Origin: Naegleria gruberi
Taxonomy: Eukaryota
DNA length: 64,000 nt
Assembly: GCA_000004985.1 (NCBI GenBank)
Contig: GG738846.1
Strand: one strand, 5' to 3'
Shown here: positions 1-64,000 of the stretch, piece after piece
How the letters are laid out: the number at the start of each line of letters is the position of its first letter
Position numbering within the stretch: the stretch's first letter is position 1
Made by a program: the position numbers and the translations under genes
The notes under the pieces: generated by a model
Database searches by the model: none
What the model saw: the letters and a program-made list of their open reading frames with translations, nothing else
Told to the model about the DNA's origin: nothing

Positions 1-1
1 A

Positions 2-458
2 AATGAAAATACAATTATTACCACTTCATTTGAAGATAATACAAATAATAATACAAATAATAATATAAATGAATCATCATCATCTTCATTACAAGAACAA
101 TATCATACAGGTACAATATTTCATTTAGAAATACAAAATAATGAATTTATTACATTAGATACAATTACAAATTTAAAATATGGTATATTTGATATGAAAT
201 ATAATATTAATTATCCATTATTAGCTGTATGTCATACTAATAATAGTATATCTATTTATAGATTAATTAATAATTATAAAAATTTAAAATTAGAAATTGA
301 ATATAAATTTGATAATAATAATACAATGATTACATCTATTGATTGGAATGATTTTATTAATAATAATAATAATTTAAATAATAATAATTCTAATAATTCT
401 AATAATTCTAATAATAATAATTTACAATTAATTTGTAGATCAGGATCTTTAGTGAGGA
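2..458 (+). CDS. Partial CDS running from the window edge into the assembly gap. N-rich, possible beta-propeller/WD-like segment (…TGTIFHLEIQNNEF…SIDWND…). It has no start in the window and the rest is lost in the N gap.
   Basis: Frame 2 is open from nt 2 to the gap with AT-rich coding codon usage. No recognisable catalytic motif. Confidence 0.3.
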
Positions 459-1187
459 NNNNNNNNNNNNNNNNNNNNNNNNNNNNNNNNNNNNNNNNNN
501 NNNNNNNNNNNNNNNNNNNNNNNNNNNNNNNNNNNNNNNNNNNNNNNNNNNNNNNNNNNNNNNNNNNNNNNNNNNNNNNNNNNNNNNNNNNNNNNNNNNN
601 NNNNNNNNNNNNNNNNNNNNNNNNNNNNNNNNNNNNNNNNNNNNNNNNNNNNNNNNNNNNNNNNNNNNNNNNNNNNNNNNNNNNNNNNNNNNNNNNNNNN
701 NNNNNNNNNNNNNNNNNNNNNNNNNNNNNNNNNNNNNNNNNNNNNNNNNNNNNNNNNNNNNNNNNNNNNNNNNNNNNNNNNNNNNNNNNNNNNNNNNNNN
801 NNNNNNNNNNNNNNNNNNNNNNNNNNNNNNNNNNNNNNNNNNNNNNNNNNNNNNNNNNNNNNNNNNNNNNNNNNNNNNNNNNNNNNNNNNNNNNNNNNNN
901 NNNNNNNNNNNNNNNNNNNNNNNNNNNNNNNNNNNNNNNNNNNNNNNNNNNNNNNNNNNNNNNNNNNNNNNNNNNNNNNNNNNNNNNNNNNNNNNNNNNN
1001 NNNNNNNNNNNNNNNNNNNNNNNNNNNNNNNNNNNNNNNNNNNNNNNNNNNNNNNNNNNNNNNNNNNNNNNNNNNNNNNNNNNNNNNNNNNNNNNNNNNN
1101 NNNNNNNNNNNNNNNNNNNNNNNNNNNNNNNNNNNNNNNNNNNNNNNNNNNNNNNNNNNNNNNNNNNNNNNNNNNNNNNNNNNNNNN
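459..1187. other. Assembly gap (run of N's)
   Basis: 729 consecutive n characters. Confidence 0.98.
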
Positions 1188-1253
1188 AATTTGAGCATGT
1201 TGATCTCAGTATGCTATTGAGATATTATTTGTACTGAGTTGAATATTCCACAC

Positions 1254-2398
1254 TTATTTATTCTTACTAGTAGTAGTAACAACTGAACTAGCACTTGTTG
1301 CAGTGTCACTAATAATTTTATCAGCTAAAAAGGTTGGAAGTAATGGAACAATAATTCTACTAGCTTTTCCTTTCAAAGTTACCATTTCTTCAGCAATTCC
1401 CAATTCAATTGAATCAATAGCAATGGATGCAAATTGTTCAGGTGAAATAAATTTACTTCTCTCACGAACAACACCATTCTCAGCACCAAATGAATTTGCT
1501 TGGAAATCAGTATAAACATGAGGTGGACATAAAACAGTAACATCAATCTTTCCTTTCATTTCAATTCTCAATGTATGGAAAAATCCATTAACTGCATGTT
1601 TCGATGAAACATAGGCTGTTCTTAATGGAGGTGTATATTTACCACTCAAACTACTAACAACTGCAATCTTTGGTCTATTGATAATAGTATTTGGATTTGA
1701 TAATTTCATACTTGGAAGTGCATAATGAACTGGATAAACAGCTCCCCAACTGTATATTGTAAATATTAGTCAACCAAATTTCAATGAAATTTTAAAAACA
1801 TACAAATTGACATCCATCAATTTTTTATGTTGTTCCAAATTAGTAGATTCATCAAATCTCTTTTTCATTCCAATTCCAGCATTTAAAATTAAAATATGAA
1901 TTTCCTTATTATTTAAAACTTGTAAAGTATCAGAAATAAATGTTTTACAAGATTCTTCATTAGAAACATCAAGATAAATGACATGACATTGCTCAGCTCC
2001 CTTTTTTAAACATTCTTCTTTAACTTGATTTAAATTTTCAACATTTCTAGCTCCTAAAACAAGTGTTGCTCCCATACTAGCATATTGACCAGCTATTGTT
2101 GCTCCAATACCTATTTAATAATTTAATATTATTATAATTAAATAATTTAATAATTTAATATTATTATAATATGATATCATCCAATATTAATTTCATCATG
2201 ATCATCATCAATTCTTTTGATAATGATATTATATTAACACATACCACCTGAAGCACCAGTAATAACAACATTAATTCCCTTATAACTAGTTGATGTTTTT
2301 GGTTTGATCTTTAATTTCCGAATAATCCATTCATCCAATGCCACTGTTCTAAATAGAATTATCAAAACAATAATTAACAATAAAAGTGTTATGTACAT
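1254..2398 (-). CDS. Short-chain dehydrogenase/reductase with an N-terminal membrane anchor, 11-beta-hydroxysteroid-dehydrogenase-like. Three exons: 2398..2245, 2110..1804, 1749..1254.
   Basis: N-terminal TM helix (MYITLLLLIIVLIILF). The Rossmann motif VITGASGGIGA is reconstituted across the intron 2111-2244 (GTATGT…AG). NAGI motif. MDVNFWGAVYPVHYALP is reconstituted across the intron 1750-1803. Catalytic YVSSK (YxxxK) is present. Confidence 0.8.
2104..2172. repeat. Direct tandem duplication of about 33 bp inside the first SDR intron: taataatttaatattattataat occurs twice.
   Basis: Read directly at about 2115-2138 and again at about 2149-2171. Confidence 0.7.
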
Positions 2399-2501
2399 TT
2401 TTTTTTGAAAAGCCTTCAAAGCCTAAATCAAATTGCAAAGGCTTCCTTGCTATTGTTTACTTTAAAATCATGAATTTAAACAAAATTAAACAATAACGAG
2501 T

Positions 2502-3308
2502 TTACTTTTCCTTCATAATTTCCTTTTCTTTTTGATCAACTAGATTATCAATTTTAGTAATCATGTCATCAGTTAATTTTTGTAAAACTTGTTCATCATG
2601 GAAAATGTCATCCTTTGAAGCACCTTCCTTTTGAGCTTTAATTTTAGTCATTCCATTTCTTCTTAAATCTCTAATTTTATCCTTTGCACCTTCAGCAATC
2701 TTTTTAGCATTCTTTACAACATTTTCACGCATTTCCTTTGTCATTTTTGGTATTGGAATATCAATTGAATTTTCATTAATTTGTTGTGGATTTAAACCTA
2801 AATCTTCTGAAGCAATTGATTTGGAAATTGCACCTGTTGTAGTCTTATCAAAAACATTTAAAGTTAAACATTTTGGATTTTTAACAACAATAGATGCCAA
2901 TGATTTAAGTGGACGTTTAGAATCATCATTCATTGTAATCATTACATTTTCAACAAGTGATGGATTAGCACCTGAACCAGATCTTAATTCTGAAAGTTGT
3001 TTTTGACTTGATTGAACAAATTTATCCATCTTTTCACAAATATCTTTATAATTGAGAGCATCAGTAGCAAAACTATCTAATTTACCACTAAGTGTTTTTT
3101 GTTTTGGTGGTGGAGCCTTGGCATATGAACATTGTTGAAGGCTTGATGTCGGAATAATAATAGAATGTTTAATTAATGATGATGATGAAGAAGCTGATGA
3201 AGATGAAGCCTTTAAGAATGTTGTTGTTGTAACTCCTCTCAATGAATGAAGCATGTTACCTCCCCTATGGAGAGTTGTTGAAAATTTACGAAGTGATGAA
3301 GAGAACAT
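2502..3308 (-). CDS. Ribosome recycling factor (organellar/mitochondrial RRF) with an N-terminal presequence
   Basis: The RRF domain is recognisable: …RSGSGANPSLVENVMI…, ASEDLGLNPQQ…IPIPKMTKEMRENVVKNAKKIAEGAKDKIRDLRR…QKLTDDMITKIDNLVDQKEKEIMK. The N-terminus is S/T/R-rich and looks like a targeting peptide. Single exon with an ATG start. Confidence 0.85.
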   Translation of the reverse strand: MFSSSLRKFSTTLHRGGNMLHSLRGVTTTTFLKASSSSASSSSSLIKHSIIIPTSSLQQCSYAKAPPPKQKTLSGKLDSFATDALNYKDICEKMDKFVQSSQKQLSELRSGSGANPSLVENVMITMNDDSKRPLKSLASIVVKNPKCLTLNVFDKTTTGAISKSIASEDLGLNPQQINENSIDIPIPKMTKEMRENVVKNAKKIAEGAKDKIRDLRRNGMTKIKAQKEGASKDDIFHDEQVLQKLTDDMITKIDNLVDQKEKEIMKEK

Positions 3309-3445
3309 TTTTTTTTAAAATTTAAATTGAAAAAATATTTATTTGCTGTTTATTTTGATTTGTTTCTCTCTTAGCACACAATTATTAAAACATTTAAATT
3401 AATATTAAAAGAGAAGAGTACAACAAACATTTTATTATCTATAAA

Positions 3446-6400
3446 TCAAGTAACCATTCTCTTTAATAAAGTAACAATATTATTTCTTAATAAAGAAGTA
3501 ACAGGGAAGAATGCACTTAAAAAAGCTGAAATGAATGCAACAGCAATGACAATTAAAATTAATTCCCATGGAACATAAACACTGACAGGTAGTTCAGTAA
3601 ATAAATTTGATTGAAGTGACATTGTAAAACCCAAAACAAAACCAATTACAATTCCAATTAAAGAAGCACTCAATACTAATACAAGTGCTTCATAAACATA
3701 TAATCTTTGTATGAAAAACTTTTTACATCCAATTGCTCTTAAAATTGCAATTTCTTTTGTTTGTTCTTGAATATTTGTATATAAAGAAGAAACTAAACTA
3801 AAGAAACACATAATCATTGATAATATAGTTACAAAATATAATAGGAAATTTGTAGCTTGAAGTGCAACATTAATTGTACCTAAATCATCATTTGCATCCT
3901 TAATAGATAATGATAAATATCTTAAATAGGAATTTAATTCCTTTTTAAATTTTGAAACTTGAGATTCTTGTGCATTCTTATTAATATCAATAAATAATCT
4001 TTCAATTGGAATTTCACTCATTGATTTAAATGTACCATTTGCAATTCTAAAATAGGATGGAAATGAAATGATAGCATGTTGAGCTGTTGTACTTGGAAAT
4101 GATGAAAATGTAAAAAATGGAGCATTTGTTAAAAAACACATTGGTCTCATTAATCTATAACTATAAATTGGATATTTTGGTGTTGGTGTTACAAATTCAA
4201 TTAATACTGTATCATTTTCCTTATTTGAAATTGATAATAAATCTTTAAATGTACCACCAAGTATTATATTTTCTGATCCTTTTTGAGTATATAATAATTC
4301 ACTAATAGTTTGTGGTGAATAGACATTTTCACCATTGGCTGTCATAAATATTGCACTCGATGGCCTTGTATGAAACATTAAAAAATAAGGATCCGTTACA
4401 GATATGAAATTAGGTGGTACAGCACGTATAGTTAATGTACCATAATTAAATTGACCTGGTGGATATATTTTCTGATCCTTATTATAGGGAGTATAATAAT
4501 GTATTGGATAGGTCATGTATGTAAAATCATTTACAATATTGGGTCTATAACTTTCAATAAATGATTCAATTTGTTGACTATAATCTTTCAAATCAAAGCT
4601 GTAATTATCTTTAATAATAATTCGAGTTCCAAAATCTTGTAAAATTTGATATTTAAAATTTGCTAATTGTAAATTAAATGCAATTGCAACAAAAATAACA
4701 AATCCCAATGACATGGCATACATGATTGTTGTTTTTCTATTACGTAAACGATGTGCAATTAGATTTTTTAAAATTAATTGTCTAATTGCAACACTTTCCC
4801 AAAATAGTAATATTGTTGTAAAGAATGTTTCAATCATATTTTCCAAATTAAGAGCTAATACAACTAAACCTAATAACATTCCTAATAATACAGCAAAAAA
4901 CATTGTTAATAAAAAGTTTAAATTTAAAGTTAATAAACTTAGAGGAAAGAAATAATAAACACAAAATCCAGAAATTACAATTAATCCAGGAATTACAACT
5001 AAACTTGTTGAAATTGAAGTTTCTGAATTTCTTTCAATTGAATATTCAACTGATTTTGTTTTACTTCTTTCTGTATCAAGTGAATCATGTAAATTTTGAC
5101 CTAATGCTGCTTTAATTGGTAATAAACTTGCTAATAATGGAATTAAAATACCTAAACAAATTGAAACTATAACTGATGTATAATCTAATAGACGTGAAAT
5201 TTCATTAGTTTCAAAAAAATAACTTAATAAATATGAAATTCCAATATAAATCATTCCACCTAAAAATAGACCAATTACTAAACCTGGAATTGAATATAAA
5301 AAAGCTTGTTGTATAATTAATTGTACAACTCCTTTTCTATGCATTCCAATCATTCTTAAAACACCAATTTCAAATGTTCTATTTTCAACATTAATCATTA
5401 ATAATGAATAAATTAATATTGTTGATAATATTGTTAATATTGTAATAATAATATTTATAATTAATCCTAAAAACATTGAAACAAATCTTAAATCATTTAA
5501 ATAAACTAAAATTGGATAATTTTGACTAATTTGATTAAATCCAATAAAATAAGAAATTGAAGAACCAAATTTAACAATCATTTCTTTAACTTGTGAAAAT
5601 TGTTGTAAATTATATTTTTGTATACGTGTTGGTGATAAATTAAAATATAAAATTGGTGAATATTCTCTTAAATTTAATTGTTCAATTTGTTTTTTAATTT
5701 CAAAATTATAATTTAAATTTAAATATTTTGTAATTGATTTTAAAAAATTATTATAATCAATAAAAATATAATTATTAACTGAATATTCCATTTTTCTATA
5801 ATTTGTTGATAAAATATCTTTAATTTTAAAAGGTGCATATGTTAAATATTCATTTTTATCAATTAAATCATTAAAATTATTATAATTTTTAATAATTGTA
5901 AAAATGGAAGAAACATTTACTTGTAATAAAATAAAATCATTAATTTTTAAATCTAAATTATCAGCCAATACTTGAGAAATGTAAATTTCATTCTCATTCA
6001 ATTTTACATCTTTATCAAATGATCTTCCAAATTCCATTCTCTTTTCACCTTCCAAATCAAGTATATAAATTGATGTTTTATAAAAAGATGAACAATATTT
6101 TGGAATACAATTACTTGTACATCCCAATGATGAAATATTATAAAACCATGATATTTTGGAATATTCTTCAATTGTTGATATATTAAAATGTAAATCATTA
6201 AATTGATTATTAAATTGACATGATTTTGTTGTAAAAACATTTCCACTCCATTGAATTCTAGGTGAAAAATAGGAATATTCCTTTTCATAATCATTTTTAC
6301 CAATTGCTTTTAATAAATTTGATTCAACTTGTGAAATGTTAAATAATAGTGTGGATGGTGAATTTGTATTTGGTGTTAAAACAATGTCAGATTCAAATTG

Positions 6401-7585
6401 TGTATTTTCTGCTAATCTTAAAAATATAATTGGAACTTGTTGAAGTACTGATAATGCAATACAAACTACAATTACAACTAATACACATGATCCAACTCCT
6501 AATAAATATGCTAATTTCCTTTTACGTATTTCTCTAAAATTATGTGAAAAATAGGTCATGTATAAAAATAGTAATGACATGATGAATTTTTTAATTTCTA
6601 TAAATGTTGGAAATTTAAAATTTCTAATTTTACTTTTTAAATGTGATAATTTTGAATAAATAATTTTACTTTTACCATTATTAGTATTATTATTAGAATT
6701 ATTATTAGAATTGGGTATATTATTATTATTAGAGGTAGAAGAAATAATTTGATGAGGTAAATTAGAATGATGATCATTCATTTGACTTCTATATGTTAAT
6801 TGAGAAGTTACTAGTGCTGATTCTCTTTTAAGAGAAATGTCTCTTGAATCATTCATTGTCGGTTGAGTATTAGTAGTAACATTGTTACTATTAATTGATG
6901 ATGAATGAACACCATGATCATGTTTTTTCAATTGTTGTTGTTGTTGTTGGTGATGATGAGGTAAATGTTGTTGAATAATCTTTTTTAATTCTTCATTTTC
7001 TAATTGTAATTGTTTTAGAATATCGAGAGGAGGTTGTTGTTGATCATGATGAGAATTATTGGTTGATGATGATGATGATGAAGAGGATGAGGTTGAAGTA
7101 TGACGATTTGATGTTGTATGAACATTTCCAGAGGCTATTGTTGGATGATGATGATTGTGAGCACCATCATATTCTTCTAATTCAATTTCTAATGTTGTTG
7201 ATGATGATTGTGATGATTTGGGACTGGTTGTGCTAGCACTATTTTGTTTTAATTGTTGATTCATCATCATGTGATTATTATTGCTACTAGTAGTGGTAGC
7301 GGAATTACTTGTATTATTACTTGTATGATGAGCAGTTGTTGCTGTTGCTGTTGTTTGAATGTGATGAGGAGGTTCTTCATCTTCTTGGTTATTATTGTTG
7401 ATTATTAAATTGGATGAACTAATATTGGATTCCGGAGTAGAATAATTGTCAATGAGTGAAGAAGTGGCTATTGTTACTCCTTCTTCTACATGTTGAACAG
7501 TGTTTTCCAATGATGGTTCAACTCCATTCGCAGATGGTTCAACTCCATGAAGTTGTTGTTGGTGTTGAGAACCTCTGTCCATCAT
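3446..7585 (-). CDS. Large membrane protein with two FtsX-type (MacB-like, DUF214) permease domains and a long N/S/Q/H-rich N-terminal low-complexity region
   Basis: There are two FtsX signatures: …FEIGVLRMIGMHRKGVVQLIIQQAFLYSIPGLVIGLFLG… and …EIAILRAIGCKKFFIQRLYVYEALVLVLSASLIGIVIGFVLG… Each is followed by TM helices. Single ORF of 1379 aa with an ATG at 7585. Confidence 0.7.
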   Translation of the reverse strand: MMDRGSQHQQQLHGVEPSANGVEPSLENTVQHVEEGVTIATSSLIDNYSTPESNISSSNLIINNNNQEDEEPPHHIQTTATATTAHHTSNNTSNSATTTSSNNNHMMMNQQLKQNSASTTSPKSSQSSSTTLEIELEEYDGAHNHHHPTIASGNVHTTSNRHTSTSSSSSSSSSTNNSHHDQQQPPLDILKQLQLENEELKKIIQQHLPHHHQQQQQQLKKHDHGVHSSSINSNNVTTNTQPTMNDSRDISLKRESALVTSQLTYRSQMNDHHSNLPHQIISSTSNNNNIPNSNNNSNNNTNNGKSKIIYSKLSHLKSKIRNFKFPTFIEIKKFIMSLLFLYMTYFSHNFREIRKRKLAYLLGVGSCVLVVIVVCIALSVLQQVPIIFLRLAENTQFESDIVLTPNTNSPSTLLFNISQVESNLLKAIGKNDYEKEYSYFSPRIQWSGNVFTTKSCQFNNQFNDLHFNISTIEEYSKISWFYNISSLGCTSNCIPKYCSSFYKTSIYILDLEGEKRMEFGRSFDKDVKLNENEIYISQVLADNLDLKINDFILLQVNVSSIFTIIKNYNNFNDLIDKNEYLTYAPFKIKDILSTNYRKMEYSVNNYIFIDYNNFLKSITKYLNLNYNFEIKKQIEQLNLREYSPILYFNLSPTRIQKYNLQQFSQVKEMIVKFGSSISYFIGFNQISQNYPILVYLNDLRFVSMFLGLIINIIITILTILSTILIYSLLMINVENRTFEIGVLRMIGMHRKGVVQLIIQQAFLYSIPGLVIGLFLGGMIYIGISYLLSYFFETNEISRLLDYTSVIVSICLGILIPLLASLLPIKAALGQNLHDSLDTERSKTKSVEYSIERNSETSISTSLVVIPGLIVISGFCVYYFFPLSLLTLNLNFLLTMFFAVLLGMLLGLVVLALNLENMIETFFTTILLFWESVAIRQLILKNLIAHRLRNRKTTIMYAMSLGFVIFVAIAFNLQLANFKYQILQDFGTRIIIKDNYSFDLKDYSQQIESFIESYRPNIVNDFTYMTYPIHYYTPYNKDQKIYPPGQFNYGTLTIRAVPPNFISVTDPYFLMFHTRPSSAIFMTANGENVYSPQTISELLYTQKGSENIILGGTFKDLLSISNKENDTVLIEFVTPTPKYPIYSYRLMRPMCFLTNAPFFTFSSFPSTTAQHAIISFPSYFRIANGTFKSMSEIPIERLFIDINKNAQESQVSKFKKELNSYLRYLSLSIKDANDDLGTINVALQATNFLLYFVTILSMIMCFFSLVSSLYTNIQEQTKEIAILRAIGCKKFFIQRLYVYEALVLVLSASLIGIVIGFVLGFTMSLQSNLFTELPVSVYVPWELILIVIAVAFISAFLSAFFPVTSLLRNNIVTLLKRMVT

Positions 7586-7832
7586 GATTAGTTTTTTTCT
7601 GCTTGAAATATCAATAGAATATTGTGATGTTCAGACAACCAGATTATAATGTATGTGTGCTTTTACAAGTCATCTAAGGAATCAAATGTTCATTTCATAA
7701 TAGAACGCACTAATTCCTTTTAGACAAGTTACTCAATCCTGATAACATGTAACAAAATATTCTCCGTATTAAGAGTTCAAAAGGGCACCCAACAACATTT
7801 ATTTCAATAATTATCAGCTTTTGTACAAATTG

Positions 7833-9251
7833 TTAATGTTTATTCTTCTGTGAAACTGCTGAAATGACATTGTTGTGAAAATTATCTGTGCCTACCTCAA
7901 CAGACCTACACCCATTTACAATATTTTCAATTTCACTCTTGTATCTTTGTGCCATTTGAGATCGATACCTTTCCAATTCCAGTATTCTTTGTTTGGCAGC
8001 TTCATTCTTTTCTTTAATTTCTCTACAATGTGCTTCTTGGGCTTCTTTTTCTTTTAGTGCATCATTTTCCATTGACATGGCTCGTTCCAGTTTTTCATAG
8101 AATTGACCTTCAATTCTTTCAATCTTTTCTGAAAGTGATTGATTTTGTTTTTCTTGTTGCTTTTTTAAATTATCAAATTCCATTAATTTGGACTGTAATT
8201 TTTCAATTGATTCTTGTTTCGTCTTGTTACTCTTTGTAATTTCCTTCTTCTTATTTCTAAGCTCTTCTAACTGTTCTGCCAACACTATCGATTTGGAAAG
8301 AATTTTAGTGAATTGTTCTGCATTTTTCATATCTGATAAAGTGAGTTGTTGAATTTCTTCTTCTAACGTTTTAAGTTCTCTATGACTTGTTTCTATACAT
8401 GTTCTGAGAAGTGAAATTTTCTTTTTCAAATCGTCTGGATTTGAAACAATTTGAGATTTAAGTGATTGGTTTTCCTTGGTTACCACTTCAAGATGATGAT
8501 GTGAAATATCAATTTCCTTATCTAAATGCTCATTTTCTGCTTGAACATTTTGTAATGTCACTTTGAGTTCCATATCTTTCAAATTCATTTCTTGTATGGC
8601 TTGTGTCATTTCTCTCACTTTGTCTCCTAGAATTTTAAGTTTACCTTCATTAACCTTTTCTTGTTCTTTGTATGAATTTAATGCATTATTGTCTCTTTCA
8701 AGAGCAATTAGTAATTCTTGTTTTTCATTTTGAAGATTATCAAATTCTGAAATAATATCATTGTAAACTTCAATTATCTGTTCTCTAAATCTTGCCAAAT
8801 TTAAGAATGCGTACAAGGCTAGTTTAAATCTCTTTGGTTCTGGTTTAATAATATCCGTAACTGAGAAGTCACTCAATTTGCCAATCACCAATACTTTTTG
8901 ACTATCAAAAAAGGCTTGAAATCAAACTTTAATTACTACTTACATCTTTTTAAATACTTCAATAAATTCCAATATATTAGTGTACACGTCCAAACTTTCT
9001 CCTTGTGTTGGTGCTTGAGAAATATATTCTCTATTTCGTTGTTTAATATCTTCAATGGTTTCATCAAGGAATTTTTCCATACAACTTCCAAAAACTTTTA
9101 ATGCAAGGTCCGGATTAGGTTTGGTAAAATTTTCTTGGGTGAGAGTAGGCACCACACCCATCTCAACCAGACTTTTGATCAATGTTGAGAGAGAAATATT
9201 TGTTGGAATGGAATACTCTGGTGAGAGTTGTTGGCCGTTGATTTTCTTCAT
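7833..9251 (-). CDS. NUF2: Kinetochore protein Nuf2 (Ndc80 complex): N-terminal CH-like domain plus a long coiled coil. Two exons: 9251..8944 and 8901..7833.
   Basis: LTQENFTKPNPDLALKV… and DFSVTDIIKPEPKRFKLALYAFLNLARFREQ align with the Nuf2 N-domain (human …LTKNDLYPNPKPEV… and [31 protein letters not shown]). The intron at 8902-8943 is 42 nt (GTAAGT…AG). The C-terminal 300 aa are coiled coil. Confidence 0.8.
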
Positions 9252-9398
9252 TTTTTTTGTTTGTGTTTAAATTTAAACAACAGACTTTTTGGCGGTAAAC
9301 GTTGCACCTTTTCTCTGTAACGGCAATCAAACATCAAAGGTTGTCGCTTAATGAAATATCAAATTCCATTTAATTCTTTTTAAATGTTATGATAATCT

Positions 9399-12300
9399 TT
9401 ATTGATATTTAACATTAATGCCTAGACATTTTACAGTTTGGTTGTCTTCTTTTCTATTTATGTACAGTAATATTTCAGCAGAGCCAATTGTAAAACATGG
9501 AAAGAATTTCATATAAATTACATGACGCTGACTTGGTTGTAAAGTTACTTCTTCAACTTTCAAACCAAGTAGCTCAGGATGATTAGTTGTTATAGTATAT
9601 ACTTGAGTACGTTGTTCAGTGTTAATAAAGGAAAGTTTAAGCTTTTCAGTTGAATTAGTTGGTATCACATGATTATATGTTTTGGATTTCTCTTGATGTT
9701 GAATATTAATTTTGAAAAAGTATTTGGCAAGTACTTTGGTTTGATTTCCACCATCTAAAATGTGGAATAAAGTGTACTTTGTTCCAGTTTCAACATTTAA
9801 TTGAGGTTTGTATTCAACACGTAGTTCTTCTCCATTAATTTCACAATTAATTTCATCTGTAACAACTGATGAATCACATCTCACGTATGGGTTACTAGAG
9901 GCAAACTTTTTAGGTATTAAATACTCTGCATAATTTGTTTGTCCTATCAATGCATCTATTATAAACCTATAATTGGTTAAAAAACAATATTAAGGTGGTA
10001 CTTACGTTTCAATTGGATTCACAGTTACTTTCCATATTTCAATTAATTTGTGGAAATATTGATCACCATATATCAACACAAATCCATTCGATGAAGATGA
10101 GTTTACCAGTGTTGTTTTGAGTTCAATACTTGTGAATGATGAATTCTATTGTTGCGTGTTGGGATAAAATGGTGATAATTTTAAAACTTACATTTGAATA
10201 TGAGCTTGTTGATGCATAGACATTTCCAGTTGTCTTTACAAGAATATTAGAAATATTTTCTCTATTTTCGTGTCCAAAATCTTGCAGTGAATATCTCAAT
10301 TTCTTTTTAAAAGGCACTCTTGAGGTTAGGCTTTCAACTGGATGATTAAACTCCAAGTTCTAAAAATCATTATCAATTTGATGACACAATATTAAAAAAA
10401 CCTACCTGACTAAAGGAAAAGTTTCTTGGTACAACTCTTATTTTACAAACATGCAGTATTGATCCAGTGCTATTTTTGATTAAAACTTTGATTTCCTCAT
10501 TATTACTATCTTCATACAGTTCCGAAAATGATTGGTACTTGAATGGTATTCTTAATTGGGCTCCACTTTTCATGGCGAATCTATAAACAAAATTTCCTTG
10601 ACTTTGCAGTTGCATACAATTCCATTCTTGATGAAATCTACTTAATTCCATTCTTTCTTCTTCCGAATGAACTACTGATAAATTAAGAGATTTAGATTGC
10701 TCAATATCTATCGTAAAAGCATGATCCTTGGAGTACATATTCTTGAAAGTTAGCTCAAAAAATGATAAGTCACCAAATGAAGCATAAATAACTCTAAAGG
10801 AGGTCATCATATCTTCTACTTGATGTAAAATAATATTTGATTTCTCTTTCTTTCTATAATCCATAATACTCATCATTTTCTGTTTGCAAAAGTCTCTTAA
10901 TTCTTCGTTTGTAAATAACTCCAGATCCTTATTTGTTGGTTCTTTAAGGCTTGTAAGGAAATTATATTGTTCATATAAACTTTGAACTGGTCCTTCTATT
11001 TTCTTTTTTGATTGCTCATACTTTTGCTTGGCCTTTACAAATTTGTTTTGTTGAGATTCGGCAACTTTACCAACATTGACTGTTGAAACGAATATTTTTC
11101 CTAGATGTTTGCCTTTGATTACATCAGTGAATCCTTCATCGTTTATCAAACCTTCCATAGCTTCGACCACATCATACTCTTTAGTGTATTTTACACTTGT
11201 TTCAGAGTTATTTCTTATAAAAAGGTTCATTGGTATTCTGATAACGCCAAACTTGAATCTGGTTTCAGCATCAAAAATATCCACAAACAAGCTATCATGT
11301 TCAAGATAGGAAAGAAAATTATGATACTCTTCTTCAGTTACTGAGCTAGGATCAAGTGTAAATTTCAACTGCAACCCATAATTACCACTGAAAGCATCTT
11401 TATCTTTCAGCGATAAAACGTAGATTTCTTCCTCCTCGAATGATGCAGGTTCAATAAGAAATAGAGGGGTTTTGCTTGTGTCTGTTGGACTAAATGTGAA
11501 AACCTTGAACCTAAAGTACATTGAACTTGGAAAGTTTACATCTTTGAAGAGTTAATTGAATTGTTGAATACTACTACTTACTAGTTTTTGGTGAAAAAGA
11601 AAGAAAATTAAAGTATAGGTTGTGAGACAACAGTTTTGCAGACTCATCTACAGCTGTTTCCTTTCCATCTTGCACCAGCTTTCTTCCATGCATATCTTCA
11701 GCTGTGTTGAACTTTAAACTGTTCATATGGTTCTTAATTTCTTTTGTTAAATCTCTTGATCTTCCCAATTCAATCATTTCATCTTTGTGATAGTTTGATG
11801 TTGGCATTGCTAGATGGTCCAAATCAGATCCTGGTGTGCTCAACTGTTCCAAAACATAGTCGTGATATTCCTTTCTTGTTTTGGGCGTATGTGGAGGCTC
11901 TTCCTCTTGTATTTCTTGAACTTGTGGCAGTACTTCTGGTTCATCAGCTGGCTGCTCCTCAACTGCAACATCTTCATAAGTAATTTCAGGAGTTGCAATA
12001 GGTTGTTCTTCTTGCTGATCTACAGCCACATCCTCCGTTTCTTCCTCCTGGTTTGGTTCCTCTTCCTCTGGTTCTTCCTGAATAACTTCTCTTATTGGAG
12101 GTGTTTTTGGTGGTGGTTGATGTTCTGGTACCTTAATTTGTTCCTCTATTTGCTGCTGTTTTTGTGGAGGCTTAGTTTTTTCAGCCGATAATGGTTTTTC
12201 ATTTTCAGCTCCAGTTTCAAAATTGAATTTTATCATGAATGGATCTGGTCTATCCGAGATGGTTGTTGGTATTTTGAAGATTGGTTTACCAGAGAAACTC

Positions 12301-13868
12301 AAACCTGCAGCAGTGTATAATTCTTGTTCAATGGAACCACTTTTAGCAGCTGTTGGAAAGAATGCAAAATTTCCAACAACAACAGAATACATTGTAAAAT
12401 CAATTTCAGGAATTGTTTTCTTGTTCTTATTACTTCCAATTAACTTATCCATAAAGGATCTCTTAAATTCTCCTAGAGGGAGTGGTATTTCAAATACGTA
12501 TTGAATTTCGAATAGTATTCCACACAAATCCAATGGCAAGAAGTTTAAAGAAAAGTTATTATCCAATACAAGAGTTGACAACTCTCCAGTTTCTTGATCC
12601 TTAACTGGAACCAATGTTGATTCTGAAGGTCCTTGGAAATAGGTGAAAGTGTTATGACTTCCTATGCTTACTATTCTTTTTGAGATTATAACATCCCTAT
12701 CAGGATTAATATACTCTCCATGTTCTTTTTTTCTTTGATCTTTCATGTAGGTCAATAACTTTTGCTCAAATTGTTTTGGTAATTTGATGGAAATCCCACT
12801 TAACCTCAATTGAACTGTTTCTGATAAAACAGGTTTTACCAAATCGCACAAGTGCTTATTGTGATTAAATCTAATGCCAGGTATGAAGTCTTTTTGAGAA
12901 ACAATATCGTTTGGTCGGAAAAATGACCAGCATCCTGTGTCTTTGAGAAGAGGATGCCTAAATAGTGAAAAGAATATCTTAGTTCCTAGTTTTTTGTTGA
13001 GTTGATCTTCGATTGGCTCTTGTAATTGTTGTAATATTCTTGGAGTCCCTTCATAAAAAGAACCCTCCCGAGATACATTAAAGTTTTCGTCATTAACATA
13101 ATCTGAGAGTTTAGGTAAATGCTCAATCGTTTTTCCATATTTAGTTTCTTTAAAAACTCTCATAATAGTCCAACCAGCTCCAAATTCATGTACTACATGA
13201 GTTTTATGCTTTAAAACACATACTAGTTCTACTACCATCACAACAAATTCATCCACAATATTACTATAGAAAAATAATGGTGTTTCGAACTCGATTGTTT
13301 CTTGAATTCTATTTTGATCCTTCTTAATTTGTTTTACATAATTTCTTCCTGTTATTGGTCCTTTAAATGTCCTGCTGACAAAGCATTTTGATTGAGTGTG
13401 ATAAAGAGTTGCTGAAAGTCTGTATTCCACTGTTATTATTGATTCTCCACCAAACTTATTTAATTCCTCTAATGGTATTACCACATTACTAATACTATGA
13501 GCAACCACACAATATGAGGTGTACTTTTTTAAGCATTTGACCTTATCTGCTTGTTGAATAAATGTATCCAAATCCATTTTCTTATTCGGATCATTAATAT
13601 CATCCATAATCAAGAAAAAATCATCCTTATGTTTTAATGCCTTTCTTAGTTCGAATTTGGTTAAGAATCTATTTCTAAGTACTTGTTGTGATTCCACATC
13701 CTCCATGAAACTTTCCGATGAAGTATATTCCTCATCAGTGTATTCTTTTAAAAAACCGTTAATTCTTATTATTACCACACTAAACAACCTACCTTCATCA
13801 TCGTCATCATCATCCTCTAAATTGTATTTCAGCTCCTTTGAGGCTTGTGCTGTTGTATGAGAGGGCAT
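9399..13868 (-). CDS. NPHP4: Nephrocystin-4 (NPHP4) homologue, about 1432 aa. Five exons: 13868..11582, 11541..10406, 10359..10192, 10145..10006, 9966..9399.
   Basis: The C-terminus …TNHPELLGL…AEILLYINRKEDNQTVKCLGINVKYQ matches the human NPHP4 end …SDHPELLRF…[26 protein letters not shown]. The central …FLSFSPKT-NVNFPSSMYFRFKVFTFSPTDTSKTPLF matches …FLAFSRV…[24 protein letters not shown]. Introns are 40, 46, 46 and 39 nt with GTAAGT or GTAGGT donors. All junctions keep the frame and the total is 4299 nt. Confidence 0.8.
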
Positions 13869-14039
13869 TTTTTTCCTTATTAAAATATAGAGGCTAGGAC
13901 AAATCCTAATAGAAAATCTGCTTGGTTGTATTTCGAAAGTCTAGAAATTTGTAGAGAGAATATAATCTAATAATAATAATTCATCATTAAAATAATAGAA
14001 AACTAGAGGGGAAATGCATTGAAAACATTGAGAGCGGGT

Positions 14040-16199
14040 TTACTTATTTGATCCACTATTACTTCTCTTTCTAGCTGCATTTCTCTGACCAGATGGAGGT
14101 AGAAAAACTTTATATTCCTTATCAAAACCACTTTGAACGAGCCATTCTCTGAACTTTCTATTCATATAATCCATCATTTTGTTTTGAATTAATTGATGTT
14201 GTTGATTCTGAAACTGAGCTTGCTGTTGTAAGTTTAGGGTAGAGTCAAGTCCATGTGTTATCATTAACTTGTTAGCTATCTGATTGGAATTTTGTTTAAT
14301 GTGATCAAATAAATTAGCAATAGTTTTCGTTCGATTCTGAATTTCTGTTTGATATTCTTTTGGGAGTGGACTTGGAATTTTTGTTAATATTTCTGCAATG
14401 GTTAAAACTCCACTTCCATTGGTACCTGGATTTTTACTCTTTCCTGAACTTTTGGCATTATAATTCTCAAATGGAATAAAGTGAAGATGGAAATGAGATG
14501 GTTCCATAATTGAAAAACATGAAGTGGTTGTTGCCACTGTTGGGTGATGAGGACGATGATGATTATCACTTCCCCTGGGAGAGGTTGGATTTTTAGATTT
14601 CATGTGTGAGGGAGACATGTTAAAGGAATGAGAATTTGATGATCCATGAGGTGATGATGGAGATTTTTCAAAACTTTTAGGTGTTCCAAAACTTGGTGGT
14701 GAAGGTGGAGGTGTTGTACTGATTGAAAGTGAATCAGTTTGCATTAAATTAGATGAAGGTGAAGCATGTTGATGGGAACCATGTGGTAATTGATGAAGTG
14801 CATCCAAGTCAACCACAAAGGGCTGTGAAAAATAATTAAGGGTTGGATCAATATTACAATCGTGAAGTGAAAGTTGTCTCGTTAATTCTGTATAGGTAGT
14901 ATTATAGGGAGCGAATTGAATATTCCTATTTGATGTGAATACAAGGGGTCTATTATTACAACATAAATAAAATTGGCAATCTGTACAGTAGGATATTTTG
15001 ATAGCATTGGTTAGGCAAATAATATTAACATTTGAACAATTCTACATTTTAACAACATGTAATAATAATTTTCATTATGTGTCATTGAAATAAATGCATT
15101 TAAATAAATATTAATATTTGAAAATAACTTACTGATACATGAAGCATTCCTCGAATAACTCCAAAAACTAATGTACAATCTTTACAATTTTTTACACAAA
15201 TGGTTTGTAAATGATTTTGGAGAATGCAAATGTATGAATGTTCGCCCACATTTGAAATTTCAAAGAATGTATCCATATTTGATGATTCATGATTATAGAA
15301 AACATAATTTGAAGTAATATTACGAATTGTAATATGATGAGGAAAATTACTTCTATCCAAATTATCCAAAATGTAATTCCTAATAACTCCCAACTCTACA
15401 TATTCTGGAGCATTGACATGAGCAATATCTTCCTCTTCAAAATTAAATCTGGAATCATCATCAATCATTTCACTATCATGACGTACCATGAGAGAAAGTT
15501 CTGGATCTAACATTCTCTCATCAATTATTTTTTGTTTCTTCTTTTCTAAAGAAGAAAATGATGATTTAAATATTTGTTTGTGAGAAAGTGATGGACTTTT
15601 ACACCAAAAAGGAAAAGCTTTTGATAAATTCATTGATTTAAAATCCTTTTCCTCACATAAAAATACAGACATATGATTAACTTGTGTAGAATTGAGAACA
15701 CTATCATTATCAGAAACTAATTTCAGTAAATCATCAAGACAAGTTCTAAAAATTAAATAAATATCCAATTGATTATCTTTAAATCCAGTTTCAGTATTAA
15801 CATGTTTTGGTGACAAGTACTTTTCAAAAGCAAACATTTGAAAATAAACATAAAGAAAGAATGGTTCCAATTTTACAGCATTTTCATTTGGTAATGAAAA
15901 TTCTCTATAATTTGATTGAAAAAGATGAAATAATGATTGTGAAATATCCTTTGTAAATTTCAATTTCTTGTAACTAATTAACATCCATTCCTTGATTCTA
16001 ATTAAAATATTAGTACAACCAACTCCATCACTGTAAACACATACCTAATAACTGATGATTGAATAAGTTTTTGTCTCAATATTTGTTGAAATGTTGAAAA
16101 CATGAAGGAACAATAACAATAATTATGACTATCAAGGAAGGGTAAAAAGCTTTGGAGAATATTCTCCTCCGAATATCTAAATTTTAATGTATTTTGCAT
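14040..16199 (-). CDS. Hypothetical protein of about 673 aa with a central Cys cluster (…CVKNCKDC…CTDCQFYLCC…) and an S/P/H/Q-rich C-terminal half. Three exons: 16199..16045, 15997..15133, 15041..14040.
   Basis: The exons join in frame through a 47-nt intron (15998-16044) and a 91-nt intron (15042-15132). Both have GTATGT or GTAAGT donors. There is no confident family assignment. The first exon and the start codon are uncertain. Confidence 0.45.
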
Positions 16200-16740
16200 A
16201 TTACTATTATTAATTACAATTATAATGTTGATATAAATAATTATTAATGTTGTTGTTGTTATAAATTTGTTAAATATATGTCCACAATGATTACATAATA
16301 AAATAATATACAAATAAATGGGACGATTTTGACAAAGGCTCACACAACGCAATGATGATGATAACTTTGAAAAAGGCTGAGAAAAGTTCTACCACCAGAA
16401 TGTGCTGTGCTATTGTTGTGTTGTATTTTTTGTCTAATTTGTTATCCACCGTCATCATGTTGATGTTGACGATGAGCACATGTAAATGTTCATCAAATTA
16501 CAGTTTTCAAATCTCAACTAAGCAGCACTATTGCTGCAGTAGTAATAACATTATTACTGTATTGTTACGGAACATTTGGATACTTAATACGTTGGAAAGA
16601 GAAACGTTGTAATAGTCGTTGGATTACCCCAATCAAATTATCATAATAATAAAGCGAACAACGGATATTTCTATCTTATATTACATTTATGATTACAATC
16701 TTGTCGAATTGGAATGCATAAAACTTATTGGACTTTAAAT

Positions 16741-19700
16741 TTACTTTTGACTCATCAAGTCCAAGTGAATATTTTCCAATTTTGTTAACATTTCCTCTCT
16801 CATATCTTTGGATATGAATTTCATTTCAACTTCAATGGCTGGTGGAGTTGTTCTTGATTGTTCTTCATCTTCCAAAGTCATTGATAAACCATCCTTATCT
16901 AAATCTGCTGCCTTTCTTCTAATTCTTGCATGTTTCAAACTAAAGATGTAAACCTTCTTACCCTTCATTGCACCCTTCTTCTTTAAAATTGCATAATCAG
17001 ATAAGATGTGAAATGACATTTGATAAGGTGCCTTATTCTTAGTTGCCTCAACTCTTCTCTTCTCATAAATGTAACCACGAACTTTCTTTTCAGTGTGGAT
17101 CCATTTTCTTTCTGAATTTTCTGGAAGTGTAATTTGTAACTTTTCCAATAATTTTGAAGCCATGGCCATAAATTCAACACCTCTCTTGGCTTCATTGACG
17201 AAACCTGTAATATTTTGAACTTCACCAAGAGCTCTCTTTAAAATTTTATAACCTGTTGAATTGGTATTATCACTATTCTTCATTAAATCAGTTAAAAGAA
17301 GATTGTAACGTGGCAATCTTTGAACAGGTTGCTAAAATATATTTGTATAATATGTATATAGAGAGAGGGAGAGAAAGATAAATATTGATAAGAAAATAGT
17401 AAAAAAATAATGTTAAGAATTTTGAATAATTAAAAACTTACAATTAAGAATGAACCCAAGTCAGTTTGACGATATCCCAAATCAAGTAATTCATTTGAAA
17501 CTTGATCTAAGAAATCAGCAAATGGTTTGTACTGCTTAATACATGAAAACATCATTGCTTCAGCTCTATCATAATTATTAACAAATGAACAATAGGTCTT
17601 GAATGAAGGAGCATATGATAAAACTAATTCACCAATACGATATTCCATATTTTGCATTAATTCATCTTCATTTTCAAAGAGTGCTTTAAGTTTTTGAAGG
17701 AATGCATAATTGACCTTATAAATCAAATCAATATCTTTGAAAATAACATTAAATTTGTCTTTTGGAATAATTTGCTTTGGAGCAGTGACAATTCGTTCCA
17801 TGTAGAATTTTCTGGTAGCATCGAGAGCACCAACGTAACTGTCCTCAGTACTAAGCAATTCCTTAGAGATGGCCTTTCTCTTGATTAATCTCTTTTCCTT
17901 CTTCTTTTCTTCTTCTTCATCTTCCTTTTGCTTTTCTTTGAGTTCTTCAACTCTTTTGAGTTTTCTTTGAAGTCTTCTTTCTGCTTTGAGTTTTTCCTTT
18001 TCTTCGTTTTTCTTTCTCTCTGCTTCGTACTTTCTTCTGTCTTCCTCTTCTTCCTTTTCTTTGAGTTTTTCCAATTCAGCTTGTAATTCCAATTCTTCAT
18101 CGAGAACTGAAGCTTGTAATTCATCATCAGAGTCAGTTTCTGGTTCCAATTCTTGAGGTTCGAGATCATCATCCTCTGGCTCCAACTCTTCTGGTTCCAA
18201 TTCTCCTGGCTCCAACTCTTCTGGCTCCAATTCACCATCCAATTCTTCTGGTTCCAATTCAGATGCCTCCAAATCATCATCACCACCTGCAGTGGCAGTT
18301 CCAACTTTGGTTTCTTGATCTTCCTCATCAGAATCATCATCCTCTTCATCATCATAGTCATCCTCAGAATTGGTATCATCATCATCAGAATCATCATCAA
18401 AGCTTGCAAGTTTGAACATTTGATTATTATCAAAGTTAACATCATCTGCGAATGAATTATTATCTTCATCGAGAGCTTGTCTAATTTCATCTTCTGAAGC
18501 ACCATTATTCTTCATGTTGAGAATTCTATCACAATTAGACAAGTCAATTAATTCAATCATATCTGTCATGTAACCCATAGCTCCATCAATGGCATCAATG
18601 TAATCTCTAATTTCATCAACCTTATATAAATTGTACAATGTTTCACATGCATTCTTTCTAATTTCATAATTTTGACGTGTGGCTTCCTTCATAATAACTC
18701 CTAATAAGGCATCTACAACACCTGTTTCTTTCAGTTCAATGGCAGAATTCTTTGTTCTTGCAAAATTGGAGAAGAGTTTCAAGAGAGCCATCAAGATTTG
18801 AATTTCAACTTGTCCAACCTCCTTAATATCCAACATTTGGAAGAAACGATCAAAAACTTGAGAACAAATTGAAGCAAAATTAATTTCACTCAATCTTTCC
18901 AATAATGTACTCGAATTACCAATATAAACACAAATAGCAACTGCATGGAGAACTAATTTAACACTCTCCTCTTGTTTGATAAATGAAATGAGAGTGGAGA
19001 GAACTTTTCTTGAAGCCAATTTAACAAGAACACCTGGATCTCTAACAAGATTAGAAAGTGCACCAGTTGCTGGTTCTAAAATTTGTAAATATTCACTTTC
19101 CATTAATGAAATTAGAATATCTGGAATTTCAGATTTAACAAATGCTGCAATATTTTCTTCAACTTCAGTTGCTTCCCATAACATTTCACATGCCTTCTTT
19201 TGTTTGGCAGGAGTATTTGATTTCAAATCTTGAATTGTACCTCCAATTGTATCTTCTTTCAAAAATGGATTTCCACCTTGTGTTCCAATCAAATTAGAAA
19301 GTCCTAAAATATGAAGAACTTTCATTGAACTTTGTGAAGCATCTGGAAAAGTAGAATCAAATGTTTGAATTAATTGTGCTAAAAGTGCAGGAACACCACT
19401 TTGAATCATAGTTTTATGATTGGCAGGTGAAAAGTGACATAAATATTGAAATAATTGAATGGCTGATTTTACAAGACGTTGAGTTCCAGCATTTTGAGCA
19501 TTTTGTGCTTCTTTTTGAAGATTTTCATCTGATAAAATGTTTTTAATTGAAGAAATTCCACCCAAAGTTGTTCCTACAAGAAATGCCAATTCAGTATCAT
19601 CTTTTTTAAATTCATTACATTACAATATTATAAAAACATGACATTACAATAATATTACATATTAATAATATTAATAATTAATAATATTGTTTAAAAGAGA

Positions 19701-20267
19701 ATGAACATACTTCTAACAAGTAAACTCAACATTGAACAACAATTATCCAAAACAAATTCACCTTGTTTAACATTATAATGTGACATTAAAACAAGAGCCA
19801 TTTCATGACATTTAAATCTAACAAGTGTTGATTTGTTTTCAGCTATTAGTAAAAATTCAAAATGTCAAAAGTCAAAAATGTCACATAAACCTACCATTCA
19901 AACAAGCATTTCTTAAAAAACCAGTAACATCTCTCACAGGTTGCATCATTGTTTTATGCTCATTTGCAGTTGTAATCATTTCATCAATAGTATCCGATCT
20001 CTTTACAATTTCCTGACATAATTTTGGATTTAAACTTGCAACTGTTGCTAAAATATTAACAATAATAAATTTAAAATTTAATTCCTTGTTTGCCAACATT
20101 AAACAAAGATCATCAAGTGCTTCTTCTGAAGATTTTAAAAGTTCATTTTGAAAATCTGCAGTTCTGGCTTCTCTTGTCATTTGAACAAGAATTGAATGTC
20201 CACTTGCTATATCTCCCTTCTTTTGAAATTCTAATACTTGTTGCAAACGTTCGGAAATTGATGACAT
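16741..20267 (-). CDS. Armadillo-repeat-containing RhoGEF with DH and PH domains. Three exons: 20267..19895, 19600..17442, 17331..16741.
   Basis: DH-domain hallmarks …LLSTEDSYVGALDATRKFY… and QPVQRLPRYNLLLTDLMKN are split by a 110-nt intron (17332-17441). A PH-like C-terminus follows. The N-terminal half is Arm/HEAT-like. Exon 1 joins through a 294-nt intron (GTAGGT…AG) in frame. Total 3123 nt. Confidence 0.7.
18150..18262. repeat. In-frame acidic tandem repeat (E-L-E-P-E-E)n inside the RhoGEF gene
   Basis: Translated as EPEELDGELEPEELEPGELEPEELEPEDDDLEPQELEPE. The DNA shows tggttccaattc / tggctccaactc reiterations. Confidence 0.7.
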
Positions 20268-20605
20268 TTTTTTTTTGTTTTGTTTTTACTTGTCAAACTT
20301 CATTTGAAAATAGTTGTCATCTTATTGAAAGAAGTGCACAACACCAAATATTACCCACATTTATTAGTGGATTTATCGGAACAAAACACAATTTTCCTTA
20401 ATATCATATGGTAACATCTTAATTTTTTCTTCAACATAGTGAAACCTCCTTAAAGAAGGAACTTGGAAATCAATTTTTTTAACATTTACAATCAAAGCCT
20501 TTTTTCTGTCTGCTCAACAAATATCCAAATTGGTAATCAAAAAGCTTAAAAAAATATAGCAAAGTCTTCATAATAAAGGCTTGTGCAAAAATTGTTGTTG
20601 TCGTG

Positions 20606-21952
20606 ATGAAGAATAGAGAAATTATTTCAATTCATATAGGACAAGCAGGTTCTCAAATCGGAAATACTTGTTGGGAATTATATTGTTTAGAACATGGTAT
20701 TGATCATACGACAGGTATTCAATCTTTGCCACAAAGCTCATCTGATTATTCTATTGAACAGTATCAAAGATCATTCTTTTCCGAAACAAAAAATGGAAAT
20801 TGGAAGGCAAGAGCTTTATTTGTTGATTTGGATTCTGAATGTATTGATAAGATCAGAATGAAAAACAACTCAATGTATGAGAGGGAAAGTTTGTTGAGCG
20901 GTAATGAGAATGCAGGCAATAATTTTGCTATTGGAAGAGGAGTTGGAGGAAGTTTAGTGTTAGAAAATTGTTTGGAAAGAATTAGGAATATGGTAGAAAA
21001 ATGTGAAGCACTTGAGGGTTTCTTAATTACTTCATCACTGAATGGAGGAACTGGATCAGGTTTTAGAGATGCATTGCTGGAGAGACTGTCATCAGAGTTT
21101 GACAAGAAGCTTAAATTGAGTTTTGATGTTATAGGTGCACCAAGTTCTGTATCTTCATGTGTGGAGCCGTATAATGTTCTATTAGGATGGAATTCAATTC
21201 GTGAATATTCAGATGTTTCAGTAATATTGGAAAATGAAGCATTGATTGATATTTGTAAAAACAAGCTACAACTTGAGCAGCCAAAGATGACAGATTTGAA
21301 CGAAATCATTGCCCATACAATATCATCGACAACAGTTCATTTGAGGAAGGAAGGTTGTTTACACGTATCCATTTCTGAAATCATGAACAATCTCATCCCG
21401 TACCCTAGTGTAAAATATCTAATCCATTCAATGAGTAATATTTTCCCAAAGAATCATGTTTTCAATGAACGACCAAATGTTACTGAGTTGACAAGGAGTT
21501 GCTTTTTAGACAAACATTCAGTGTTGGCGAATTGTAATTTACTGGAAGGTCAATACATGGCTTGTGTTGTTCTATATAAAGGAGACATAGTTCCAAAAGA
21601 TGTTGGACATGCCATTTCCACTATTAAGACCTCAAGAGTAATTAGATTTGTTGATTGGTGTCCAACTGGATTCAGATGTGGAATTGACTATAGCCCACCA
21701 TTGACCATTCCTGGAGGAAACATTTGCTCAATGGATAGAAATGCCCATGTTTTTGCCAACTCAACCAGTATTAGCCAAACATTTACCAGAATGGGGCAAA
21801 ATTTTGATAAACTATTCTCTGAAAAGCCATTCCTTCACTGGTACCTTAAAGAAGGAGCACAAGAAGAAGAATTTACGCAATGCAGAGAGGAACTTAGAAC
21901 CCTTCAACAAGACTATTTAGAAGTTGTACAGGTTGGTGAGGAAGAAATTTAG
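20606..21952 (+). CDS. Divergent alpha-tubulin-like protein, 448 aa, single exon
   Basis: The N-terminus MKNREIISIHIGQAGSQIGNTCWELYCLEHGI resembles alpha-tubulin MREVISIHVGQAGxQIGNACWELYCLEHGI. The glycine loop is NGGTGSG rather than GGGTGSG. The T7 region …NLIPYP… and MACVVLYKGDIVPKDV match alpha MACCLLYRGDVVPKDV, and VDWCPTGF is present. Overall identity to alpha-tubulin is only about 40% by eye. There is no acidic EEY tail; the protein ends …VGEEEI. The ATG is at 20606 (the ORF track started at a GTG). Confidence 0.8.
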   Translation: MKNREIISIHIGQAGSQIGNTCWELYCLEHGIDHTTGIQSLPQSSSDYSIEQYQRSFFSETKNGNWKARALFVDLDSECIDKIRMKNNSMYERESLLSGNENAGNNFAIGRGVGGSLVLENCLERIRNMVEKCEALEGFLITSSLNGGTGSGFRDALLERLSSEFDKKLKLSFDVIGAPSSVSSCVEPYNVLLGWNSIREYSDVSVILENEALIDICKNKLQLEQPKMTDLNEIIAHTISSTTVHLRKEGCLHVSISEIMNNLIPYPSVKYLIHSMSNIFPKNHVFNERPNVTELTRSCFLDKHSVLANCNLLEGQYMACVVLYKGDIVPKDVGHAISTIKTSRVIRFVDWCPTGFRCGIDYSPPLTIPGGNICSMDRNAHVFANSTSISQTFTRMGQNFDKLFSEKPFLHWYLKEGAQEEEFTQCREELRTLQQDYLEVVQVGEEEI

Positions 21953-22060
21953 AAGAAAAAACAAGCATAATAATCATCGATTATTTCTCAATCCTTATCT
22001 AGAAAGTGTTCAAAAAATTAGTTTAACCTTTATCATATTATATAAATTAAATTCTTATCT

Positions 22061-23986
22061 CTATTGTTTAAACACTTTAGAAATTAATGCAATACTAATT
22101 GGTAAAGTGAAGGCAGCAATAGTTGGCCATAAACTGCTACTTTTAGATTTAGTTGTTGATTTCGATTCAGAAGTAGTAACACGAGTAGTTGGAAGAGTTT
22201 TACCAAACGAAAGTGTCTTTCCAGATTCAGCTTCTGTTAAGGCATGATCTAGACAGTCAATTAAGAATTGAGCATCTTCTACTGTGAGGCAGACTGGACC
22301 CTTAATTCTGAGAACATTTCTTAATGGACCACCTGAACCAACTAAAACTCCCAATTCTTTAGTTCTTTCCCAAATAAATTTGGTTTCATCTTGAGCTGGT
22401 GTAAGATCACCAGAGTGAGCATCTTTAACCAATTCAACTCCAAGGAAGAGACCTTTACCACGAACTTCACCAATCAATTTGTGATATTTCATGAGATTAG
22501 TAAGTCCATCCTTTAAATATGTTCCAACTTCCAGACTGTTTTGTTGTAAATTTTCTTGATCTATTACTTCAATAACTGATAATCCAATAGCACAACTAAC
22601 TGGATTACCACCAAAAGTATTGAAATATTGAGAATTATTGAAAGCTTCAGCAATCTTTCTTGTTGTGACAACACAACCAAGTGGTTGACCGTTACCAAAT
22701 GGTTTACCCATTGTAACAATATCAGGAACAACTTGATCATGTTCAAAAGCCCAGAAATGTGAACCAATACGTCCAAAACCAGTTTGAACTTCATCAGCAA
22801 TACAGATACCACCACTACTCTTAACTTTTTCATAAACTTGTTGAAGATAACCAGGTGGGAAAACAAATTGACCACCAACACCTTGAATACTTTCGTGAAT
22901 GAATGCAGCAATATCATGATCATTTTCTCCTTTGGCTCTCTTTTCATAAGCACCATCAATATCCTTGATATATTCAGAAACAGCTGTTTCCTTTTGATAT
23001 GGACCTCTCATTAAATCTGGAACTCTAATATATTCCACATCCTTTGCATAATAATCCCAATCAGGACATTTGGCTGATGTACCAGTTGAAATTGAAGATG
23101 AAACACCTGTACATGTTCCTGTAGTTCCATGATATGAATTTTCAAGAGCAACAACTGTATTTCTCGATGTATAGACACGAGCCAAACGAATTGCCAAATC
23201 ATTAGCTTCACTTCCAGAGTTTACAAAGAAGCAAACATTCAAATCTGAATCCTTTGGCATTTTGGATGTTAATTTATCGGCCAATTTAACAATCTTGTCA
23301 TGTAAATAACGAGTATTCGAATTGATGCACATTAATTGTTCAGTAGCAGCTTTAGTAACATGTGGATGAGCATAACCAACTGTTATTCATCATTTCATCC
23401 GAATATATTGTAGCATATTTTAAATATTTTCATCATCATCATGCAATTATTATTATTATTATCAGTATCGGTGGATACCAGCATTCAAATAGGATATGCA
23501 ATTTAATGAATATTTCACACAATAATAAGTAGTAGTAGTTAGATACATTCACACAATCACCAAATTAATATAAGTTGGCCAAGTTCAAAAAACGTTCCAA
23601 TTTTTGAATATTCAAAAATTCATAATTTTGAACCATCATCACATGATTATCATAAAGATTAAAAGGTGAAATTAACCCAAATAGTACAATTATTACAGCA
23701 GCATCAGACAAGTAAGATTAAATTAGTACTCCTAGAATCAAAGGCTCCAACTAATTAACTACTTACCATGAGCAACATTTGCATAACAATCCAAATATTT
23801 CTTTCCACTCTCATCCCAAGCATATTGACGTTCTCCCTTGACCAACATGATTGGTTTCTGATAGAATGTATATTGTGCCTTGGCAAGGAATTTACTTCTA
23901 TCTTGAATCACTTGATCCTTCGAGAGTGTATGAGTCAGTGGATTGTATGTTAATTCGGGTTGTTGTGTATTGTCGTATGAAGCCAT
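22061..23986 (-). CDS. Class-III (PLP) aminotransferase of the AGXT2 / AGXT2-like phospho-lyase type. Two exons: 23986..23765 and 23379..22061.
   Basis: Exon 1 …KYLDCYANVAH and exon 2 GYAHPHVTKAATEQLMCINSNTRYLHD join across a 385-nt intron (GTAAGT…AG). Family motifs FFVNSGSEANDLA, ADEVQTGFGRIGSHFWAFE and TMGKPFGNGQPLG (PLP lysine) are present. There is an unusual hydrophobic C-terminal tail, …LWPTIAAFTLPISIALISKVFKQ. Confidence 0.8.
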
Positions 23987-24295
23987 TTTTCTTTTTTCGG
24001 ATTTTGCTAGCTGTTTGTTGTGGATCGAGGAAGGATTTTGTTTTTGGATAATTTGGAGACGAGGATGTGATGCTATGGTGGTGGTGAAAGGAGAGAATAG
24101 GTAATATGGGTGATGATGATTTGCAATGTTGTAAGCATACTTTTGTTATTTAATAGGAAGGACTACAGAATTGGACCTTTTTAAATTTGTGTGTTGAATC
24201 AAATGTGGATGAAAATTGCAGTTGGCAATTAGAAACAGTAAATCTTCATTGTAAAATAGAGTTCAATCAATAGATAATAAATGGTTGCACCTTTT

Positions 24296-26626
24296 TCAAT
24301 TGAGATTTGGTTTAATCTTTGTTATGGATTGGAGTGCCTTTTCAAAATGACTCTTTTCTATGAATTCATTTTGCATATTTTCTCTCAGACAAAGTATGGC
24401 AGCTTCACGACATAAATTATCCAAATCAGCTCCAGAAAATCCACTTGTTCTTTTGGCCATTTCATCGATACAGTTTTCAGAATCCTTAATTGGCATTCCA
24501 TTTGTTTTGAGTAATAAAATCTCTATTCTAGATTCTTCATCTGGAAGAGGTAAATAAATATGTTGGTCAATTCTTCCAGGTCTTAGTACAGCACTGTCCA
24601 GTAGGTCTATTCTATTTGTTGCAGCGAGAATGAATATATTATCATTTTGAGCCATTTCATCATCAGCTAAACTAGTCTTTTTGTAATGTTGATGAACACC
24701 ATCCATTTCAATAAGAAGTGTCGATAACATTTTATCACTACTTGAACCTCCACTCTCATCATTTCTACTCCTTGCTATTGAATCAAATTGATCAAAGAAA
24801 AGAATACACGGAGCACAATTTCTTGCTGTCACGAATAGTTGTTTGATAGCTCTACTGCTTTCACCTACAACCTTACTTAAAATATCTGGACATTGGACAC
24901 TAATAAAATTTGCTTTGCATTCTCTTGCAATGCACATGGCTAGAGTGGATTTACCCACTCCATTAGGTCCATAAATTAGCATTCCTTTTGGTACTTGCAC
25001 TCCAATATCAACATACTTATCATATCTCAGAAATGGATAAATAACTGATAATTTCACTTGGTCAATTATCTTATCAATACCAGCAAGATTCTCTGAGAAA
25101 TTGTCTGTCAGTTCTGAATCTTCAGATGGTTTTTCTTGGTAATATGTTTTTGGTTTTGTTCGTGATATTGATTTTTTGAGTGAGTCAAAATTGAGTTTTC
25201 CAATCTCCATCTTTTCAATGTCGAGTAAGCTCTGTAATTTAACAAAATCTGCCCACACAAATCCTTGAGTATCAAGTTGACATGACTTGATATTTCCATC
25301 AGACTCGTTTAAATCAAACTTTTTCATCAAATATCTCAAGATAGACAATCGTTGGTTTGGAGATGGAACTTTCATCTCAATTTCCTTTTCCAGACGATTT
25401 ACTCTAATTAATGAACCATCTATTCTATCAACATTACTTGTTATACCAATAATGATTGTTTTCATATTTGATTTTCTATTTTGCAGAGCCTGAATATCAA
25501 AAAAGTGTACCAACTCTGATATTAAACTTCTATCAATTCTTCCACTCTCATATCTACTATCACTCGTTAACATGTTATCGATATCATCGATAACTACAAG
25601 CTTGATGATTTCTTTTTTCATTTCTTTGCCATCAATTCTTGGAGCTGATAAAAGTAAACTCTTCAATGCATTTTCACTCTCTCCAAGACCACTCTGAAAC
25701 ATGTCAGTTGCTGATATGAATATCTTTTCAAAGTGTGTTTGTTTAACTAATTCAGATAACTTTTCCAATGTGTAATTCACCAAAAAGGTTTTCCCCACAC
25801 CTCCTTCTCCTGTTATCAAAATATGTGACCTCTCGTTCAAAATATAATAAATAAGCTCGGCTATAACATCATGATAAATTGGAATATCTGGATTATTGGT
25901 AATCTTTTTAACAAGTTTTTCAAATGAAATATCTTGAAGGGAATCATCGTGTTCTATTGTAGTACCACACTCCTGTTGTTGCTCTTGATGTCTTTGAATG
26001 TTAAATTTTGTAGTGTTATTAATTTTAAAGATTGTCAACTCCTCGCTTGAGTTGAATCCAACAAATCTGAATCTAAATTTCAATTCCAAAATATTAAAAG
26101 TGTAAAATAAATTCGATTGATAACATAATTTAAATCTATCGGAATTCATTAATACTAAATCTTTCACTAGAGTTCTATTAGAAAGAATTGTATCAATAAT
26201 TGGGGAATTATCCAATTTTTCTACAGAATGAAAAATCAATTTCAATTCATTAGCAACAAGAGCATCCTCTCTATTCACTTGCCCAGAAATAAAAACCAGC
26301 AATTGTTGATCACTAATATTTACATTATCATTCGGAAATGCTTTCACTATCCTATTCATAAATTCCTCATATAAATATTTAGAAATTTTGGCCTGCTTTG
26401 CAATGATATTCCTATCCAATTTAATCTTGGCATAAATTTTAATTTTCAATTTTTCTCCCGATGTTGAGGAAACATAATCCAAAGAAATTGTTGTATATTG
26501 GTCAATAATTAGTTTGTATTGGTTGAGTGTATCTTCATCCAACCACACAATACTCTCCTCGGAGGATAAACTTTTTTCTTCCTCTATTACAAAGGCTCTC
26601 TTGATGGCTCTTGCTTTTTCAGTCAT
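24296..26626 (-). CDS. AAA+ ATPase with two ATPase domains. D1 is degenerate. D2 has a classical AAA core but a variant Walker A.
   Basis: D1 reads ILITGEGGVGKTFLVNY…VVIDDIDNM. D2 reads LIYGPNGVGKSTLAMCIARE…ILFFDQFDSIARSR… plus the second region of homology, …ILAATNRIDLLDSAVLRPGRIDQHIYLPLPDEESRIEIL. The start is the ATG at 26626. No introns are evident. Confidence 0.7.
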   Translation of the reverse strand: MTEKARAIKRAFVIEEEKSLSSEESIVWLDEDTLNQYKLIIDQYTTISLDYVSSTSGEKLKIKIYAKIKLDRNIIAKQAKISKYLYEEFMNRIVKAFPNDNVNISDQQLLVFISGQVNREDALVANELKLIFHSVEKLDNSPIIDTILSNRTLVKDLVLMNSDRFKLCYQSNLFYTFNILELKFRFRFVGFNSSEELTIFKINNTTKFNIQRHQEQQQECGTTIEHDDSLQDISFEKLVKKITNNPDIPIYHDVIAELIYYILNERSHILITGEGGVGKTFLVNYTLEKLSELVKQTHFEKIFISATDMFQSGLGESENALKSLLLSAPRIDGKEMKKEIIKLVVIDDIDNMLTSDSRYESGRIDRSLISELVHFFDIQALQNRKSNMKTIIIGITSNVDRIDGSLIRVNRLEKEIEMKVPSPNQRLSILRYLMKKFDLNESDGNIKSCQLDTQGFVWADFVKLQSLLDIEKMEIGKLNFDSLKKSISRTKPKTYYQEKPSEDSELTDNFSENLAGIDKIIDQVKLSVIYPFLRYDKYVDIGVQVPKGMLIYGPNGVGKSTLAMCIARECKANFISVQCPDILSKVVGESSRAIKQLFVTARNCAPCILFFDQFDSIARSRNDESGGSSSDKMLSTLLIEMDGVHQHYKKTSLADDEMAQNDNIFILAATNRIDLLDSAVLRPGRIDQHIYLPLPDEESRIEILLLKTNGMPIKDSENCIDEMAKRTSGFSGADLDNLCREAAILCLRENMQNEFIEKSHFEKALQSITKIKPNLN

Positions 26627-26716
26627 TTTTTTATTCAACAAAATTTCACTGTTTTATTTGAATAATTTATTTACAACTTTAGGGTTTAAATGTGGAATAA
26701 AAAGAGATGGTTCGAA

Positions 26717-28251
26717 TTATTGATAATGGTGATCAGAAGGGCTGCTATAGTCATCATTACCTGTTGTTGAATTAGCAGACTCAGAAAGGAGAATGGAAGA
26801 ATTAGATGAGCTAGATGGTTTCTTGTTGATGGTGTCCAACAATTTAATGATAAGACCTTGTACTTCATTGTTATCACTGTTGGATCCAGAATCCCTCTGG
26901 TAATTGTTATTATTATTTCCACCACGATTGTAATTATTTGATCTATTATTGTTATTTCCACGACGATCATCATCTCTTCTATCATTTCTATTGCTGTTAT
27001 TACCACCTCTATCATTTCTACTATTGTTATTTCTATTATTATTGTTATTGTATGAGGATCTATTGTCTCTATTTCCGTAATTTCCTCCTTGATTTGCAGG
27101 TCTATTGTTGTTGTAATTTTGAGAAGGTTGTTGAGGTGGATTATATCCGAAAGATAATCCTGGAATATTGAGAGAAGGTTGAGGAGTGCTTGTTGGAGGA
27201 ACAACAGGATATTGCATTGAATATTGTTGGTAGACATTAGATACTGGAACAGGAGGTGGAGGAGCATTAAGAATAAACGAACAGATATCAGTAATCATTG
27301 TATCAGCGAAACCTAATATAATGTCAGAATATTATTTCAGATTTTGAAAAACTTACCTGGAGAAGTACCATCAGGCATAAGAGCCTTAAATGACACGATA
27401 TTCCTAGCTATTTCATGTCTTGCCACTATGTAAATGACGAATCTTTCATTGGATACCAATTGAAGGAATTGTGGAGATGTAAAGAACAATTCCCCTTGAT
27501 TGGTATTACGAATGTGAACGTTATGATAGATAAGACCTCCAGATTTAAGAGTTTGCATAACAAAGTTTGCAAATGGTTCCAAAGTTTGATCTGGAATATA
27601 GATTGGAACAGATGTGACACCAGAAGAATTAGTTGAATAAGGAGACGAAGTTGGCATCATTGTAGTAGAAGGCATTTGAAGAGGAGGTTGTGAATTTCGT
27701 GGTGGTGTTCTCTTTTGCTTCTTATTCTTATTGTCTCGGTCCCCTCTACTATAACGATCATTCTTAGAATCACCACTATTATTGAAATTACTACTATTAT
27801 TACGAGATGGTGGTTGTTGGCGATCTCTACTATCGAGTTTTCTCTTATTACTATTCACATTCTTTTGCGAATTATTTGGACCTTTGGCCATTTGTACATC
27901 AATGCGTTTAGAACATAATTGTGTTCCAGAAAGAGTTGCAATAGCCTTTGAACAGGCTTGCTCGCTTTCGAATTGAATAAAAGCATAACCTGGATGAAGA
28001 CGAATTTCATCCACAATCTTACCGCACTTTGAAAAGGCATCATATAGTTGTTCTTTGGTTGTTCCAAAGTCTAGATTGCCTGCGAAAATACGATGACGAA
28101 GTCCACTGGCAGAATCTACACTATCAGTATTATCATTATTAAATGTTCCTGAATGTTTGTGATTAACGGGTGATGATGGTTTATTATTACCATCAAAGCT
28201 TACGTTATTACTATTACTTGATGAATTATTAGCTTCTTCGTGGCTGCTCAT
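26717..28251 (-). CDS. RRM-containing RNA-binding protein with an N/R/G-rich low-complexity C-terminus. Two exons: 28251..27357 and 27312..26717.
   Basis: The RRM has RNP1-like and RNP2-like elements: RIFAGNLDFGTTKEQLYDAFSKCGKIVDEIRLHPGYAFIQFESEQACSKAIATLSG. The 44-nt intron is at 27313-27356 (GTAAGT…AG) and is in frame. The C-terminus is rich in N, R and G, with runs of NNNRNNNSRNDRGG. Confidence 0.65.
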
Positions 28252-28457
28252 GATTAATAATCGAAGCTTGCTCGTTAAACCTAGAAACAAAATGTTTTAT
28301 TTTTTTAGAGATAAAATATTTTTTAGAAGTTTACAAAAATATTTCAATTTATTTTCTCAATCTACTCTTTTAATAAGGGAGTTCGATCCAAGAATCAAAT
28401 TTCATCAGTGCAATATTGTTGAAAGTCACATATAATTGGCCAATTGTTTTTGAAACA

Positions 28458-29495
28458 TTATTTCAAAGCAGAAACCAAAGATAATGGAATAATTATGATA
28501 AATATAATAAAACAAACTAGTGAAAATGTAACTGACAAGTAATATAACAAGGTGGCATAGATTTTTGCTCTCCTCGATTTGAATTTCACCAAATCTGTGC
28601 ACCAATACATGACACAACATGGCACCGATGAAAACATCATGAAAGGTGGTATTAAACATAGACAACAACTAATTAACAATGAAAAAAAGAATAACATTCT
28701 AGCTCTCTGATCTTCCTTAAATGAATAGGAGAAGGATGGTGAGTAGGGTTCAATTTTCTTATTAATTGGCAATTCATCTTGTCCATCTATTGAAATTGGT
28801 TGATCATTATTGTAATAATAATCTTTCAAATAATTGTATGTAATTTCCTCTTCCAATATGATATCACTTCTATTACCAAAAATAGTTCTATCACTGAGTG
28901 CAATTAAATTCGATTCCAAATCAATAATTCTCTGAATAGTTGTGTTTTTAAATGAATGAATTCTTCTATTTGATGTTACTGTATTCGAATTAACTATTGA
29001 ATTTACAACTGCATGAGCAACTTGTTGTGGAATTGATGGATTACTCATGGATGGACTCGATTCTTCCACTCCCAATTCTACAATTTTAGTACTACTATTA
29101 TTTACAATATTTCCACTACTTCCTGTTGCACCTATTGTTGCTGTTATTATTGGAGGATTTTTCCTTTCCGATAATATTATTGAATTTACAATAATGGAAT
29201 TTCCATTTGTTGGTGGTGGTTGACTCGAATTAATTGGTGCTCCATTATTATTACTATTATTTGTTGCTGTTGTTGTATTATTTGTCATTGATTGTTGTTG
29301 TTGATGTATTGAATTTGTTTCATCAATGAGAGAAACAAGTGTTGTTGCAGCTTTAAATGTAGTTTCACTTTTAGAGTGAGGAATGGGTGATGAATTTGCA
29401 GATAATGTATTGTTGTTGTTGGAGGAGGAGGGTTGTTGTTCGTGTTCAGCACTGGAGCGTTTCGGAAGAGAGGAAGGTGAAACTGGTTTCATCAT
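28458..29495 (-). CDS. Hypothetical N/S/T-rich protein with a C-terminal hydrophobic (TM) region
   Basis: 345-aa ORF with an ATG at 29495. The composition is low-complexity. The C-terminus is …MLFFFSLLISCCLCLIPPFMMFSSVPCCVMYW…IIFIIIIPLSLV. No family assignment. Confidence 0.4.
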   Translation of the reverse strand: MMKPVSPSSLPKRSSAEHEQQPSSSNNNNTLSANSSPIPHSKSETTFKAATTLVSLIDETNSIHQQQQSMTNNTTTATNNSNNNGAPINSSQPPPTNGNSIIVNSIILSERKNPPIITATIGATGSSGNIVNNSSTKIVELGVEESSPSMSNPSIPQQVAHAVVNSIVNSNTVTSNRRIHSFKNTTIQRIIDLESNLIALSDRTIFGNRSDIILEEEITYNYLKDYYYNNDQPISIDGQDELPINKKIEPYSPSFSYSFKEDQRARMLFFFSLLISCCLCLIPPFMMFSSVPCCVMYWCTDLVKFKSRRAKIYATLLYYLSVTFSLVCFIIFIIIIPLSLVSALK

Positions 29496-29568
29496 TTTTT
29501 TATAATATTAATTTGATAAGTGACAATTTAAATGTATTTACAATATTGGATGATATTCAAAAACAGTT

Positions 29569-31656
29569 CTAGTCAGTTTCATTTTCATTGAGTGGATTAT
29601 TGATATCTCTTGTTCTATTTTCAATTCTTGAAATAATATTTCCAATTTTAGGTAATTCTTCTTTTAGAATGTGAACAAAATTATTACGATGGTATTTTTC
29701 ATTTGCATTTACAAGAATACCATCTGCATTATCGTAAGTATATGATTTCAGCCAATTTTCACCATCCAATCCACCTTCAATTAGATAATTAGTTGTCACC
29801 AATTTGTAATACTTGTCATCCTGAATTGGTTCTCCATTAATAGTAAATGAAACAATTCTATTTCCTGGACTCTTCTTTCTATCATATTCAATTTTAACAG
29901 TTCTAGATACTTGTGGATATAATCCTGATCCTAGTGTTCCTAAACTATCAATTGGAGCTAAACTCAATTCCACTATTTTTTTGATATACTTTCCCTTAAT
30001 GGAAATATTAATAATTTCATTAATTAAAGGTAATTCTCTCATTATATCAATAACCTTAATATGATATCCAACAGCATAGGTCTTGTCTGCTCTTATACCG
30101 CCTCCATTGAATAAAACCATGTCACAATCAAAACAATCTTGTAATACATCACATAAAAAGTTACCAAATGTTGATTCTCTACTTCGACAAATATTGGTAG
30201 AAGAACTTAATGGAGTTTCACAAATTGCCAAAACATTGTAGGCATCCTGTGGAATTTGTGAATTTAAGTAATCAATCATATTCCTCATACGAATATCTGA
30301 TTCATCATCGTGTGGAAGTTCAACTTCATTGGATTCACGATTTTGTACCAAACCAACAGAGTCTACATAAATTGTGGAATCAAATTGATTATTCTTTTGC
30401 ATGGCTGATGAGGAGTCAGTCTTTTCAACAACTAGACTCATCTTGGCAACATATTTTGCATCTGAACCTGATTTTACAATAAGAGTGTTATTCGTATTGG
30501 AAATCTCAATATAAGGAAAGTGAGTATGTCCTACAATTTAAAGTTATTGAAATAAATTGAAATAGTTACCTCCCAAAATTGCATTTACTTCAAAAGTTAG
30601 TGAATTGAAATTTGTAAATAAACTTACAATATTTAATCTTACTCAATTCCATATCTTGCTCCATATCTAAATGAGATATACAAATAATCAAATCACACTT
30701 GTCAATGTGCTTCAATTCAAAAACCATCTTTTTTGCAACATCCAAATAAGGATGAATCACAATTTTATCTAAATCATTCTTCAATCCACCTGTTAAATGC
30801 TTGGTTGCTTCAGTCAGCACTCCAAAAAATCCAACTATGAAATGTTATATTAATTAAACACTATAATTATTACAATACCTTTCAAATTGGTTCCATTAAT
30901 TGCATAATCCATAATATGCTTTCTATGAAAGATGACATTCTTTGGTGGTTCAACATCTTGACAATTACATCCAACTTCACACAATGTTTTTAATTTTGGA
31001 TCCAATAATTCAACATTTGAACAGACCCATTTAAATCTAGATTGTCTCACTCTTTCAATTAAAACATCCAATCCATAATCAAAATCATGATTACCAATAG
31101 TACACAAATCAATCTCCAAAATATTAAACAAATCTACCATATGCTTTCCCTTATAAGAATTTGATAATAATCCAGCAGATAAGAAATCACCATTGACAGT
31201 AACAATGGTTGGATGTCCCTTAGCCTTCTCCTCATTACGAAGTTTGTTTATAATTCTATTCAATCCAATAAATCCACCAACTCCATCCTCCTGTGATTCA
31301 TTAATTTCATAAACATCATTTATCATGAGAATTGTAATTGGTTTCACAACTTTTCCCTTTTGATAGTGATGAGAGAGTGAGGTATGAAAAGATGACACTG
31401 ATGATGAATTAATCATCATCATACAATTATTATTACTTTTAATACTACCATTGGAATAATTGTTAAAGAGTGAAAATGGTGGAATAAATCTCGTCATGAT
31501 CCAATTTCCAATGATTGCCTTCCTATGAAATGTGCAATTATTTACTGTTTGTTTAATGATTTCTCGTTTGTACATTTTTTTAATTGATTGGCAAAATTCA
31601 TGACCAAATCTTTGGAATTGTTGAACAATTAGTGGCGAAATCATTCTGTTAAACAT
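29569..31656 (-). CDS. 5'-nucleotidase / UshA-CD73 family calcineurin-like metallophosphoesterase. Three exons: 31656..30879, 30834..30643, 30530..29569.
   Basis: Metallophosphatase motifs INDVYE (GDxHG-like), VTVNGDF and TIGNHDFDYG are present, followed by HTHFPYIE, then a C-terminal 5'-nucleotidase substrate domain …LFNGGGIRAD…TTNYLIEGGLDG. The introns are 44 nt (30835-30878) and 112 nt (30531-30642, GTAAGA donor). The junction codon reads RHTH where the family usually has GHTH. Confidence 0.75.
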
Positions 31657-31808
31657 CCGATTATTACAGAGATGATTGAATTAAATTGATAGAACAGGAA
31701 TGAAAATAACCAAAGGTTTTATTGTTTGAAAGAGATTGTTGGGGAAGAGAAATTGTTGGGGGAAAATGTTAGTGGGAGGTGTTGATGAAATGATGAAAAA
31801 GTCTGGAT

Positions 31809-32409
31809 TTAAAAACCAGCAGCACGAAGGTATAATCTCAAAATTCTAGAGTGGTTACCCTTGACTTCCAAAATGTTACCGGCTCTCAAGACTACTTCTT
31901 CACCAGTAATTTTAGCAATATCTTCTTGTAATTTGGCAACATCTCCTTTAACTTTACGAATGACAGTCAATGTTTTTGTTCTTCCGTTCCTATTATTATT
32001 TTAATAAATTATTCAATTTAATATTATCATTCATATTATATCATTGTTGTTGTTACAAGTTAAATATTATTATTATCAAATATAATCAAAAGAAGAATTC
32101 TAGAATTCATGTAAAAAACTCTACTACATACTTATAATCCAAATAAATAGGGAGAGAACCAAATTGAGAGCGTGAGATGTGGAATGGCAATTCTTCAGTT
32201 CCCTTCAAAGGTAAATGGAAAACCGATGATGATGGAAGTTTATCTTTAACATCAACTTGTTCTTGAATAATAGTATTAACAAAATCTTGTTGTAATTTAG
32301 CATTCAATGGTTGTTTAGTTAAGTGTTTCATGAGAATAAAGTTTGGTGTGGCTCTACTGCTAACAGCCTTAGAGAGGGTAGGGATTGTTCTGAGAGCGTG
32401 GAATGGCAT
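31809..32409 (-). CDS. Mitochondrial ribosomal protein L49 (Img2-like). Two exons: 32409..32132 and 31989..31809.
   Basis: The C-terminal domain …LPIYLDYK|NGRTKTLTVIRKVKGDVAKLQEDIAKITGEEVVLRAGNILEVKGNHSRILRLYLRAAGF matches the Img2/MRPL49 fold signature (Y..R.KNG…PVY…T.IRKI.GD). The 142-nt intron is at 31990-32131 (GTATGT…AG). Confidence 0.7.
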
Positions 32410-33264
32410 TTTTTTTATTTTTTCATTTTTATTAAATTTTATTATATATCTTCATCACATTATTTTCTTCGTGATGAATTTTAATATGAATATTTTCTTC
32501 TATCGGAATTAAAATTCATCACAATATGATGGTTTTGAGGTCTTCTTTGAGCAAATTGGGTTTGATTTGAATTGTTTAATAATTATTCTACTCTTTCCTC
32601 AATTGTTGAAATCTCTGCTAATAACTCATTGACCTGAAGAGTAGTTGTAAACCACACCAAATAAATTAACACTGTATTCTGATCGCAAGTATTATTATTT
32701 CGAAATACATGTAAGATGGCTCAATTTCAGGTATGTATTACATTTAGGGTTATTAATCTCACTGAAAACATTCATAATTGAAGTTTGAGAGTTTGTTCAT
32801 TCTCAAACACAACACTCTCTAAATTGCCAAACAAGTACTGCCATACCTTTATCAAGAATCGTGCAAATTTGCTAATCTTGTATCAAGAGAATGAGAGTCC
32901 AATTAATCTCAGCCACAGATTTTATACTTCTCCTTTTAGTAATTGAACATTCCTTAATTTGCACATTGACCCTCAATATTGTCTTCTCAATAAAGTGAGA
33001 ATCTGTAACCGATACAACAACAGAACTAATTTGAATCATTCTCCTACAGTTCGGTTCTCCATTACTAGAGCGAGATCATTTAGTCGAGCACACAGGAGGA
33101 GAGGACTAGGTGCATGGTTGCACATCAACACACCGTAACACCATCCTCTTCCTCAACGTCCTTCAGAGGAGGGGTAGAGCGAGAAGGCCACACTTTTCCA
33201 TGATGAATATATAATTCTCAAACATGTTATAAAAAAGGCCACATTTCACTCTCCTTTTAAGAAA

Positions 33265-34263
33265 ATGGGCTCCAACACTTCAACGACACTTTCTGAAGCT
33301 GGTACAGGTACCTCTTCCAATTCATCATCACTACAAAATCTTCTTAATCATCATCGAAAAAGTAGTTCTTCTCTTCCTCAATACGAAGGAAATCATTTAA
33401 AAAGACAATCGAGTTATAAATCCAAATCACCTGATAATGGAGAAGAAGATATTGCAAGGGAAGGATCTATTCTAGTGGATAAACAACCAACTATAGTGGG
33501 ATTTGTTGGAGAATTAATTGGAACAGCAACAAACAATAAGAAATCAAACCAATCAAAGAAAGACAAGACAATTGCTCCTTCTTCTGAGAATTTGGCAGAT
33601 GATGAAATCAAACCAATCTACTCTGCCACTTCCTTCACAAAGGGAAGCGCCTCAGAAAGAGCAAGAAACAAGTCCAATTCATCCTCACTGAGAGAGAGTC
33701 TCACATCCAGCACATCATCATCTTCATCCACACTCTCATCCTCCAACTCATTGACCACTATCAGCTCATCAACATATCCAATTTCAGGCACCAAAAGCTT
33801 TAAAATTGCACGAATGAATTCACTCAGAGGCAATATCATTCTTAATAACACGCCACAATCTGGCAACAACTATCAAGCATGGAATACTGACACAATCTGC
33901 TGGGAAGAATATAAAAGAAGAACCATTGCTCAACAACAAAATCAAAAGAGAAGAAATGAAGCAATCACATCTCTTTCCATGTCAACACCAGCCACAACAA
34001 CCACTTACAATATTTCTTCACAAGAACAACTAATGATGAGAAATTCTCCTCAAAGAACAATACCTGTAAAGAGAGGAGTTAATAACAACACATCTATTAA
34101 TACCTCACCAATGACATTCAAGAGGCAAGCAATGCAAGTAACAACAATTACTAATAGAGTGGGAATGGAAGTGGAATCATCACCATTGTCAAACTTTTTG
34201 AAGAATTTATCGGCTGCTCCTTCTGTGGTTACTACTAGTTCTGCTGCTATGAATAATAGGTAG
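33265..34263 (+). CDS. Hypothetical S/T/N-rich protein with an N-terminal MGxxxS (possible N-myristoylation) motif
   Basis: 332-aa ORF with the ATG at 33265. It begins MGSNTST. The composition is low-complexity with no conserved domain recognised. Confidence 0.4.
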   Translation: MGSNTSTTLSEAGTGTSSNSSSLQNLLNHHRKSSSSLPQYEGNHLKRQSSYKSKSPDNGEEDIAREGSILVDKQPTIVGFVGELIGTATNNKKSNQSKKDKTIAPSSENLADDEIKPIYSATSFTKGSASERARNKSNSSSLRESLTSSTSSSSSTLSSSNSLTTISSSTYPISGTKSFKIARMNSLRGNIILNNTPQSGNNYQAWNTDTICWEEYKRRTIAQQQNQKRRNEAITSLSMSTPATTTTYNISSQEQLMMRNSPQRTIPVKRGVNNNTSINTSPMTFKRQAMQVTTITNRVGMEVESSPLSNFLKNLSAAPSVVTTSSAAMNNR

Positions 34264-34524
34264 ATGGATATTATGAAATATCCTTATTTTGGAAAGGGGA
34301 TAACGAAAAGAAAATCGAATTGTAATTGAAATTTTCGCAATTTTAAGAAAATTTCATAATAATTGAAAAAATGTTTATTCATCAATGTTGATCTAGTAGA
34401 TCTTCATTGGCAATGAAACAACATTAGAAAACTAATAAAACAATATAAAACATTTAATATTCCATTTTAAGGTTTATAAAGTCATGGGTTTATATCTGGA
34501 CATTAGAAAACAAAATGAAAAAAA

Positions 34525-35139
34525 ATGCAAAAACTTTATCACTTGAGAAACATCATCCTTGGCTCAATACTCGGAGTTACAATATTGATGGGCATATTTT
34601 CTGTTATGTTTGGAATGGCCTCAATATTCTATCAAGATAAATATGAATTTAATGAGGAAAGATTATGTACAGTGATAGATCCGAGAGTGGAGTGTTATCG
34701 TCATTGTACAACAGGAGCTGTTGGAGAGGAGAATTGTCTTGTTTATTGTAAAGCAATTGTGAGGGTACATCCCGATGATGATGTTGGATATTGTTTGGAT
34801 GAGCCTGAATGTGTTCATAAATCTACTCAGCCTAGAAATAGGACAACTTTGGAATTTACTGAACATGATTCATTCTATGAGTATGATATTCACTCGAATG
34901 TAACGTGCTACTTGAATGAGCATCAGACAAATGCTGCCTCTTATCAAATTCATTCAAGTTTCAAATCGATTGCTAATTTTGTTGCTATTGGACTTGGTTT
35001 GATTTCATTGGTATTTTTGGCTGTGTTTGTGATTGGTTTCATTTCTACATTTATTCATAGAATTTTGCCTCATCATTGGCAATTTAAGGCACATCATCAA
35101 CATCACGATGAAGACGAGGATAACAAGAATTTCCTTTAA
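34525..35139 (+). CDS. Hypothetical small membrane protein with two TM helices flanking a Cys-rich extracytosolic segment and a His-rich tail
   Basis: 204-aa ORF starting at an ATG. The first TM is ILGSILGVTILMGIFSVMFGMASIF. A 10-Cys segment follows. The second TM is FVAIGLGLISLVFLAVFVIGFISTFI. Then comes HHQHHDEDED. Confidence 0.4.
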   Translation: MQKLYHLRNIILGSILGVTILMGIFSVMFGMASIFYQDKYEFNEERLCTVIDPRVECYRHCTTGAVGEENCLVYCKAIVRVHPDDDVGYCLDEPECVHKSTQPRNRTTLEFTEHDSFYEYDIHSNVTCYLNEHQTNAASYQIHSSFKSIANFVAIGLGLISLVFLAVFVIGFISTFIHRILPHHWQFKAHHQHHDEDEDNKNFL

Positions 35140-35274
35140 ATTTTCTTAATTGATTCAAATTGTCAGAGTTCAGATCACATTAACAAATGAGTAATCTCAA
35201 AAAAGCACTTTAAATGAGGTGATAACAGATTTAGCTCATGTGAAATACAAGAATAAAGAGAATATAATAATAAT

Positions 35275-38200
35275 TTATTCCAAAACCAAACTAATTCCTC
35301 TTTCAGAACAAACTTTGTGTAAACTATCAATTTCTTTCCATCCAATGAGAACCAATTTCTTTAAGGAAGGTGTGTTGTTCTTATTCTTCAACCAATCTAT
35401 CAAAACATTAACGCCAATAGATTGAGGAGATCCACTCAATGTCAAACACTTGATCTTTTTGTTATTTCTCAAATTCTGAATAATTAATGAAAATTCTATC
35501 GAGTCAATAAATTGGTCACATCCTGTGAAATTCAAACTGGCTGGTGTCTTTTTGATTGCTTTCAAAAAGTCTTCCTTTTGATCATCTTCAATAATATATG
35601 AACCAGCTTGTTTGAAATATTGTATCAATTCAAATGTTTCATCAGTTGTAATAACTCCCAAATCATCAATAAGATCTTCGAAAATATCAGATGCAGAATA
35701 TAATAATTCATTATCTGCTGCTGACAATCTTGGAGTAACAAATGTTGAGTTTGGAGGAGAGTTCACTTTTGGTGTGGTTGGACTTCTTGGAGGACCTGTG
35801 CTGCTAATAAATGATCTTCTGTGTCTTCTAGGAGAGCTTGTATTTGCACTATTGAAAACTGTATCTGCTACCTTATTTGTAAAGTTATTTGGATCAAAGT
35901 GGAATCTTGAGCTTCTTGGAGTTGGAGATAATAATCTGGCTGACATTGGTGGCTCATCATTATTTCCTCTTCTCGAAAGAGCAGAGAAGAAGATTTCCTT
36001 AGTAATGGTAGGGACTGATTCATTGTGATTTTTCTTCACATCTTGAGTATTGATGGTGGAAGGAATTTCCACTTCCTTGTTCATTTGTTGTTGAGGAGTA
36101 TTTGGATTTGAATTGACAATTGCTGCACGAAGTTTTGAATCTGAAAGTTTAAAGTTATTGATTGGACTTGGATGTTGATACATTCTTTCAACACTGGTTG
36201 GAGTTGATGGACTGCTGTATCCTTCTGATTTGTCAATCATGGCAATCTTTTCCTTAAATCTATTCAGTTCATCCTTATTGTTTCCTGAGGCTGATAGTGG
36301 TGTGGCAACAGTAGTTGTGTTTTCACCAGTAGAGAATTTGAGTTTTCCATTCTTTTCCAACTCTTCAAAGAAGAGTTTTAACATGGCATAGAGTGATTTG
36401 GTGTTTCCCTTTTCAATTTCATCGTGAATATAGGAAAATCTTTGGGTATTCTTTGCAATTTTGTGAACAGCTTGAATAAAAGCTTGATGGTTATCATTCT
36501 TTTGGAATTTGTTTGGATTATTCTTATATTTGATAACCTTTCCATAGTATTTCTCCACAATCATGCAAAGTACAGTTCCGTCATCTATAATTTTGTGCAA
36601 TGAATGGCCTTCATCAGGTCTATCTGTAATTTGAAGAATAGTTTCCTTGAAATACTTTTCTTCATCCTCTTCTAACATCTTTTGAGAACTTGTAGCTTTT
36701 TGATAGTAGTGTGTTCTACTAGACATCATTCCTTCAATATTTGCTTGCCTATCTGTAATGGATCCGTCAGAATTTTCTGAAGGAGTACTTGGTGGAATAA
36801 TTGGAGCCTTAGAGAAGGACATGCTTCCAAAGCTTTTTGTTCTGGCACTCAACATTGGTCGAGATGGAGATTCCAATGGAAGGAAGATTGAGTGTGATTG
36901 AAGTTTTTTCAAGGATTGAGTTCTAATTTCAGGCTGGGCTGCACATTTAACAGAAAACTCAAAAAGTAGTGCCAAATTACTGACAATACAGTTTCTTTCC
37001 TTTACAGAGCTATGTTCTGGTTCAGTTGATGCCTTTAGTAGATAGTCATGTTCAAATACAGTTGAGATACCAACATTTTTACAGAAATTGGTGTAAAGAG
37101 AAACATTTCCAATAGCAGCTTGGTTATTTGTCATACCTTCAACATATTTCTTACATGGTTCAATCTCAGGGAACAAAGTATTAGCATATTTGCACAAAAT
37201 TACTCCGTCCAATAAATTCTTGAAAAGTGAAATAGATGTGTCATATTCATTTCCAGCTAATTTCAGAAGCCATTTTGAAAGAGCTTTCTCTGCGTATTCA
37301 AGTTCTTGACTGCGGAAATCTTCCTTACTTTCAGCATTGAGCTTCTTTCCTGTTCTTAATAAACTAAAAATCGATTTTCCTCTCATCTTTTCATAAGTTT
37401 CTTCGCTAAACTCAAAGCCAGCTTCTTCCATCAACTTCATAAACTTCCAAGTTGGATCATGTTCCTTTGGTGGCAATTCTTTCTTTGGGGTTTTTGGAGT
37501 TTGTGGAGGTTCTTCAGTCTTGACAGGTGGTGGTTTGACTTTTAATAGAGCTAACTTTTTAGTCAATTCTTCTACTCTTCTCAAATGGGAGTTCATCTTT
37601 CCTTCATAGATATTTCCAAGTGATGTACTCATTTCATTCAATTTCTCTATTACTAGATTTTCAGTGTTAGACTGGAATGTAGAAACAAAAGTATTGAAAA
37701 ATGAGTAATCGAGAGGGAAAAGTTCTTTCAACTCAATGTACTTTTTCTTTACATCACTTAATTGAGAATGAACATTTTGGATAGACTTGGTAAGATCTAG
37801 GATTTTTTGCTGGTATTCCTTGGTGATTTCTTCTTTCTCATTTTGAAGTGTTTGATTAGAAGTTTGGAGAGCTTCAATATCTTGCTTTAGTTTCAGCTCT
37901 CGTGTTTTCAAATTTTTGATCTCATTATCGAGCTGGTTGTTATCTGAATCTATGCGATTTTTAAGTTGTTCAACCTCTTCATTCTTGGCACTCAGTTCAT
38001 TTTCAAGTTTTTCGTTGGTGGACTTTTCTTTTTCTAAGGCAGAGCTAGTTTGATCAACCAGTTTTTCAGCTTCTGCAAATTTCTGCTTTAAGTCTTTGAT
38101 AGATAGATCAAGTTTGTGTGATTTTTCTTCTTGTCTATTTTTTTCTTCTTTCACTAGATCGAGTTGCTCCTTGTATGAGTTTTCTATATTCTTGGCTTGT

Positions 38201-41200
38201 TCGACTAATAGCTGATTTGTTTTGTTAAGAGCATCGATTTCAGTTTGCTTTGAGTCGTTTTCACGTTTCATTTGCTGAATATTGGACTCGAGATTTCTTT
38301 GAGTTTCCTGAGATTCTCTAGCTAATGATTCATAAGCGGTCTTTTGTTGCTGTTGTTTATCCTCTACGTCTTGGAGTTGAATGTTCAATTCTTCAAGTTG
38401 TGTTTTAGTCTGGGAAATGTGGTTGTCCATCTTTGCTTTTTCTTCTTCCATTATTGCTATCTTTTCTGCTTGTTGATTGGCTTTTTCTGATAGTGATTTG
38501 TTCTTTTCAGACAAGTCTTTAACCTCCCTTTCCTTAGATGAAATATCATCTTCAAGTTTGGACTTCTCCTTGTTGATTGTTTCCTTATCTTCTTCTAGTT
38601 CTTTAACACGCTTGTTTCTCTTTGTTAAGTCTTCTGATAATTGTTGGAGTTCTTCAGTTGCATTCTTAAAGTCTTTGGACAATTTGTTACTTTCTTGTTC
38701 TAATTTTTCAATTTCAGATTCTTTTGAATTCAATTTCTCCTTGAAACTGTCTTTGGCTTGATCCAAGAGCTCTGATAGCTCTTTTTCTTTAGAGGAAGCT
38801 TTTTGAAGGGAGGCTTGTAACTCTTCTTCTCTTTCTTTAAGATTCTTAATTTCCTTTTCTAGACTCTTGTTGACAGTTTCAAACTTTTCAATATCAGCTT
38901 GGAGCAATACTTGTGTTTGCTTTGTTTCTGAAACAGTATTATTGAGTCTAATCTTTTCTTCTTCAATAAGGTTCTTCAAGGATTCATTTTCTTTTTCAAG
39001 CTTTTCAATCTTTTCCTTCAAACCAGACTCTAAATTGTGACAGTTTGTTTCACAATCGTTTAGCTTTCCATTTTTAACAGAGAGTTCATGCTTCAATTGT
39101 TGAATTTCCTCTTCTAACTTGGTAACATTGAGAGTAGAATTTTGAAGGTTATTGGTTAAGGATCTTTCTTTTTCTTTCAATTTCTCTAATTGTTCTAGAA
39201 GATCAGCAATCTTTTCCTCTGCGCCTTTCTTTTCCTTCCTCAAATTTTGAATAGTATTCTCATGTTCTTCAATTTTATGTTCCATATTTTCTTGTAGCGC
39301 TTTCTTTTCTGATTTAAGGTTGGTTATATCATTCGAAAGTTGTGAAATTTCTTCAGAAAGTTCTTCCTTGTTCTTTTTGATTTGTTGAACTGATTTGTTA
39401 AGGGTTTCTATTTCTATTTCTGCTAATTTCTGATTAGATTTGAACTCTGCCAATTGGTTGTGCAAATTATCTAATTCCTTGCTCTTCTTTTCTAGTTTTT
39501 CTGTTTCATCAGCAAGTAATTTTTCCTTTGTCAGTAGAGTATTTTGTAATTTTTCGTTTTCATGTTTCAATTGGGTATTGTTTTCAGCAACTTCTTGCTC
39601 CTTTTCTTTGCTGAATCCCAAATTTTCTTCTAAATTTTTGTGGGTGCGTCTTTCATTTTCGAGATTGTTCTGGATTTCAACAAGCTTGAGCTCAGTTTCT
39701 TGTAATTTTTGATTTTCAGATATGATCTCATCTTGATGCTTCTTTTGCATATTTGCCATGCCAACTTCCATATCTTGTAGTTGGTTTTGAACTTTCTTCA
39801 TCTCTCTTTCCTTAGACGAAATATCATCTTCAAGTTTGGACTTTTCCTTGTTGATTGTTTCCTTATCTTCTTCTAGTTCTTTAACACGCTTGTTTCTCTT
39901 TGTTAAGTCTTCTGATAATTGTTGGAGTTCTTCAGTTGCATTCTTAAAATCTTTGGACAACTTGTTATTTTCTTTTTCTAATTTTTCAATTTCAGATTCT
40001 TTTGAATTCAGCTTCTCCTTGTACTCTGTAACAACATTTAAGTTACCAGCCTCTGCTTTTTGTAATTCTGTTGAAAGTTTGGAAATTTCCCTTTCTAATT
40101 CTGCTACCTTTTGGCTATTAATTGCATGTTTGCTTTCCTCTTCCTTCAATTTATGTTCATACTGTTTACTTAGTTGATCCAATCTCAAAGAATCATTCTT
40201 TGTCTCCATTAATGCCGATTCTTGTTCAAATTTGTCTTGTTTAAGCTGCTTGATATCTTGTTGAAGTTTGGAAATGGTTTTCTCTAGTTCTTCAATATTC
40301 AGTTTATGTTCTCCTAGCTCCAAATCTTTTTCTGATAATTTTTTAGCTGACAATTTGCCCTTTTCTGTCAAGTCTTGTAAATTCTGTTCTAACAGGGTCT
40401 TGGCAGATTCTAACTCGAAAATCTTTTTTCTTTGTTCAGTCGATATTTTATCACAGTCGGTCTCAAGTTCATTAATTTCTTTTAACTTGTTTTTCAACTT
40501 CTCTCTTGAAGATTCCAACTCATCTTCCAATTGATTCTTTCCTTGCTCAAGTGAATGAATTTGTTTCTTCAAATCGTGTTCGTTTTGAGATTGTTCTTTT
40601 TCTAAAGTTTTCATTTTTTGCATCAATTCATCAACCTCTTGTTGTTTTGCAAGCTTCAATTCATCTAGTTGTTTCTTGAGAAGAATACAATTTTCACAAT
40701 TTGCCTTTTCTGCCAATTTGAGTGTTATATCCTCTATTTCTTTTGTTAATTGTTTGACTTGGTCTTTTAGATTGTTATTTTCGTGTTGTGAATCAGTGTG
40801 TTCAAAATTCTTGAGTTGTGAAATGTAGTTTCCAATTTGAATTTGATAGTCATTTTCGAGTTCTTCAAGCTTTTTCTTTGTTTCTCTCTTTTGGTCATCA
40901 ATCTTGGACATTAATTTGTTCTCAGATTCTTTTAGGTCTGAATTTTCCTTGACAAGATGGTCTAATTTATCTTGTAGCTTCTTCTTTTCGTGATCAACCT
41001 CTTCCTTCAAGTCTGACAACTTGTGTTCAGATGTGATAATCCTAGCACTTAGTTGTTGAATCTCATTATTCTTCTTTCTAATTTCCTCTATGTGAGCTGT
41101 GTCCTTTGCACTGGTCAAGTCTGAGAATTTTGAAATTTCATCTTCCAGATTCTTAATTCTCTTTTCTCTTTCTTGTACAGTGTGTTCCAGTTTCTTTCTA

Positions 41201-44200
41201 GTATCTGCAGTGTCCTGTTGTAACTTGGCTAACTCTTCTTGAGTTTGCTCAACTTGCTTTTTGTAAATGATTAACAAACTCAACTTCTGTTCCATAACAA
41301 GTTTGTTCTCCTTTTCTGATTCCAAGTCAAGCTTTGCTTGGAACAACTCTTTTTCTATCTGCCTGTTCTTTTGTTGTAAATCCTGGAACAAGTTAACATT
41401 AGACTTAGCATCCTCTGTTAGATGGCTATTGGATGATTTGAGAATTTGAATGTTATGATCCAACAAGTTCTTTTCCATCTCCATTTTAGAAGCTTTGGAT
41501 TCCAACTCCAACATGCTAGAATTCATATTCTCTATGGTCTTCTTCAAAGAATTGATAATTGTGTCCTTAGACTGCACACTGTGTTCTGCTTGTTCAAGAG
41601 ATGCCTTTTGTTGATTCATCAATACATTTAAATTCTGTACCTTGATAGATAAGGTACTATCTGATGTTTTGAGATTGTTGAGCTCATCCTGTAACAGCTT
41701 GATTGTTGTTGATTTTTCAGAATTTGATAACTCTATCGTAGAAAGGTAGTGATTAGTCTCTTGTAATTTTAGCTTTAGCTTTTCCACTTCTTCTTTGTGT
41801 TGTTGAGATTGTTCATGGATGGAAGATTTAAGTTTACGCTTTTTCTCCTTAGAGATGGCTATTTGATTGTCCTTACTTTCTAGTTGGGACTTGAATTGTT
41901 GAAGTGTTGAATTGAGGCGTTCAGTTTCATTCAATAGCTTGTTTTCCTTTTTTCTTAATAAGTCTATTATCTCCGTAACCATATATCCTGTTTCTGATTC
42001 TTGAAGTACTGTGTCATCTGGAACCAGAGATTTTAGCTTTTTACAAACATCCTCAATTAGTTTGGATTGGTTATCGATATGTTTTGACTTTTCCTTAAGA
42101 ACCTCATTGAGTTTCTTGAAATCTTCTTCTTTTGTCAAACAAGTTTGATTCAACAAAATAATAGATTTTTCTTTTTCATCCAATTTCAACTCCATATTTT
42201 GCAATTGGCTCTTGAGAGAATTCAGATTTTCAGTTAGTTTCCTACTAGATTCCTTTTCTACTTCCAACTCTTTTTTGAGTTGAATGCCTTCTCTTTCTGC
42301 AGAGTGTGTTTTTTCCTTTTGTTTTTCAAGCTCATCTTGTATGGTTTGTTTGGACAAATCAGCTTGTTCTTTAAGCTTTTTGAGATCACTAATCTTGATA
42401 TCTTGACTCTGAATTGACTCTTTTGCGGAGCTCAACTCTCTTTCGAGGTTGCTTTGCAAAGTGAAAAGTTTAGATATCTCATCATCTTTGGATTTTAGTT
42501 TGAGACTAAAGGTTTCCTCTAGTTGTTGTTTTTCGTTTTGGTAAGCATTTTTGTCTTGTTTGAGTTGTTGCTTTAGTTCATCTATTAATGCATCAGAAAT
42601 GGAAATCTTACTTTGAAGAGATTCAATGGATTGCTTGTCGGAGAGAATAGAGCGATTCAATTTTAATAGCTCATCGTTGTGCTTACTTTCAAGAGACCTC
42701 TTTTGTTCATCCAAATTTTCAACTTGGTCCTTCAAGGTCTTAATCTTATCTTTCTTTGTTTTGATAGTATTTTTCAATTCATCCACTTTACATTTCAGTG
42801 CTTCAATTTGTTCTTGCAAAGATGTAGATTTTTCCTCACAATTAGTAAGTTTTTCACTCAAAGACTGGTTAATTGAGAATTTGGATGCATTCAAATCACT
42901 GATATCCTTATTTTGCTTTTCTTTTTCAGCTAACTCTTTGATGAATTTTTGAGAGAGTGATTCATTTTGTTTCTCACTTTGCTCCAATTTTTGATTTAAA
43001 TGGTTGATCAAGTTATCCTTCTTGAATAAATCATCTAACAAACAATTATTGCTCTCTTTGAGTTTGTCCAGTTTGGATTGTAAATCTAAAATTTTTTCAT
43101 CTAGGTTATTCTTAGCCGTTTTAAGAGATTCGTTTTCTTTTTTTTCATTTCCAAGTGCAATGTTGGATGAGGTTAATAGTCTCTCCACTTCAATTTTGGC
43201 AAGATCAGATTGTGAGAGTTTGATTGATAGATCCTTTGTTTGTTTTTTCAAATCCTCTACTTGCTCCAGTAGTTGTTCTATTTCTTTCTTATCAACAGTA
43301 TTGCATTTTAGAGCCTTGGCAAGCTCTATTTCCAGCTCATTAATTTTTTTAGAAAACTCCCGTATTTCTGCTTCATACTTCTGCACTTGTTGTCTGGAGT
43401 TGGTTAAAACAGCCTCTATTTTCTCTTTTTCTTCCTGAATTTGCTCCTTTTCAGATTCAGATTCTCGCAACTCTTTTTCTAATCTTTCCAAATCAGAGTT
43501 CAAAGAAATATTTATCTTTTTCTTCAAACTGGTGTTAGCTTCTTCGAGTTCGTTATTTTTGTTGGTGAGATCTGAAATTTTCCTTTCATTCTCTTCAATA
43601 GTGTTTTTCAAATTTTGATTAACACGATCCAGTTTGCTTTTTTCTGACTTGCTAGTTTCTAGTTCTTCTATGATGTTTGACAGTTTAGACTCGACATTTC
43701 TTTTCATATCTGTTGATGCAGAGACTTCAATCGTAGAATTTTGAAGATCAATCTTCAGATTAGTATTTTCTTGTAAAACTTGCGTATATTTGTGTTGCCA
43801 GTCTCTTGCATTTATACTGGCCTCTTCGAGATCTCCAGATATTCTCTTATTTTCCTTACTTTTTTCATACAATTCTGAATTTAACTTTTCAATATCTGAA
43901 AAATGTTGAATTAATAGAGTGTGCTTTTCTTTCAGCTCCTTTGTAAGCTCGTTGATTTTAGTTTCTTTCGAAAATAATTCCTCTGAATGATCTTTGTCTA
44001 ACTTGTGAAAATCTTGTTGTTTTTTCTCCAACAATTCCTTTAGTTTTGTAATCTCTTGATCTCTTTCATGTAAATAAATTAATTGTCTTTCCAACTCCAT
44101 AGCTTTTTCCTTCAGCTTCCAAGAAACCTCTTCAAATTTCAAATGATTTTCCCTAGATGCTTGTAAAATTAGTACCATTTGTTGTGTGAAATAATCATAG

Positions 44201-44661
44201 AGACCTTTCACCAACTCAGAATAGTCTTTTTTCAATTTTTCAAACTTGTTTCTCAACTTGACAATATTCCTTGCCAATTCTTCAATAATTTCCCAAAGAG
44301 ATGTCTGATACCCGAAACGAACATTTTCCATCAATTCATTCAATTGTTGAACACAAACTTCCTGCTCCCCTAGAGATTGCAACAATATTTCTTTAATTCT
44401 CTTATCCCTCTCCACAGTAGCAATCAGTTTATTCTCAAACTCCTCATGAATATCACTAATCTTATCATCAATTATTTTCTTCTGAATGAAAAGATCGGCC
44501 ACTGATACCGAACCATCATCAGATGGAGCAACAATACTCGATGTATCATCTATTATTATACTCCTACGTTTAAAATTTGATGCAGATGATGAGGGTGATA
44601 ACGAAGCTCCTCTCATTAGAAATTCATCATCACTCTCCTGAATTCGGAAAGCATCCATCAT
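35275..44661 (-). CDS. Giant protein of about 3129 aa. It has a roughly 2400-aa N-terminal coiled coil, two calponin-homology-like domains and a C-terminal LRR-like region.
   Basis: Single uninterrupted ORF. The first ATG is at 44661 (the ORF track starts at a TTG at 44703). The heptad-rich E/K/L sequence runs throughout. A CH-like stretch reads …WLLKLAGNEYDTSISLFKNLLDGVILCKYANTLFPE…NVSLYTNFCKNVGI…, and a second one reads …LHKIIDDGTVLCMIVEKYYG…AFIQAVHKIAKN… The C-terminus …IKCLTLSGSPQSIGVNVLIDWLKNKNNTPSLKKLVLIGW… is LRR-like. Confidence 0.65.
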   Translation of the reverse strand: MMDAFRIQESDDEFLMRGASLSPSSSASNFKRRSIIIDDTSSIVAPSDDGSVSVADLFIQKKIIDDKISDIHEEFENKLIATVERDKRIKEILLQSLGEQEVCVQQLNELMENVRFGYQTSLWEIIEELARNIVKLRNKFEKLKKDYSELVKGLYDYFTQQMVLILQASRENHLKFEEVSWKLKEKAMELERQLIYLHERDQEITKLKELLEKKQQDFHKLDKDHSEELFSKETKINELTKELKEKHTLLIQHFSDIEKLNSELYEKSKENKRISGDLEEASINARDWQHKYTQVLQENTNLKIDLQNSTIEVSASTDMKRNVESKLSNIIEELETSKSEKSKLDRVNQNLKNTIEENERKISDLTNKNNELEEANTSLKKKINISLNSDLERLEKELRESESEKEQIQEEKEKIEAVLTNSRQQVQKYEAEIREFSKKINELEIELAKALKCNTVDKKEIEQLLEQVEDLKKQTKDLSIKLSQSDLAKIEVERLLTSSNIALGNEKKENESLKTAKNNLDEKILDLQSKLDKLKESNNCLLDDLFKKDNLINHLNQKLEQSEKQNESLSQKFIKELAEKEKQNKDISDLNASKFSINQSLSEKLTNCEEKSTSLQEQIEALKCKVDELKNTIKTKKDKIKTLKDQVENLDEQKRSLESKHNDELLKLNRSILSDKQSIESLQSKISISDALIDELKQQLKQDKNAYQNEKQQLEETFSLKLKSKDDEISKLFTLQSNLERELSSAKESIQSQDIKISDLKKLKEQADLSKQTIQDELEKQKEKTHSAEREGIQLKKELEVEKESSRKLTENLNSLKSQLQNMELKLDEKEKSIILLNQTCLTKEEDFKKLNEVLKEKSKHIDNQSKLIEDVCKKLKSLVPDDTVLQESETGYMVTEIIDLLRKKENKLLNETERLNSTLQQFKSQLESKDNQIAISKEKKRKLKSSIHEQSQQHKEEVEKLKLKLQETNHYLSTIELSNSEKSTTIKLLQDELNNLKTSDSTLSIKVQNLNVLMNQQKASLEQAEHSVQSKDTIINSLKKTIENMNSSMLELESKASKMEMEKNLLDHNIQILKSSNSHLTEDAKSNVNLFQDLQQKNRQIEKELFQAKLDLESEKENKLVMEQKLSLLIIYKKQVEQTQEELAKLQQDTADTRKKLEHTVQEREKRIKNLEDEISKFSDLTSAKDTAHIEEIRKKNNEIQQLSARIITSEHKLSDLKEEVDHEKKKLQDKLDHLVKENSDLKESENKLMSKIDDQKRETKKKLEELENDYQIQIGNYISQLKNFEHTDSQHENNNLKDQVKQLTKEIEDITLKLAEKANCENCILLKKQLDELKLAKQQEVDELMQKMKTLEKEQSQNEHDLKKQIHSLEQGKNQLEDELESSREKLKNKLKEINELETDCDKISTEQRKKIFELESAKTLLEQNLQDLTEKGKLSAKKLSEKDLELGEHKLNIEELEKTISKLQQDIKQLKQDKFEQESALMETKNDSLRLDQLSKQYEHKLKEEESKHAINSQKVAELEREISKLSTELQKAEAGNLNVVTEYKEKLNSKESEIEKLEKENNKLSKDFKNATEELQQLSEDLTKRNKRVKELEEDKETINKEKSKLEDDISSKEREMKKVQNQLQDMEVGMANMQKKHQDEIISENQKLQETELKLVEIQNNLENERRTHKNLEENLGFSKEKEQEVAENNTQLKHENEKLQNTLLTKEKLLADETEKLEKKSKELDNLHNQLAEFKSNQKLAEIEIETLNKSVQQIKKNKEELSEEISQLSNDITNLKSEKKALQENMEHKIEEHENTIQNLRKEKKGAEEKIADLLEQLEKLKEKERSLTNNLQNSTLNVTKLEEEIQQLKHELSVKNGKLNDCETNCHNLESGLKEKIEKLEKENESLKNLIEEEKIRLNNTVSETKQTQVLLQADIEKFETVNKSLEKEIKNLKEREEELQASLQKASSKEKELSELLDQAKDSFKEKLNSKESEIEKLEQESNKLSKDFKNATEELQQLSEDLTKRNKRVKELEEDKETINKEKSKLEDDISSKEREVKDLSEKNKSLSEKANQQAEKIAIMEEEKAKMDNHISQTKTQLEELNIQLQDVEDKQQQQKTAYESLARESQETQRNLESNIQQMKRENDSKQTEIDALNKTNQLLVEQAKNIENSYKEQLDLVKEEKNRQEEKSHKLDLSIKDLKQKFAEAEKLVDQTSSALEKEKSTNEKLENELSAKNEEVEQLKNRIDSDNNQLDNEIKNLKTRELKLKQDIEALQTSNQTLQNEKEEITKEYQQKILDLTKSIQNVHSQLSDVKKKYIELKELFPLDYSFFNTFVSTFQSNTENLVIEKLNEMSTSLGNIYEGKMNSHLRRVEELTKKLALLKVKPPPVKTEEPPQTPKTPKKELPPKEHDPTWKFMKLMEEAGFEFSEETYEKMRGKSIFSLLRTGKKLNAESKEDFRSQELEYAEKALSKWLLKLAGNEYDTSISLFKNLLDGVILCKYANTLFPEIEPCKKYVEGMTNNQAAIGNVSLYTNFCKNVGISTVFEHDYLLKASTEPEHSSVKERNCIVSNLALLFEFSVKCAAQPEIRTQSLKKLQSHSIFLPLESPSRPMLSARTKSFGSMSFSKAPIIPPSTPSENSDGSITDRQANIEGMMSSRTHYYQKATSSQKMLEEDEEKYFKETILQITDRPDEGHSLHKIIDDGTVLCMIVEKYYGKVIKYKNNPNKFQKNDNHQAFIQAVHKIAKNTQRFSYIHDEIEKGNTKSLYAMLKLFFEELEKNGKLKFSTGENTTTVATPLSASGNNKDELNRFKEKIAMIDKSEGYSSPSTPTSVERMYQHPSPINNFKLSDSKLRAAIVNSNPNTPQQQMNKEVEIPSTINTQDVKKNHNESVPTITKEIFFSALSRRGNNDEPPMSARLLSPTPRSSRFHFDPNNFTNKVADTVFNSANTSSPRRHRRSFISSTGPPRSPTTPKVNSPPNSTFVTPRLSAADNELLYSASDIFEDLIDDLGVITTDETFELIQYFKQAGSYIIEDDQKEDFLKAIKKTPASLNFTGCDQFIDSIEFSLIIQNLRNNKKIKCLTLSGSPQSIGVNVLIDWLKNKNNTPSLKKLVLIGWKEIDSLHKVCSERGISLVLE
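38528..38756. repeat. Copy 1 of a near-identical 230-bp intragenic direct repeat (the partner lies at about 39798-40026)
   Basis: The DNA at 38528-38756 and at 39798-40026 is nearly identical on reading. It encodes …LNSKESEIEKLE(K/Q)E(N/S)NKLSKDFKNATEELQQLSEDLTKRNKRVKELEEDKETINKEKSKLEDDISSKERE… twice. The ORF track's antisense ORFs at 38477 and 39836 carry identical peptides, which confirms the duplication. Confidence 0.85.
39798..40026. repeat. Copy 2 of the near-identical 230-bp intragenic direct repeat
   Basis: See copy 1. The two copies lie about 1.27 kb apart inside the same coiled-coil CDS. Confidence 0.85.
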
Positions 44662-44683
44662 CTGAAGTGAAGATTCCGAATAT

Positions 44684-45118
44684 CTATTCGAACGAGCGTT
44701 CAACCTCTGTAAAGTAGGACTCGTCTTGTTGATTACTTTGCTGTACTACAGCAAGAGAAAACCTTCTATTAATTTCATTGGTATCATTATTATTATTTTG
44801 AGTTGGATTGTTTTTTTCTTCTTTTAAATTTTTGGCGCCAATATTTCCATCACCACTTTCACTGTTATTATTTAGATTCATACTACTCCTATTGGACTTT
44901 GATTTACTATTATTACTTGTACTATCATCTTTGGAATGTGAAGAAGGTGTTTGTTCCGTCTTCTGATTGTTGTTTTTTAGGATTTTAGAAATGATGAAGG
45001 AAACAATGACAAGTGCACTGGCAAGTGCCATTAGAAACCAAGTGTTAGTTTGGCCAACTACTACAGACTCATCATCAAACTCTGAGATATGAAATGTTTG
45101 TTGAGCATTCTGTGACAT
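44684..45118 (-). CDS. Small hypothetical membrane protein of 144 aa, with an N-terminal signal-anchor TM helix and an N/S/K-rich tail
   Basis: The ATG is at 45118. The TM helix is WFLMALASALVIVSFIISKIL. The stop lies only 22 nt upstream of the giant gene's ATG (see findings). Confidence 0.4.
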   Translation of the reverse strand: MSQNAQQTFHISEFDDESVVVGQTNTWFLMALASALVIVSFIISKILKNNNQKTEQTPSSHSKDDSTSNNSKSKSNRSSMNLNNNSESGDGNIGAKNLKEEKNNPTQNNNNDTNEINRRFSLAVVQQSNQQDESYFTEVERSFE

Positions 45119-45350
45119 TTTTTTTTAAACTTTTGATAGTGTGGGACAAGTGACAGAATTCGAATGAAGACGGTGTTTGCCTCTTTGCAGACATTCATCT
45201 AACATAAATGGAGTTGGCTCTTCATTGTGTTCAGTGGGATAGGTATCCAAGTTGTGAATTGTTTAATTATTAAGATAAATGTTTGAGAAATTTAATAATT
45301 TATTCTAAACAGCAATAATCTATTACTTATATGTACATTCGAATTTTCAT

Positions 45351-46505
45351 CTAGTAATCAGTTTGTGGGTTGTATCCATCTCTTCTACTCTTAGTTTGGA
45401 AAAATTGGAAAAGACCCTTAGAAATAACAACTAAAAGAGTCAAAATTGTAAGTGTACCTGTGGTAGCCCACATGGCAATAGTTGGAGTTTCCATGATATC
45501 ACATGGTGGATATTGAGCTAAAAATCTAACATTCAAAGCACTCATTGGTTCCTTTTCTAATTCCTCAGGTGATTGAGAGAAAACATAGGTCAATGTCTTG
45601 TCAATGTGATGAACATTATAATTAGTTGGTGAAGCAACAGAAATATTGGCACCTCTGAGACCTGGATATGGGAAGTGAAGAGTTGCAACAACACCACTTT
45701 CATTCAAATATGGGATAGAATAATTTGAAACAATAGGGAATGTAAGAGTGTTAATATCAACTCTAGCATCGCCTTCTTTACCACTAACAGTTGTGTTGGT
45801 GACATATTTGATAACTCCCATGACAAGAATTGAAATTTCAAATCTTTGTGGATTGGTAAAATTCTTATAATAGTTAAATTTGAGTTGTGAAAGTTTAACA
45901 GCTGGTTCAACAGTGTTATCATAGGTAATAATTTCCTCATATCCTGGATCAGAGCTCGAAATTGATTCAGTTTCATTACCGTGATGATCAATGTGCTTTG
46001 GTGTTAAATACTTGTAGCTAGGAATGTCGGTAACTGGAATCTTTGGAGTAACAAAAACTTGAACACCATCAGCGCCTAATAATAATGAATAATACATCCA
46101 ATAATAATAATATTATATAATGAATGAAATGAATAATAATAATAATAATTTAACGCATCCAAAGTTCAAATGATGAATAATTAATAACAATAACACGGAC
46201 GGAATTGTGTTAAAAAATCATATTTTCAACAAACCAACAAAAAACTACTACATACCTTGTTTTGTTGATGGTTCCAAAGGAGGCATATCTACATTAATAA
46301 ATTGATTATAAACAAAATTACAGTACGAAACACCAGGGAAAGTATAAGTTGTACATTGTGAGTTATCATTCTTTAATAATTCCAAATCAACTTGATATTC
46401 TTTATAGGAAGGAATAACTGGGAGTGGATCATCACACAAAACAACAGCCATCATTATGCTCATCAAGGCTAACACACCAAGTAGCCTCGGAAGGATTCTC
46501 GCCAT
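45351..46505 (-). CDS. Secreted / type I membrane glycoprotein-like hypothetical protein. Two exons: 46505..46256 and 46065..45351.
   Basis: Signal peptide MARILPRLLGVLALMSIMMAVVLC. There are many N-x-S/T sequons. The C-terminal TM is TGTLTILTLLVVISKGLF, followed by a short cytoplasmic tail. The 190-nt intron at 46066-46255 (GTATGT…AG) is in frame. Confidence 0.5.
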
Positions 46506-46876
46506 CTTTTGGAAATGTAAAAAATGGAGGGAAATAAAGTGAGGTATTTTTTTTAAGAAGAATTTCAATGGAGTTTATAAAGGAGTTGTTTCTCGAACTC
46601 CTGTACTCATATTTGTTATGGCTTTAAATTTCACAAAGCGAGTTTTGAATTTGCAGGAAGTTGTGAAGTGTAAAGTGCAATGTTAAAAAACCAGCAAAAC
46701 AAGAGTTTGAATACAGCCTATTTCAAGGAATTTTCCTCGAATCGACAAATTAGTCCAAATACACAAAATTTAATATCCAATTTGAAAACATATGTTTATT
46801 TGATTTTATTCGAAAAAGAAAATCAATTTCGTACCTGTAAATTAAAAATTAATTTCAAATAATTTATTTAAAAAAA

Positions 46877-48002
46877 ATGGAAGTTGATGTTTTTGGTGAT
46901 AATAAAGACGGTCAGGCTAGGAATGCGATCGTAACGAAGGAGGTTACCTATTTTAATCGTCTTTACTATTCAATGTACGTGAAGGATAATACAACAATGG
47001 ATCCAGCTATTCATAAAGAACATCTGGAAATGTTGGTAGGAAATTCTGGCATCCCTGGTTTAACCTTGGCTTCACCACCACCACAGGTACGTTGATCACT
47101 CCATTAATATTGGTTGTTGATCGCATTAATCTATTTGATCTTGTGATTTTATTTGATTTAATCAATTATTATTTAATTGATTCAAATAATTATTAATATA
47201 GAAAAAAAGAAGTATTTCAGAGGTGAACAATACACCATCATCATCTAAACAATCTGTAAATAATACATCATCAAAAAAGAAAAAAACTACCGACAAGATA
47301 TCAAAAATCAAAGTGTACACTTCAAGTTTATTTGACAAAGGACTTTTAGCCTCTGGAGATACTGTAATGTTCAAGCATGATGATAAGGAAATTAAATGTA
47401 AAGTGAATAATCATGGGGAATTGGAGGTCAATAATGCTGATAAAACTGATACGAGAATTTCAAATAATTTGAGAATTATCACACAATTTATTTGTAAAGC
47501 TTATAACTTACCCTTAATGGGAAAATCAAAATATTGGAATTTATTTTATCTAGTTAATAAGAATGGATCTAGGAATAAGCTCAAAACTTTGAGAGAGCAG
47601 TATTTGGCATTACATGAACAGGGAAATTCAAAAGTTGTAGCTGAAAAGAGTGACAAGTCAGAAGAGAAAGAAACTGCCAAGAGAAGAAGAAGAAAACAAG
47701 CTGAAGAAGCCAGCAAGAAGAATGCTCGTTTATTAATTTCTCAATTGGTTAGTAGCGGACTTTTAAAGGATGGTGCTAAAGTAATTTATAGAGGTCAGAA
47801 AACTACTTTTCATGGCAAAATTACAAAGTCCAAATTTATCTCATATTACGACCAACTAACTAAAAGAGAAGAACAATTTGAAACACCCAACTCATTTAAA
47901 TCTCATATTGGTGAACTTGGTAACTGTTGGCAACAAATGGTTCTCGTTGATGATGACCAGGAAATCTCATTCCAAACTTTAAGAGATAAATATTTTGAAT
48001 GA
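46877..48002 (+). CDS. Hypothetical K/R-rich (nuclear-like) protein with an internally duplicated module of about 70 aa. Two exons: 46877..47086 and 47202..48002.
   Basis: The GTACGT donor at 47087 and the AG at 47200-47201 join in frame. The two modules are …SSLFDKGLLASGDTVMFKHDDKEIKCKVNNHGELEV…ISNNLRIITQFICKAYNL… and …LVSSGLLKDGAKVIYRGQKTTFHGKITKSKFISY…NSFKSHIGELGNCWQQMVLV… A KRRRRKQAEEASKK NLS-like block sits between them. Confidence 0.45.
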
Positions 48003-48655
48003 GGAATCAATCTTTAAAGAATCAACAAATACAAGAGATACTATTTGGCCTCGATTTTGTAATCTATTTTGATCTGCAAGTATTAATAAATTGCTAAACA
48101 ATTGACAAAAAAACAAAATTCCAGCTGTTGAAAGTCAAGTTTCTAGTGAAATTATTACAAAAAAAGCCTTAAATATCCAGATTTTTGTTTGTTACAATTA
48201 TTATGTTGAGCTAATTATTTTCTTGATTATGTTAGAAGATCTTTCAATTTAAACGATCCAATTCACTCTCTAATGTCAATGGAATTGAAATTACAGAATT
48301 TGTTATTCTTTTGATATTTTCCTCTCATTTGAGAAATTGTTTTCCATTGGTTGAGTAAATTATATGCAGATCATTTTTGGTTTATTGATAAATTTCCTTT
48401 GCCCCATTCGTTTTACAATTCTTAATATGCTAGAAGATGATGAGAATAATTAAGACGTCTTTCTCGAAAACATCAATAATCTCCCGAAGCCTTGTTATTA
48501 TTATTTTAAAAGACAAAAATAAAAAACACAAAATAGCCTAACACAACGCATCATCACAACAGCCGACAGTTTTAAAATAATTTAACGGCTATTCATCAAC
48601 ATTTTTGTATCATAAAACAACAACCTCAACATATATAATCATCAACGATGGAATC

Positions 48656-50523
48656 ATGTCTCAAGACTCATCAGGACTAAAACAATCAAACGGAAATACT
48701 AAAGATCCACTTGTTGTAAAATTGGAGGCTAACAAGCTCCGACTAGGATGCACAAGAGACGACTATAGAACATTGCAAATTATTGGGAAGGGTTCTTTTG
48801 GACATGTCTTTTTAGCATACTCAATTCATGGAAATCAACCTCATGTCGCTATAAAGAAAATAGACAAGGAATTACTACTGAATGACTATAATGTTGATCG
48901 TTTAAATAGTGAAATAACTATTCACCTGAATATGAATCACGAAAATATTGTGGAATTATATCTTTATTTTGAACAAAATAATTCTTATTATCTAGTGATG
49001 GAGTATTGTAAAGGAGGTGATATGTATAAATTCTTGAAAAAACAAAAAACCTTTAATGAAGCCCAATCAAAACATTACTTGACACAAATTGTGAATGCAC
49101 TGATATATTTACAATCGTTCGGAGTGGTTCACAGGGATCTCAAAGTATGTACACTATATCATTAGAATCAATTTAATGTTTTTAAAGCTTTCTAACATTT
49201 TACTAACTGAAGACCAGCAACAAATCAAATTATCAGACTTTGGACTCTCCACAAAGCTTGATAGTGTTGATGGAGAGCAAAGCACTATTCTAGGAACGCC
49301 AAATTATATGGCCTAGTAAGTTTTTAATCAATTTTTAACCAACACCATTCAGTGAAATTGTAAATAAGATGAATTATGGAATGAAGGTAGATAATTGGGC
49401 TCTAGGTTGTATATTATTTACATTTTTGGTTGGTGAATCTCCATTTGATGAAGGAAGTAGAACTCAAACGTTTGATAAGATTAGAAAATTGGATTACAAG
49501 ATTCCTGATTTTGTCTCTAAAAATGCAAGAGATTTGATTGAAAAACTTCTGCATCCAGATCCTACCAAACGTATTTCCCTTATCGAATGTAAATCTCACC
49601 CTTTTCTAAGAGAATCTATTCCAAAGCCTATTCAAACTAATGGATTCAATTCTAACTCAAGGGCAAAAACACAGGAAGAGATTTCATCCACAATTACCAA
49701 GACTCCATTCAATACCATTAGAATTAAACCATTCACTCACAAGAAGAACGATATTCATATAGAGATTAATGAAACAGGGAATGTATTCTTGACATTTAAT
49801 AATGGAGACAGAAGATTTATTGTTTCAGGAGATGGAAAAACGATATGGTATGAAAAGAAAGCATCAAGGCGGAAAGAGTTCTCCTTCTTTGAAATGCCAT
49901 CATCAGTAGAAAAATACTATGAATATGCCAGAAATTTAATTGACACTATTAAGAGTAAGACTCCAAAAATAATATACCTAGATACTGATTTCAAATGTAT
50001 TCAAATGGAAAATCATCCATTTCCTGATTATGAAACATCACTCTTTCCATCGGGTATCAGAATGGTGTATCAAAGAAGAAAAAGCATGGTCATTGTGAGA
50101 TTTTCTAAGGAAAGATCTGTTTCAATTCACCTCAACAAGGACCTCACATTATTCAAAGAAGAAATGGATCTCATAGATAATCACAAAATTGTAAAAGTAG
50201 AAGGATCACTAACTGTTGAAGAGAGCGAAATTCTTTTCAATAACTCTGTTCTGTGGTCCAGTTTAGGCCATGTAAAGAAAGGTATTGATCTCATAGAACA
50301 AGCAGAGAGAGAAATGGCGATCGATTCTTATCCATTCTTTATCAATGCAACCAGTAACACATCTGGTCCTCTAAGTCCAACCCTAAGTGATACCAGTACA
50401 ACAAGTAGTAACAATTCCTCTACACTGAATCGTTGTTTACTTTCATCTCTTTCCTTCTCCACCAACAACAGTGAATCCAACCCACCAGATGATAGTAGCT
50501 TTTCTAATCCACATTTCTATTAA
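48656..50523 (+). CDS. Polo-like kinase of the PLK4/SAK type, with two polo-box-like repeats at the C-terminus. Three exons: 48656..49144, 49188..49315, 49353..50523.
   Basis: The kinase domain reads IGKGSFGHVF…AIKKIDK…HRDLK|LSNILLTEDQQQIKLSDFGLST…GTPNYMA|YEIV…DNWALGCILFTFLVGESPF. The 'LSN' after HRDLK and the overall similarity point to PLK4 (…[28 protein letters not shown]). The C-terminal …IRIKPFTHKKNDIHIEINETGNVFLTFNNGDRRFIVSGDGKTIWYEK… and a second similar block resemble a cryptic polo box. Introns are 43 and 37 nt. Confidence 0.7.
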
Positions 50524-51124
50524 ACTTTCCTCCTTAAATAACTTTTCAAAACACCTCAAATAATCTTCTCAAACTGCTTAATTGAAACATTCTTTATTCG
50601 TGAAATATTCTGCTATGGCTGTATGACATTCATATCTACTTTACTCATCTAATTAAATTCTTATAGGGTATGTTATATTTTCCTGCCAACTCAGTCGTAC
50701 TCTTCTTACTTCCATTTACGGGAGAACTAGCATAGTTACGCAGCCGCGACTCTAAGGTTTTGTTAAGAAACTATTTTAAAGATTCCAGATTTTTCCTCAA
50801 GTTAAAAACTTGCGAATTTCTCTTTCAGGATTTTAAATAATTTCAAATGCTTGATGAAGATTGGTATTTTCGAATTGAGGTTTCAAATAAATGGTGAACG
50901 TTGCAAAGACAGTGACCGTGTCATTACGGGATCAAGGTGATAGGTATTCCCTCCATTTGAAAAATACTGTCTAAATGTTAAGAAATTAAATAAGGTTAAT
51001 AATTTAAATACAATAAATCCCTCCATCTAACGTTAATTATTTCACTGGTCCATTCTTCCAAACTTCTACTATATAATGCTACTTAATATCAAGTGATTTT
51101 AATTGTTTCATTTCGCATATGAAA

Positions 51125-52036
51125 TTAGGCTTCTTCATCACCAATTCGATTGTTAGAAATATCAAGTGATGTTAATTGTTTCATTTCACTTATTGATTTG
51201 GCTTCTTCATCACCAATTCTATTTCCACCAATATTAAGTGATTTTAATTGTTTCATGTCAATTATTGATTTGGCTCCTTCATCACCAATTCGATTGTTAT
51301 AAACATTAAGTGATGTTAATTGATTCATTCCACTTATAGACTTGGCTCCTTCATCACCAATTCGATTTCCACTAATATCAAGTGATGTTAATTGATTCAT
51401 TCCACTTATGAATTTGGCTCCTTCCTCACCAATTTGATTGAAATAAATATCAAGTGATGTTAATTGTTTCACTTCAATTATTGATTTGGCTCCTTCATCA
51501 CCAATTTGATTTCCACTAATATCAAGCGATGTTAATTGATTCATTTCACTTATTGACTTGGCTCCTTCATCACCAATTTGATTGTAATAAACACTAAGTG
51601 ATGTTAATTGTTTCATTTCACTTATGAATTTGGCTCCTTCATCACCAATTCCATTTTCATCAATAGTAAGTGATTTTAATTGTTTCATTTCACTTATGAA
51701 TTTGGCTTGTTCTATAGAGTCAAGCAACCTTCTCGAAAATTTAACATTTTCAATACTATTCATAAATTGACTTGTCATGAATAATTTAATTCGTTTCTCT
51801 GTAAATTTTTTTTTGAATTCAATAACAAGTTTTGAACGTTCCTTGATCACATTAAAGAATTGTTTTGAAATCAAGGAACAATTATTCAAAATAAACCACG
51901 AATCATCAATCATGGAAATTATTTCAAAACAAACATCATCTGAAAATATTTCTTGGAGCACAAGTTTTTTCTTTTTTCTTTTCTTATTTTTGATCCGAAA
52001 TTGCTTTTTAAAATCTTGAATGCTTCGTTTGCTCAT
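51125..52036 (-). CDS. Leucine-rich-repeat protein of the RNI/NLRC3 type, with an F-box-like N-terminus and about 8 tandem 24-aa repeats
   Basis: The 24-aa (72-bp) unit ISEMKQLTSLDISGNQIGDEGAKS is reiterated tandemly from about 51130 to 51720. The N-terminus LVLQEIFSDDVCFEIISMIDDSWFIL is F-box-like. The ATG is at 52036. Confidence 0.65.
   Translation of the reverse strand: MSKRSIQDFKKQFRIKNKKRKKKKLVLQEIFSDDVCFEIISMIDDSWFILNNCSLISKQFFNVIKERSKLVIEFKKKFTEKRIKLFMTSQFMNSIENVKFSRRLLDSIEQAKFISEMKQLKSLTIDENGIGDEGAKFISEMKQLTSLSVYYNQIGDEGAKSISEMNQLTSLDISGNQIGDEGAKSIIEVKQLTSLDIYFNQIGEEGAKFISGMNQLTSLDISGNRIGDEGAKSISGMNQLTSLNVYNNRIGDEGAKSIIDMKQLKSLNIGGNRIGDEEAKSISEMKQLTSLDISNNRIGDEEA
51130..51720. repeat. 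Tandem 72-bp coding repeats (the LRR array)
   Basis: The DNA pattern 'caagtgatgttaattg(t/a)ttcat…ggctccttcatcaccaat' shows a 72-nt periodicity. Confidence 0.85.
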
Positions 52037-52422
52037 TTTTTTTGTGTTAACTTGTCAATAACATCTGTCTATTAAGTTTGTTGGTCAAACTCAAATGATG
52101 ACAGATAATGAAGTGGATTTAATCAAATTGTTTTACTAAATCCAATTTATTTTTAATATCTGGCATTGAAAATCCTTTTGATATCAAGATTTAACTGGTT
52201 TATTTTGCTCTAGTTTTTCTCTTTCTTGTAATTTCTTAAGCTTTTCTAATAGATTAATGCTTGGCATTCCATTTTGAATTGTTCTATCCAAGAATTGGCG
52301 GATGCTTCTTCATATTTCTTGTCAAAGAATAAATTATAAGCAGCTCCATAAGATTGCCAAAGATTTCTCTGCATTCTAATATTTGATTAATTTCAACTGA
52401 ATTGTAAAATAAACTTACCATC

Positions 52423-52629
52423 TTATTTAACTTCCATAAAATCTCCAAACTCATAAACATTCACTTCAGTAATTTGTTTAGAAGACATACTCTGGTGATT
52501 TTTAGAATGCCAATTCTTGTTAAGCGACTTGTCTAGGAAGAATCTGTGTTGATAGAAATTATGAGTTATTTCCTTAATTTCTTCAGTGACAACAATTTCA
52601 TTGTTCAATTCAAAAGATATCGCTATCAA
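52423..52629 (-). CDS. Small hypothetical ORF of 68 aa. A further 45-codon ORF (MQRNLWQSYGAAYNLFFDKKYEEASANSWIEQFKMECQALIY) lies just downstream, behind an intron-like GTAAGT…AG segment.
   Basis: ATG-initiated. A canonical donor-like 'gtaagtt' lies 3 nt after its stop. The two pieces cannot be joined in frame from the sequence as given. Confidence 0.2.
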   Translation of the reverse strand: MIAISFELNNEIVVTEEIKEITHNFYQHRFFLDKSLNKNWHSKNHQSMSSKQITEVNVYEFGDFMEVK

Positions 52630-53349
52630 AGAAACAACAATTTTATAAAGAGATTTGGAATAGTGGTTTCAATTAATATTTGAAAGGTTGTTATGAGAAT
52701 TCTTTAAATGCGAGAACATTATTGGAAGACTTGTTAAATCATAACCCTTTTTATTATTCAAAATAATGGATTTGAAAGATTTTCAAAACCATTTTACATT
52801 TCTGGTTTCTACTAATAATTTATTTCAAAACAAGAAACCGTAGTCATAATCAAATCACAAAAATATCCACTGACATGGTGTTTGAGTGAGAGTGTTGAAA
52901 TTTCTAAAATCAAGGAAAAACGGTTAGAAGAATCTGAAGAATTAAATTCACTCAAAATTTGCATTTGTATTCATTTAAACATTTAGGGAAATTAAAGAAA
53001 CTTTCCTATAAACATATGGCTCTGATTAACCAATTCCCAAACAATTATTGGACCATATAAACAATATCATGAGATAACAAGGGAGAAAACTTTTAAAATC
53101 AGTCATATCTATTGACTTGAAATACACTATTATTCGCCACTTGTTTGTCCATATAAAACCTCTTTAATTTTCCTGAATGTTTAAATGAATACACGGACAA
53201 ATTTTGTTTGAAATTAACAGATTCAACTAATTCTTCCATTCCAATAACACTATTTATCAATAAATTATATTTAAAGGAATCAATTTGATATTCTTGATGA
53301 AATAAAATGTGCATTTTTTTTATTTAAAATAAATTTTTTAATAAATTAT

Positions 53350-53769
53350 TTAGAAAATATATTTTCTCAAAACACCAGTGGCACCAAGATAAGCAGACCA
53401 AATCAACAAGGCAACCATTGGAAGGAAACTCAATCCAAATCCAGCAGAACGATTATTTGGATATCCTAAACCATACAAAATTCTTCCAACCAAATAAACT
53501 AAACCAATAATTCCACAAACAAAATCATTTCCACTGGCCAAAGCAGTCAACCAAAGTCCACTAATAAAAACAGTCAAATATTCAAGACCATTCATTTGAA
53601 TACGATAAACTCTTTCAAATTCCAAGTTGCCAGTAACAGCTGGTGCCTTGACGCCATATTTAACTCTTGCAGATCCAACACTGAGTGCAGTGAAAATGTA
53701 ATAGATTAAATTTAACACACTGGCAGTGAGAACGAGAGGATAAGTTTCGGTGATGATATTTGATGACAT
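53350..53769 (-). CDS. MAPEG-family membrane protein (microsomal glutathione S-transferase 3 / LTC4-synthase-like)
   Basis: 139 aa with 4 TM helices. The MAPEG signature is …FERVYRIQMNGLEYLTVFISGLWL… and …RILYGLGYPNNRSAGFGLSFLP…. Confidence 0.75.
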   Translation of the reverse strand: MSSNIITETYPLVLTASVLNLIYYIFTALSVGSARVKYGVKAPAVTGNLEFERVYRIQMNGLEYLTVFISGLWLTALASGNDFVCGIIGLVYLVGRILYGLGYPNNRSAGFGLSFLPMVALLIWSAYLGATGVLRKYIF

Positions 53770-54023
53770 TTTTTTTGATTAATTTCAAAGTCAAACGATT
53801 GTTGTTAGTCCTCTTAGGATTATGTGAAAGAGCAGTAGGAAAATGCTTCCGCACCAAACGTGTTTAAATTGAAGGACTGTTTAATTTGGGGAGGATTTCA
53901 CATCCCTTTGATCCGCTATTATGTACGTCCTCATTGAGGATTCGAATCGTTGAATTCATTAATGACACCACTCAACAATAAGTCATTCCTTAACAACTTT
54001 AACATAAATTGTTTGAAATTTAT

Positions 54024-54833
54024 TTAAAGAACTTGCCAATGTTCTTCAAAAGCACAACAAACTTTCATGCAAACCATAGCACCTGATAATGGATAACTCG
54101 ATATCGAAACATATTCGTCTACATAATCAACTTTCAAATCACCACGAGCAAAGGCACCAATAACGAAAACCATTGGTCCATCTTCTGAAATGTCAGTAGG
54201 ATCTTGTGATGGTTTCTTATTGACCATAGCTCTTTGTTTAGCACATAAAACTGGAACATATTCCTCCAAACGAACAACAGTTTCTTGATTATATTCTGCA
54301 GCAACTTTCAATGCAGTTGATGGTAAATGTTCTGTAATTGGATTTTTGATAACTTTAAACAAAACTGCTTCTGTTTCAGATGCCTTGATTTTGTGTTTGA
54401 AAAGCAATTGAACCATCAAACCTGCAAAACGTTTATAAGTACGAGGAACACGAGTATGTGGATTAACTTCTATCAATGTATTATCAGCAGTATGCATGTA
54501 AACTTGTAAAAGACCTGCCTTACTTATCGGAGAGTCAAAAAGTGAAAGTAAACATTGATGAACGACATCAGGTCTGTAATCATCTGGATTCTTTCCATGT
54601 TTTGATAAATAGGTACGATGATCATCACTGTTTAATAATTTATATTTTTCTCCAATTTTACCAACTTCAAGAGGACAATTTTCCAAAACTACAATCAATC
54701 TTCTCTTACTTTCCTTTTCCACATATTTCTTTGCTTGGAGTGTCTTTGCTTCCTTTGAAACTTTATCAGCAGCACCCGATGGTGTAGAATTTGATGAAGA
54801 AGTGTGTTTACGTTCTCTTTGTTGTTTTGGCAT
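54024..54833 (-). CDS. EMG1: Ribosome biogenesis methyltransferase EMG1/Nep1 (SPOUT fold)
   Basis: …RLIVVLENCPLE…RPDVVHQCLLSLFDSPISKAGLLQVYMHTADNTLIEVNPHTRVPRTYKRFAGLMVQLLFKHKIKA… matches the conserved Nep1 core (RPDI.HQCLL.L.DSPLNKAG…IPRTF.RF.GLMVQLL). Confidence 0.8.
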   Translation of the reverse strand: MPKQQRERKHTSSSNSTPSGAADKVSKEAKTLQAKKYVEKESKRRLIVVLENCPLEVGKIGEKYKLLNSDDHRTYLSKHGKNPDDYRPDVVHQCLLSLFDSPISKAGLLQVYMHTADNTLIEVNPHTRVPRTYKRFAGLMVQLLFKHKIKASETEAVLFKVIKNPITEHLPSTALKVAAEYNQETVVRLEEYVPVLCAKQRAMVNKKPSQDPTDISEDGPMVFVIGAFARGDLKVDYVDEYVSISSYPLSGAMVCMKVCCAFEEHWQVL

Positions 54834-54989
54834 TTTTTATTTGTTGAACATTTTTTAAATTCATCTAATTTTTAGAAGCAATAAATTTATGATTTTAAGA
54901 AATTATAATTATTATATTAAATATTAAATATTGGAATAAAAGAATTGACGAATAGGTTGGTGTTGGTAATGAATTTAAAAATCTTGAAT

Positions 54990-57437
54990 TTAATAATAAA
55001 AATCATAGTCTAATTTGACGAGTGTGTTCCTAGTATCATCCTTTGTCAACTTGTTGAAAATTGTGTTGAAAGAATGCTTGTAACCAACAGCTATTATCTT
55101 CTTGTTGGCATCTTCAAGTTTAGTGTAGAGAATTACACCACCTACTTTCATATCTTTGATTTGATCATTTTCAAAAACAAGTTTACCTTCTGTTAAGAAT
55201 TGTTTGAGTTCTTGTTTGGAAATTTCAATTAATTGTTTAGATTCTGGTTCAATATAATCAAATAATGAAACAGCTCCTGCTAAAGTAATTTGATATTTTC
55301 CACTATCAATATCAAAGGCAATATTACCAGCATTGAAAAACTTGAGCATCAAAGAGTCATTGTAAGTATAGTTACTTCTCAAATAATTGCTCAAATATCT
55401 ATTGGAAATAAAATTGATTTTTTTAGGTGTGGGAATGCTTTCCAAGGTACTTTGAGTATTGTTCTTATCTACTTGTTGCAAATGCTTGACATATTTGCTT
55501 TCACCAGTGGTTTGAATGATAAAGTTTCCAATATCAATATCAATGGATTTTTTGAATTCATAGAAATTAAAAACATGATTCAAAATTTCTGGTAAAACTC
55601 TGACGTAAATGTTATGCTTCAAATTTTGCTTTTGATTATTGCCTTTCTCTTGGTTGGCTTTCTTCTTGTTCAATTTTTGTTGTAATTTTCTTTGTCTCTT
55701 TGTTTTTTCTTCTGCAGAGTTAATCTTTTTCAATCTCAACTTGGCAACATAAAAACCACCAGAATTATTCATGTGTGGCAAAATTCTCATTGTATATTGC
55801 AAGTTCATATCCTTGATGTCATCCTTAATAAACATACTTGGTTGAATCTTTTTACATCCTTCCTTCTTTGGCATGTTTTCAGACTTGTCACCACTCTTGA
55901 TTGTAAATTCAATACTGGTATCCTGAATATCCTCGAACTTTTCAACAACATTTCCCAAACTATCTACAACTTTCCAATCATTAATACCCTTCAAATATTT
56001 AATATTATTATTGATATTTTGTAATGATGTTTCCAAATCAACTAATTCAAATCTATAATTTGTTTTTCTAATAGCTTCAGCAACAACTGCTTCATCTTCA
56101 ATAGGGTTTAAACTACATGTTGAATATACAATTTCATATTCTCCATCGTACTTGATTAATTTAAGGCTACTATTTTCAGTGGTGATTTCTTCAGTTGTTT
56201 CACCACTAGTATTTTCATCCAAACTAGTGTTTTCATTATTGAAACTGGTTAACATAATTTGCATAGCAGAAACCAAGATGGAAACTTGGGTAGCATGATT
56301 GTGGTGACCATGATCATATGTCCATCTTTCCCACAAATCACGTGACTTACGAAGAGTACCATCACCTGAACATACAGCATCACACAAGATGTGATGAATA
56401 TGAGAAAGAACTTGACCATTCAAACTACTAGAAGACAATTGTTGATGCAATGTTACTGCATTGTAATGACTGATTACTACATTGTTAGTAAATTGGTTAG
56501 GTTCTCTATTCAAATTAGAAAATAAGGTACCCAATCTCTTTCTATCAATATCATTACAAATTAAAAATTTGGAATAATCTCCTTGATTCAAATAATATTC
56601 AACCATTTGAGCAGATTTGCTTCCTGGTGCTGAACACATATCCAAATATCCATCTACAAGTTTACCATTAACTACCTCACTACTATCAGATGATTCAACT
56701 TGTAAGGAATTTTCATCTTGAGGAGTAAAACACAATGGAGGAATCATACTGACAAGTTCTTGTCTACTAATATATCCAATGTCTGTTAATTTAACAAGAT
56801 ATTCTCTGAACTCTCTCAAAACTGCTTGTCCTTCAGCTACTCTAGTATCACTACTGACAATTGTATTGTCTGCTGATGCATCAAATTGTTGAATATCATC
56901 ATCATCATTTTCCGATGATTTTCTCAGTTTAGTCTTGGAAATATTAGGATGAATTTGATAAAATAATTGATTAATGTGATTCAAGTTAATAATATCAATA
57001 GTATTTCCATCATTTTCTTGTTCTTTAGGTAAAATTTTACCTTCCAAATAAATATAATTATTTAATTTCAACTTGAATTCGTTCAACTTGTTTTGAATCT
57101 TTTCAATCAAGTCCAATGGAAGTGATTTGTTGATACGGAATGTTGTTGGAAGAGGTTCTTGGAATGATTTAATCATTTCATCCATCTCTTCCTTTGTCTT
57201 TACTATTTGCTGAATATTAAAATAATAATTATAGAACATGGCATTCTCTGGAATGATATCTTCGTAGCCTCTTTTAACTTTCTTTTGTTGTTGACAAATT
57301 TCATCATTACCATTTTCCGCCACTACACTCACACATTCACATTTATTTTCCAAATCTTCATCACCAGTTGTTGTGCTTCTTTCTTGACGTTTTCCCAACA
57401 AATTATTGTCGGAAGATGTTATTTCTTCTGATGACAT
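54990..57437 (-). CDS. NOL1/NOP2/Sun-family RNA (cytosine-5)-methyltransferase, NSUN2/Trm4-like
   Basis: The SAM-binding motif is LDMCSAPGSKSAQMVEY. The catalytic Cys motifs are …ILCDAVCSGDGTLRK… (PC motif) and …IVYSTCSLNPIEDEAVV… (TC motif). Single exon of 815 aa with an ATG at 57437. Confidence 0.8.
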   Translation of the reverse strand: MSSEEITSSDNNLLGKRQERSTTTGDEDLENKCECVSVVAENGNDEICQQQKKVKRGYEDIIPENAMFYNYYFNIQQIVKTKEEMDEMIKSFQEPLPTTFRINKSLPLDLIEKIQNKLNEFKLKLNNYIYLEGKILPKEQENDGNTIDIINLNHINQLFYQIHPNISKTKLRKSSENDDDDIQQFDASADNTIVSSDTRVAEGQAVLREFREYLVKLTDIGYISRQELVSMIPPLCFTPQDENSLQVESSDSSEVVNGKLVDGYLDMCSAPGSKSAQMVEYYLNQGDYSKFLICNDIDRKRLGTLFSNLNREPNQFTNNVVISHYNAVTLHQQLSSSSLNGQVLSHIHHILCDAVCSGDGTLRKSRDLWERWTYDHGHHNHATQVSILVSAMQIMLTSFNNENTSLDENTSGETTEEITTENSSLKLIKYDGEYEIVYSTCSLNPIEDEAVVAEAIRKTNYRFELVDLETSLQNINNNIKYLKGINDWKVVDSLGNVVEKFEDIQDTSIEFTIKSGDKSENMPKKEGCKKIQPSMFIKDDIKDMNLQYTMRILPHMNNSGGFYVAKLRLKKINSAEEKTKRQRKLQQKLNKKKANQEKGNNQKQNLKHNIYVRVLPEILNHVFNFYEFKKSIDIDIGNFIIQTTGESKYVKHLQQVDKNNTQSTLESIPTPKKINFISNRYLSNYLRSNYTYNDSLMLKFFNAGNIAFDIDSGKYQITLAGAVSLFDYIEPESKQLIEISKQELKQFLTEGKLVFENDQIKDMKVGGVILYTKLEDANKKIIAVGYKHSFNTIFNKLTKDDTRNTLVKLDYDFYY

Positions 57438-57644
57438 TTTTTTATCGAAAATTCAAATAAATATTAAATTCAATTTTACTATTGCACTTTTTTCATCCAT
57501 TGAAATACAATTTCTCAAATCTACATTATCAATTTTAATTCATTAGTTATTGCTAAATAATAACATTGTCATCATTAAAGGCGGGAGAATTCATTCTTCA
57601 AATAAATTTGTGCGTTAATTTTATCTTCACCAACTTCAAAAAAA

Positions 57645-58826
57645 ATGCTCAATCCAAATCATCAACACGAACACGAACATCATCACGGATGTGGTTGTTC
57701 CGATCATCACCATCACGAAGAAGAAGAAGAGGAGGACGAAGAAGAAAATAATCAAATGAATGATGAAGAGGAAAATTTACAACCATCAAGACCAATTTCT
57801 ACTTTTAATTTGGAGACTACACTTGATGATAAGGAACCATTACCTTTGGATCAAAAGCCTATTGCTTGTATTGTTTTGGGTATGGCTGGAAGTGGTAAAA
57901 CAACAATTATGCAAAGAATTAATGCCTATATTCATGAAAAGGGTCATCCTTCTTATATTGTAAATTTGGATCCTGCTGTATTGGACGTTCCTTATGGAGC
58001 ACATATTGATATTAGAGATACTGTCAATTATAAGGAGGTTATGAAACAATTTAGTTTGGGACCAAATGGAGGAATTTTAACAGCACTTAATTTATTCTCA
58101 ACTCGTTTCGATCAAGTTGTGGATTTGATTGATAAAAAAGCAAGAGTTGGTTTTCAAAATTCAGAAGAGCCAACCTTTAGAAAGAAGAAACTGGATTATG
58201 TATTTATTGATACACCAGGTCAAATTGAAATTTTTACTTGGTCTGCCAGTGGTCAAATTATTTCAGAAGGATTGGCAACATCTTTCCCAACCTGTATCAT
58301 TTATGTTATAGACACTCCAAGAAATACTAGTCCAATTACATTCATGTCAAACATGTTATATGCCTGCTCAATTCTGTATAAGACTCGTTTGCCATTCCTT
58401 ATTGTTTTTAATAAGATTGATGTGGTGAGACATGACTTTATCAATGAATGGATGAAAGATTTTGAAGCATTCCAAGATGCTCTTGCTAAGGATGAAAGTT
58501 ATAGTAGTTCATTGGCTCATTCTATGAGTTTAGTATTGGATGAATTTTATGAAAATATTGACACTGTTGGTGTGAGTGCAATGACAGGAGAAGGTGTTGA
58601 AGAAATGTTCAAGCTAATTGATGGAAAATGTAAAGAATATGAGGAGACATACTACCAAGAATTACTCGAAAAGGAAAAAGAAAGAGAAAAAGCAAAACTA
58701 GAGAAACAAGATGAAGATATTCGAAGATTAGAACAAGATTTTAGACGTTTTAATACTGCTGGAAAGAAGCAACCAAAAACAGAAGATGAAGAATTACAAG
58801 ATTTCCTCCAAGATATAAAGAAATAA
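57645..58826 (+). CDS. GPN1: GPN-loop GTPase 1 (XAB1/Npa3)
   Basis: P-loop [13 protein letters not shown]. The GPN motif is …[10 protein letters not shown]… There is a conserved NKIDVV G4-like motif and a C-terminal K/E-rich tail. The N-terminus is His-rich. Confidence 0.85.
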
Positions 58827-58843
58827 ACATTTATTTTCCTTAA

Positions 58844-61800
58844 TTAATCCTTGCTTGGTTTGTAAAGAATTCGGGATGAAAGTGCAACATATTCCTTTTC
58901 CTCATTTGTAAAGTCTAATGACAGGTGGTAAAGGGCATTATATAACTTGTAATCAATGTACGATTCTAAATGTTGGAAATTCAAATTATTCAAATAATGT
59001 ATGCAATTACTATCCAATTTGATAATTGAATAAAGTGAGAGGGAAAAATATTTAACAGCATCTTTTACAACTGGTACATTGGCAGCAGTGGCTGTATTGT
59101 TGATCAAACTTGCTGTTAATCTATTCAAAGTTGCTACACAATTTTCCAATAAGGAACGAGTATTACGTTGACTGGTTTCTGACTTTTCAATGAATGGGAA
59201 ATTAAATTGTGTCTGGACAAGAATAGTTAAATGATCAGACAAGATAGGAGGAAGTTGAACTCCAATTCTTTGTACATTAAATCTTAAATTATGTAAAATC
59301 ATTGAAGCATTGAAAGCATTCTTCTCTTGATTAGAGGTAGAGTTCAATAATTGTAAAATAAAATTGATAAGCAAATCATACTTGTCTAAATGATTTGTAA
59401 AGTAGTTCAAACCAATAGGATGAATCAAGCAGTGTGCTAGACAACTCGAGATCAAGGTTAATGTGAAACCATCTACGTTATTAACATTCTTCATTCTATC
59501 CAAAATATCTACAAGTGTTAGATTTTCGTGATGAGTTAATAAATATTCTACACATTCTTTTTTGAGTAATAATACTCTCAATAAATCGAATGCTGCTGCT
59601 TTAAACTTATCATTCAATACTTGAATTAAATAGTGAATAGTACTAAATAATTGTTTGATAGTATTATTATCTAAATGTTCTGGCATTTGGTTGAAAACAT
59701 TTAGAATACTTAATTGCTCTGTTTTAACTAACTCATTAATCTTAGAGATACACTTGCCAATATTTTGTGTTGCATTCATTTCATGAGGTTTGGTATGGTC
59801 ATTATAGCCATATCTGCTTATCATTACATCAACCAATTTTAGCTCCATTTCAAGTATTTTTGCTGGATCTTGTTTTGAGGCTGATTCTTTAAGCATACCA
59901 ATAAGAGTATGAATAGTTGTCCTGATGGCATCATATAACTCTTTGATGTCTGGTCTGAATTCTTCATTATCTGTAAAGCATGCCATTATTGTTGAATATA
60001 ATTGCTGTACAATTGATGTAACTGAAAAGTCTTTTTCTCCATATTTGCTTCCAAACAAAACTTCATGAAGTACGTGTCCCAGGTTGAAAATATCGTTACT
60101 CTTTTTAGAAAGAATATCATTGATAGAGCCATTGGAATTGTTCTTGCATGCTTTAATCTCAGGAGAAGATTGTTTTTCATCTAATTGGTTGAACAATAGC
60201 CCATAATCATAAACATATAGCAATTTCGTATCATTAACAAATCTGAATGAGTTAGGTTTGATGTTACCATGTGTAATATTTGAATAGTGCAAAACATAAA
60301 TTGAGGAAATAATTTTCAACATGGTACTAAATTGATGTATAGGATGTGTTAATAAATTGTTGTCTAAATAAAATCTGCAACTACTTGTTTGTTCGAAAAG
60401 AGTATTGGAAGAATAAACAAGATGTAAGTTATTGTTTTCATACTTGAAATTCAATAATTGTGGGAATATTGGGAGATTGATATGTTTGATAAAATGTACA
60501 GAAGGTAAATACTTTTGGAAATATGAAATTCTTTTGTAAATTGATTGTAAATCATTTACACTCAACTTGGCATTGTACAAAAAGTTCAAAATTTCATGCT
60601 GTAAATAAACGCCATGGAAGAGTTTGTAATTTACGGCGTGAGCTTGCATCTGAGTAACATACTTGCAGTATTTTTCAAAAAGTAAATTACTTGCAAAACT
60701 GCTCTCCTTTGTATAATCTTTACATGGTATGTCGTTCAAATCTTTGATATATCTCGATTCATTGAGTGCTTCAATGGACTCTGAAATATCTTTGAATTCG
60801 CACAATTTACTTAAATGCAATGCAGTGCGTAGGAAATGATCTTGAATACTCAGATTAGTTTTTTTGATTAATTTCATAATAAAGTATTTAGAGTGTTCTG
60901 TTGGCTTCAAATAGTGTTTGATGATTGCATATTGCAAACATGTCATACCTGTTTCCTTTGATTGCTGATTTACATTAATGTTTGGTTGTCTGATCAAAAA
61001 TTTGAAAATTGTTTTGCTATCATTCAGAACACAATCCACCAATGGAAATTTAGGAGTTGTTGTTTCAGGAATAATGTATTCATAAGGACCTTCCATATTC
61101 TGATTAATATCTACTTGGTATTGTAAAATTTCTTTAACTAATTCAATACTTCTGTGTTGTTTAATACACAAAAATAATGCGTGATTCAAGGAATTGTTAA
61201 GATTGCTATTTGTGCTCAAACTGTTATTGTTAGTAAGATAATTCAAATGGAGTCTTAAGAGTTCAATATTATTCTGAGAAACTGCATATTGTAATGGAGT
61301 AATAGTACCATGAAACAAAACAGTATCATACTGTTGAATATCCAAATATTGTAGTAACAAACTAGAAGCTGCTAAGCTATTAAATAATGTAGCATAGTGA
61401 AGAGGAGTGAAACTTCTTTCATCTCTTTCCATAATCATTTGGTTATAAACTGGTAATAAGATTTGCAAAGTTTGTACAGAATCTTCCTTGCAAGCCACAA
61501 CAAGGATTGATTGGCTAAGTTTGTTCTTTAAATTAAAATTAAACAAGGAAGAAAATAATTGAGAATTCACAATATGTTGGACGAGATGGAAATGATTTTT
61601 TCTAACTGCAATGAGGACAGCAGATTCACCGTCATCATTCAACAAATTGAAAAATTTAGAATATTTTGTAAAGTCTTCATCAAAATGTTCACAAATCTTT
61701 GCAAATAATAAATCAAAAATTTCTACGTTAGCTTGCCCTTTACAGAGTGTATGTAGAATTGTTTCTTTTTCCATGTTTTTAAGAGTTATATCTCTTGTTT

Positions 61801-62662
61801 CCTTTAGCAATAATTCAAATATTGGTACACTATTTCCCATACTTGCTAAATGAATTGGAAGGTTTGCTATACCATCTTTCTCATTCAATTGATTCTTGAG
61901 TTTGGATTGTAATAATAATTTGACACAGTCCAAATGCTCGTACCTGACAGCCAAATGCAATGCAGTCATGCCTATGTTGTTTTTACACGTCTTATCAAAC
62001 TCTACATTCAATAAGAGTGATATCAGGTCAGCTTTACCATTCTTGGAATGGAGTAAAAACAAATCTTCCAATGATTTGCTTCTTTGTGATGCACAGTAAT
62101 TTTTAACTGCTAAATTAATATCGTAATCAGAAGCTTCTAGATAGAATAAACTGGTATCGGTATCAATTTCAAATAGATCACAAAAATTAGATATCAGTTT
62201 AGTTTTTAACTCTTCCTTTTTAGGATCAAAGTCTATAGAGTAACTATCTGATGTGAAAACAAAATAACAATCTTTCTTTTGCAATTGTTCCTTGCCTAAA
62301 ACCTGACTATCATTGATAACGTGATTTTCATAATTCACAAAATTGATACCATTCTCAATGCAATGCTTGAATGTTGGAACGTGGTAGAATTTCAACTCAC
62401 TGTTATTTGGCAATTGACTCCACTGTAATACTTGATTCTCGTTTAATGGTAATCTAAATTCGTTCCATTTACGAACAATTTTAACTTCATTACTGTTATT
62501 AGTTTTACCATTAGTTGCTTTATCATTAAAACTCTTGGCAACACCACTATTACTACTATTGTTTTTTGTTGCTTTTTTAGCATCAATAATAGTTGCTTTG
62601 TGTTCATAACAAATTACAAGAACAACAAAGTTTGAATGACGATCATTATATTCGGTAAACAT
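58844..62662 (-). CDS. Ankyrin-repeat protein with a C-terminal kinase-like (probably pseudokinase) domain
   Basis: Several ANK repeats (…GMTALHLAVRYEHLDCVKLLLQ…, …PLHYATLFNSLAASSLLLQY…). The kinase-like region has substitutions at catalytic positions: …HYSNITHGNIKPNSFRF… (HGN in place of HRD) and …YVYDYGLL… (DYG in place of DFG). 1272 aa, single exon. Confidence 0.6.
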   Translation of the reverse strand: MFTEYNDRHSNFVVLVICYEHKATIIDAKKATKNNSSNSGVAKSFNDKATNGKTNNSNEVKIVRKWNEFRLPLNENQVLQWSQLPNNSELKFYHVPTFKHCIENGINFVNYENHVINDSQVLGKEQLQKKDCYFVFTSDSYSIDFDPKKEELKTKLISNFCDLFEIDTDTSLFYLEASDYDINLAVKNYCASQRSKSLEDLFLLHSKNGKADLISLLLNVEFDKTCKNNIGMTALHLAVRYEHLDCVKLLLQSKLKNQLNEKDGIANLPIHLASMGNSVPIFELLLKETRDITLKNMEKETILHTLCKGQANVEIFDLLFAKICEHFDEDFTKYSKFFNLLNDDGESAVLIAVRKNHFHLVQHIVNSQLFSSLFNFNLKNKLSQSILVVACKEDSVQTLQILLPVYNQMIMERDERSFTPLHYATLFNSLAASSLLLQYLDIQQYDTVLFHGTITPLQYAVSQNNIELLRLHLNYLTNNNSLSTNSNLNNSLNHALFLCIKQHRSIELVKEILQYQVDINQNMEGPYEYIIPETTTPKFPLVDCVLNDSKTIFKFLIRQPNINVNQQSKETGMTCLQYAIIKHYLKPTEHSKYFIMKLIKKTNLSIQDHFLRTALHLSKLCEFKDISESIEALNESRYIKDLNDIPCKDYTKESSFASNLLFEKYCKYVTQMQAHAVNYKLFHGVYLQHEILNFLYNAKLSVNDLQSIYKRISYFQKYLPSVHFIKHINLPIFPQLLNFKYENNNLHLVYSSNTLFEQTSSCRFYLDNNLLTHPIHQFSTMLKIISSIYVLHYSNITHGNIKPNSFRFVNDTKLLYVYDYGLLFNQLDEKQSSPEIKACKNNSNGSINDILSKKSNDIFNLGHVLHEVLFGSKYGEKDFSVTSIVQQLYSTIMACFTDNEEFRPDIKELYDAIRTTIHTLIGMLKESASKQDPAKILEMELKLVDVMISRYGYNDHTKPHEMNATQNIGKCISKINELVKTEQLSILNVFNQMPEHLDNNTIKQLFSTIHYLIQVLNDKFKAAAFDLLRVLLLKKECVEYLLTHHENLTLVDILDRMKNVNNVDGFTLTLISSCLAHCLIHPIGLNYFTNHLDKYDLLINFILQLLNSTSNQEKNAFNASMILHNLRFNVQRIGVQLPPILSDHLTILVQTQFNFPFIEKSETSQRNTRSLLENCVATLNRLTASLINNTATAANVPVVKDAVKYFSLSLYSIIKLDSNCIHYLNNLNFQHLESYIDYKLYNALYHLSLDFTNEEKEYVALSSRILYKPSKD

Positions 62663-63120
62663 TTTTGATCACAGCTCTGTGAGAAATAAAGAAATATTTA
62701 GACAGTCTCCTACTATTACTTTACATGCTGATCAGCAAAAGAAATACTAGTTTGTGATGAAGAGTTTCAGAAAATAATCTGCAGCTGGCTACACAAATGA
62801 TCAAGATCCGAGGGAGGTCTGACCACAATCAAAAAAGGCTTTGTGAAGAAAGCAGCTGTGAGTTTTTTTTCTTTGGGTGATTGCTGGAACTTGAAGCTAA
62901 TTTTATTTGCCGCTTTTTTTACCAATGGTATTGAATGGCTTGGGAATTCTCTCAATATCAGCAGAAAGAGCACGCGTGATAGATAAATGTTGTTATTGGA
63001 TGAAAATGTTTTTTTGATAGGAAGATAATACTCGATTTTAGTGAAGTGATCTTGTTGCTCATTAGAAAGAAATGATTTATTGTTGAAGGTGAATATAAAA
63101 TAATAATTTTAATTAAAAAA

Positions 63121-64000
63121 ATGGAACAATCACTAGGAGGCAATACGAGTAGCTTGTTTTTTATTAGTACGGAGGAAGATTTTGAATTCGAAGAAAAAAT
63201 CGTCAGTAATCCGTACATGCTCAAGACGTGGCTAGCCTATATTAAATACAAACAAACCTTTCAAAGCAATTCTGATCAATACAATAATATTATTAATGTT
63301 ACTTTTGAAAGAGCCTTGTCCTATTTACCAGGAAGTTATAAATTATGGAATATGTATCTTGATGTGAGGATTGTACAATGTGAATCACTTCATCCGATCA
63401 CTAGACTTGATCCTGTGGAACTTAGTGTGGATAAACATGATTTGAAGTTCCATGATGACATCATGAAGGATAAACCAAAACTGATGGAAAAGAATCTTGA
63501 TTTAAAAATTATTGAAGCAGTCAATCAAGTTTTTGAAAAAAGTTTAATCACCATGCATAGAATGCCATTAATATGGTTAAAGTATCTAAAGTTTATTGTC
63601 AGATATCAACCATCAATTACATATGTTAGATCGGTACTTAATCGTGCCCTGCAGGCACTTCCATTAACTCAACATCAAATCATTTGGAAGTTCATATCTA
63701 TGGAGTGGATACTCAACCCACAATCTAAAGTTCCAACAGAAACAGGAAGAAGATTATTGAAAAGATATTTAAGATTGGAACCTTCATTTATCAACAATTA
63801 TGTAGATTACCTGAATAGAAATAACTGCTATACAGAATTATGCGAATTATATATTTATTTCTTGAATTATGCCTCCACACAGGTAGATTCTAAAACTAAC
63901 TCATCATCAGTAGCCTCAAGTGTTATTGTAAATGATGCCATTTGTAAACAAAATGAGGCTCTTGTTTTTGAAAAATCAGCTGTACAATACCTAACAGATC
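63121..64000 (+). CDS. SYF1: Pre-mRNA splicing factor SYF1/XAB2 (HAT-repeat protein). This is the 5' part; the gene continues beyond the window.
   Basis: …FEFEEKIVSNPYMLKTWLAYIKYKQ…YERALSYLPGSYKLWNMYL…MHRMPLIWLKYLKF…RALQALPLTQHQIIWKF…RYLRLEPSFINNYVDYL is collinear with the XAB2 N-terminus (FEEEILRNPFSVKCWLRYIEFKQ…YERALKLLPCSYKLWYRYL…MHKMPRLWLDYCQF…RALRALPITQHSRIW…RFLKLSPESAEEYIEYL). Confidence 0.8.
   Translation, partial: MEQSLGGNTSSLFFISTEEDFEFEEKIVSNPYMLKTWLAYIKYKQTFQSNSDQYNNIINVTFERALSYLPGSYKLWNMYLDVRIVQCESLHPITRLDPVELSVDKHDLKFHDDIMKDKPKLMEKNLDLKIIEAVNQVFEKSLITMHRMPLIWLKYLKFIVRYQPSITYVRSVLNRALQALPLTQHQIIWKFISMEWILNPQSKVPTETGRRLLKRYLRLEPSFINNYVDYLNRNNCYTELCELYIYFLNYASTQVDSKTNSSSVASSVIVNDAICKQNEALVFEKSAVQYLTD

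What the first reader, a model, noticed from the sequence alone, without database searches (positions are those of the whole stretch)
20606..21952. Strongly divergent alpha-tubulin-like paralogue
The protein is clearly alpha-derived. It keeps the N-terminal IGQAG…CWELYCLEHGI motif, the catalytic-loop context MACVVLYKGDIVPKDV, and VDWCPTGF. It nevertheless differs from canonical alpha-tubulin over most of its length. The glycine-rich GTP loop reads NGGTGSG, the H3 and M-loop regions are rewritten, and there is no acidic C-terminal tail or terminal Tyr. It may be a lineage-specific cryptic tubulin, for example one specialised for basal bodies or mitosis, rather than the housekeeping alpha-tubulin.
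Basis: partly seen in the sequence, partly recalled or inferred. Interest (0 to 1): 0.6.

Follow-up and report, generated by a model that had tools for sequence, protein, structure and literature searches.

The report
Divergent Naegleria alpha-tubulin paralogue, already annotated
This is an intact gene for a very divergent alpha-tubulin of the amoeboflagellate Naegleria gruberi; it is already annotated and counted among that genome's extra divergent tubulins, it is not one of the known mitotic-spindle tubulins, and its function has never been tested.

Summary
Window 20606-21952 (+) is one intact 448-codon ORF with full-length Tubulin and Tubulin_C domains. It is 100% identical to Naegleria gruberi XP_002682585.1 / EFC49841.1 / D2UYU9, annotated "alpha-tubulin".

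It belongs to the alpha family. It is 42-45% identical to canonical alphas, about 30% to betas and 26% to gamma. A neighbour-joining tree places it in the alpha clade in 100% of bootstraps. It keeps GQAG, the catalytic Glu254 equivalent and the alpha-only S9-S10 insertion.

It is not one of the two published mitotic alpha-tubulins (JGI 58607 and 55745). It is 38-40% identical to them, groups with them in 1% of bootstraps, and their qPCR primers are absent from the window.

Its only close relative in 5.8 billion proteins is a second N. gruberi gene (XP_002670562.1, 67% identical). The same database does hold N. fowleri, Willaertia and environmental orthologues of the mitotic alpha.

About half of the alpha-invariant positions are altered. 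The elements that make lateral lattice contacts are rewritten, Lys40 is absent and the tail is short.

The gene class is already known as the extra highly divergent ("bonus") tubulins of the 2010 genome paper, Velle 2022 and Fulton 2022. No expression or localisation data could be found. The basal-body-or-mitosis idea is only partly supported. Interest is low to moderate.

The parts
20606..21952 (+). Single-exon CDS (448 aa plus TAG stop) of a divergent alpha-tubulin paralogue, identical to N. gruberi XP_002682585.1 / EFC49841.1 / D2UYU9
   Evidence: ORF listing and translation. 100% identity over 100% of the length to the annotated protein. Pfam Tubulin plus Tubulin_C. It is the only tubulin-like locus in the window by tblastn.
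20639..20650 (+). T1 loop GQAG (aa 12-15). This is the alpha-type form; beta-tubulins have GQCG
   Evidence: Alignment with alpha and beta references.
20702..20773 (+). H1-S2 loop, rewritten and 3 aa longer than in human TUBA1A. No Lys at the position of the acetylated Lys40
   Evidence: 24% identity to flagellar alpha in this region, and Gln at the Lys40 column. Model confidence is low here.
20900..20950 (+). T3 loop and start of H3: GNENAGNN-FAIGRGVGG in place of GKEDAANN-YARGHYTIG. Asn101 is kept. Asp98 becomes Asn, and the near-universal GHYT becomes GRGV
   Evidence: The same changes occur in the paralogue P0004. This is the lowest-confidence stretch of the AF2 model, residues 103-111.
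21041..21061 (+). T4 phosphate-binding signature NGGTGSG (canonical form GGGTGSG). Asn replaces the first Gly in both paralogues
21281..21301 (+). H6-H7 loop and start of H7, PKMTDLN. The guanine-stacking Tyr224 is replaced by Met; Asn228 is kept
21353..21406 (+). T7 loop and H8, GCLHVSISEIMNNLIPYP. The catalytic Glu254 equivalent (Glu258) is kept, which marks alpha (beta has Lys). Asp251 becomes Ser
21431..21481 (+). M-loop region (lateral lattice contact), almost completely rewritten
   Evidence: 7% identity to flagellar alpha and 38% between the two paralogues.
21707..21730 (+). Alpha-specific 8-residue insertion in the S9-S10 loop, IPGGNICS (canonical VPGGDLAK). Beta-tubulins lack it
   Evidence: The alignment shows an 8-column gap in the betas only.
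21932..21949 (+). Shortened C-terminal tail VGEEEI, net charge -3, no terminal Tyr

Best explanation
The locus is an intact, single-exon gene of Naegleria gruberi. It encodes a fast-evolving alpha-tubulin paralogue that is restricted to this lineage in the data available.

It is one of the extra highly divergent tubulins that Fulton called "bonus" tubulins. It is distinct from both the flagellar and the mitotic alpha-tubulins. By inference it is probably JGI model 45327 on scaffold_2, and its sister XP_002670562.1 is probably JGI 60961.

Shown here:
- alpha-family membership
- a complete predicted tubulin fold
- retention of most nucleotide-pocket residues, of the alpha catalytic Glu and of the alpha-only S9-S10 insertion
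- heavy rewriting of the elements that make lateral lattice contacts

Inferred:
- The protein still folds and binds GTP.
- It most likely pairs head-to-tail with a beta-type partner, perhaps one of the genome's divergent betas.
- It is not a bulk lattice subunit of axonemal or spindle microtubules. It would serve a minor, specialised or regulatory role, or it is drifting under weak constraint.
For: Identity:
- 100% match to XP_002682585.1 / EFC49841.1 / D2UYU9, named "alpha-tubulin [Naegleria gruberi]".

Family:
- Pfam Tubulin plus Tubulin_C.
- The top 60 solved-structure matches are all alpha, with E about 1e-133.
- phmmer scores are 406-450 bits to canonical alphas, 353-380 to mitotic alphas, 227-249 to betas and 167 to gamma.
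- In 500 neighbour-joining bootstraps, the pair falls in the alpha clade in 100% and with the mitotic clade in 1%.
- GQAG, the Glu254 equivalent and the S9-S10 insertion are kept.

Fold:
- The AF2 model has pLDDT 82 and pTM 0.87.
- Foldseek's top PDB matches are tubulin entries (chains labelled A or C, the usual alpha chains): TM 0.89-0.92, rmsd about 2.2 A, 42-44% identity.

Not the mitotic genes:
- 38-40% identity to 58607 and 55745.
- Their published qPCR primers are absent from the window.

Lineage restriction:
- The only relative above 46% identity is P0004, at 67-68%.
- As a positive control, the same database returns N. fowleri, N. pringsheimi, Willaertia magna and environmental orthologues of mitotic alpha 58607 at 70-97% identity.

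Constraint:
- The ORF is intact (P about 1e-16 by chance). Forty alpha-invariant columns are replaced by the same new residue in both paralogues.
- H3, S7, S2/H2 and S6/H6 are 80-90% identical between the paralogues although only 18-53% identical to flagellar alpha.
- Paralogue identity is higher at alpha-invariant columns than at variable ones (74.5% against 63.3%, Fisher p = 0.016).

Altered lattice elements:
- Identity to flagellar alpha is 7% in the M-loop, 17% in the H2-S3 loop and 24% in the H1-S2 loop.
- Lys40 is absent and the tail carries a net charge of -3.

Literature:
- The genome holds 13 alpha and 9 beta genes, "some highly divergent" (PMC9036621).
Against: - No expression, proteomic or localisation data for this gene could be found. 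Function is therefore pure inference.
- Several residues that are near-invariant in polymerising tubulins are changed in both paralogues: Gly142 to Asn, Tyr224 to Met, Asp251 to Ser, Asp98 to Asn, and GHYT to GRGV. GTP binding or GTPase activation may be impaired.
- Only 97 of 184 alpha-invariant columns are kept in both paralogues. No orthologue is seen in other heteroloboseans. Both points also fit relaxed selection.
- No beta-like partner gene lies in the window.
- The link to JGI model 45327 rests on scaffold sizes and branch lengths, not on a sequence match.
- dN/dS could not be computed because the paralogue's DNA was not retrievable.
Confidence: 0.6

Rival explanations
1. It is one of Naegleria's mitotic-spindle alpha-tubulins (the alpha6 type of Chung 2002 and Velle 2022).
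For: - It is a divergent alpha in an organism known to use divergent alphas for mitosis (PMC9036621).
- Like the mitotic alphas, it lacks Lys40 and a C-terminal Tyr.
Against: - The mitotic alphas are JGI 58607 and 55745 (PMC9036621). They are 57.5% and 60.1% identical to human TUBA1A in the alignment (57-58% to TUBA1B per Velle); this protein is 42%.
- This protein is 38-40% identical to the mitotic alphas.
- It groups with the mitotic clade in 1% of bootstraps.
- The published qPCR primers for both mitotic genes are absent from the window.
- The mitotic alphas have N. fowleri and Willaertia orthologues at 70-90% identity; this protein has none.
Confidence: 0.03
2. It is a redundant duplicate evolving under relaxed or no selection. 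On this reading it is an intact but functionless or nearly functionless gene on its way to becoming a pseudogene.
For: - It is restricted to one species in the available data.
- 47% of alpha-invariant columns are altered in at least one paralogue, including Tyr224, Asp251, Gly142 and GHYT.
- The paralogues differ from each other by 33%.
- The candidate JGI model names (fgeneshHS / fgeneshNG) lack the estExt prefix carried by the flagellar and mitotic models, which may reflect missing EST support. This is weak, because both the ID assignment and the reading of the prefix are inferences.
- Fulton doubts that such tubulins assemble into microtubules (PMC9081340).
Against: - The 448-codon ORF is intact in 33% GC DNA, with no frameshift despite 55% divergence from its nearest canonical relatives.
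- Both paralogues are full length with few indels.
- Forty invariant columns are replaced by the same new residue in both paralogues, and H3, S7, S2 and S6 are 80-90% conserved between them.
- Conservation between the paralogues is enriched at alpha-invariant sites (p = 0.016).
- The AF2 model is confident and complete.
Confidence: 0.25
3. [quoted passage not shown]
For: - It is slightly closer to the flagellar alphas (44-45% identity) than to the mitotic alphas (38-40%).
- Fulton raises this possibility for the "bonus" tubulins (PMC9081340).
Against: - No expression data could be found.
- Basal bodies and axonemes are conserved in N. fowleri and Willaertia, which lack a detectable orthologue.
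- Lys40, which is typical of stable ciliary microtubules, is absent.
Confidence: 0.1
4. It belongs to a non-alpha tubulin family (gamma, delta, epsilon, zeta or eta, or a new family) and only resembles alpha superficially.
For: - At 42-45%, its identity to alpha is about as low as the identity between alpha and beta (39-41% for the mitotic alphas against the betas).
- In my tree its position at the base of the alpha clade is unresolved: 50% of bootstraps place it outside canonical plus mitotic alphas and 48% place it with the canonical alphas.
Against: - All best matches are alpha.
- Scores to beta and gamma are far lower.
- It falls in the alpha clade in 100% of bootstraps with gamma as outgroup.
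- The alpha-only S9-S10 insertion, GQAG and Glu254 are present.
- N. gruberi has separate conserved gamma, delta and epsilon genes (PMC9081340).
Confidence: 0.02

Closest known systems
N. gruberi XP_002670562.1 / EFC37818.1 / D2VZB7 (P0004; probably JGI 60961), annotated alpha-tubulin
   Same: - 67% identical over the full length.
- Shares NGGTGSG, Tyr224 to Met, Asp251 to Ser, GNEN in T3, GRGV in H3, absence of Lys40 and a short acidic tail.
- Groups with this protein in 100% of bootstraps.
   Different: - 443 aa against 448 aa.
- Starts with the canonical MREI, not MKNREI.
- Keeps Asn249 but has Arg for Trp407 and Ala for Thr349.
- The M-loop and H1-S2 loop differ (38% and 34% identity).
- Lies on a different scaffold (233 kb contig).
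Naegleria flagellar (canonical) alpha-tubulins, JGI 56236 and 53284
   Same: - Same family and fold.
- Highest identity among the reference sequences compared (44-45%).
- N-terminal S1/T1/H1 is 82% identical, and S9 is 71% identical.
   Different: - The flagellar alphas are 79-85% identical to human alpha (PMC9036621); this protein is 42%.
- They keep Lys40, GGGTGSG, Tyr224, Asp251, a canonical M-loop and a 14-16 residue tail with net charge -8.
Naegleria mitotic alpha-tubulins (alpha6 type; JGI 58607 and 55745; Chung 2002, Velle 2022)
   Same: - Also divergent alpha paralogues.
- Also lack Lys40 and a terminal Tyr.
- Also come as a non-identical pair in N. gruberi (PMC9036621).
   Different: - Only 38-40% identical to this protein, and a separate clade.
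- The mitotic alphas keep GGGTGSG, Tyr224, Asp251 and GHYT.
- They are conserved in N. fowleri, Willaertia and Acrasis.
- They have demonstrated expression in growing and mitotic amoebae (PMC9036621).
The other "bonus" highly divergent N. gruberi tubulins (for example JGI 65597, 71268, 72133, 51830, 88206, 88213) and long-branch alpha-like tubulins of ciliates such as Stentor and Paramecium
   Same: - Lineage-specific, long-branch, alpha-labelled tubulins of unknown function.
- They were included in the full tubulin tree of Velle et al., but the main text discusses only the flagellate and mitotic clades.
   Different: - If the ID assignment is right, this pair is the least divergent of the set. 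Its terminal branches are about 0.26-0.36 and its stem 0.65, against terminal branches of 0.5-2.6 and stems up to 1.24 for the others.
- In that tree it sits on the alpha side, next to divergent Stentor alphas. That pairing may be long-branch attraction.

Membership tests
Tubulin/FtsZ superfamily | Tubulin GTPase domain plus Tubulin C-terminal domain, with a complete tubulin fold | tested here: met
   PF00091 at 1.2e-49 (profile 1-190 of 190) and PF03953 at 2.3e-26 (profile 1-124 of 126). AF2 model pLDDT 82, pTM 0.87. TM 0.89-0.92 to solved tubulin chains.
Alpha-tubulin | Closer to alpha than to beta or gamma by score and identity | tested here: met
   42-45% identity to canonical alphas, 29-31.5% to betas, 26% to gamma. 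phmmer gives 406-450 bits to canonical alphas, 227-249 to betas and 167 to gamma.
Alpha-tubulin | Falls in the alpha clade in a rooted tree | tested here: met
   Neighbour-joining tree with gamma as outgroup, 500 bootstraps: alpha clade including the pair in 100%. Delta, epsilon, zeta and eta were not included. No maximum-likelihood tree was run here.
Alpha-tubulin | Alpha-specific 8-residue insertion in the S9-S10 loop (human residues about 361-368) | tested here: met
   IPGGNICS aligns to VPGGDLAK. The betas have an 8-column gap there.
Alpha-tubulin | Catalytic T7/H8 residues Asp251 and Glu254, which activate GTP hydrolysis on the adjacent beta subunit | tested here: inconclusive
   Glu254 is kept (beta has Lys). 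Asp251 is Ser in both paralogues, and Asn249 is His in this protein. The roles of these residues are taken from my own knowledge of tubulin biochemistry.
Alpha-tubulin | Tubulin signature [SAG]-G-G-T-G-[SA]-G in the T4 loop (PROSITE pattern, quoted from memory) | tested here: not met
   The loop reads N-G-G-T-G-S-G in both paralogues. Only the first, variable position departs from the pattern; the other six match.
Alpha-tubulin | Residues of the nucleotide pocket (N-site): Gln11, Ala12, Gln15, Asp69, Glu71, Asp98, Asn101, Ser140, Gly143-Gly146, Thr179, Glu183, Asn206, Tyr224, Asn228 | tested here: inconclusive
   Most are identical. Conservative changes are Glu71 to Asp and Thr179 to Ser. Non-conservative changes are Asp98 to Asn and Tyr224 to Met. 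Actual GTP binding cannot be tested with these tools.
Canonical (lattice-forming) alpha-tubulin | High conservation (canonical alphas are generally at least about 70% identical to one another; Fulton, PMC9081340), including the M-loop, H1-S2 loop, H2-S3 loop and H3 lateral contacts | tested here: not met
   42-45% identity overall. M-loop 7%, H2-S3 loop 17%, H1-S2 loop 24% and H3 32% identity to flagellar alpha.
Canonical (lattice-forming) alpha-tubulin | Lys40 acetylation site and a long acidic C-terminal tail | tested here: not met
   Gln at the Lys40 column. The tail is VGEEEI, net charge -3. The absence of a terminal EY is shared by all Naegleria alphas (PMC9036621).
Naegleria mitotic alpha-tubulin clade (alpha6 type) | Falls in the clade of JGI 58607, JGI 55745, N. 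fowleri g5134 and g7486; conserved across Heterolobosea; expressed in amoebae and in mitosis | tested here: not met
   1% bootstrap with that clade and 38-40% identity. The qPCR primers are absent. No heterolobosean orthologues were found. Expression was not tested.

The most novel reading that the evidence does not exclude
The XP_002682585 / XP_002670562 pair could be a functional third class of Naegleria alpha-tubulin. On this reading its lateral-contact surfaces were remodelled to a new state that both paralogues conserve: H3, S7, S2 and S6 are 80-90% identical between them. It would pair with a dedicated divergent beta to build a polymer that is not a microtubule, or to cap or regulate microtubules. 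That would be a recent, species-level invention of a new tubulin function.
Probability: 0.2. Interest if true: 0.55.

Novelty: already known. Interest (0 to 1): 0.22.

Why it matters
Naegleria is the organism behind the multi-tubulin hypothesis. Its flagellar and mitotic tubulins are encoded by separate genes, and both sets have been studied closely. The extra highly divergent tubulins, of which this gene is one, are the part of that story nobody has examined. Fulton (2022) lists their function as an open question.

If this pair proved to be expressed and functional, it would show how far an alpha-tubulin can drift and still be used. About half of its invariant positions are changed, and its lateral contacts are rewritten. 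If it proved to be silent, it would be an example of tubulin gene birth and decay. As a scan finding, however, it rediscovers an annotated gene.

Tried and rejected
- **First AF2 run.** A 34-sequence alignment gave pLDDT 47, which is uninformative. A 69-sequence alignment that added the mitotic-type alphas gave pLDDT 82.
- **Paralogue DNA.** `look-up of encoding contigs` returned nothing for either paralogue. No paralogue DNA means no dN/dS. I used protein-level conservation contrasts instead.
- **Searches by identifier.** Searching papers for the accessions and for the inferred JGI and locus-tag IDs found nothing relevant.
- **Papers and supplements not held.** The supplements of the 2024 transcriptome preprint are not held. 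Fritz-Laylin & Cande 2010 is not held, and a search did not turn up the 2010 genome paper. The microarray, the RNA-seq values and Figure S4B could therefore not be checked.
- **Velle alignment.** The copy of the Velle alignment (Data S1) that is held is truncated, and the quoted motifs were not found in it. The assignment to JGI 45327 therefore remains an inference. It rests on the 1.0 Mb and 233 kb contig sizes and on the branch lengths of the pair 60961 (scaffold_70) and 45327 (scaffold_2). The alternative pair (72133 and Contig_6773) was rejected because Contig_6773 is 1314 nt, which matches neither protein, and because its branches are too long.
- **Mitotic alpha identity.** Considered and rejected.
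- **Partner or second tubulin gene nearby.** None found.
- **First bootstrap attempt.** Biopython's support mapping returned no values after re-rooting. I redid the bootstraps with explicit bipartition counting.
Full report
**Observation**

Window 20606-21952 on the + strand is a single uninterrupted ORF. The ATG is at 20606 and the TAG stop at 21950-21952, giving 448 aa. With this base composition, the chance of 448 stop-free codons is about 1e-16.

Pfam matches the Tubulin GTPase domain (1.2e-49) and the Tubulin C-terminal domain (2.3e-26) over essentially the full profiles. The 60 best solved-structure matches are all alpha-tubulin chains, with E about 1e-133, aligned over residues 4-440 with few gaps.

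Three details need correcting:
- MACVVLYKGDIVPKDV is the S8/H10 region, not the catalytic loop.
- A short acidic tail does exist (VGEEEI).
- The missing terminal Tyr is common to all Naegleria alpha-tubulins (PMC9036621).

**Whose gene it is**

The protein is 100% identical over its full length to XP_002682585.1 / EFC49841.1 / UniProt D2UYU9. That record is named "alpha-tubulin [Naegleria gruberi]" and lies on a 1.0 Mb scaffold. The window is therefore N. gruberi nuclear DNA, which fits its roughly 30% GC content.

The flanking genes are unrelated to tubulin:
- an ARM-repeat RhoGEF upstream, on the opposite strand
- a class-III aminotransferase converging downstream
- a double-AAA ATPase further on

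A tblastn search with alpha, beta and gamma queries finds no second tubulin locus in the window.

**Family placement**

I built a MAFFT alignment with reference alpha and beta sequences taken from the supplements of Velle et al.. I added human gamma-tubulin, whose sequence I checked against PDB chain 7qj0_U.

| Compared with | Identity | phmmer bits |
|---|---|---|
| Canonical alphas (best: N. gruberi flagellar 53284, 45.1%) | 42-45% | 406-450 |
| Four Naegleria mitotic alphas | 38-40% | 353-380 |
| Betas | 29-31.5% | 227-249 |
| Human gamma | 26% | 167 |

(Identities; bit scores.)

In 500 neighbour-joining bootstraps:
- The protein and its paralogue P0004 group together in 100%.
- They fall inside the alpha clade in 100%.
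- They join the mitotic clade in 1%.
- Whether they branch below all other alphas or beside the canonical ones is unresolved (50% against 48%).

Three alpha-diagnostic characters are present:
- GQAG in the T1 loop (beta has GQCG)
- Glu at the Glu254 position (beta has Lys)
- the 8-residue S9-S10 insertion, which betas lack

An AF2 model built from a 69-sequence alignment is confident (pLDDT 82, pTM 0.87). It superposes on solved tubulin chains at TM 0.89-0.92 and about 2.2 A rmsd.

**Not the mitotic tubulin**

Naegleria is known for using divergent tubulins in mitosis, so this was the obvious identification. It fails.

- The mitotic alphas are JGI 58607 and 55745. They are 57-58% identical to human alpha (PMC9036621; reproduced as 57.5% and 60.1%).
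- Their sequences are clearly different from this protein.
- Their qPCR primers are absent from the window, even allowing 3 mismatches.

**What is already known**

Fulton's 2022 review says the 2010 genome paper listed, beyond the flagellar and mitotic sets, seven "bonus" highly divergent alphas and five betas. [quoted passage not shown] He also asks whether they are specific to basal bodies, axoneme parts or the flagellate cytoskeleton (PMC9081340).

The full and pruned trees of Velle et al. contain several long-branch N. gruberi alpha entries. One is a pair, 60961 (scaffold_70) and 45327 (fgeneshHS_pg.scaffold_2000003). Its branches are 0.26 and 0.36 on a stem of 0.65, and it sits on the alpha side of the tree.

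This protein lies on a 1.0 Mb scaffold and P0004 on a 233 kb scaffold. The two differ by 33%. I therefore infer, without having verified it, that this gene is JGI 45327. The other candidate pair includes a 1314-nt contig that matches neither protein's length.

I found no paper that mentions the accessions or these IDs, and no expression data that I could read.

**Distribution**

Among 5.8 billion proteins clustered at 90% identity, the only hit above 46% identity is P0004, at 66% in that search's BLASTP table and 67% in my alignment. P0004 is XP_002670562.1, 443 aa. A word-index-free HMMER scan of 1.84 billion cluster representatives agrees.

As a control I queried the same database with mitotic alpha 58607. 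It returned:
- N. pringsheimi alpha6 at 97% identity
- N. fowleri at 86% and 74%
- Willaertia magna at 70%
- a dozen or so unnamed metagenome and SRA-derived sequences at 63-86%, taken here to be environmental orthologues

Those genomes are therefore represented, and they lack a recognisable orthologue of this gene. In the tree of Velle et al., N. fowleri contributes only 6 tubulins against 26 for N. gruberi. The pair looks specific to N. gruberi, or it has been lost elsewhere.

**Anatomy of the divergence**

I examined 184 columns that are invariant across ten canonical and mitotic alphas:

| State in the two paralogues | Columns |
|---|---|
| Kept in both | 97 |
| Changed to the same new residue in both | 40 |
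| Kept in only one | 26 |
| Changed differently | 21 |

Changes shared by both paralogues:
- Gly142 to Asn, giving NGGTGSG
- Tyr224 to Met
- Asp251 to Ser
- Asp98 to Asn
- Glu71 to Asp
- Asp205 to Glu
- GHYT to GRGV at the start of H3
- loss of Lys40
- a shortened tail

Residues kept: Gln11, Asn101, Ser140, Gly143-Gly148, Glu183, Asn186, Asn206, Asn228, Glu254, Trp21, and most acidic residues of H12.

Identity by region:

| Region | To flagellar alpha | Between the two paralogues |
|---|---|---|
| S1/T1/H1 | 82% | 89% |
| S4/T4 | 65% | 90% |
| S9 | 71% | 71% |
| M-loop | 7% | 38% |
| H2-S3 loop | 17% | 55% |
| S7 | 18% | 82% |
| H1-S2 loop | 24% | 34% |
| H3 | 32% | 80% |
| S2/H2 | 41% | 88% |
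| S6/H6 | 53% | 89% |

H3, S7, S2/H2 and S6/H6 are thus far from canonical alpha yet well conserved between the paralogues. Overall, identity between the paralogues is higher at alpha-invariant columns than at variable ones (74.5% against 63.3%, p = 0.016).

This pattern suggests a burst of change before the duplication, followed by some retained constraint. It does not look like uniform decay. The evidence is modest, and dN/dS could not be computed.

**How it most likely works**

Shown:
- It is an alpha-family protein with a complete predicted tubulin fold.
- Its nucleotide pocket is largely intact.
- It keeps the alpha catalytic Glu.

Inferred from established tubulin structure-function knowledge: the T1-T6 loops bind nucleotide, T7/H8 of alpha activates the GTPase of beta, and the M-loop, H1-S2 loop, H2-S3 loop and H3 make lateral contacts. 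On that basis:
- The protein probably still binds GTP and forms a head-to-tail dimer with a beta-type partner.
- Its rewritten lateral surface, missing Lys40 and short tail make it an unlikely bulk subunit of axonemal or spindle lattices.
- It may be a minor, specialised or regulatory subunit, perhaps paired with one of the divergent betas. Alternatively it may be a weakly constrained duplicate.

I give the identity and family claims about 0.95. I give the functional sketch about 0.4-0.5. The relaxed-selection rival gets about 0.25.

**Verdict**

It is not the mitotic tubulin, the basal-body idea is untested, and the gene is not cryptic. It is an annotated gene that belongs to a set already reported and discussed in the literature. 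It is therefore already known as an entity, and only its function remains open. Interest is low to moderate.

Noticed in passing
window 35275-44703 (-): A single 3,142-aa ORF rich in Lys, Glu, Leu and Ser that looks like a giant coiled-coil protein. It has no Pfam match at 1e-5. It accounts for the strong AT skew (-0.3 to -0.4) across 38-44 kb.
   Followed up: partly
window 3446-7585 (-): A 1,379-aa ORF with two FtsX-like permease stretches (PF02687, 1.5e-31). This is a bacterial-type MacB/FtsX membrane domain in a eukaryotic genome and may reflect horizontal transfer.
   Followed up: no
window 17430-19589 (-): An ORF with armadillo repeats, a long acidic stretch of ELEPEE-type repeats and a RhoGEF domain. 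The domain is cut off at the end of the ORF (profile positions 2-136 of 180), so the gene probably continues past an intron. It points away from the tubulin gene.
   Followed up: no
window 22061-23332 (-): A class-III aminotransferase gene (PF00202, 1.8e-75) converges on the tubulin gene. Only 108 bp separate the two stop codons, which leaves little room for the two 3' UTRs.
   Followed up: no
window 1-2000: Extremely AT-rich DNA (GC 0.158, against about 0.30-0.35 elsewhere in the window). If the gene really is model 3 of scaffold_2, this may be a scaffold end or a gene-poor or repeat region.
   Followed up: no
window 20900-20950 (aa 99-115 of the tubulin): The T3 loop and start of H3 (GNENAGNNFAIGRGVGG) is the least confident part of an otherwise confident AF2 model, with pLDDT below 50 at residues 103-111. 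The near-universal GHYT motif is replaced here by GRGV in both paralogues.
   Followed up: partly
window 26686-27298 (-): Two overlapping 193-aa ORFs on the same strand in different frames (26686-27267 and 26717-27298). This suggests low-complexity or repetitive sequence.
   Followed up: no

What the first reader, a model, noticed from the sequence alone, without database searches (positions are those of the whole stretch)
35275..44661. Giant 3129-aa CH-domain coiled-coil protein with a C-terminal LRR-like region and recent intragenic duplications
This is a single 9.4-kb exon. It encodes about 2400 aa of uninterrupted coiled coil, then two calponin-homology-like domains and an LRR-like tail. 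The architecture suggests a cytoskeletal linker, perhaps a rootlet or basal-body fibre protein. Two 230-bp segments about 1.27 kb apart (38528-38756 and 39798-40026) are nearly identical at the DNA level. That implies recent unequal crossing-over, with risk of assembly collapse or expansion in this gene.
Basis: seen in the sequence. Interest (0 to 1): 0.5.

Follow-up and report, generated by a model that had tools for sequence, protein, structure and literature searches.

The report
Membrane-anchored giant coiled-coil CH–LRR protein
This is a real but uncharacterised Naegleria gruberi gene for a roughly 3,270-residue protein that probably sits in a membrane by an overlooked N-terminal anchor and carries two calponin-type domains and a small leucine-rich-repeat domain at the end of a rod about 0.3 µm long; it is an unusual build from ordinary parts, not a new kind of system.

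Summary
A 9.4-kb open frame lies on the minus strand (35275-44661; 3,128 aa). About 2,200 aa of it is heptad-periodic rod. Two CH domains each score just above Pfam's threshold. The 143-aa tail is a true ribonuclease-inhibitor-type LRR domain. A 220-nt segment occurs twice at 96% identity, 1,278 nt apart.

Three corrections:
- The window is Naegleria gruberi.
- The gene is probably not a single exon. A 144-aa ORF ends 23 nt before the big ATG. It encodes a conserved FHISEFDDE motif and a transmembrane helix, and these form the N-terminus of the 2,725-aa N. lovaniensis orthologue. The protein is therefore most likely a single-pass membrane protein with its bulk in the cytoplasm.
- The duplicate is an isolated patch with unrelated flanks. 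It is absent from the orthologue and differs at 9 sites, 7 of them synonymous. That does not look like a fresh tandem duplication or an assembly artefact.

The two CH domains are calponin-type and about 90 aa apart, so they are not a canonical tandem actin-binding domain. Nothing supports a rootlet or basal-body role. The best reading is a long membrane-to-cytoskeleton tether, probably to actin. The function is inferred, not shown. The family is small and almost confined to Naegleria. Interest is moderate.

The parts
44750..45118 (-). Probable exon 1. This is the 5' part of the 144-aa ORF 44684-45118. It encodes MSQNAQQT-FHISEFDDESVVVG, a transmembrane helix and a low-complexity N/S-rich stretch.
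   Evidence: ORF list and sequence. It aligns to residues 14-78 of the N. lovaniensis orthologue P0001 (E 8e-8). A 232-nt intergenic space lies upstream, but only 23 nt lies between its stop codon and the big ORF's ATG.
45068..45094 (-). Conserved N-terminal motif FHISEFDDE, predicted to face the lumen or the outside of the cell.
   Evidence: The motif is identical in the window and in P0001. The N-flank has net charge -4.
44978..45034 (-). Predicted transmembrane helix LMALASALVIVSFIISKIL.
   Evidence: Kyte-Doolittle 19-residue mean is 2.39 (2.66 in the orthologue). The N-flank is acidic and the C-flank basic, so the N-terminus is predicted outside and the C-terminus cytoplasmic.
44684..44749 (-). 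Junction zone. The exon-1 frame and the big ORF's frame are both open across 44684-44745. The best candidate intron is 44707-44749 (43 nt, GTAGTA...TTTACAG, phase 0). The alternative is a 1-nt frameshift in the assembly.
   Evidence: Frames were read. All in-frame GT..AG joins were enumerated. Introns of 43 and 37 nt occur in the neighbouring PLK4 gene. The exact junction is not determined.
35275..44706 (-). Main exon and ORF, stop codon at 35275-35277. Read from the ATG at 44661 it encodes 3,128 aa. With exon 1 the protein is about 3,266 aa.
   Evidence: No canonical short intron lies inside it.
37726..44364 (-). Coiled-coil rod, aa ~100-2312 (about 2,213 aa). If fully extended it would be about 330 nm long.
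   Evidence: Heptad-register score against shuffles, one Pro, near-zero Gly. Only weak coiled-coil Pfam hits. Weak 21-nt periodicities in the DNA.
39802..40021 (-). Intragenic duplicate, copy A (aa ~1548-1621).
38524..38743 (-). Intragenic duplicate, copy B (aa ~1974-2047). It is 95.9% identical to copy A.
   Evidence: The unit has no specific counterpart in the orthologue (best match about 30% identity, generic coiled coil).
37342..37458 (-). Family-specific helical motif before CH1: DPTWKFMKLMEEAGF...RGKSIFSLLRTG.
   Evidence: It has invariant columns in alignments A1 and A3. It matches nothing in Pfam or the PDB.
36937..37299 (-). CH domain 1 (aa ~2455-2575), calponin/transgelin/IQGAP type.
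   Evidence: Pfam PF00307 at 26.4 bits, E 8e-6. The family profile's best PDB hits are calponin-1 (E 8.5e-5), transgelin-2, ARHGEF6, Rng2/IQGAP and GAS2.
36337..36672 (-). CH domain 2 (aa ~2664-2775). It is present in the long form only.
   Evidence: Pfam PF00307 at 27.5 bits, E 3.9e-6. Weak PDB hits to calponin-2 and Rng2. It aligns with the orthologue and is absent from the short paralogues.
35707..36336 (-). Disordered linker of about 210 aa, rich in S/T/P/N, with 12 [ST]P motifs.
   Evidence: Composition. No secondary structure and low pLDDT in the model.
35278..35706 (-). C-terminal RNI-type leucine-rich-repeat domain (143 aa, five beta-strands about 30 residues apart).

Best explanation
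Identity and build. The locus is one Naegleria gruberi gene (about 35275-45118, minus strand). It encodes a single-pass membrane protein of about 3,270 residues. From N- to C-terminus the protein has:
- a short acidic N-terminal peptide with a conserved FHISEFDDE motif, facing the lumen or the outside of the cell;
- one transmembrane helix with a basic cytoplasmic flank;
- a low-complexity spacer;
- a coiled-coil rod of about 2,200 residues, presumably dimeric and up to about 0.33 µm long;
- a family-specific helical motif (RGKSIFSLLRTG);
- two calponin-type CH domains separated by a disordered linker of about 90 residues;
- a [ST]P-rich disordered linker of about 210 residues;
- a compact RNI-type LRR domain.

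Proposed function. The protein most likely works as a long, membrane-anchored tether or spacer. The anchor fixes one end in a membrane, though which membrane is unknown. The rod sets the distance. The distal CH and LRR modules engage the cytoskeleton, with actin the more likely partner, or proteins associated with it. The [ST]P-rich linker is a likely site of phosphoregulation.

The 220-nt duplicate. It is a lineage-specific copy or conversion tract inside the fast-evolving rod, with no special function.

What is shown and what is inferred. Shown: the ORFs, the domain identities, the orthologue's fused N-terminus and the repeat. Inferred: the splice or frameshift junction, the membrane topology, dimerisation, the binding partner and the cellular role.
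For: Organism. Three window ORFs are exact matches to N. gruberi proteins XP_002682585.1, XP_002682586.1 and XP_002682587.1, on a 1.0-Mb scaffold.

One gene with a transmembrane anchor.
- The upstream ORF ends 23 nt before the ATG and the two open frames overlap.
- It aligns with residues 14-78 of the 2,725-aa N. lovaniensis orthologue XP_044541758.1, which carries the same motif and helix fused to the same rod-CH-CH-LRR body.
- Hydropathy is 2.39 (2.66 in the orthologue), with acidic N-flanks and basic C-flanks.
- A 43-nt in-phase GT..AG candidate matches the intron sizes of the neighbouring PLK4 gene.
- A distant 2,473-aa relative (L002) also has a same-strand upstream ORF piece with a transmembrane helix and a basic flank.

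Rod.

CH domains.
- Both are above Pfam's threshold.
- The best solved relatives are calponin, transgelin, ARHGEF6, Rng2/IQGAP, GAS2, fimbrin and Vav, which are actin-associated or regulatory CH classes.
- No EB1, NDC80, CLAMP or HOOK hit appears.

LRR. The matches include the tropomodulin and leiomodin actin-binding LRR and the CARMIL LRR, alongside generic RNI and NLR LRRs.

Conservation pattern. The C-terminal modules are 40-60% identical to the orthologue and the rod only 21-36%, with many small indels. That is what a spacer with functional ends would show.
Against: - No experimental or expression data exist for this gene or its relatives. Literature searches on the accessions found nothing.
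- The exon-1/exon-2 junction is unresolved. The candidate donor GTAGTA departs from the GTAAGT/GTATGT seen in neighbouring introns, and 37 different GT..AG joins are formally possible.
- Single calponin-type CH domains are not reliable actin binders. This is established knowledge: calponin's own CH domain is dispensable for actin binding.
- The LRR fold match is generic. NLRP, RanGAP and axonemal LRR proteins score as well as tropomodulin.
- The short paralogues, such as N. gruberi XP_002675678.1 (905 aa), show no transmembrane helix, so membrane anchoring is not a property of the whole family.
Confidence: 0.5

Rival explanations
1. The protein is a soluble cytoskeletal fibre protein, such as a rootlet (rhizoplast) or basal-body fibre component. 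It would be translated from the ATG at 44661, and the upstream 144-aa ORF would be a separate small membrane-protein gene.
For: - The rod is very long, as in rootletin-like fibre proteins.
- Naegleria builds basal bodies and a rhizoplast de novo (general knowledge).
- The two ORFs are in different frames and the junction is not proven.
Against: - The orthologue carries the same N-terminal motif and transmembrane helix fused to the rod.
- A 23-nt gap leaves no room for a promoter or 5' UTR.
- No rootletin, SF-assemblin or other fibre-family hit was found.
- CH and LRR ends are not found in known rootlet proteins (own knowledge).
- The neighbouring PLK4 and tubulin genes are not evidence of function.
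Confidence: 0.12
2. The anchor and rod are as in the best explanation, but the distal end binds microtubules or axoneme-associated structures. The protein would then act in the flagellate stage or in mitosis rather than on actin.
For: - CH domains of some families bind microtubules (EB1, NDC80, CLAMP; own knowledge).
- There is a weak CAMSAP_CH similarity (E 0.01), and the distant relative P0012 gives 48 bits.
Against: - The CH profile's significant PDB hits are all calponin, transgelin, IQGAP or GAS2 type. No EB1, NDC80 or HOOK hit appears.
- In CAMSAPs the CH domain is not the microtubule-binding module (own knowledge).
- The LRR similarity is at fold level only.
Confidence: 0.15
3. The distal modules do not bind filaments directly. 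Instead they form a protein-protein scaffold, with the LRR as a docking surface and the calponin-type CH domains as regulatory modules, as in Vav, PIX and IQGAP. The rod would hold a signalling or trafficking complex away from a membrane, much as golgins or kinectin do.
For: - The CH type matches ARHGEF6, Vav and IQGAP as well as it matches calponin.
- RNI-type LRRs are generic protein-binding modules.
- There are 12 [ST]P motifs in the linker.
- An N-terminal anchor plus a long coiled coil is the build of kinectin and p180 (own knowledge).
Against: Nothing argues specifically against this. It differs from the best explanation only in the partner. No kinesin-binding, GRIP or GRAB-type motif was detected.
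Confidence: 0.18
4. The 220-nt duplicate is an assembly artefact (a false expansion), or it marks a region where further copies have been collapsed.
For: Intragenic repeats in giant coiled-coil genes are a classic source of misassembly. No read data are available here.
Against: - The copies differ at 9 of 220 positions, 7 of them synonymous. That argues for two real copies under purifying selection.
- Both junctions are in frame, and the flanks are unique sequence.
- The unit occurs only twice in the window.
- The unit is shorter than a Sanger read, and the N. gruberi reference was Sanger-sequenced (own knowledge).
Confidence: 0.05

Closest known systems
Naegleria lovaniensis XP_044541758.1 (C9374_013769, 'CH domain-containing protein', 2,725 aa)
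   Same: It is the orthologue. It has the same order of parts: FHISEFDDE motif, transmembrane helix, rod, RGKSIFSLLRTG motif, CH1, CH2, S/P-rich linker and RNI-type LRR. Identity is 41% over the C-terminal 816 aa (E 4e-119) and 21-36% in the rod.
   Different: Its rod is about 500 aa shorter, through many small indels. It has no counterpart of the 74-aa duplicated unit. It is uncharacterised too.
Short paralogues: N. gruberi XP_002675678.1 (905 aa), N. lovaniensis XP_044546542.1 (800 aa), and metagenomic P0002 (1,027 aa)
   Same: They share the coiled coil, the RGKSIF motif, CH1, an S/P-rich linker and the RNI-type LRR tail.
   Different: They have one CH domain instead of two, a rod of only about 150-550 aa, and no transmembrane helix visible at the N-terminus.
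Kinectin / p180 (RRBP1) class of N-terminally anchored ER coiled-coil proteins
   Same: A single N-terminal membrane anchor is followed by a very long cytoplasmic coiled coil. That makes them a functional analogy as membrane-attached rods (own knowledge).
   Different: No sequence similarity was detected. They lack CH and LRR domains.
Nesprins (KASH proteins) and Dictyostelium interaptin
   Same: They are giant rod proteins that join a membrane anchor to CH domains at the far end of the rod (own knowledge).
   Different: Their polarity is reversed: a tandem CH1-CH2 actin-binding domain at the N-terminus and a transmembrane/KASH domain at the C-terminus. Nesprin rods are spectrin repeats. Here the CH domains are calponin-type and are not in tandem. 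No KASH or spectrin hit was found.
Cytospin/SPECC1L, smoothelin and LRCH proteins
   Same: SPECC1L has coiled coils followed by a C-terminal calponin-type CH domain. LRCH proteins combine LRR and CH domains in one actin-associated protein (own knowledge).
   Different: LRCH has the order LRR then CH, uses a different LRR class and has no rod. SPECC1L has no transmembrane helix, no LRR and a single CH domain. No specific similarity beyond the CH fold was found.
Tropomodulin / leiomodin C-terminal LRR (actin-binding site 2) and the CARMIL LRR
   Different: NLRP, RNase-inhibitor, RanGAP and axonemal LRRs score equally well. Sequence identity is 12-16%. No tropomodulin Pfam hit was found. This is a fold-class resemblance only.

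Membership tests
Calponin-homology (CH) domain, Pfam PF00307 | A match to the CH profile above Pfam's gathering score (26 bits). | tested here: met
   CH1 scores 26.4 bits and CH2 27.5 bits when scanned separately. The joint E-value is 1.2e-11. All five relatives scanned also match.
Tandem CH1-CH2 actin-binding domain (alpha-actinin/spectrin/filamin type) | Two CH domains directly adjacent (a type 1 followed by a type 2), forming one module of about 250 aa. | tested here: not met
   The domains are about 90 aa apart, joined by a disordered S/P-rich linker. The best PDB relatives are the single-CH classes: calponin, transgelin, IQGAP/Rng2, ARHGEF6, GAS2 and Vav. The short paralogues have only one CH domain.
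Leucine-rich repeat, ribonuclease-inhibitor (RNI) type | Repeats of about 28-30 residues with an LxxLxLxxN/C-like strand followed by a helix, forming a beta-alpha solenoid. | tested here: met
Coiled-coil rod | Sustained heptad periodicity of hydrophobic residues, with helix breakers absent. | tested here: met
   A home-made heptad score exceeds the 95th percentile of shuffles in 21-88% of windows per 100-residue block (half or more in most blocks) across aa 100-2312, and in 0-14% of windows outside that span. There is one Pro in 2,213 aa. No dedicated predictor (COILS, MARCOIL) was available.
Single-pass membrane protein with an N-terminal signal-anchor (N-terminus outside, C-terminus cytoplasmic) | One hydrophobic helix of about 19-21 residues near the N-terminus, positive charges on the cytoplasmic flank, encoded in the same mRNA as the rest of the protein. 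| tested here: inconclusive
   The helix and the charge asymmetry are present and are conserved in the orthologue. Physical linkage of exon 1 to the main ORF rests on the orthologue's gene model and on the 23-nt spacing. No transcript data are available.
Rootletin / ciliary rootlet fibre proteins | Similarity to the rootletin or SF-assemblin families, and an all-coiled-coil protein without membrane anchor or CH and LRR ends. | tested here: not met
   No such Pfam hit at E <= 1. Only weak generic coiled-coil hits were found (TPR_MLP1_2, CENP-F_leu_zip, DUF3450), all below their cut-offs. A transmembrane helix, CH domains and an LRR are present.
LRCH (leucine-rich repeats and CH domain containing) proteins | N-terminal LRRs followed by a C-terminal CH domain, with no long rod. 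| tested here: not met
   The domain order is reversed (CH, CH, then LRR), and a 2,200-aa rod and a transmembrane helix are present.
Nesprin / KASH-domain proteins | A C-terminal transmembrane helix plus a KASH peptide, and a spectrin-repeat rod. | tested here: not met
   The C-terminus is an LRR domain. No KASH or spectrin Pfam hit was found. The only transmembrane helix is N-terminal.
Tropomodulin / leiomodin | Tropomodulin family signature (Pfam Tropomodulin), tropomyosin- and actin-binding N-terminal sites, and an LRR actin-binding site 2. | tested here: not met
   The only resemblance is at the fold level of the LRR. No tropomodulin Pfam hit was found. A WH2-like look of 'SIFSLLRTGKKLN' seen by eye got no Pfam support.
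SMC / 'chromosome segregation ATPase' (the name one source gives relative P0012) | N- and C-terminal ABC ATPase head halves and a hinge domain. | tested here: not met
   No SMC_N, hinge or ATPase hit in the window protein or in P0012. The name is a coiled-coil annotation artefact.

The most novel reading that the evidence does not exclude
The long form defines a heterolobosean-specific class of membrane-anchored molecular rulers. In this reading an N-terminal anchor with a conserved lumenal or extracellular FHISEFDDE peptide would hold calponin-type CH domains and a tropomodulin-like LRR about 0.3 µm from a specific membrane, such as the nuclear envelope, the contractile vacuole or the plasma membrane. 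The protein would then be an independently evolved, reverse-polarity analogue of nesprin/LINC-type or membrane-skeleton linkers, organising cortical or perinuclear actin in an amoeba that has no interphase microtubules.
Probability: 0.12. Interest if true: 0.6.

Novelty: new variant of a known kind. Interest (0 to 1): 0.35.

Why it matters
- Naegleria amoebae crawl, feed and divide on an actin-only interphase cytoskeleton (own knowledge). How that cytoskeleton is attached to membranes is poorly known. A conserved, membrane-anchored 0.3-µm rod ending in CH and LRR modules is a concrete candidate for such an attachment, and the same family should exist in the pathogen N. fowleri.
- There is also a practical annotation point. 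An exhaustive search of 1.84 billion cluster representatives found no N. gruberi protein covering the C-terminal 816 aa. The obvious ORF products are absent as exact sequences. The reference model for this gene therefore appears to be missing or wrong, and the transmembrane exon would be missed by anyone reading only the big ORF.
- Beyond that, the parts are ordinary and no function has been shown.

Tried and rejected
- **The search for homologous proteins.** Three searches returned nothing: the C-terminal 874 aa, alignment A1, and the 203-aa CH1 region. Yet P0001 shares long exact words with the query, so the word index seems blind here. These negatives carry no weight.
- **The look-up of encoding contigs.** Five look-ups were negative. 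N. gruberi is evidently not indexed, because even the tubulin that is in the protein collection was not found. These negatives are uninformative too.
- **Single-sequence AlphaFold of aa 2398-3128.** It gave pLDDT 40 and was unusable except for the tail.
- **afdb50 fold library.** It was not available.
- **Old 1,278-nt tandem duplication hidden around the 220-nt repeat.** Rejected. In-register flank identity is 0.37 and 0.31, against 0.32-0.33 +/- 0.03 at other in-frame offsets.
- **One large N. gruberi-specific insertion carrying copy B.** Rejected. Global alignment with the orthologue shows many small gaps, the largest 84 aa.
- **WH2-like motif in 'RGKSIFSLLRTGKKLN'.** Seen by eye but with no Pfam support. 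The paralogues lack the LKK-like part. It is kept only as an untested lead.
- **Hidden introns in the big ORF.** No GTAWGT...YAG candidate was found on either strand.
- **Literature searches.** Searches for the accessions, the neighbouring locus tags and the JAESGV contigs found nothing. The CH-domain proteins named in N. fowleri proteomics papers are different, smaller proteins.
- **Exact spliced protein look-up.** I did not try this, because one search already implies that no model covering the C-terminus is in the collection.
Full report
**What is there**

The window has about 32% GC, is gene-dense and has very short introns. Three of its ORFs are exact matches to Naegleria gruberi proteins that lie on one 1,001,995-bp scaffold:
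- alpha-tubulin XP_002682585.1;
- NAEGRDRAFT_61717, XP_002682586.1;
- NAEGRDRAFT_61718, XP_002682587.1.

The window is therefore N. gruberi nuclear DNA.

The reported feature is an open frame on the minus strand, 35275..44703, with its first ATG at 44661. It encodes 3,128 aa plus a stop codon. The strong negative AT skew of the plus strand over 38-44 kb simply reflects the A/G-rich codons (E, K, Q, N) of this minus-strand gene.

**The rod**

From about aa 100 to 2312 the protein is E/K/L/Q/N-rich. That span contains one proline (aa 881) and almost no glycine.

A heptad-register score passes the 95th percentile of composition-matched shuffles in 21-88% of windows per 100-residue block across this span (half or more in most blocks). 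The figure is 0-14% before and after it. Pfam gives only weak, sub-threshold coiled-coil hits. TRF picks up faint 21-nt (7-codon) periodicities.

So the rod is about 2,213 aa, not about 2,400. Fully extended, it would be about 330 nm long. No dedicated coiled-coil predictor was available.

**The C-terminal modules**

- **CH domains.** Pfam CH (PF00307) matches twice (E 1.2e-11 jointly). Scanned separately, CH1 (aa ~2455-2575) scores 26.4 bits and CH2 (aa ~2664-2775) scores 27.5 bits, against a gathering score of 26. A six-sequence family profile of the CH1 region hits calponin-1 (E 8.5e-5) in the PDB. It also hits calponin alpha, transgelin-2, ARHGEF6, Rng2/IQGAP, GAS2, fimbrin/plastin and Vav. 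It hits no EB1, NDC80 or HOOK-type CH domain.
- **Not a tandem actin-binding domain.** The two CH domains are about 90 aa apart, joined by an S/P-rich segment. They are calponin-type single CH domains, not an alpha-actinin-type tandem actin-binding domain.
- **Family motif.** A family-specific helical motif (DPT.K...EGF...RGKSIFSLLRTG) precedes CH1. It is nearly invariant in all relatives and matches nothing known.
- **Disordered linker.** After CH2 come about 210 aa of S/T/P/N-rich sequence with 12 [ST]P motifs.
- **LRR tail.** The last 143 aa match no Pfam LRR model. A profile of six family tails does hit ribonuclease inhibitor (E 3.2e-7), designed RNI-type LRRs and NLRP LRRs. An AlphaFold model built with that alignment is confident (pLDDT 87.6, pTM 0.82). 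It shows five beta-strands 22-33 residues apart, alternating with helices.

It is a fold-class assignment and says nothing more specific.

**The repeat**

The copies lie at 39802-40021 and 38524-38743. They are 95.9% identical over 220 nt (blastn E 4e-100), and their starts are 1,278 nt (426 codons) apart.

Identity falls to background within a few bases on both sides. In-register flank identity is 0.37 and 0.31, against 0.32-0.33 +/- 0.03 for other in-frame offsets. Of the 9 differences in the core, 7 are synonymous.

The unit occurs only twice in the window. It has no specific counterpart in the orthologue, where the best match is about 30% identity and looks like generic coiled coil.

This is a discrete, lineage-specific dispersed copy or a gene-conversion tract inside the rod. 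It is old enough to have drifted and it is under purifying selection. It is not what unequal crossing-over between tandem units would leave behind. The nine differences also argue against a false assembly expansion. Copy number cannot be verified without reads.

**The gene is longer than the ORF**

A 144-aa ORF lies immediately upstream on the same strand (44684-45118). Its stop codon is 23 nt before the big ATG, and the big ORF's frame is already open from 44745, so the two open frames overlap.

This ORF encodes MSQNAQQT-FHISEFDDESVVVG, followed by a strongly hydrophobic helix (LMALASALVIVSFIISKIL, Kyte-Doolittle mean 2.39). Its N-flank is acidic (net -4) and its C-flank basic.

An exhaustive HMMER search of 1.84 billion representatives with the C-terminal 816 aa found only nine proteins at E <= 1e-3. 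The best is XP_044541758.1 of N. lovaniensis (2,725 aa, E 4e-119, 41% identity). That protein begins MSNNGNNNWERSI-FHISEFDDEVVVVG followed by a transmembrane helix and KKHK. The window's upstream ORF aligns to exactly that N-terminus (residues 9-73 against 14-78, E 8e-8).

Exon 1 has 232 nt of intergenic DNA upstream of it, which is room for a promoter. The 23-nt gap has none.

The neighbouring PLK4 gene has introns of 43 and 37 nt. The first of these restores the HRDLKLSNILL catalytic loop. A 43-nt GT..AG candidate (44707-44749, phase 0) would join the two frames and give a 3,266-aa protein.

The junction is still unresolved. The candidate donor (GTAGTA) is atypical, 36 other joins are formally possible, and a 1-nt assembly frameshift would do the same job.

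A distant 2,473-aa relative on metagenomic contig JAESGV010001053.1 also has a same-strand upstream ORF piece with a transmembrane helix and a basic flank. This hints that the anchor is an old feature of the long form.

**The family**

The family is small:
- the N. lovaniensis orthologue;
- short one-CH paralogues in N. gruberi (XP_002675678.1, 905 aa) and N. lovaniensis (XP_044546542.1, 800 aa);
- a 1,027-aa metagenomic sequence;
- the three-CH relative of 1,548 or 2,473 aa.

All share the same order of parts: rod, RGKSIF motif, CH, S/P-rich linker, RNI-LRR.

Against its orthologue, the rod is 21-36% identical, with many small indels and about 500 aa of length difference. The C-terminal modules are 40-60% identical. 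This is the pattern expected for a spacer with functional ends.

No N. gruberi protein covering the C-terminal 816 aa appeared. The ORF products are absent as exact sequences. The reference annotation therefore probably lacks this gene or mis-models it. That is an inference, not a demonstration.

**How it most likely works**

Shown: the anatomy above.

Inferred:
- the protein has a single transmembrane helix, with the N-terminus outside and the C-terminus cytoplasmic (positive-inside rule);
- a dimeric rod projects the CH-CH-LRR end up to about 0.3 µm from a membrane;
- that end engages the cytoskeleton or proteins associated with it;
- the [ST]P-rich linker provides regulation.

Actin is the more likely partner, because every significant CH relative belongs to an actin-associated or actin-regulatory class and because tropomodulin, leiomodin and CARMIL LRRs are among the best fold matches. 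But single calponin-type CH domains are unreliable actin binders, and the LRR match is generic. A microtubule or axonemal partner, or a pure scaffold role, therefore remains open.

Nothing supports a rootlet or basal-body fibre. No such family signal was found. The architecture argues against it, and the nearby PLK4 and tubulin genes are coincidental neighbours.

**Comparison with known systems**

In function it resembles N-terminally anchored coiled-coil proteins (kinectin, p180) and, with reversed polarity, nesprin and interaptin-type membrane-to-actin linkers. In its domain parts it recalls SPECC1L (coiled coil plus a C-terminal CH domain) and LRCH (LRR plus CH). It meets the defining features of none of these families (see the membership table).

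It is best filed as a new variant of a known kind: a giant membrane-anchored cytoskeletal linker or spacer, built from standard modules in an undescribed order. It is restricted, as far as the searches reach, to Naegleria and a few environmental sequences. No paper mentions it or its relatives.

**Verdict**

The main added value is threefold: the overlooked transmembrane exon, the identification of the organism and the family, and proper support for the CH and LRR calls. Interest is moderate (0.35). The protein is an uncharacterised but plausible membrane-cytoskeleton tether in an organism where such links are poorly known. There is no surprising mechanism, and the function is not shown.

Noticed in passing
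window 20603-21952 (+): A 448-aa alpha-tubulin that exactly matches N. gruberi XP_002682585.1. By eye it looks divergent for an alpha-tubulin; Pfam Tubulin gives E 1.2e-49. It may be one of Naegleria's divergent, possibly mitotic, tubulins.
   Followed up: partly
window 48605-50523 (+): A PLK4-like kinase (Pkinase plus Plk4 PB1 and PB2). It is split by two tiny introns, 49145-49187 (43 nt, restoring HRDLKLSNILL) and 49316-49352 (37 nt). These show how short the introns in this genome can be. My reading of the second splice gives an unusual 'MAYEIV' where kinases have 'APE'.
   Followed up: partly
window 51125-52036 (-): A 303-aa protein made of RNI-type LRR_6 repeats (E 4.7e-44, motif 'IGDEGAKxISEMKQLTSL'). 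I recall, without checking, a large Naegleria family of such repeats. This exact ORF product is not in the protein collection, so the reference model probably differs.
   Followed up: no
window 35275-45118 (-), compared with the public protein collection: The 3,128-aa ORF product, a 3,127-aa variant and the 144-aa upstream ORF are all absent as exact sequences. No N. gruberi protein covering the C-terminal 816 aa surfaced in the exhaustive representative search. The reference annotation seems to lack this gene or to mis-model it.
   Followed up: partly
L002 (JAESGV010001053.1), about 3800-4150 (+), upstream of ORF 4343-11764: The 2,473-aa, three-CH relative is named 'chromosome segregation ATPase' by one source. 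It has a same-strand upstream ORF piece, 'MMFQAFTEYETLVFFASVTVVANILFMIALERRYRRNKP...'. That piece contains a transmembrane helix (Kyte-Doolittle 2.52) and a basic flank, and is probably an unannotated anchor exon there too. The organism of this contig (GC about 39%) is unknown.
   Followed up: partly
window 1-2000: GC content is very low here (15.8%, against about 31% elsewhere). There are AT-rich microsatellite-like repeats (for example 357-421) and overlapping ORFs on both strands that are probably spurious.
   Followed up: no
window 47223-48002 (+): This ORF has a sub-threshold match to the RAMA domain (PF18755; E 3.5e-8, 33.8 bits against a cut-off of 35.2). The domain is known mainly from prokaryotic restriction-modification contexts, so it is unexpected in a eukaryotic gene.
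   Followed up: no
window 37342-37380 (-), aa ~2428-2440 of the giant protein: The nearly invariant 'RGKSIFSLLRTGKKLN' looks WH2-like by eye in the two long orthologues. Pfam gives no support, and the short paralogues lack the LKK-like part.
   Followed up: partly

Follow-up and report, generated by a model that had tools for sequence, protein, structure and literature searches.

The PLK4 proteins of fly and human are about 770-970 aa in length. Kinases of this family are found at centrioles or basal bodies, are needed for these to assemble, and bind CEP152/Asl, CEP192/SPD-2 and STIL/Ana2; the partners of C. elegans ZYG-1 are SPD-2 and SAS-5/SAS-6. Structures are available for the human PLK4 kinase domain (PDB 3COK/4JXF) and for the cryptic polo box (CPB) of animal PLK4 and Drosophila SAK (4N7V, 4N9J, 6N45, 4G7N and 4NK7). 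Naegleria, the classic system of de novo centriole assembly, forms its basal bodies de novo and has conserved SAS-6 and SAS-4 (PMC4819266). A 2016 review of Naegleria reported that the genome had so far yielded no recognised Plk4, considered PLK4 as possibly restricted to opisthokonts, and suggested that PLK1 might fill the trigger role (PMC4819266). In a subsequent kinome tree, the N. gruberi kinase NGRU000632 was placed in the LECA orthologous group OG062B 'PLK4' by its kinase-domain HMM score (409 vs 231 bits); this group, which also lists members from Guillardia, Klebsormidium and Thecamonas, was flagged as polyphyletic and is based on the kinase domain only (van Wijk & Snel 2020, bioRxiv 10.1101/2020.01.27.920793, supplement). 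A first-pass annotation of the DNA examined here stated that PLK4 orthologues are generally described only from opisthokonts. This is how the centriole literature sees it (PMC4819266), but the statement does not hold for the 2020 kinome tree, in which NGRU000632 belongs to a LECA-level PLK4 group. NGRU000632 is very probably the gene described below or its orthologue; its entry makes no mention of the CPB, of the absence of PB3 and degron, or of AYE.

We analysed a 64,000-nt stretch of N. gruberi contig GG738846.1 (the window), which contains a kinase gene at positions 48656-50523. The gene is likely to encode a PLK4-family (SAK/ZYG-1-type) Ser/Thr kinase of minimal architecture, in which the proline of the APE motif is replaced by a tyrosine in a manner fixed in its branch.

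Gene model and heterolobosean orthologues

The gene lies on the plus strand and consists of three exons separated by introns of 43 and 37 nt. The spliced coding sequence of 1788 nt reads as a 595-aa protein with no internal stop. Its features are as follows.

48656..49144, plus strand: exon 1, M1-K163, starting with the ATG at 48656 and ending in ...HRDLK; encodes an N-terminal extension and the kinase N-lobe (GKGSFG at aa 44-49, VAIK at aa 64-67)
48764..49608, plus strand: protein kinase domain, aa 37-291 (Pfam Pkinase, E 4.5e-71); the genomic span takes in both introns
49145..49187, plus strand: intron 1, 43 nt, GTATGT...AAAG, phase 0
49188..49315, plus strand: exon 2, L164-A205 and 2 nt (TA) of codon 206; encodes LSN(ILLT), DFG (aa 180-182), the T-loop Thr196 (49284-49286) and GTPNYMA
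49311..49356, plus strand: AYE motif closing the activation segment, where (A/S)PE belongs; Ala205 at 49311-49313, Tyr206 at 49314-49315 and 49353, Glu207 at 49354-49356
49316..49352, plus strand: intron 2, 37 nt, GTAAGT...TCAG, phase 2, splitting the Tyr206 codon as TA|T
49353..50523, plus strand: exon 3, from the last nucleotide of codon 206 through Y595 to the TAA stop; encodes the kinase C-lobe, linker, PB1, PB2 and tail
49609..49701, plus strand: linker joining the Pfam kinase domain to PB1, 31 aa, without DSGxx[ST]
49702..49950, plus strand: polo box 1 (PB1) of the CPB, aa 323-405
49957..50355, plus strand: polo box 2 (PB2) of the CPB, aa 408-540
50356..50520, plus strand: C-terminal tail, 55 aa, Ser/Thr-rich and predicted to be disordered (AF2 block-mean pLDDT 29-42)
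50419-50454, plus strand: conserved tail motif STLNRCLLSSLS, aa 562-573, common to N. fowleri and Willaertia

The gene at this locus is intact and codes for a PLK4-type kinase. Both introns in the 49145-49352 region, for which cDNA verification had been proposed, are supported at 43 and 37 nt by the junctions of relatives. At intron 2, only one GT-AG solution keeps the frame open: use of the next donor (49320) leads to in-frame TAG/TAA, and use of the next acceptor leads to TAA. An intron at the position of intron 1 is also present in N. fowleri, and none occurs there in Willaertia, where HRDLKLSNILL is encoded contiguously. The exact 595-aa sequence had no match in a collection of 15 billion proteins.

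Orthologues were found in N. fowleri (FDP41_004920, P0001), Willaertia magna (ABK040_000818, P0002), Pharyngomonas kirbyi (EP00761_P012556, P0207) and a JGI metagenome (P0003/P0293), all of which share with the window protein the kinase domain, the short linker, the CPB and the lack of PB3. The N. fowleri protein is 69% identical to the window protein and collinear with it, including the N-terminus encoded by exon 1. This identity and a GC content of 31-33% fit a Naegleria-like heterolobosean, probably N. gruberi or a close relative. Within about 3-6 kb of flanking sequence, the kinase gene alone matched between the window and N. fowleri or Willaertia.

Kinase domain, cryptic polo box and family assignment

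When the kinase domain was compared with PDB sequences using phmmer, the best matches were four human PLK4 chains (229-232 bits), followed by PLK1 (184 bits), PLK2 (176 bits) and Aurora A (174 bits). The order was reversed for a PLK1-like control protein (P0012), which scored 286 bits against PLK1 and 197 bits against PLK4. The catalytic signatures are complete (GKGSFG at aa 44, VAIK at 64, HRDLK at 159, LSN at 164, DFG at 180, Glu207 and DNWALG at 219), and Thr196 aligns with the Thr that precedes LCGTPNY of human PLK4. Judged by these residues, the kinase core with its activation-loop Thr is predicted to be catalytically competent. The string HRDLK-LSN-ILLT, which had been taken as diagnostic of PLK4, lacks this value, as human PLK4 has HRDLT instead of HRDLK and the PLK1-like P0012 reads HRDLKLSNLFIT. 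The actual evidence for PLK4 is the score margin over the whole domain together with the CPB.

A neighbour-joining (NJ) tree was calculated from the kinase domain only (Kimura distance, 43 taxa, 261 columns, 200 bootstraps), a phylogeny of polo-like kinases being the check that the first-pass annotation had proposed. The grouping with PLK1 that it had named as the refuting outcome appeared in 0/200 replicates, but a robust union with PLK4 was not obtained either, as all CPB-bearing kinases were monophyletic in only 27/200. The Naegleria/Willaertia branch was long in this tree. Since the kinase domain by itself does not yield a robust PLK4 union, family membership rests on the C-terminal domain.

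A tandem PB1-PB2 arrangement, the hallmark looked for as the CPB, is present downstream of the kinase domain. Pfam Plk4_PB2 matched aa 408-486 with 32.4 bits, above its cut-off of 26.9, and Plk4_PB1 matched aa 323-403 with 22.0 bits (E 1.8e-4), below its cut-off of 26.4 and in the right order relative to PB2. PB2 carries the signature KSKTPK...C.QMEN...D(Y/F)E, a terminal helix and YPFFINA. When the C-terminus alone was searched against the whole PDB, only PLK4 CPB chains matched (E 8e-10). In an AF2 model of aa 310-595, built from exon 3 only, PB1 was predicted with pLDDT >90 as six strands and a helix, and PB2 with pLDDT of about 65-85; the top 11 Foldseek matches of this model were all PLK4 CPBs (E 7e-11 to 3e-8). 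Sequence identity to the CPB of C. elegans ZYG-1 (4NKB) was 15%. With PLK1-type proteins (human PLK1, Cdc5 and PLK2), only one box aligned structurally, and thus the PLK1-type PBD arrangement is not shared. A word-index search with the C-terminal 284 aa returned no match, not even N. fowleri, probably because the word index copes poorly with the low-complexity tail; when repeated with the CPB alignment, it matched seven fragments. These results bear out the initial reading of a kinase of PLK4/SAK type with two polo boxes after it, which is backed by the kinase scores, Pfam, and the PDB and structural matches.

It is highly improbable that the protein is not a relative of PLK4 but a kinase of PLK1 type or a generic CAMK/Aurora-like one, with a C-terminus that resembles polo boxes only superficially. 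The low bootstrap value for the PLK4 union, the occurrence of LSN outside PLK4, and the automatic JGI annotation of a metagenomic relative as 'aurora kinase' would fit such a reading. Against it, the kinase domain favours PLK4 over PLK1 by 47 bits, Pfam POLO_box (PF00659) had no match at E<=1 in the window protein while Plk4_PB2 exceeded its cut-off, and the signature motifs of the CPB (NT.R.KP, Y.YA...KSKTPK, C.LMEN and FP..I) are held in common. A PLK1-type kinase was rejected on the absence of PLK1 grouping among the bootstraps, the lack of a POLO_box match and the kinase score, and a chance resemblance to polo boxes was rejected because the C-terminus matches only PLK4 CPB chains in the PDB.

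Replacement of the APE proline

The canonical (S/A)PE motif is absent from the window protein, which has AYE where animal PLK4/SAK has SPE. The first-pass annotation had left open whether this reading was a genuine variant, a mis-called splice site or a sequence error. Since an intron splits the codon, the tyrosine depends on the call of the junction. When the splice alternatives were examined, no junction could place a CCN (Pro) codon at Tyr206, and hence the outcome named as refuting, a different junction giving APE, cannot be constructed from the sequence. Intron 2 occurs at the identical position and in phase 2 in both relatives compared at the junction: N. fowleri reads GCT TT|gtaagt...acag|T GAG (AFE) and Willaertia reads GCA TA|gtaagt...atag|T GAA (AYE), so that the same intron and phase give Phe and Tyr from different nucleotides. 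MAYE was also read in two intronless metagenomic relatives, one of which was checked at the DNA level and encodes AYE contiguously as GCC TAT GAA (L003, 1141-2787). The position is thus Tyr in the window protein, Willaertia and P0003/P0293, and Phe in N. fowleri, while the deep-branching heterolobosean Pharyngomonas retains Pro (SPE) at the aligned site.

Outside this branch, proline is nearly invariant. The aligned column was Pro in 174/178 full-length kinase domains collected for this analysis, and among them Tyr/Phe was confined to the window protein and the three proteins closest to it. A survey of (S/A)PE in the 87 top CPB-bearing kinases gave 80 SPE and 4 APE (84/87 Pro), with Tyr or Phe only in three heterolobosean proteins, namely those of N. 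fowleri and Willaertia and P0003. These observations show that the Tyr/Phe replacement is fixed in the Naegleria/Willaertia branch and that the change postdates the split of this branch from Pharyngomonas, where SPE is kept.

There is practically no chance that AYE is an artefact of a mis-called splice, a sequencing error or a pseudogene hiding a normal APE. The dependence of the Tyr codon on the junction call is what would speak for it; the single GT-AG combination that keeps the frame open, the junctions of the relatives, and an otherwise undamaged ORF that is conserved with N. fowleri from end to end speak against it. The splice-artefact reading was effectively refuted by the relatives' junctions together with the intronless ORF. 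AYE is genuine, because three relatives, one of them intronless, conserve it as AYE/AFE. The aromatic residue would probably re-pack the anchor of the activation segment at the start of the alpha-EF helix, with activity not abolished. A fixed Tyr/Phe at a position that is otherwise almost always Pro in the sampled kinase domains offers a natural experiment on this residue.

Minimal architecture, origin and possible role

The window protein is a minimal PLK4 consisting of a kinase domain, a short linker, a CPB and a short disordered tail, and, unlike animal PLK4/SAK and fungal PLK4, it lacks PB3 and the DSGxxT degron. Measured between HMM envelopes, the linker was 16-37 aa long in the five heterolobosean proteins, whereas in 101 other CPB-bearing kinases its median length was 143 aa. 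The linker contained DSGxx[ST] in none of the five (0/5) as against 50/101 of the others, and neither DSGxx[ST] nor D[ST]Gxx[ST] was found anywhere in the five proteins. Since only 50 of the 101 carry it, the degron is not universal in the PLK4 family. The PB3 HMM, which finds PB3 in 88/99 other CPB proteins, matched none of the five heterolobosean proteins, and the 55 aa that follow PB2 are too short to hold PB3. The alignment of the C-terminus with PLK4 modules, as proposed at the outset, thus recovered the cryptic polo box and gave no HMM match for PB3. The tail motif has the consensus S(T/A)LN(R/K)CL(L/V)S in Naegleria and Willaertia. Among CPB proteins elsewhere with no PB3 match or with a short linker, the names obtained were those of animals and chytrids, and only Pharyngomonas was informative.

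This architecture separates a possible PLK4 core (kinase and CPB) from possible lineage-specific regulation (PB3/STIL binding and the SCF degron). Moreover, the CPB in Naegleria supports a PLK4 module that predates opisthokonts, for which the earlier basis was the kinase-domain scores in the supplement of the kinome tree. A bolder reading, somewhat less likely than not, is that a vertically inherited PLK4 triggers the de novo formation of Naegleria basal bodies, with PB3, the long linker and the degron as later additions in opisthokonts and the change of Pro to Tyr/Phe as a lineage-specific functional re-tuning of the activation segment.

An acquisition of the gene by the ancestor of Heterolobosea from an early opisthokont, such as a zoosporic fungus, seems improbable. 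If such a transfer had occurred, the gene would be silent on PLK4 in the last eukaryotic common ancestor. It would agree with the reported absence of PLK4 from Kinetoplastea, the other well-sampled Discoba, and with the CPB search, in which the nearest named relatives outside Heterolobosea were chytrids, an aphelid, Basidiobolus and an ichthyosporean; 30 sequences were looked up among the best 150 of 1093 CPB matches, and all named non-heteroloboseans among them were opisthokonts. The gene is, however, present in deep (Pharyngomonas) as well as derived (Naegleria and Willaertia) heteroloboseans, and its minimal architecture, with no PB3 and a short linker, is unlike that of all sampled fungal and animal proteins. 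No specific affinity to a donor is seen, since fungal, animal and human PLK4 kinase domains all score about 230-235 bits. The members from Guillardia, Klebsormidium and Thecamonas in the PLK4 group of the kinome tree also speak against a transfer.

Rather doubtful, too, is the reading that the protein is a true PLK4 homologue that has been repurposed or catalytically altered, acting in mitotic or other signalling or as a weak or pseudo-kinase, with PLK1 or another kinase triggering centrioles. The long branch of the kinase domain, the replacement of a near-invariant structural residue and the absence of the modules through which animal PLK4 is coupled to STIL and SCF are compatible with such a change, and it has been suggested that PLK1 might take the trigger role (PMC4819266). 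Nevertheless, apart from the Pro, no catalytic or regulatory residue is altered; outside the kinase domain, the CPB, which serves for centriole targeting in animals, shows the best conservation; and the gene is kept across heteroloboseans that build basal bodies.

The PLK4-type kinase may be the missing upstream trigger for the assembly of basal bodies de novo in Naegleria. Given its family membership and CPB, it is a concrete candidate for this role. The partners known for PLK4 (CEP152/Asl, CEP192/SPD-2 and STIL/Ana2) may be missing in Naegleria. The CPB would probably dimerise the kinase and dock it at the assembly site, as in animals, after which the T-loop would be trans-autophosphorylated and the kinase thereby activated, leading to the formation of the SAS-6 cartwheel. 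Because the degron and PB3 are absent, it is more likely that the burst of transcription at differentiation sets the level of the kinase than that SCF degradation driven by autophosphorylation, or PB3-STIL binding, does so.

In the databases, the heterolobosean orthologues carry the name 'hypothetical protein' or 'aurora kinase'. Automated Pfam annotation already places Plk4_PB2 on the N. fowleri and Willaertia proteins.

Structure of the kinase gene

The kinase gene sits in a eukaryotic, AT-rich window of 31-33% GC. Reading of the sequence gave a single consistent gene model whose spliced CDS encodes 595 aa, and the coordinates, intron sizes and junction proposed in the first-pass annotation all agreed with it.

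Gene model of the PLK4-like kinase
48656, +, start codon (ATG)
48656-49144, +, exon 1, with HRDLK at its 3' end
49145-49187, +, intron 1, GTATGT...AAAG, 43 nt
49188-49315, +, exon 2, LSNILLT...GTPNYMA, then TA
49316-49352, +, intron 2, GTAAGT...TCAG, 37 nt
49353-50523, +, exon 3, with TAA at its end

The exon 1/2 junction was confirmed because Willaertia, which lacks intron 1, reads HRDLKLSNILL contiguously at this position. The exact spliced protein had no match in a collection of 15 billion sequences, and the homologue search with the kinase returned no protein with at least 90% identity. A public gene model of the locus may be lacking, may differ from this one or may have been withheld.

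PLK4 affinity and the cryptic polo box

Pfam assigned aa 37-291 to Pkinase, and the catalytic residues are conserved, as is Thr196 in the T-loop. Against PDB, the kinase domain scored as follows, while a control, a genuine PLK1-like protein, scored 286 against PLK1 and 197 against PLK4.

PDB scores of the window kinase domain
Human PLK4 (four chains), 229-232 bits
PLK1, 184 bits
PLK2, 176 bits
Aurora A, 174 bits

The first-pass annotation had described a PLK4-like kinase followed by two polo-box-like repeats, and Pfam, PDB and Foldseek supported this description. Plk4_PB2 was above the Pfam cut-off and Plk4_PB1 just under it, in the correct order, and the C-terminal 286 aa alone matched only PLK4 cryptic polo boxes (CPBs) in PDB (E 8e-10). 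The CPB alignment contained the family signatures NT.R.KP, Y.YA....KSKTPK, C.(L/Q)MEN...D(F/Y)E and (F/Y)P..I. The AlphaFold2 model of aa 310-595 had a pLDDT of >90 in PB1 and ca. 65-85 in PB2, with a disordered tail; its best 11 Foldseek matches were PLK4 CPBs only (E 7e-11 to 3e-8), followed by PLK1 PBDs (E ca. 2.5e-4, TM 0.26). The gene thus encodes a kinase of the PLK4 family that is intact, bears a CPB and has a conserved catalytic core.

That the protein is instead a PLK1-type or unrelated kinase is highly improbable, being ruled out by the CPB evidence. A phylogeny was among the checks proposed in the first-pass annotation; in NJ on the kinase domain alone (43 taxa, 200 bootstraps), the Naegleria/Willaertia/metagenome group was recovered in 143/200 replicates and joined PLK1 in 0/200. 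All CPB-bearing kinases formed a single clade in only 27/200, and therefore PLK4 membership rests mainly on the CPB and the kinase-domain score margin; this outcome resembles a published kinome tree in which the PLK4 group was flagged as polyphyletic. According to a 2016 review, a Plk4 gene had not yet been recognised in Naegleria, and PLK4 is perhaps confined to opisthokonts, with PLK1 as a possible substitute (PMC4819266). Later centriole reviews discussing Naegleria contained nothing further on this question. An ancient horizontal transfer from an opisthokont is unlikely and disfavoured, since the kinase domain showed no donor affinity (ca. 230-235 bits whether scored against fungi, animals or human) and a PLK4-like kinase is present across Heterolobosea. 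N. gruberi NGRU000632 has been placed in a LECA-level PLK4 group (HMM 409 vs 231) that also has Guillardia, Klebsormidium and Thecamonas members (van Wijk & Snel, bioRxiv 10.1101/2020.01.27.920793, supplement). An mBio 2024 paper also treats PLK4 as a LECA group, absent from Kinetoplastea.

The AYE motif

Tyr codon 206 (TA|T) is split by intron 2, giving GTPNYMA-Y-EIV. None of the alternative GT-AG pairs at this intron leaves the frame open, and a CCN codon is impossible. The closest proteins in a collection of 5.8 billion sequences were N. fowleri FDP41_004920 (69% identity, 594 aa), Willaertia magna ABK040_000818 (47%) and a JGI metagenome protein (41%), which carry AFE, AYE and AYE, respectively, at the APE position. 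The N. fowleri codon is TT|T, with an intron of identical position and phase, and that of Willaertia is TA|T, spanning the same intron. Positions 1141-2787 of L003, the metagenome locus, form an uninterrupted ORF whose translation is identical to the metagenome protein and which reads GCC TAT GAA; a second member of this metagenome cluster has MAYE. Because the relatives read AYE or AFE across the same intron and the intronless ORF is contiguous, AYE is a conserved lineage feature, and a splice or sequencing artefact is effectively excluded. The variant reported in the first-pass annotation is thus genuine, the APE Pro being replaced by a lineage-fixed Tyr/Phe.

Such substitution is rare: Pro occupied the aligned column in 174 of the 178 kinase domains gathered. 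Among the top CPB-bearing kinases, 80 had SPE and 4 had APE, with Y/F only in three heterolobosean relatives, in agreement with the window's own Tyr. The deep-branching heterolobosean Pharyngomonas kirbyi retains SPE; therefore, the change occurred within the lineage that gave rise to Naegleria and Willaertia. Probably, the aromatic residue re-packs the anchor of the activation segment and leaves the kinase active. A repurposed or weakened kinase is a rather unlikely alternative, though less so than horizontal transfer.

Minimal layout and neighbouring loci

Only 55 residues, disordered in the AlphaFold2 model, lie downstream of PB2. PB3, the third, C-terminal polo box raised in the first-pass annotation, was not found in the window protein by a PB3 HMM that detects it in 88/99 other CPB proteins, nor was Pfam POLO_box. 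The DSGxx[ST] degron, carried by 50/101 other CPB kinases, was absent. This layout, lacking PB3 and degron and having a short linker (16-37 aa vs a median of 143 aa in other CPB kinases), is common to all five heterolobosean proteins. By analogy with animal PLK4, the CPB would dimerise and dock the kinase, the T-loop would undergo trans-autophosphorylation, and SAS-6 cartwheel assembly would be triggered during de novo basal-body formation. As degron and PB3 are both lacking, the burst of transcription during differentiation is the more likely control on kinase abundance; in Naegleria, basal-body genes undergo de novo transcription.

The first-pass observation is confirmed and its interpretation supported: a minimal PLK4 (kinase and CPB) with a non-canonical APE motif occurs in the classic model of de novo centriole assembly. 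We found no paper that describes, for Naegleria, the CPB, the AYE motif or the absence of PB3 and degron. The result is useful to the centriole field and testable, but kinome-scale data and automated annotation had anticipated part of it; in precomputed Pfam annotation, Plk4_PB2 is already assigned to the proteins of N. fowleri and Willaertia.

The otherwise low-complexity tail contains a motif at 50419-50454 (aa 562-573), STLNRCLLSSLS in the window, STLNRCLLSTIS in N. fowleri and SALNKCLVSSLS in Willaertia, which is not conserved in Pharyngomonas. AlphaFold2 predicted a low-confidence helix here, and the motif might function in docking or phospho-regulation in place of PB3.

Neighbouring loci in the window
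1-2000, left end, GC down to 15.8% vs 30-34% elsewhere
35275-44703, -, single uninterrupted 3142-aa ORF ca. 4 kb upstream of the kinase gene
47223-48002, +, Lys/Ser-rich 259-aa ORF directly upstream of the kinase gene
51125-52036, -, 303 aa, just downstream of the kinase gene on the opposite strand
54024-54833, -, EMG1/NEP1 methyltransferase
54990-57437, -, RsmB-F/NOP2-Sun-type methyltransferase
57645-58826, +, GPN-loop GTPase (ATP_bind_1)

The last three are ordinary housekeeping neighbours, and 54024-58826 was not syntenic with the PLK4 locus of N. fowleri. The 3142-aa ORF, with which a strong AT skew coincides (38-44 kb, -0.3 to -0.4), could encode a giant coiled-coil protein; its sole Pfam match was a weak TPR/MLP1_2 coiled-coil (E 5.5e-4). 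The 259-aa ORF has a sub-threshold match (33.8 vs a cut-off of 35.2 bits) to RAMA (Restriction Enzyme Adenine Methylase Associated), a domain that is unusual in a eukaryotic nuclear gene. The 303-aa protein, with tandem LRR_6 (RNI-like) repeats (QLTSL.I..N.IGDEGAKSI), looks like a repeat-protein family member. L003 (JGI metagenome 3300057138, contig Ga0506606_002801) is a compact eukaryotic contig with four closely spaced called genes. Its intronless, AYE-bearing PLK4-like kinase (1141-2787), annotated as 'aurora kinase', stops directly after PB2 without a tail, and the contig probably derives from an unsampled heterolobosean lineage.
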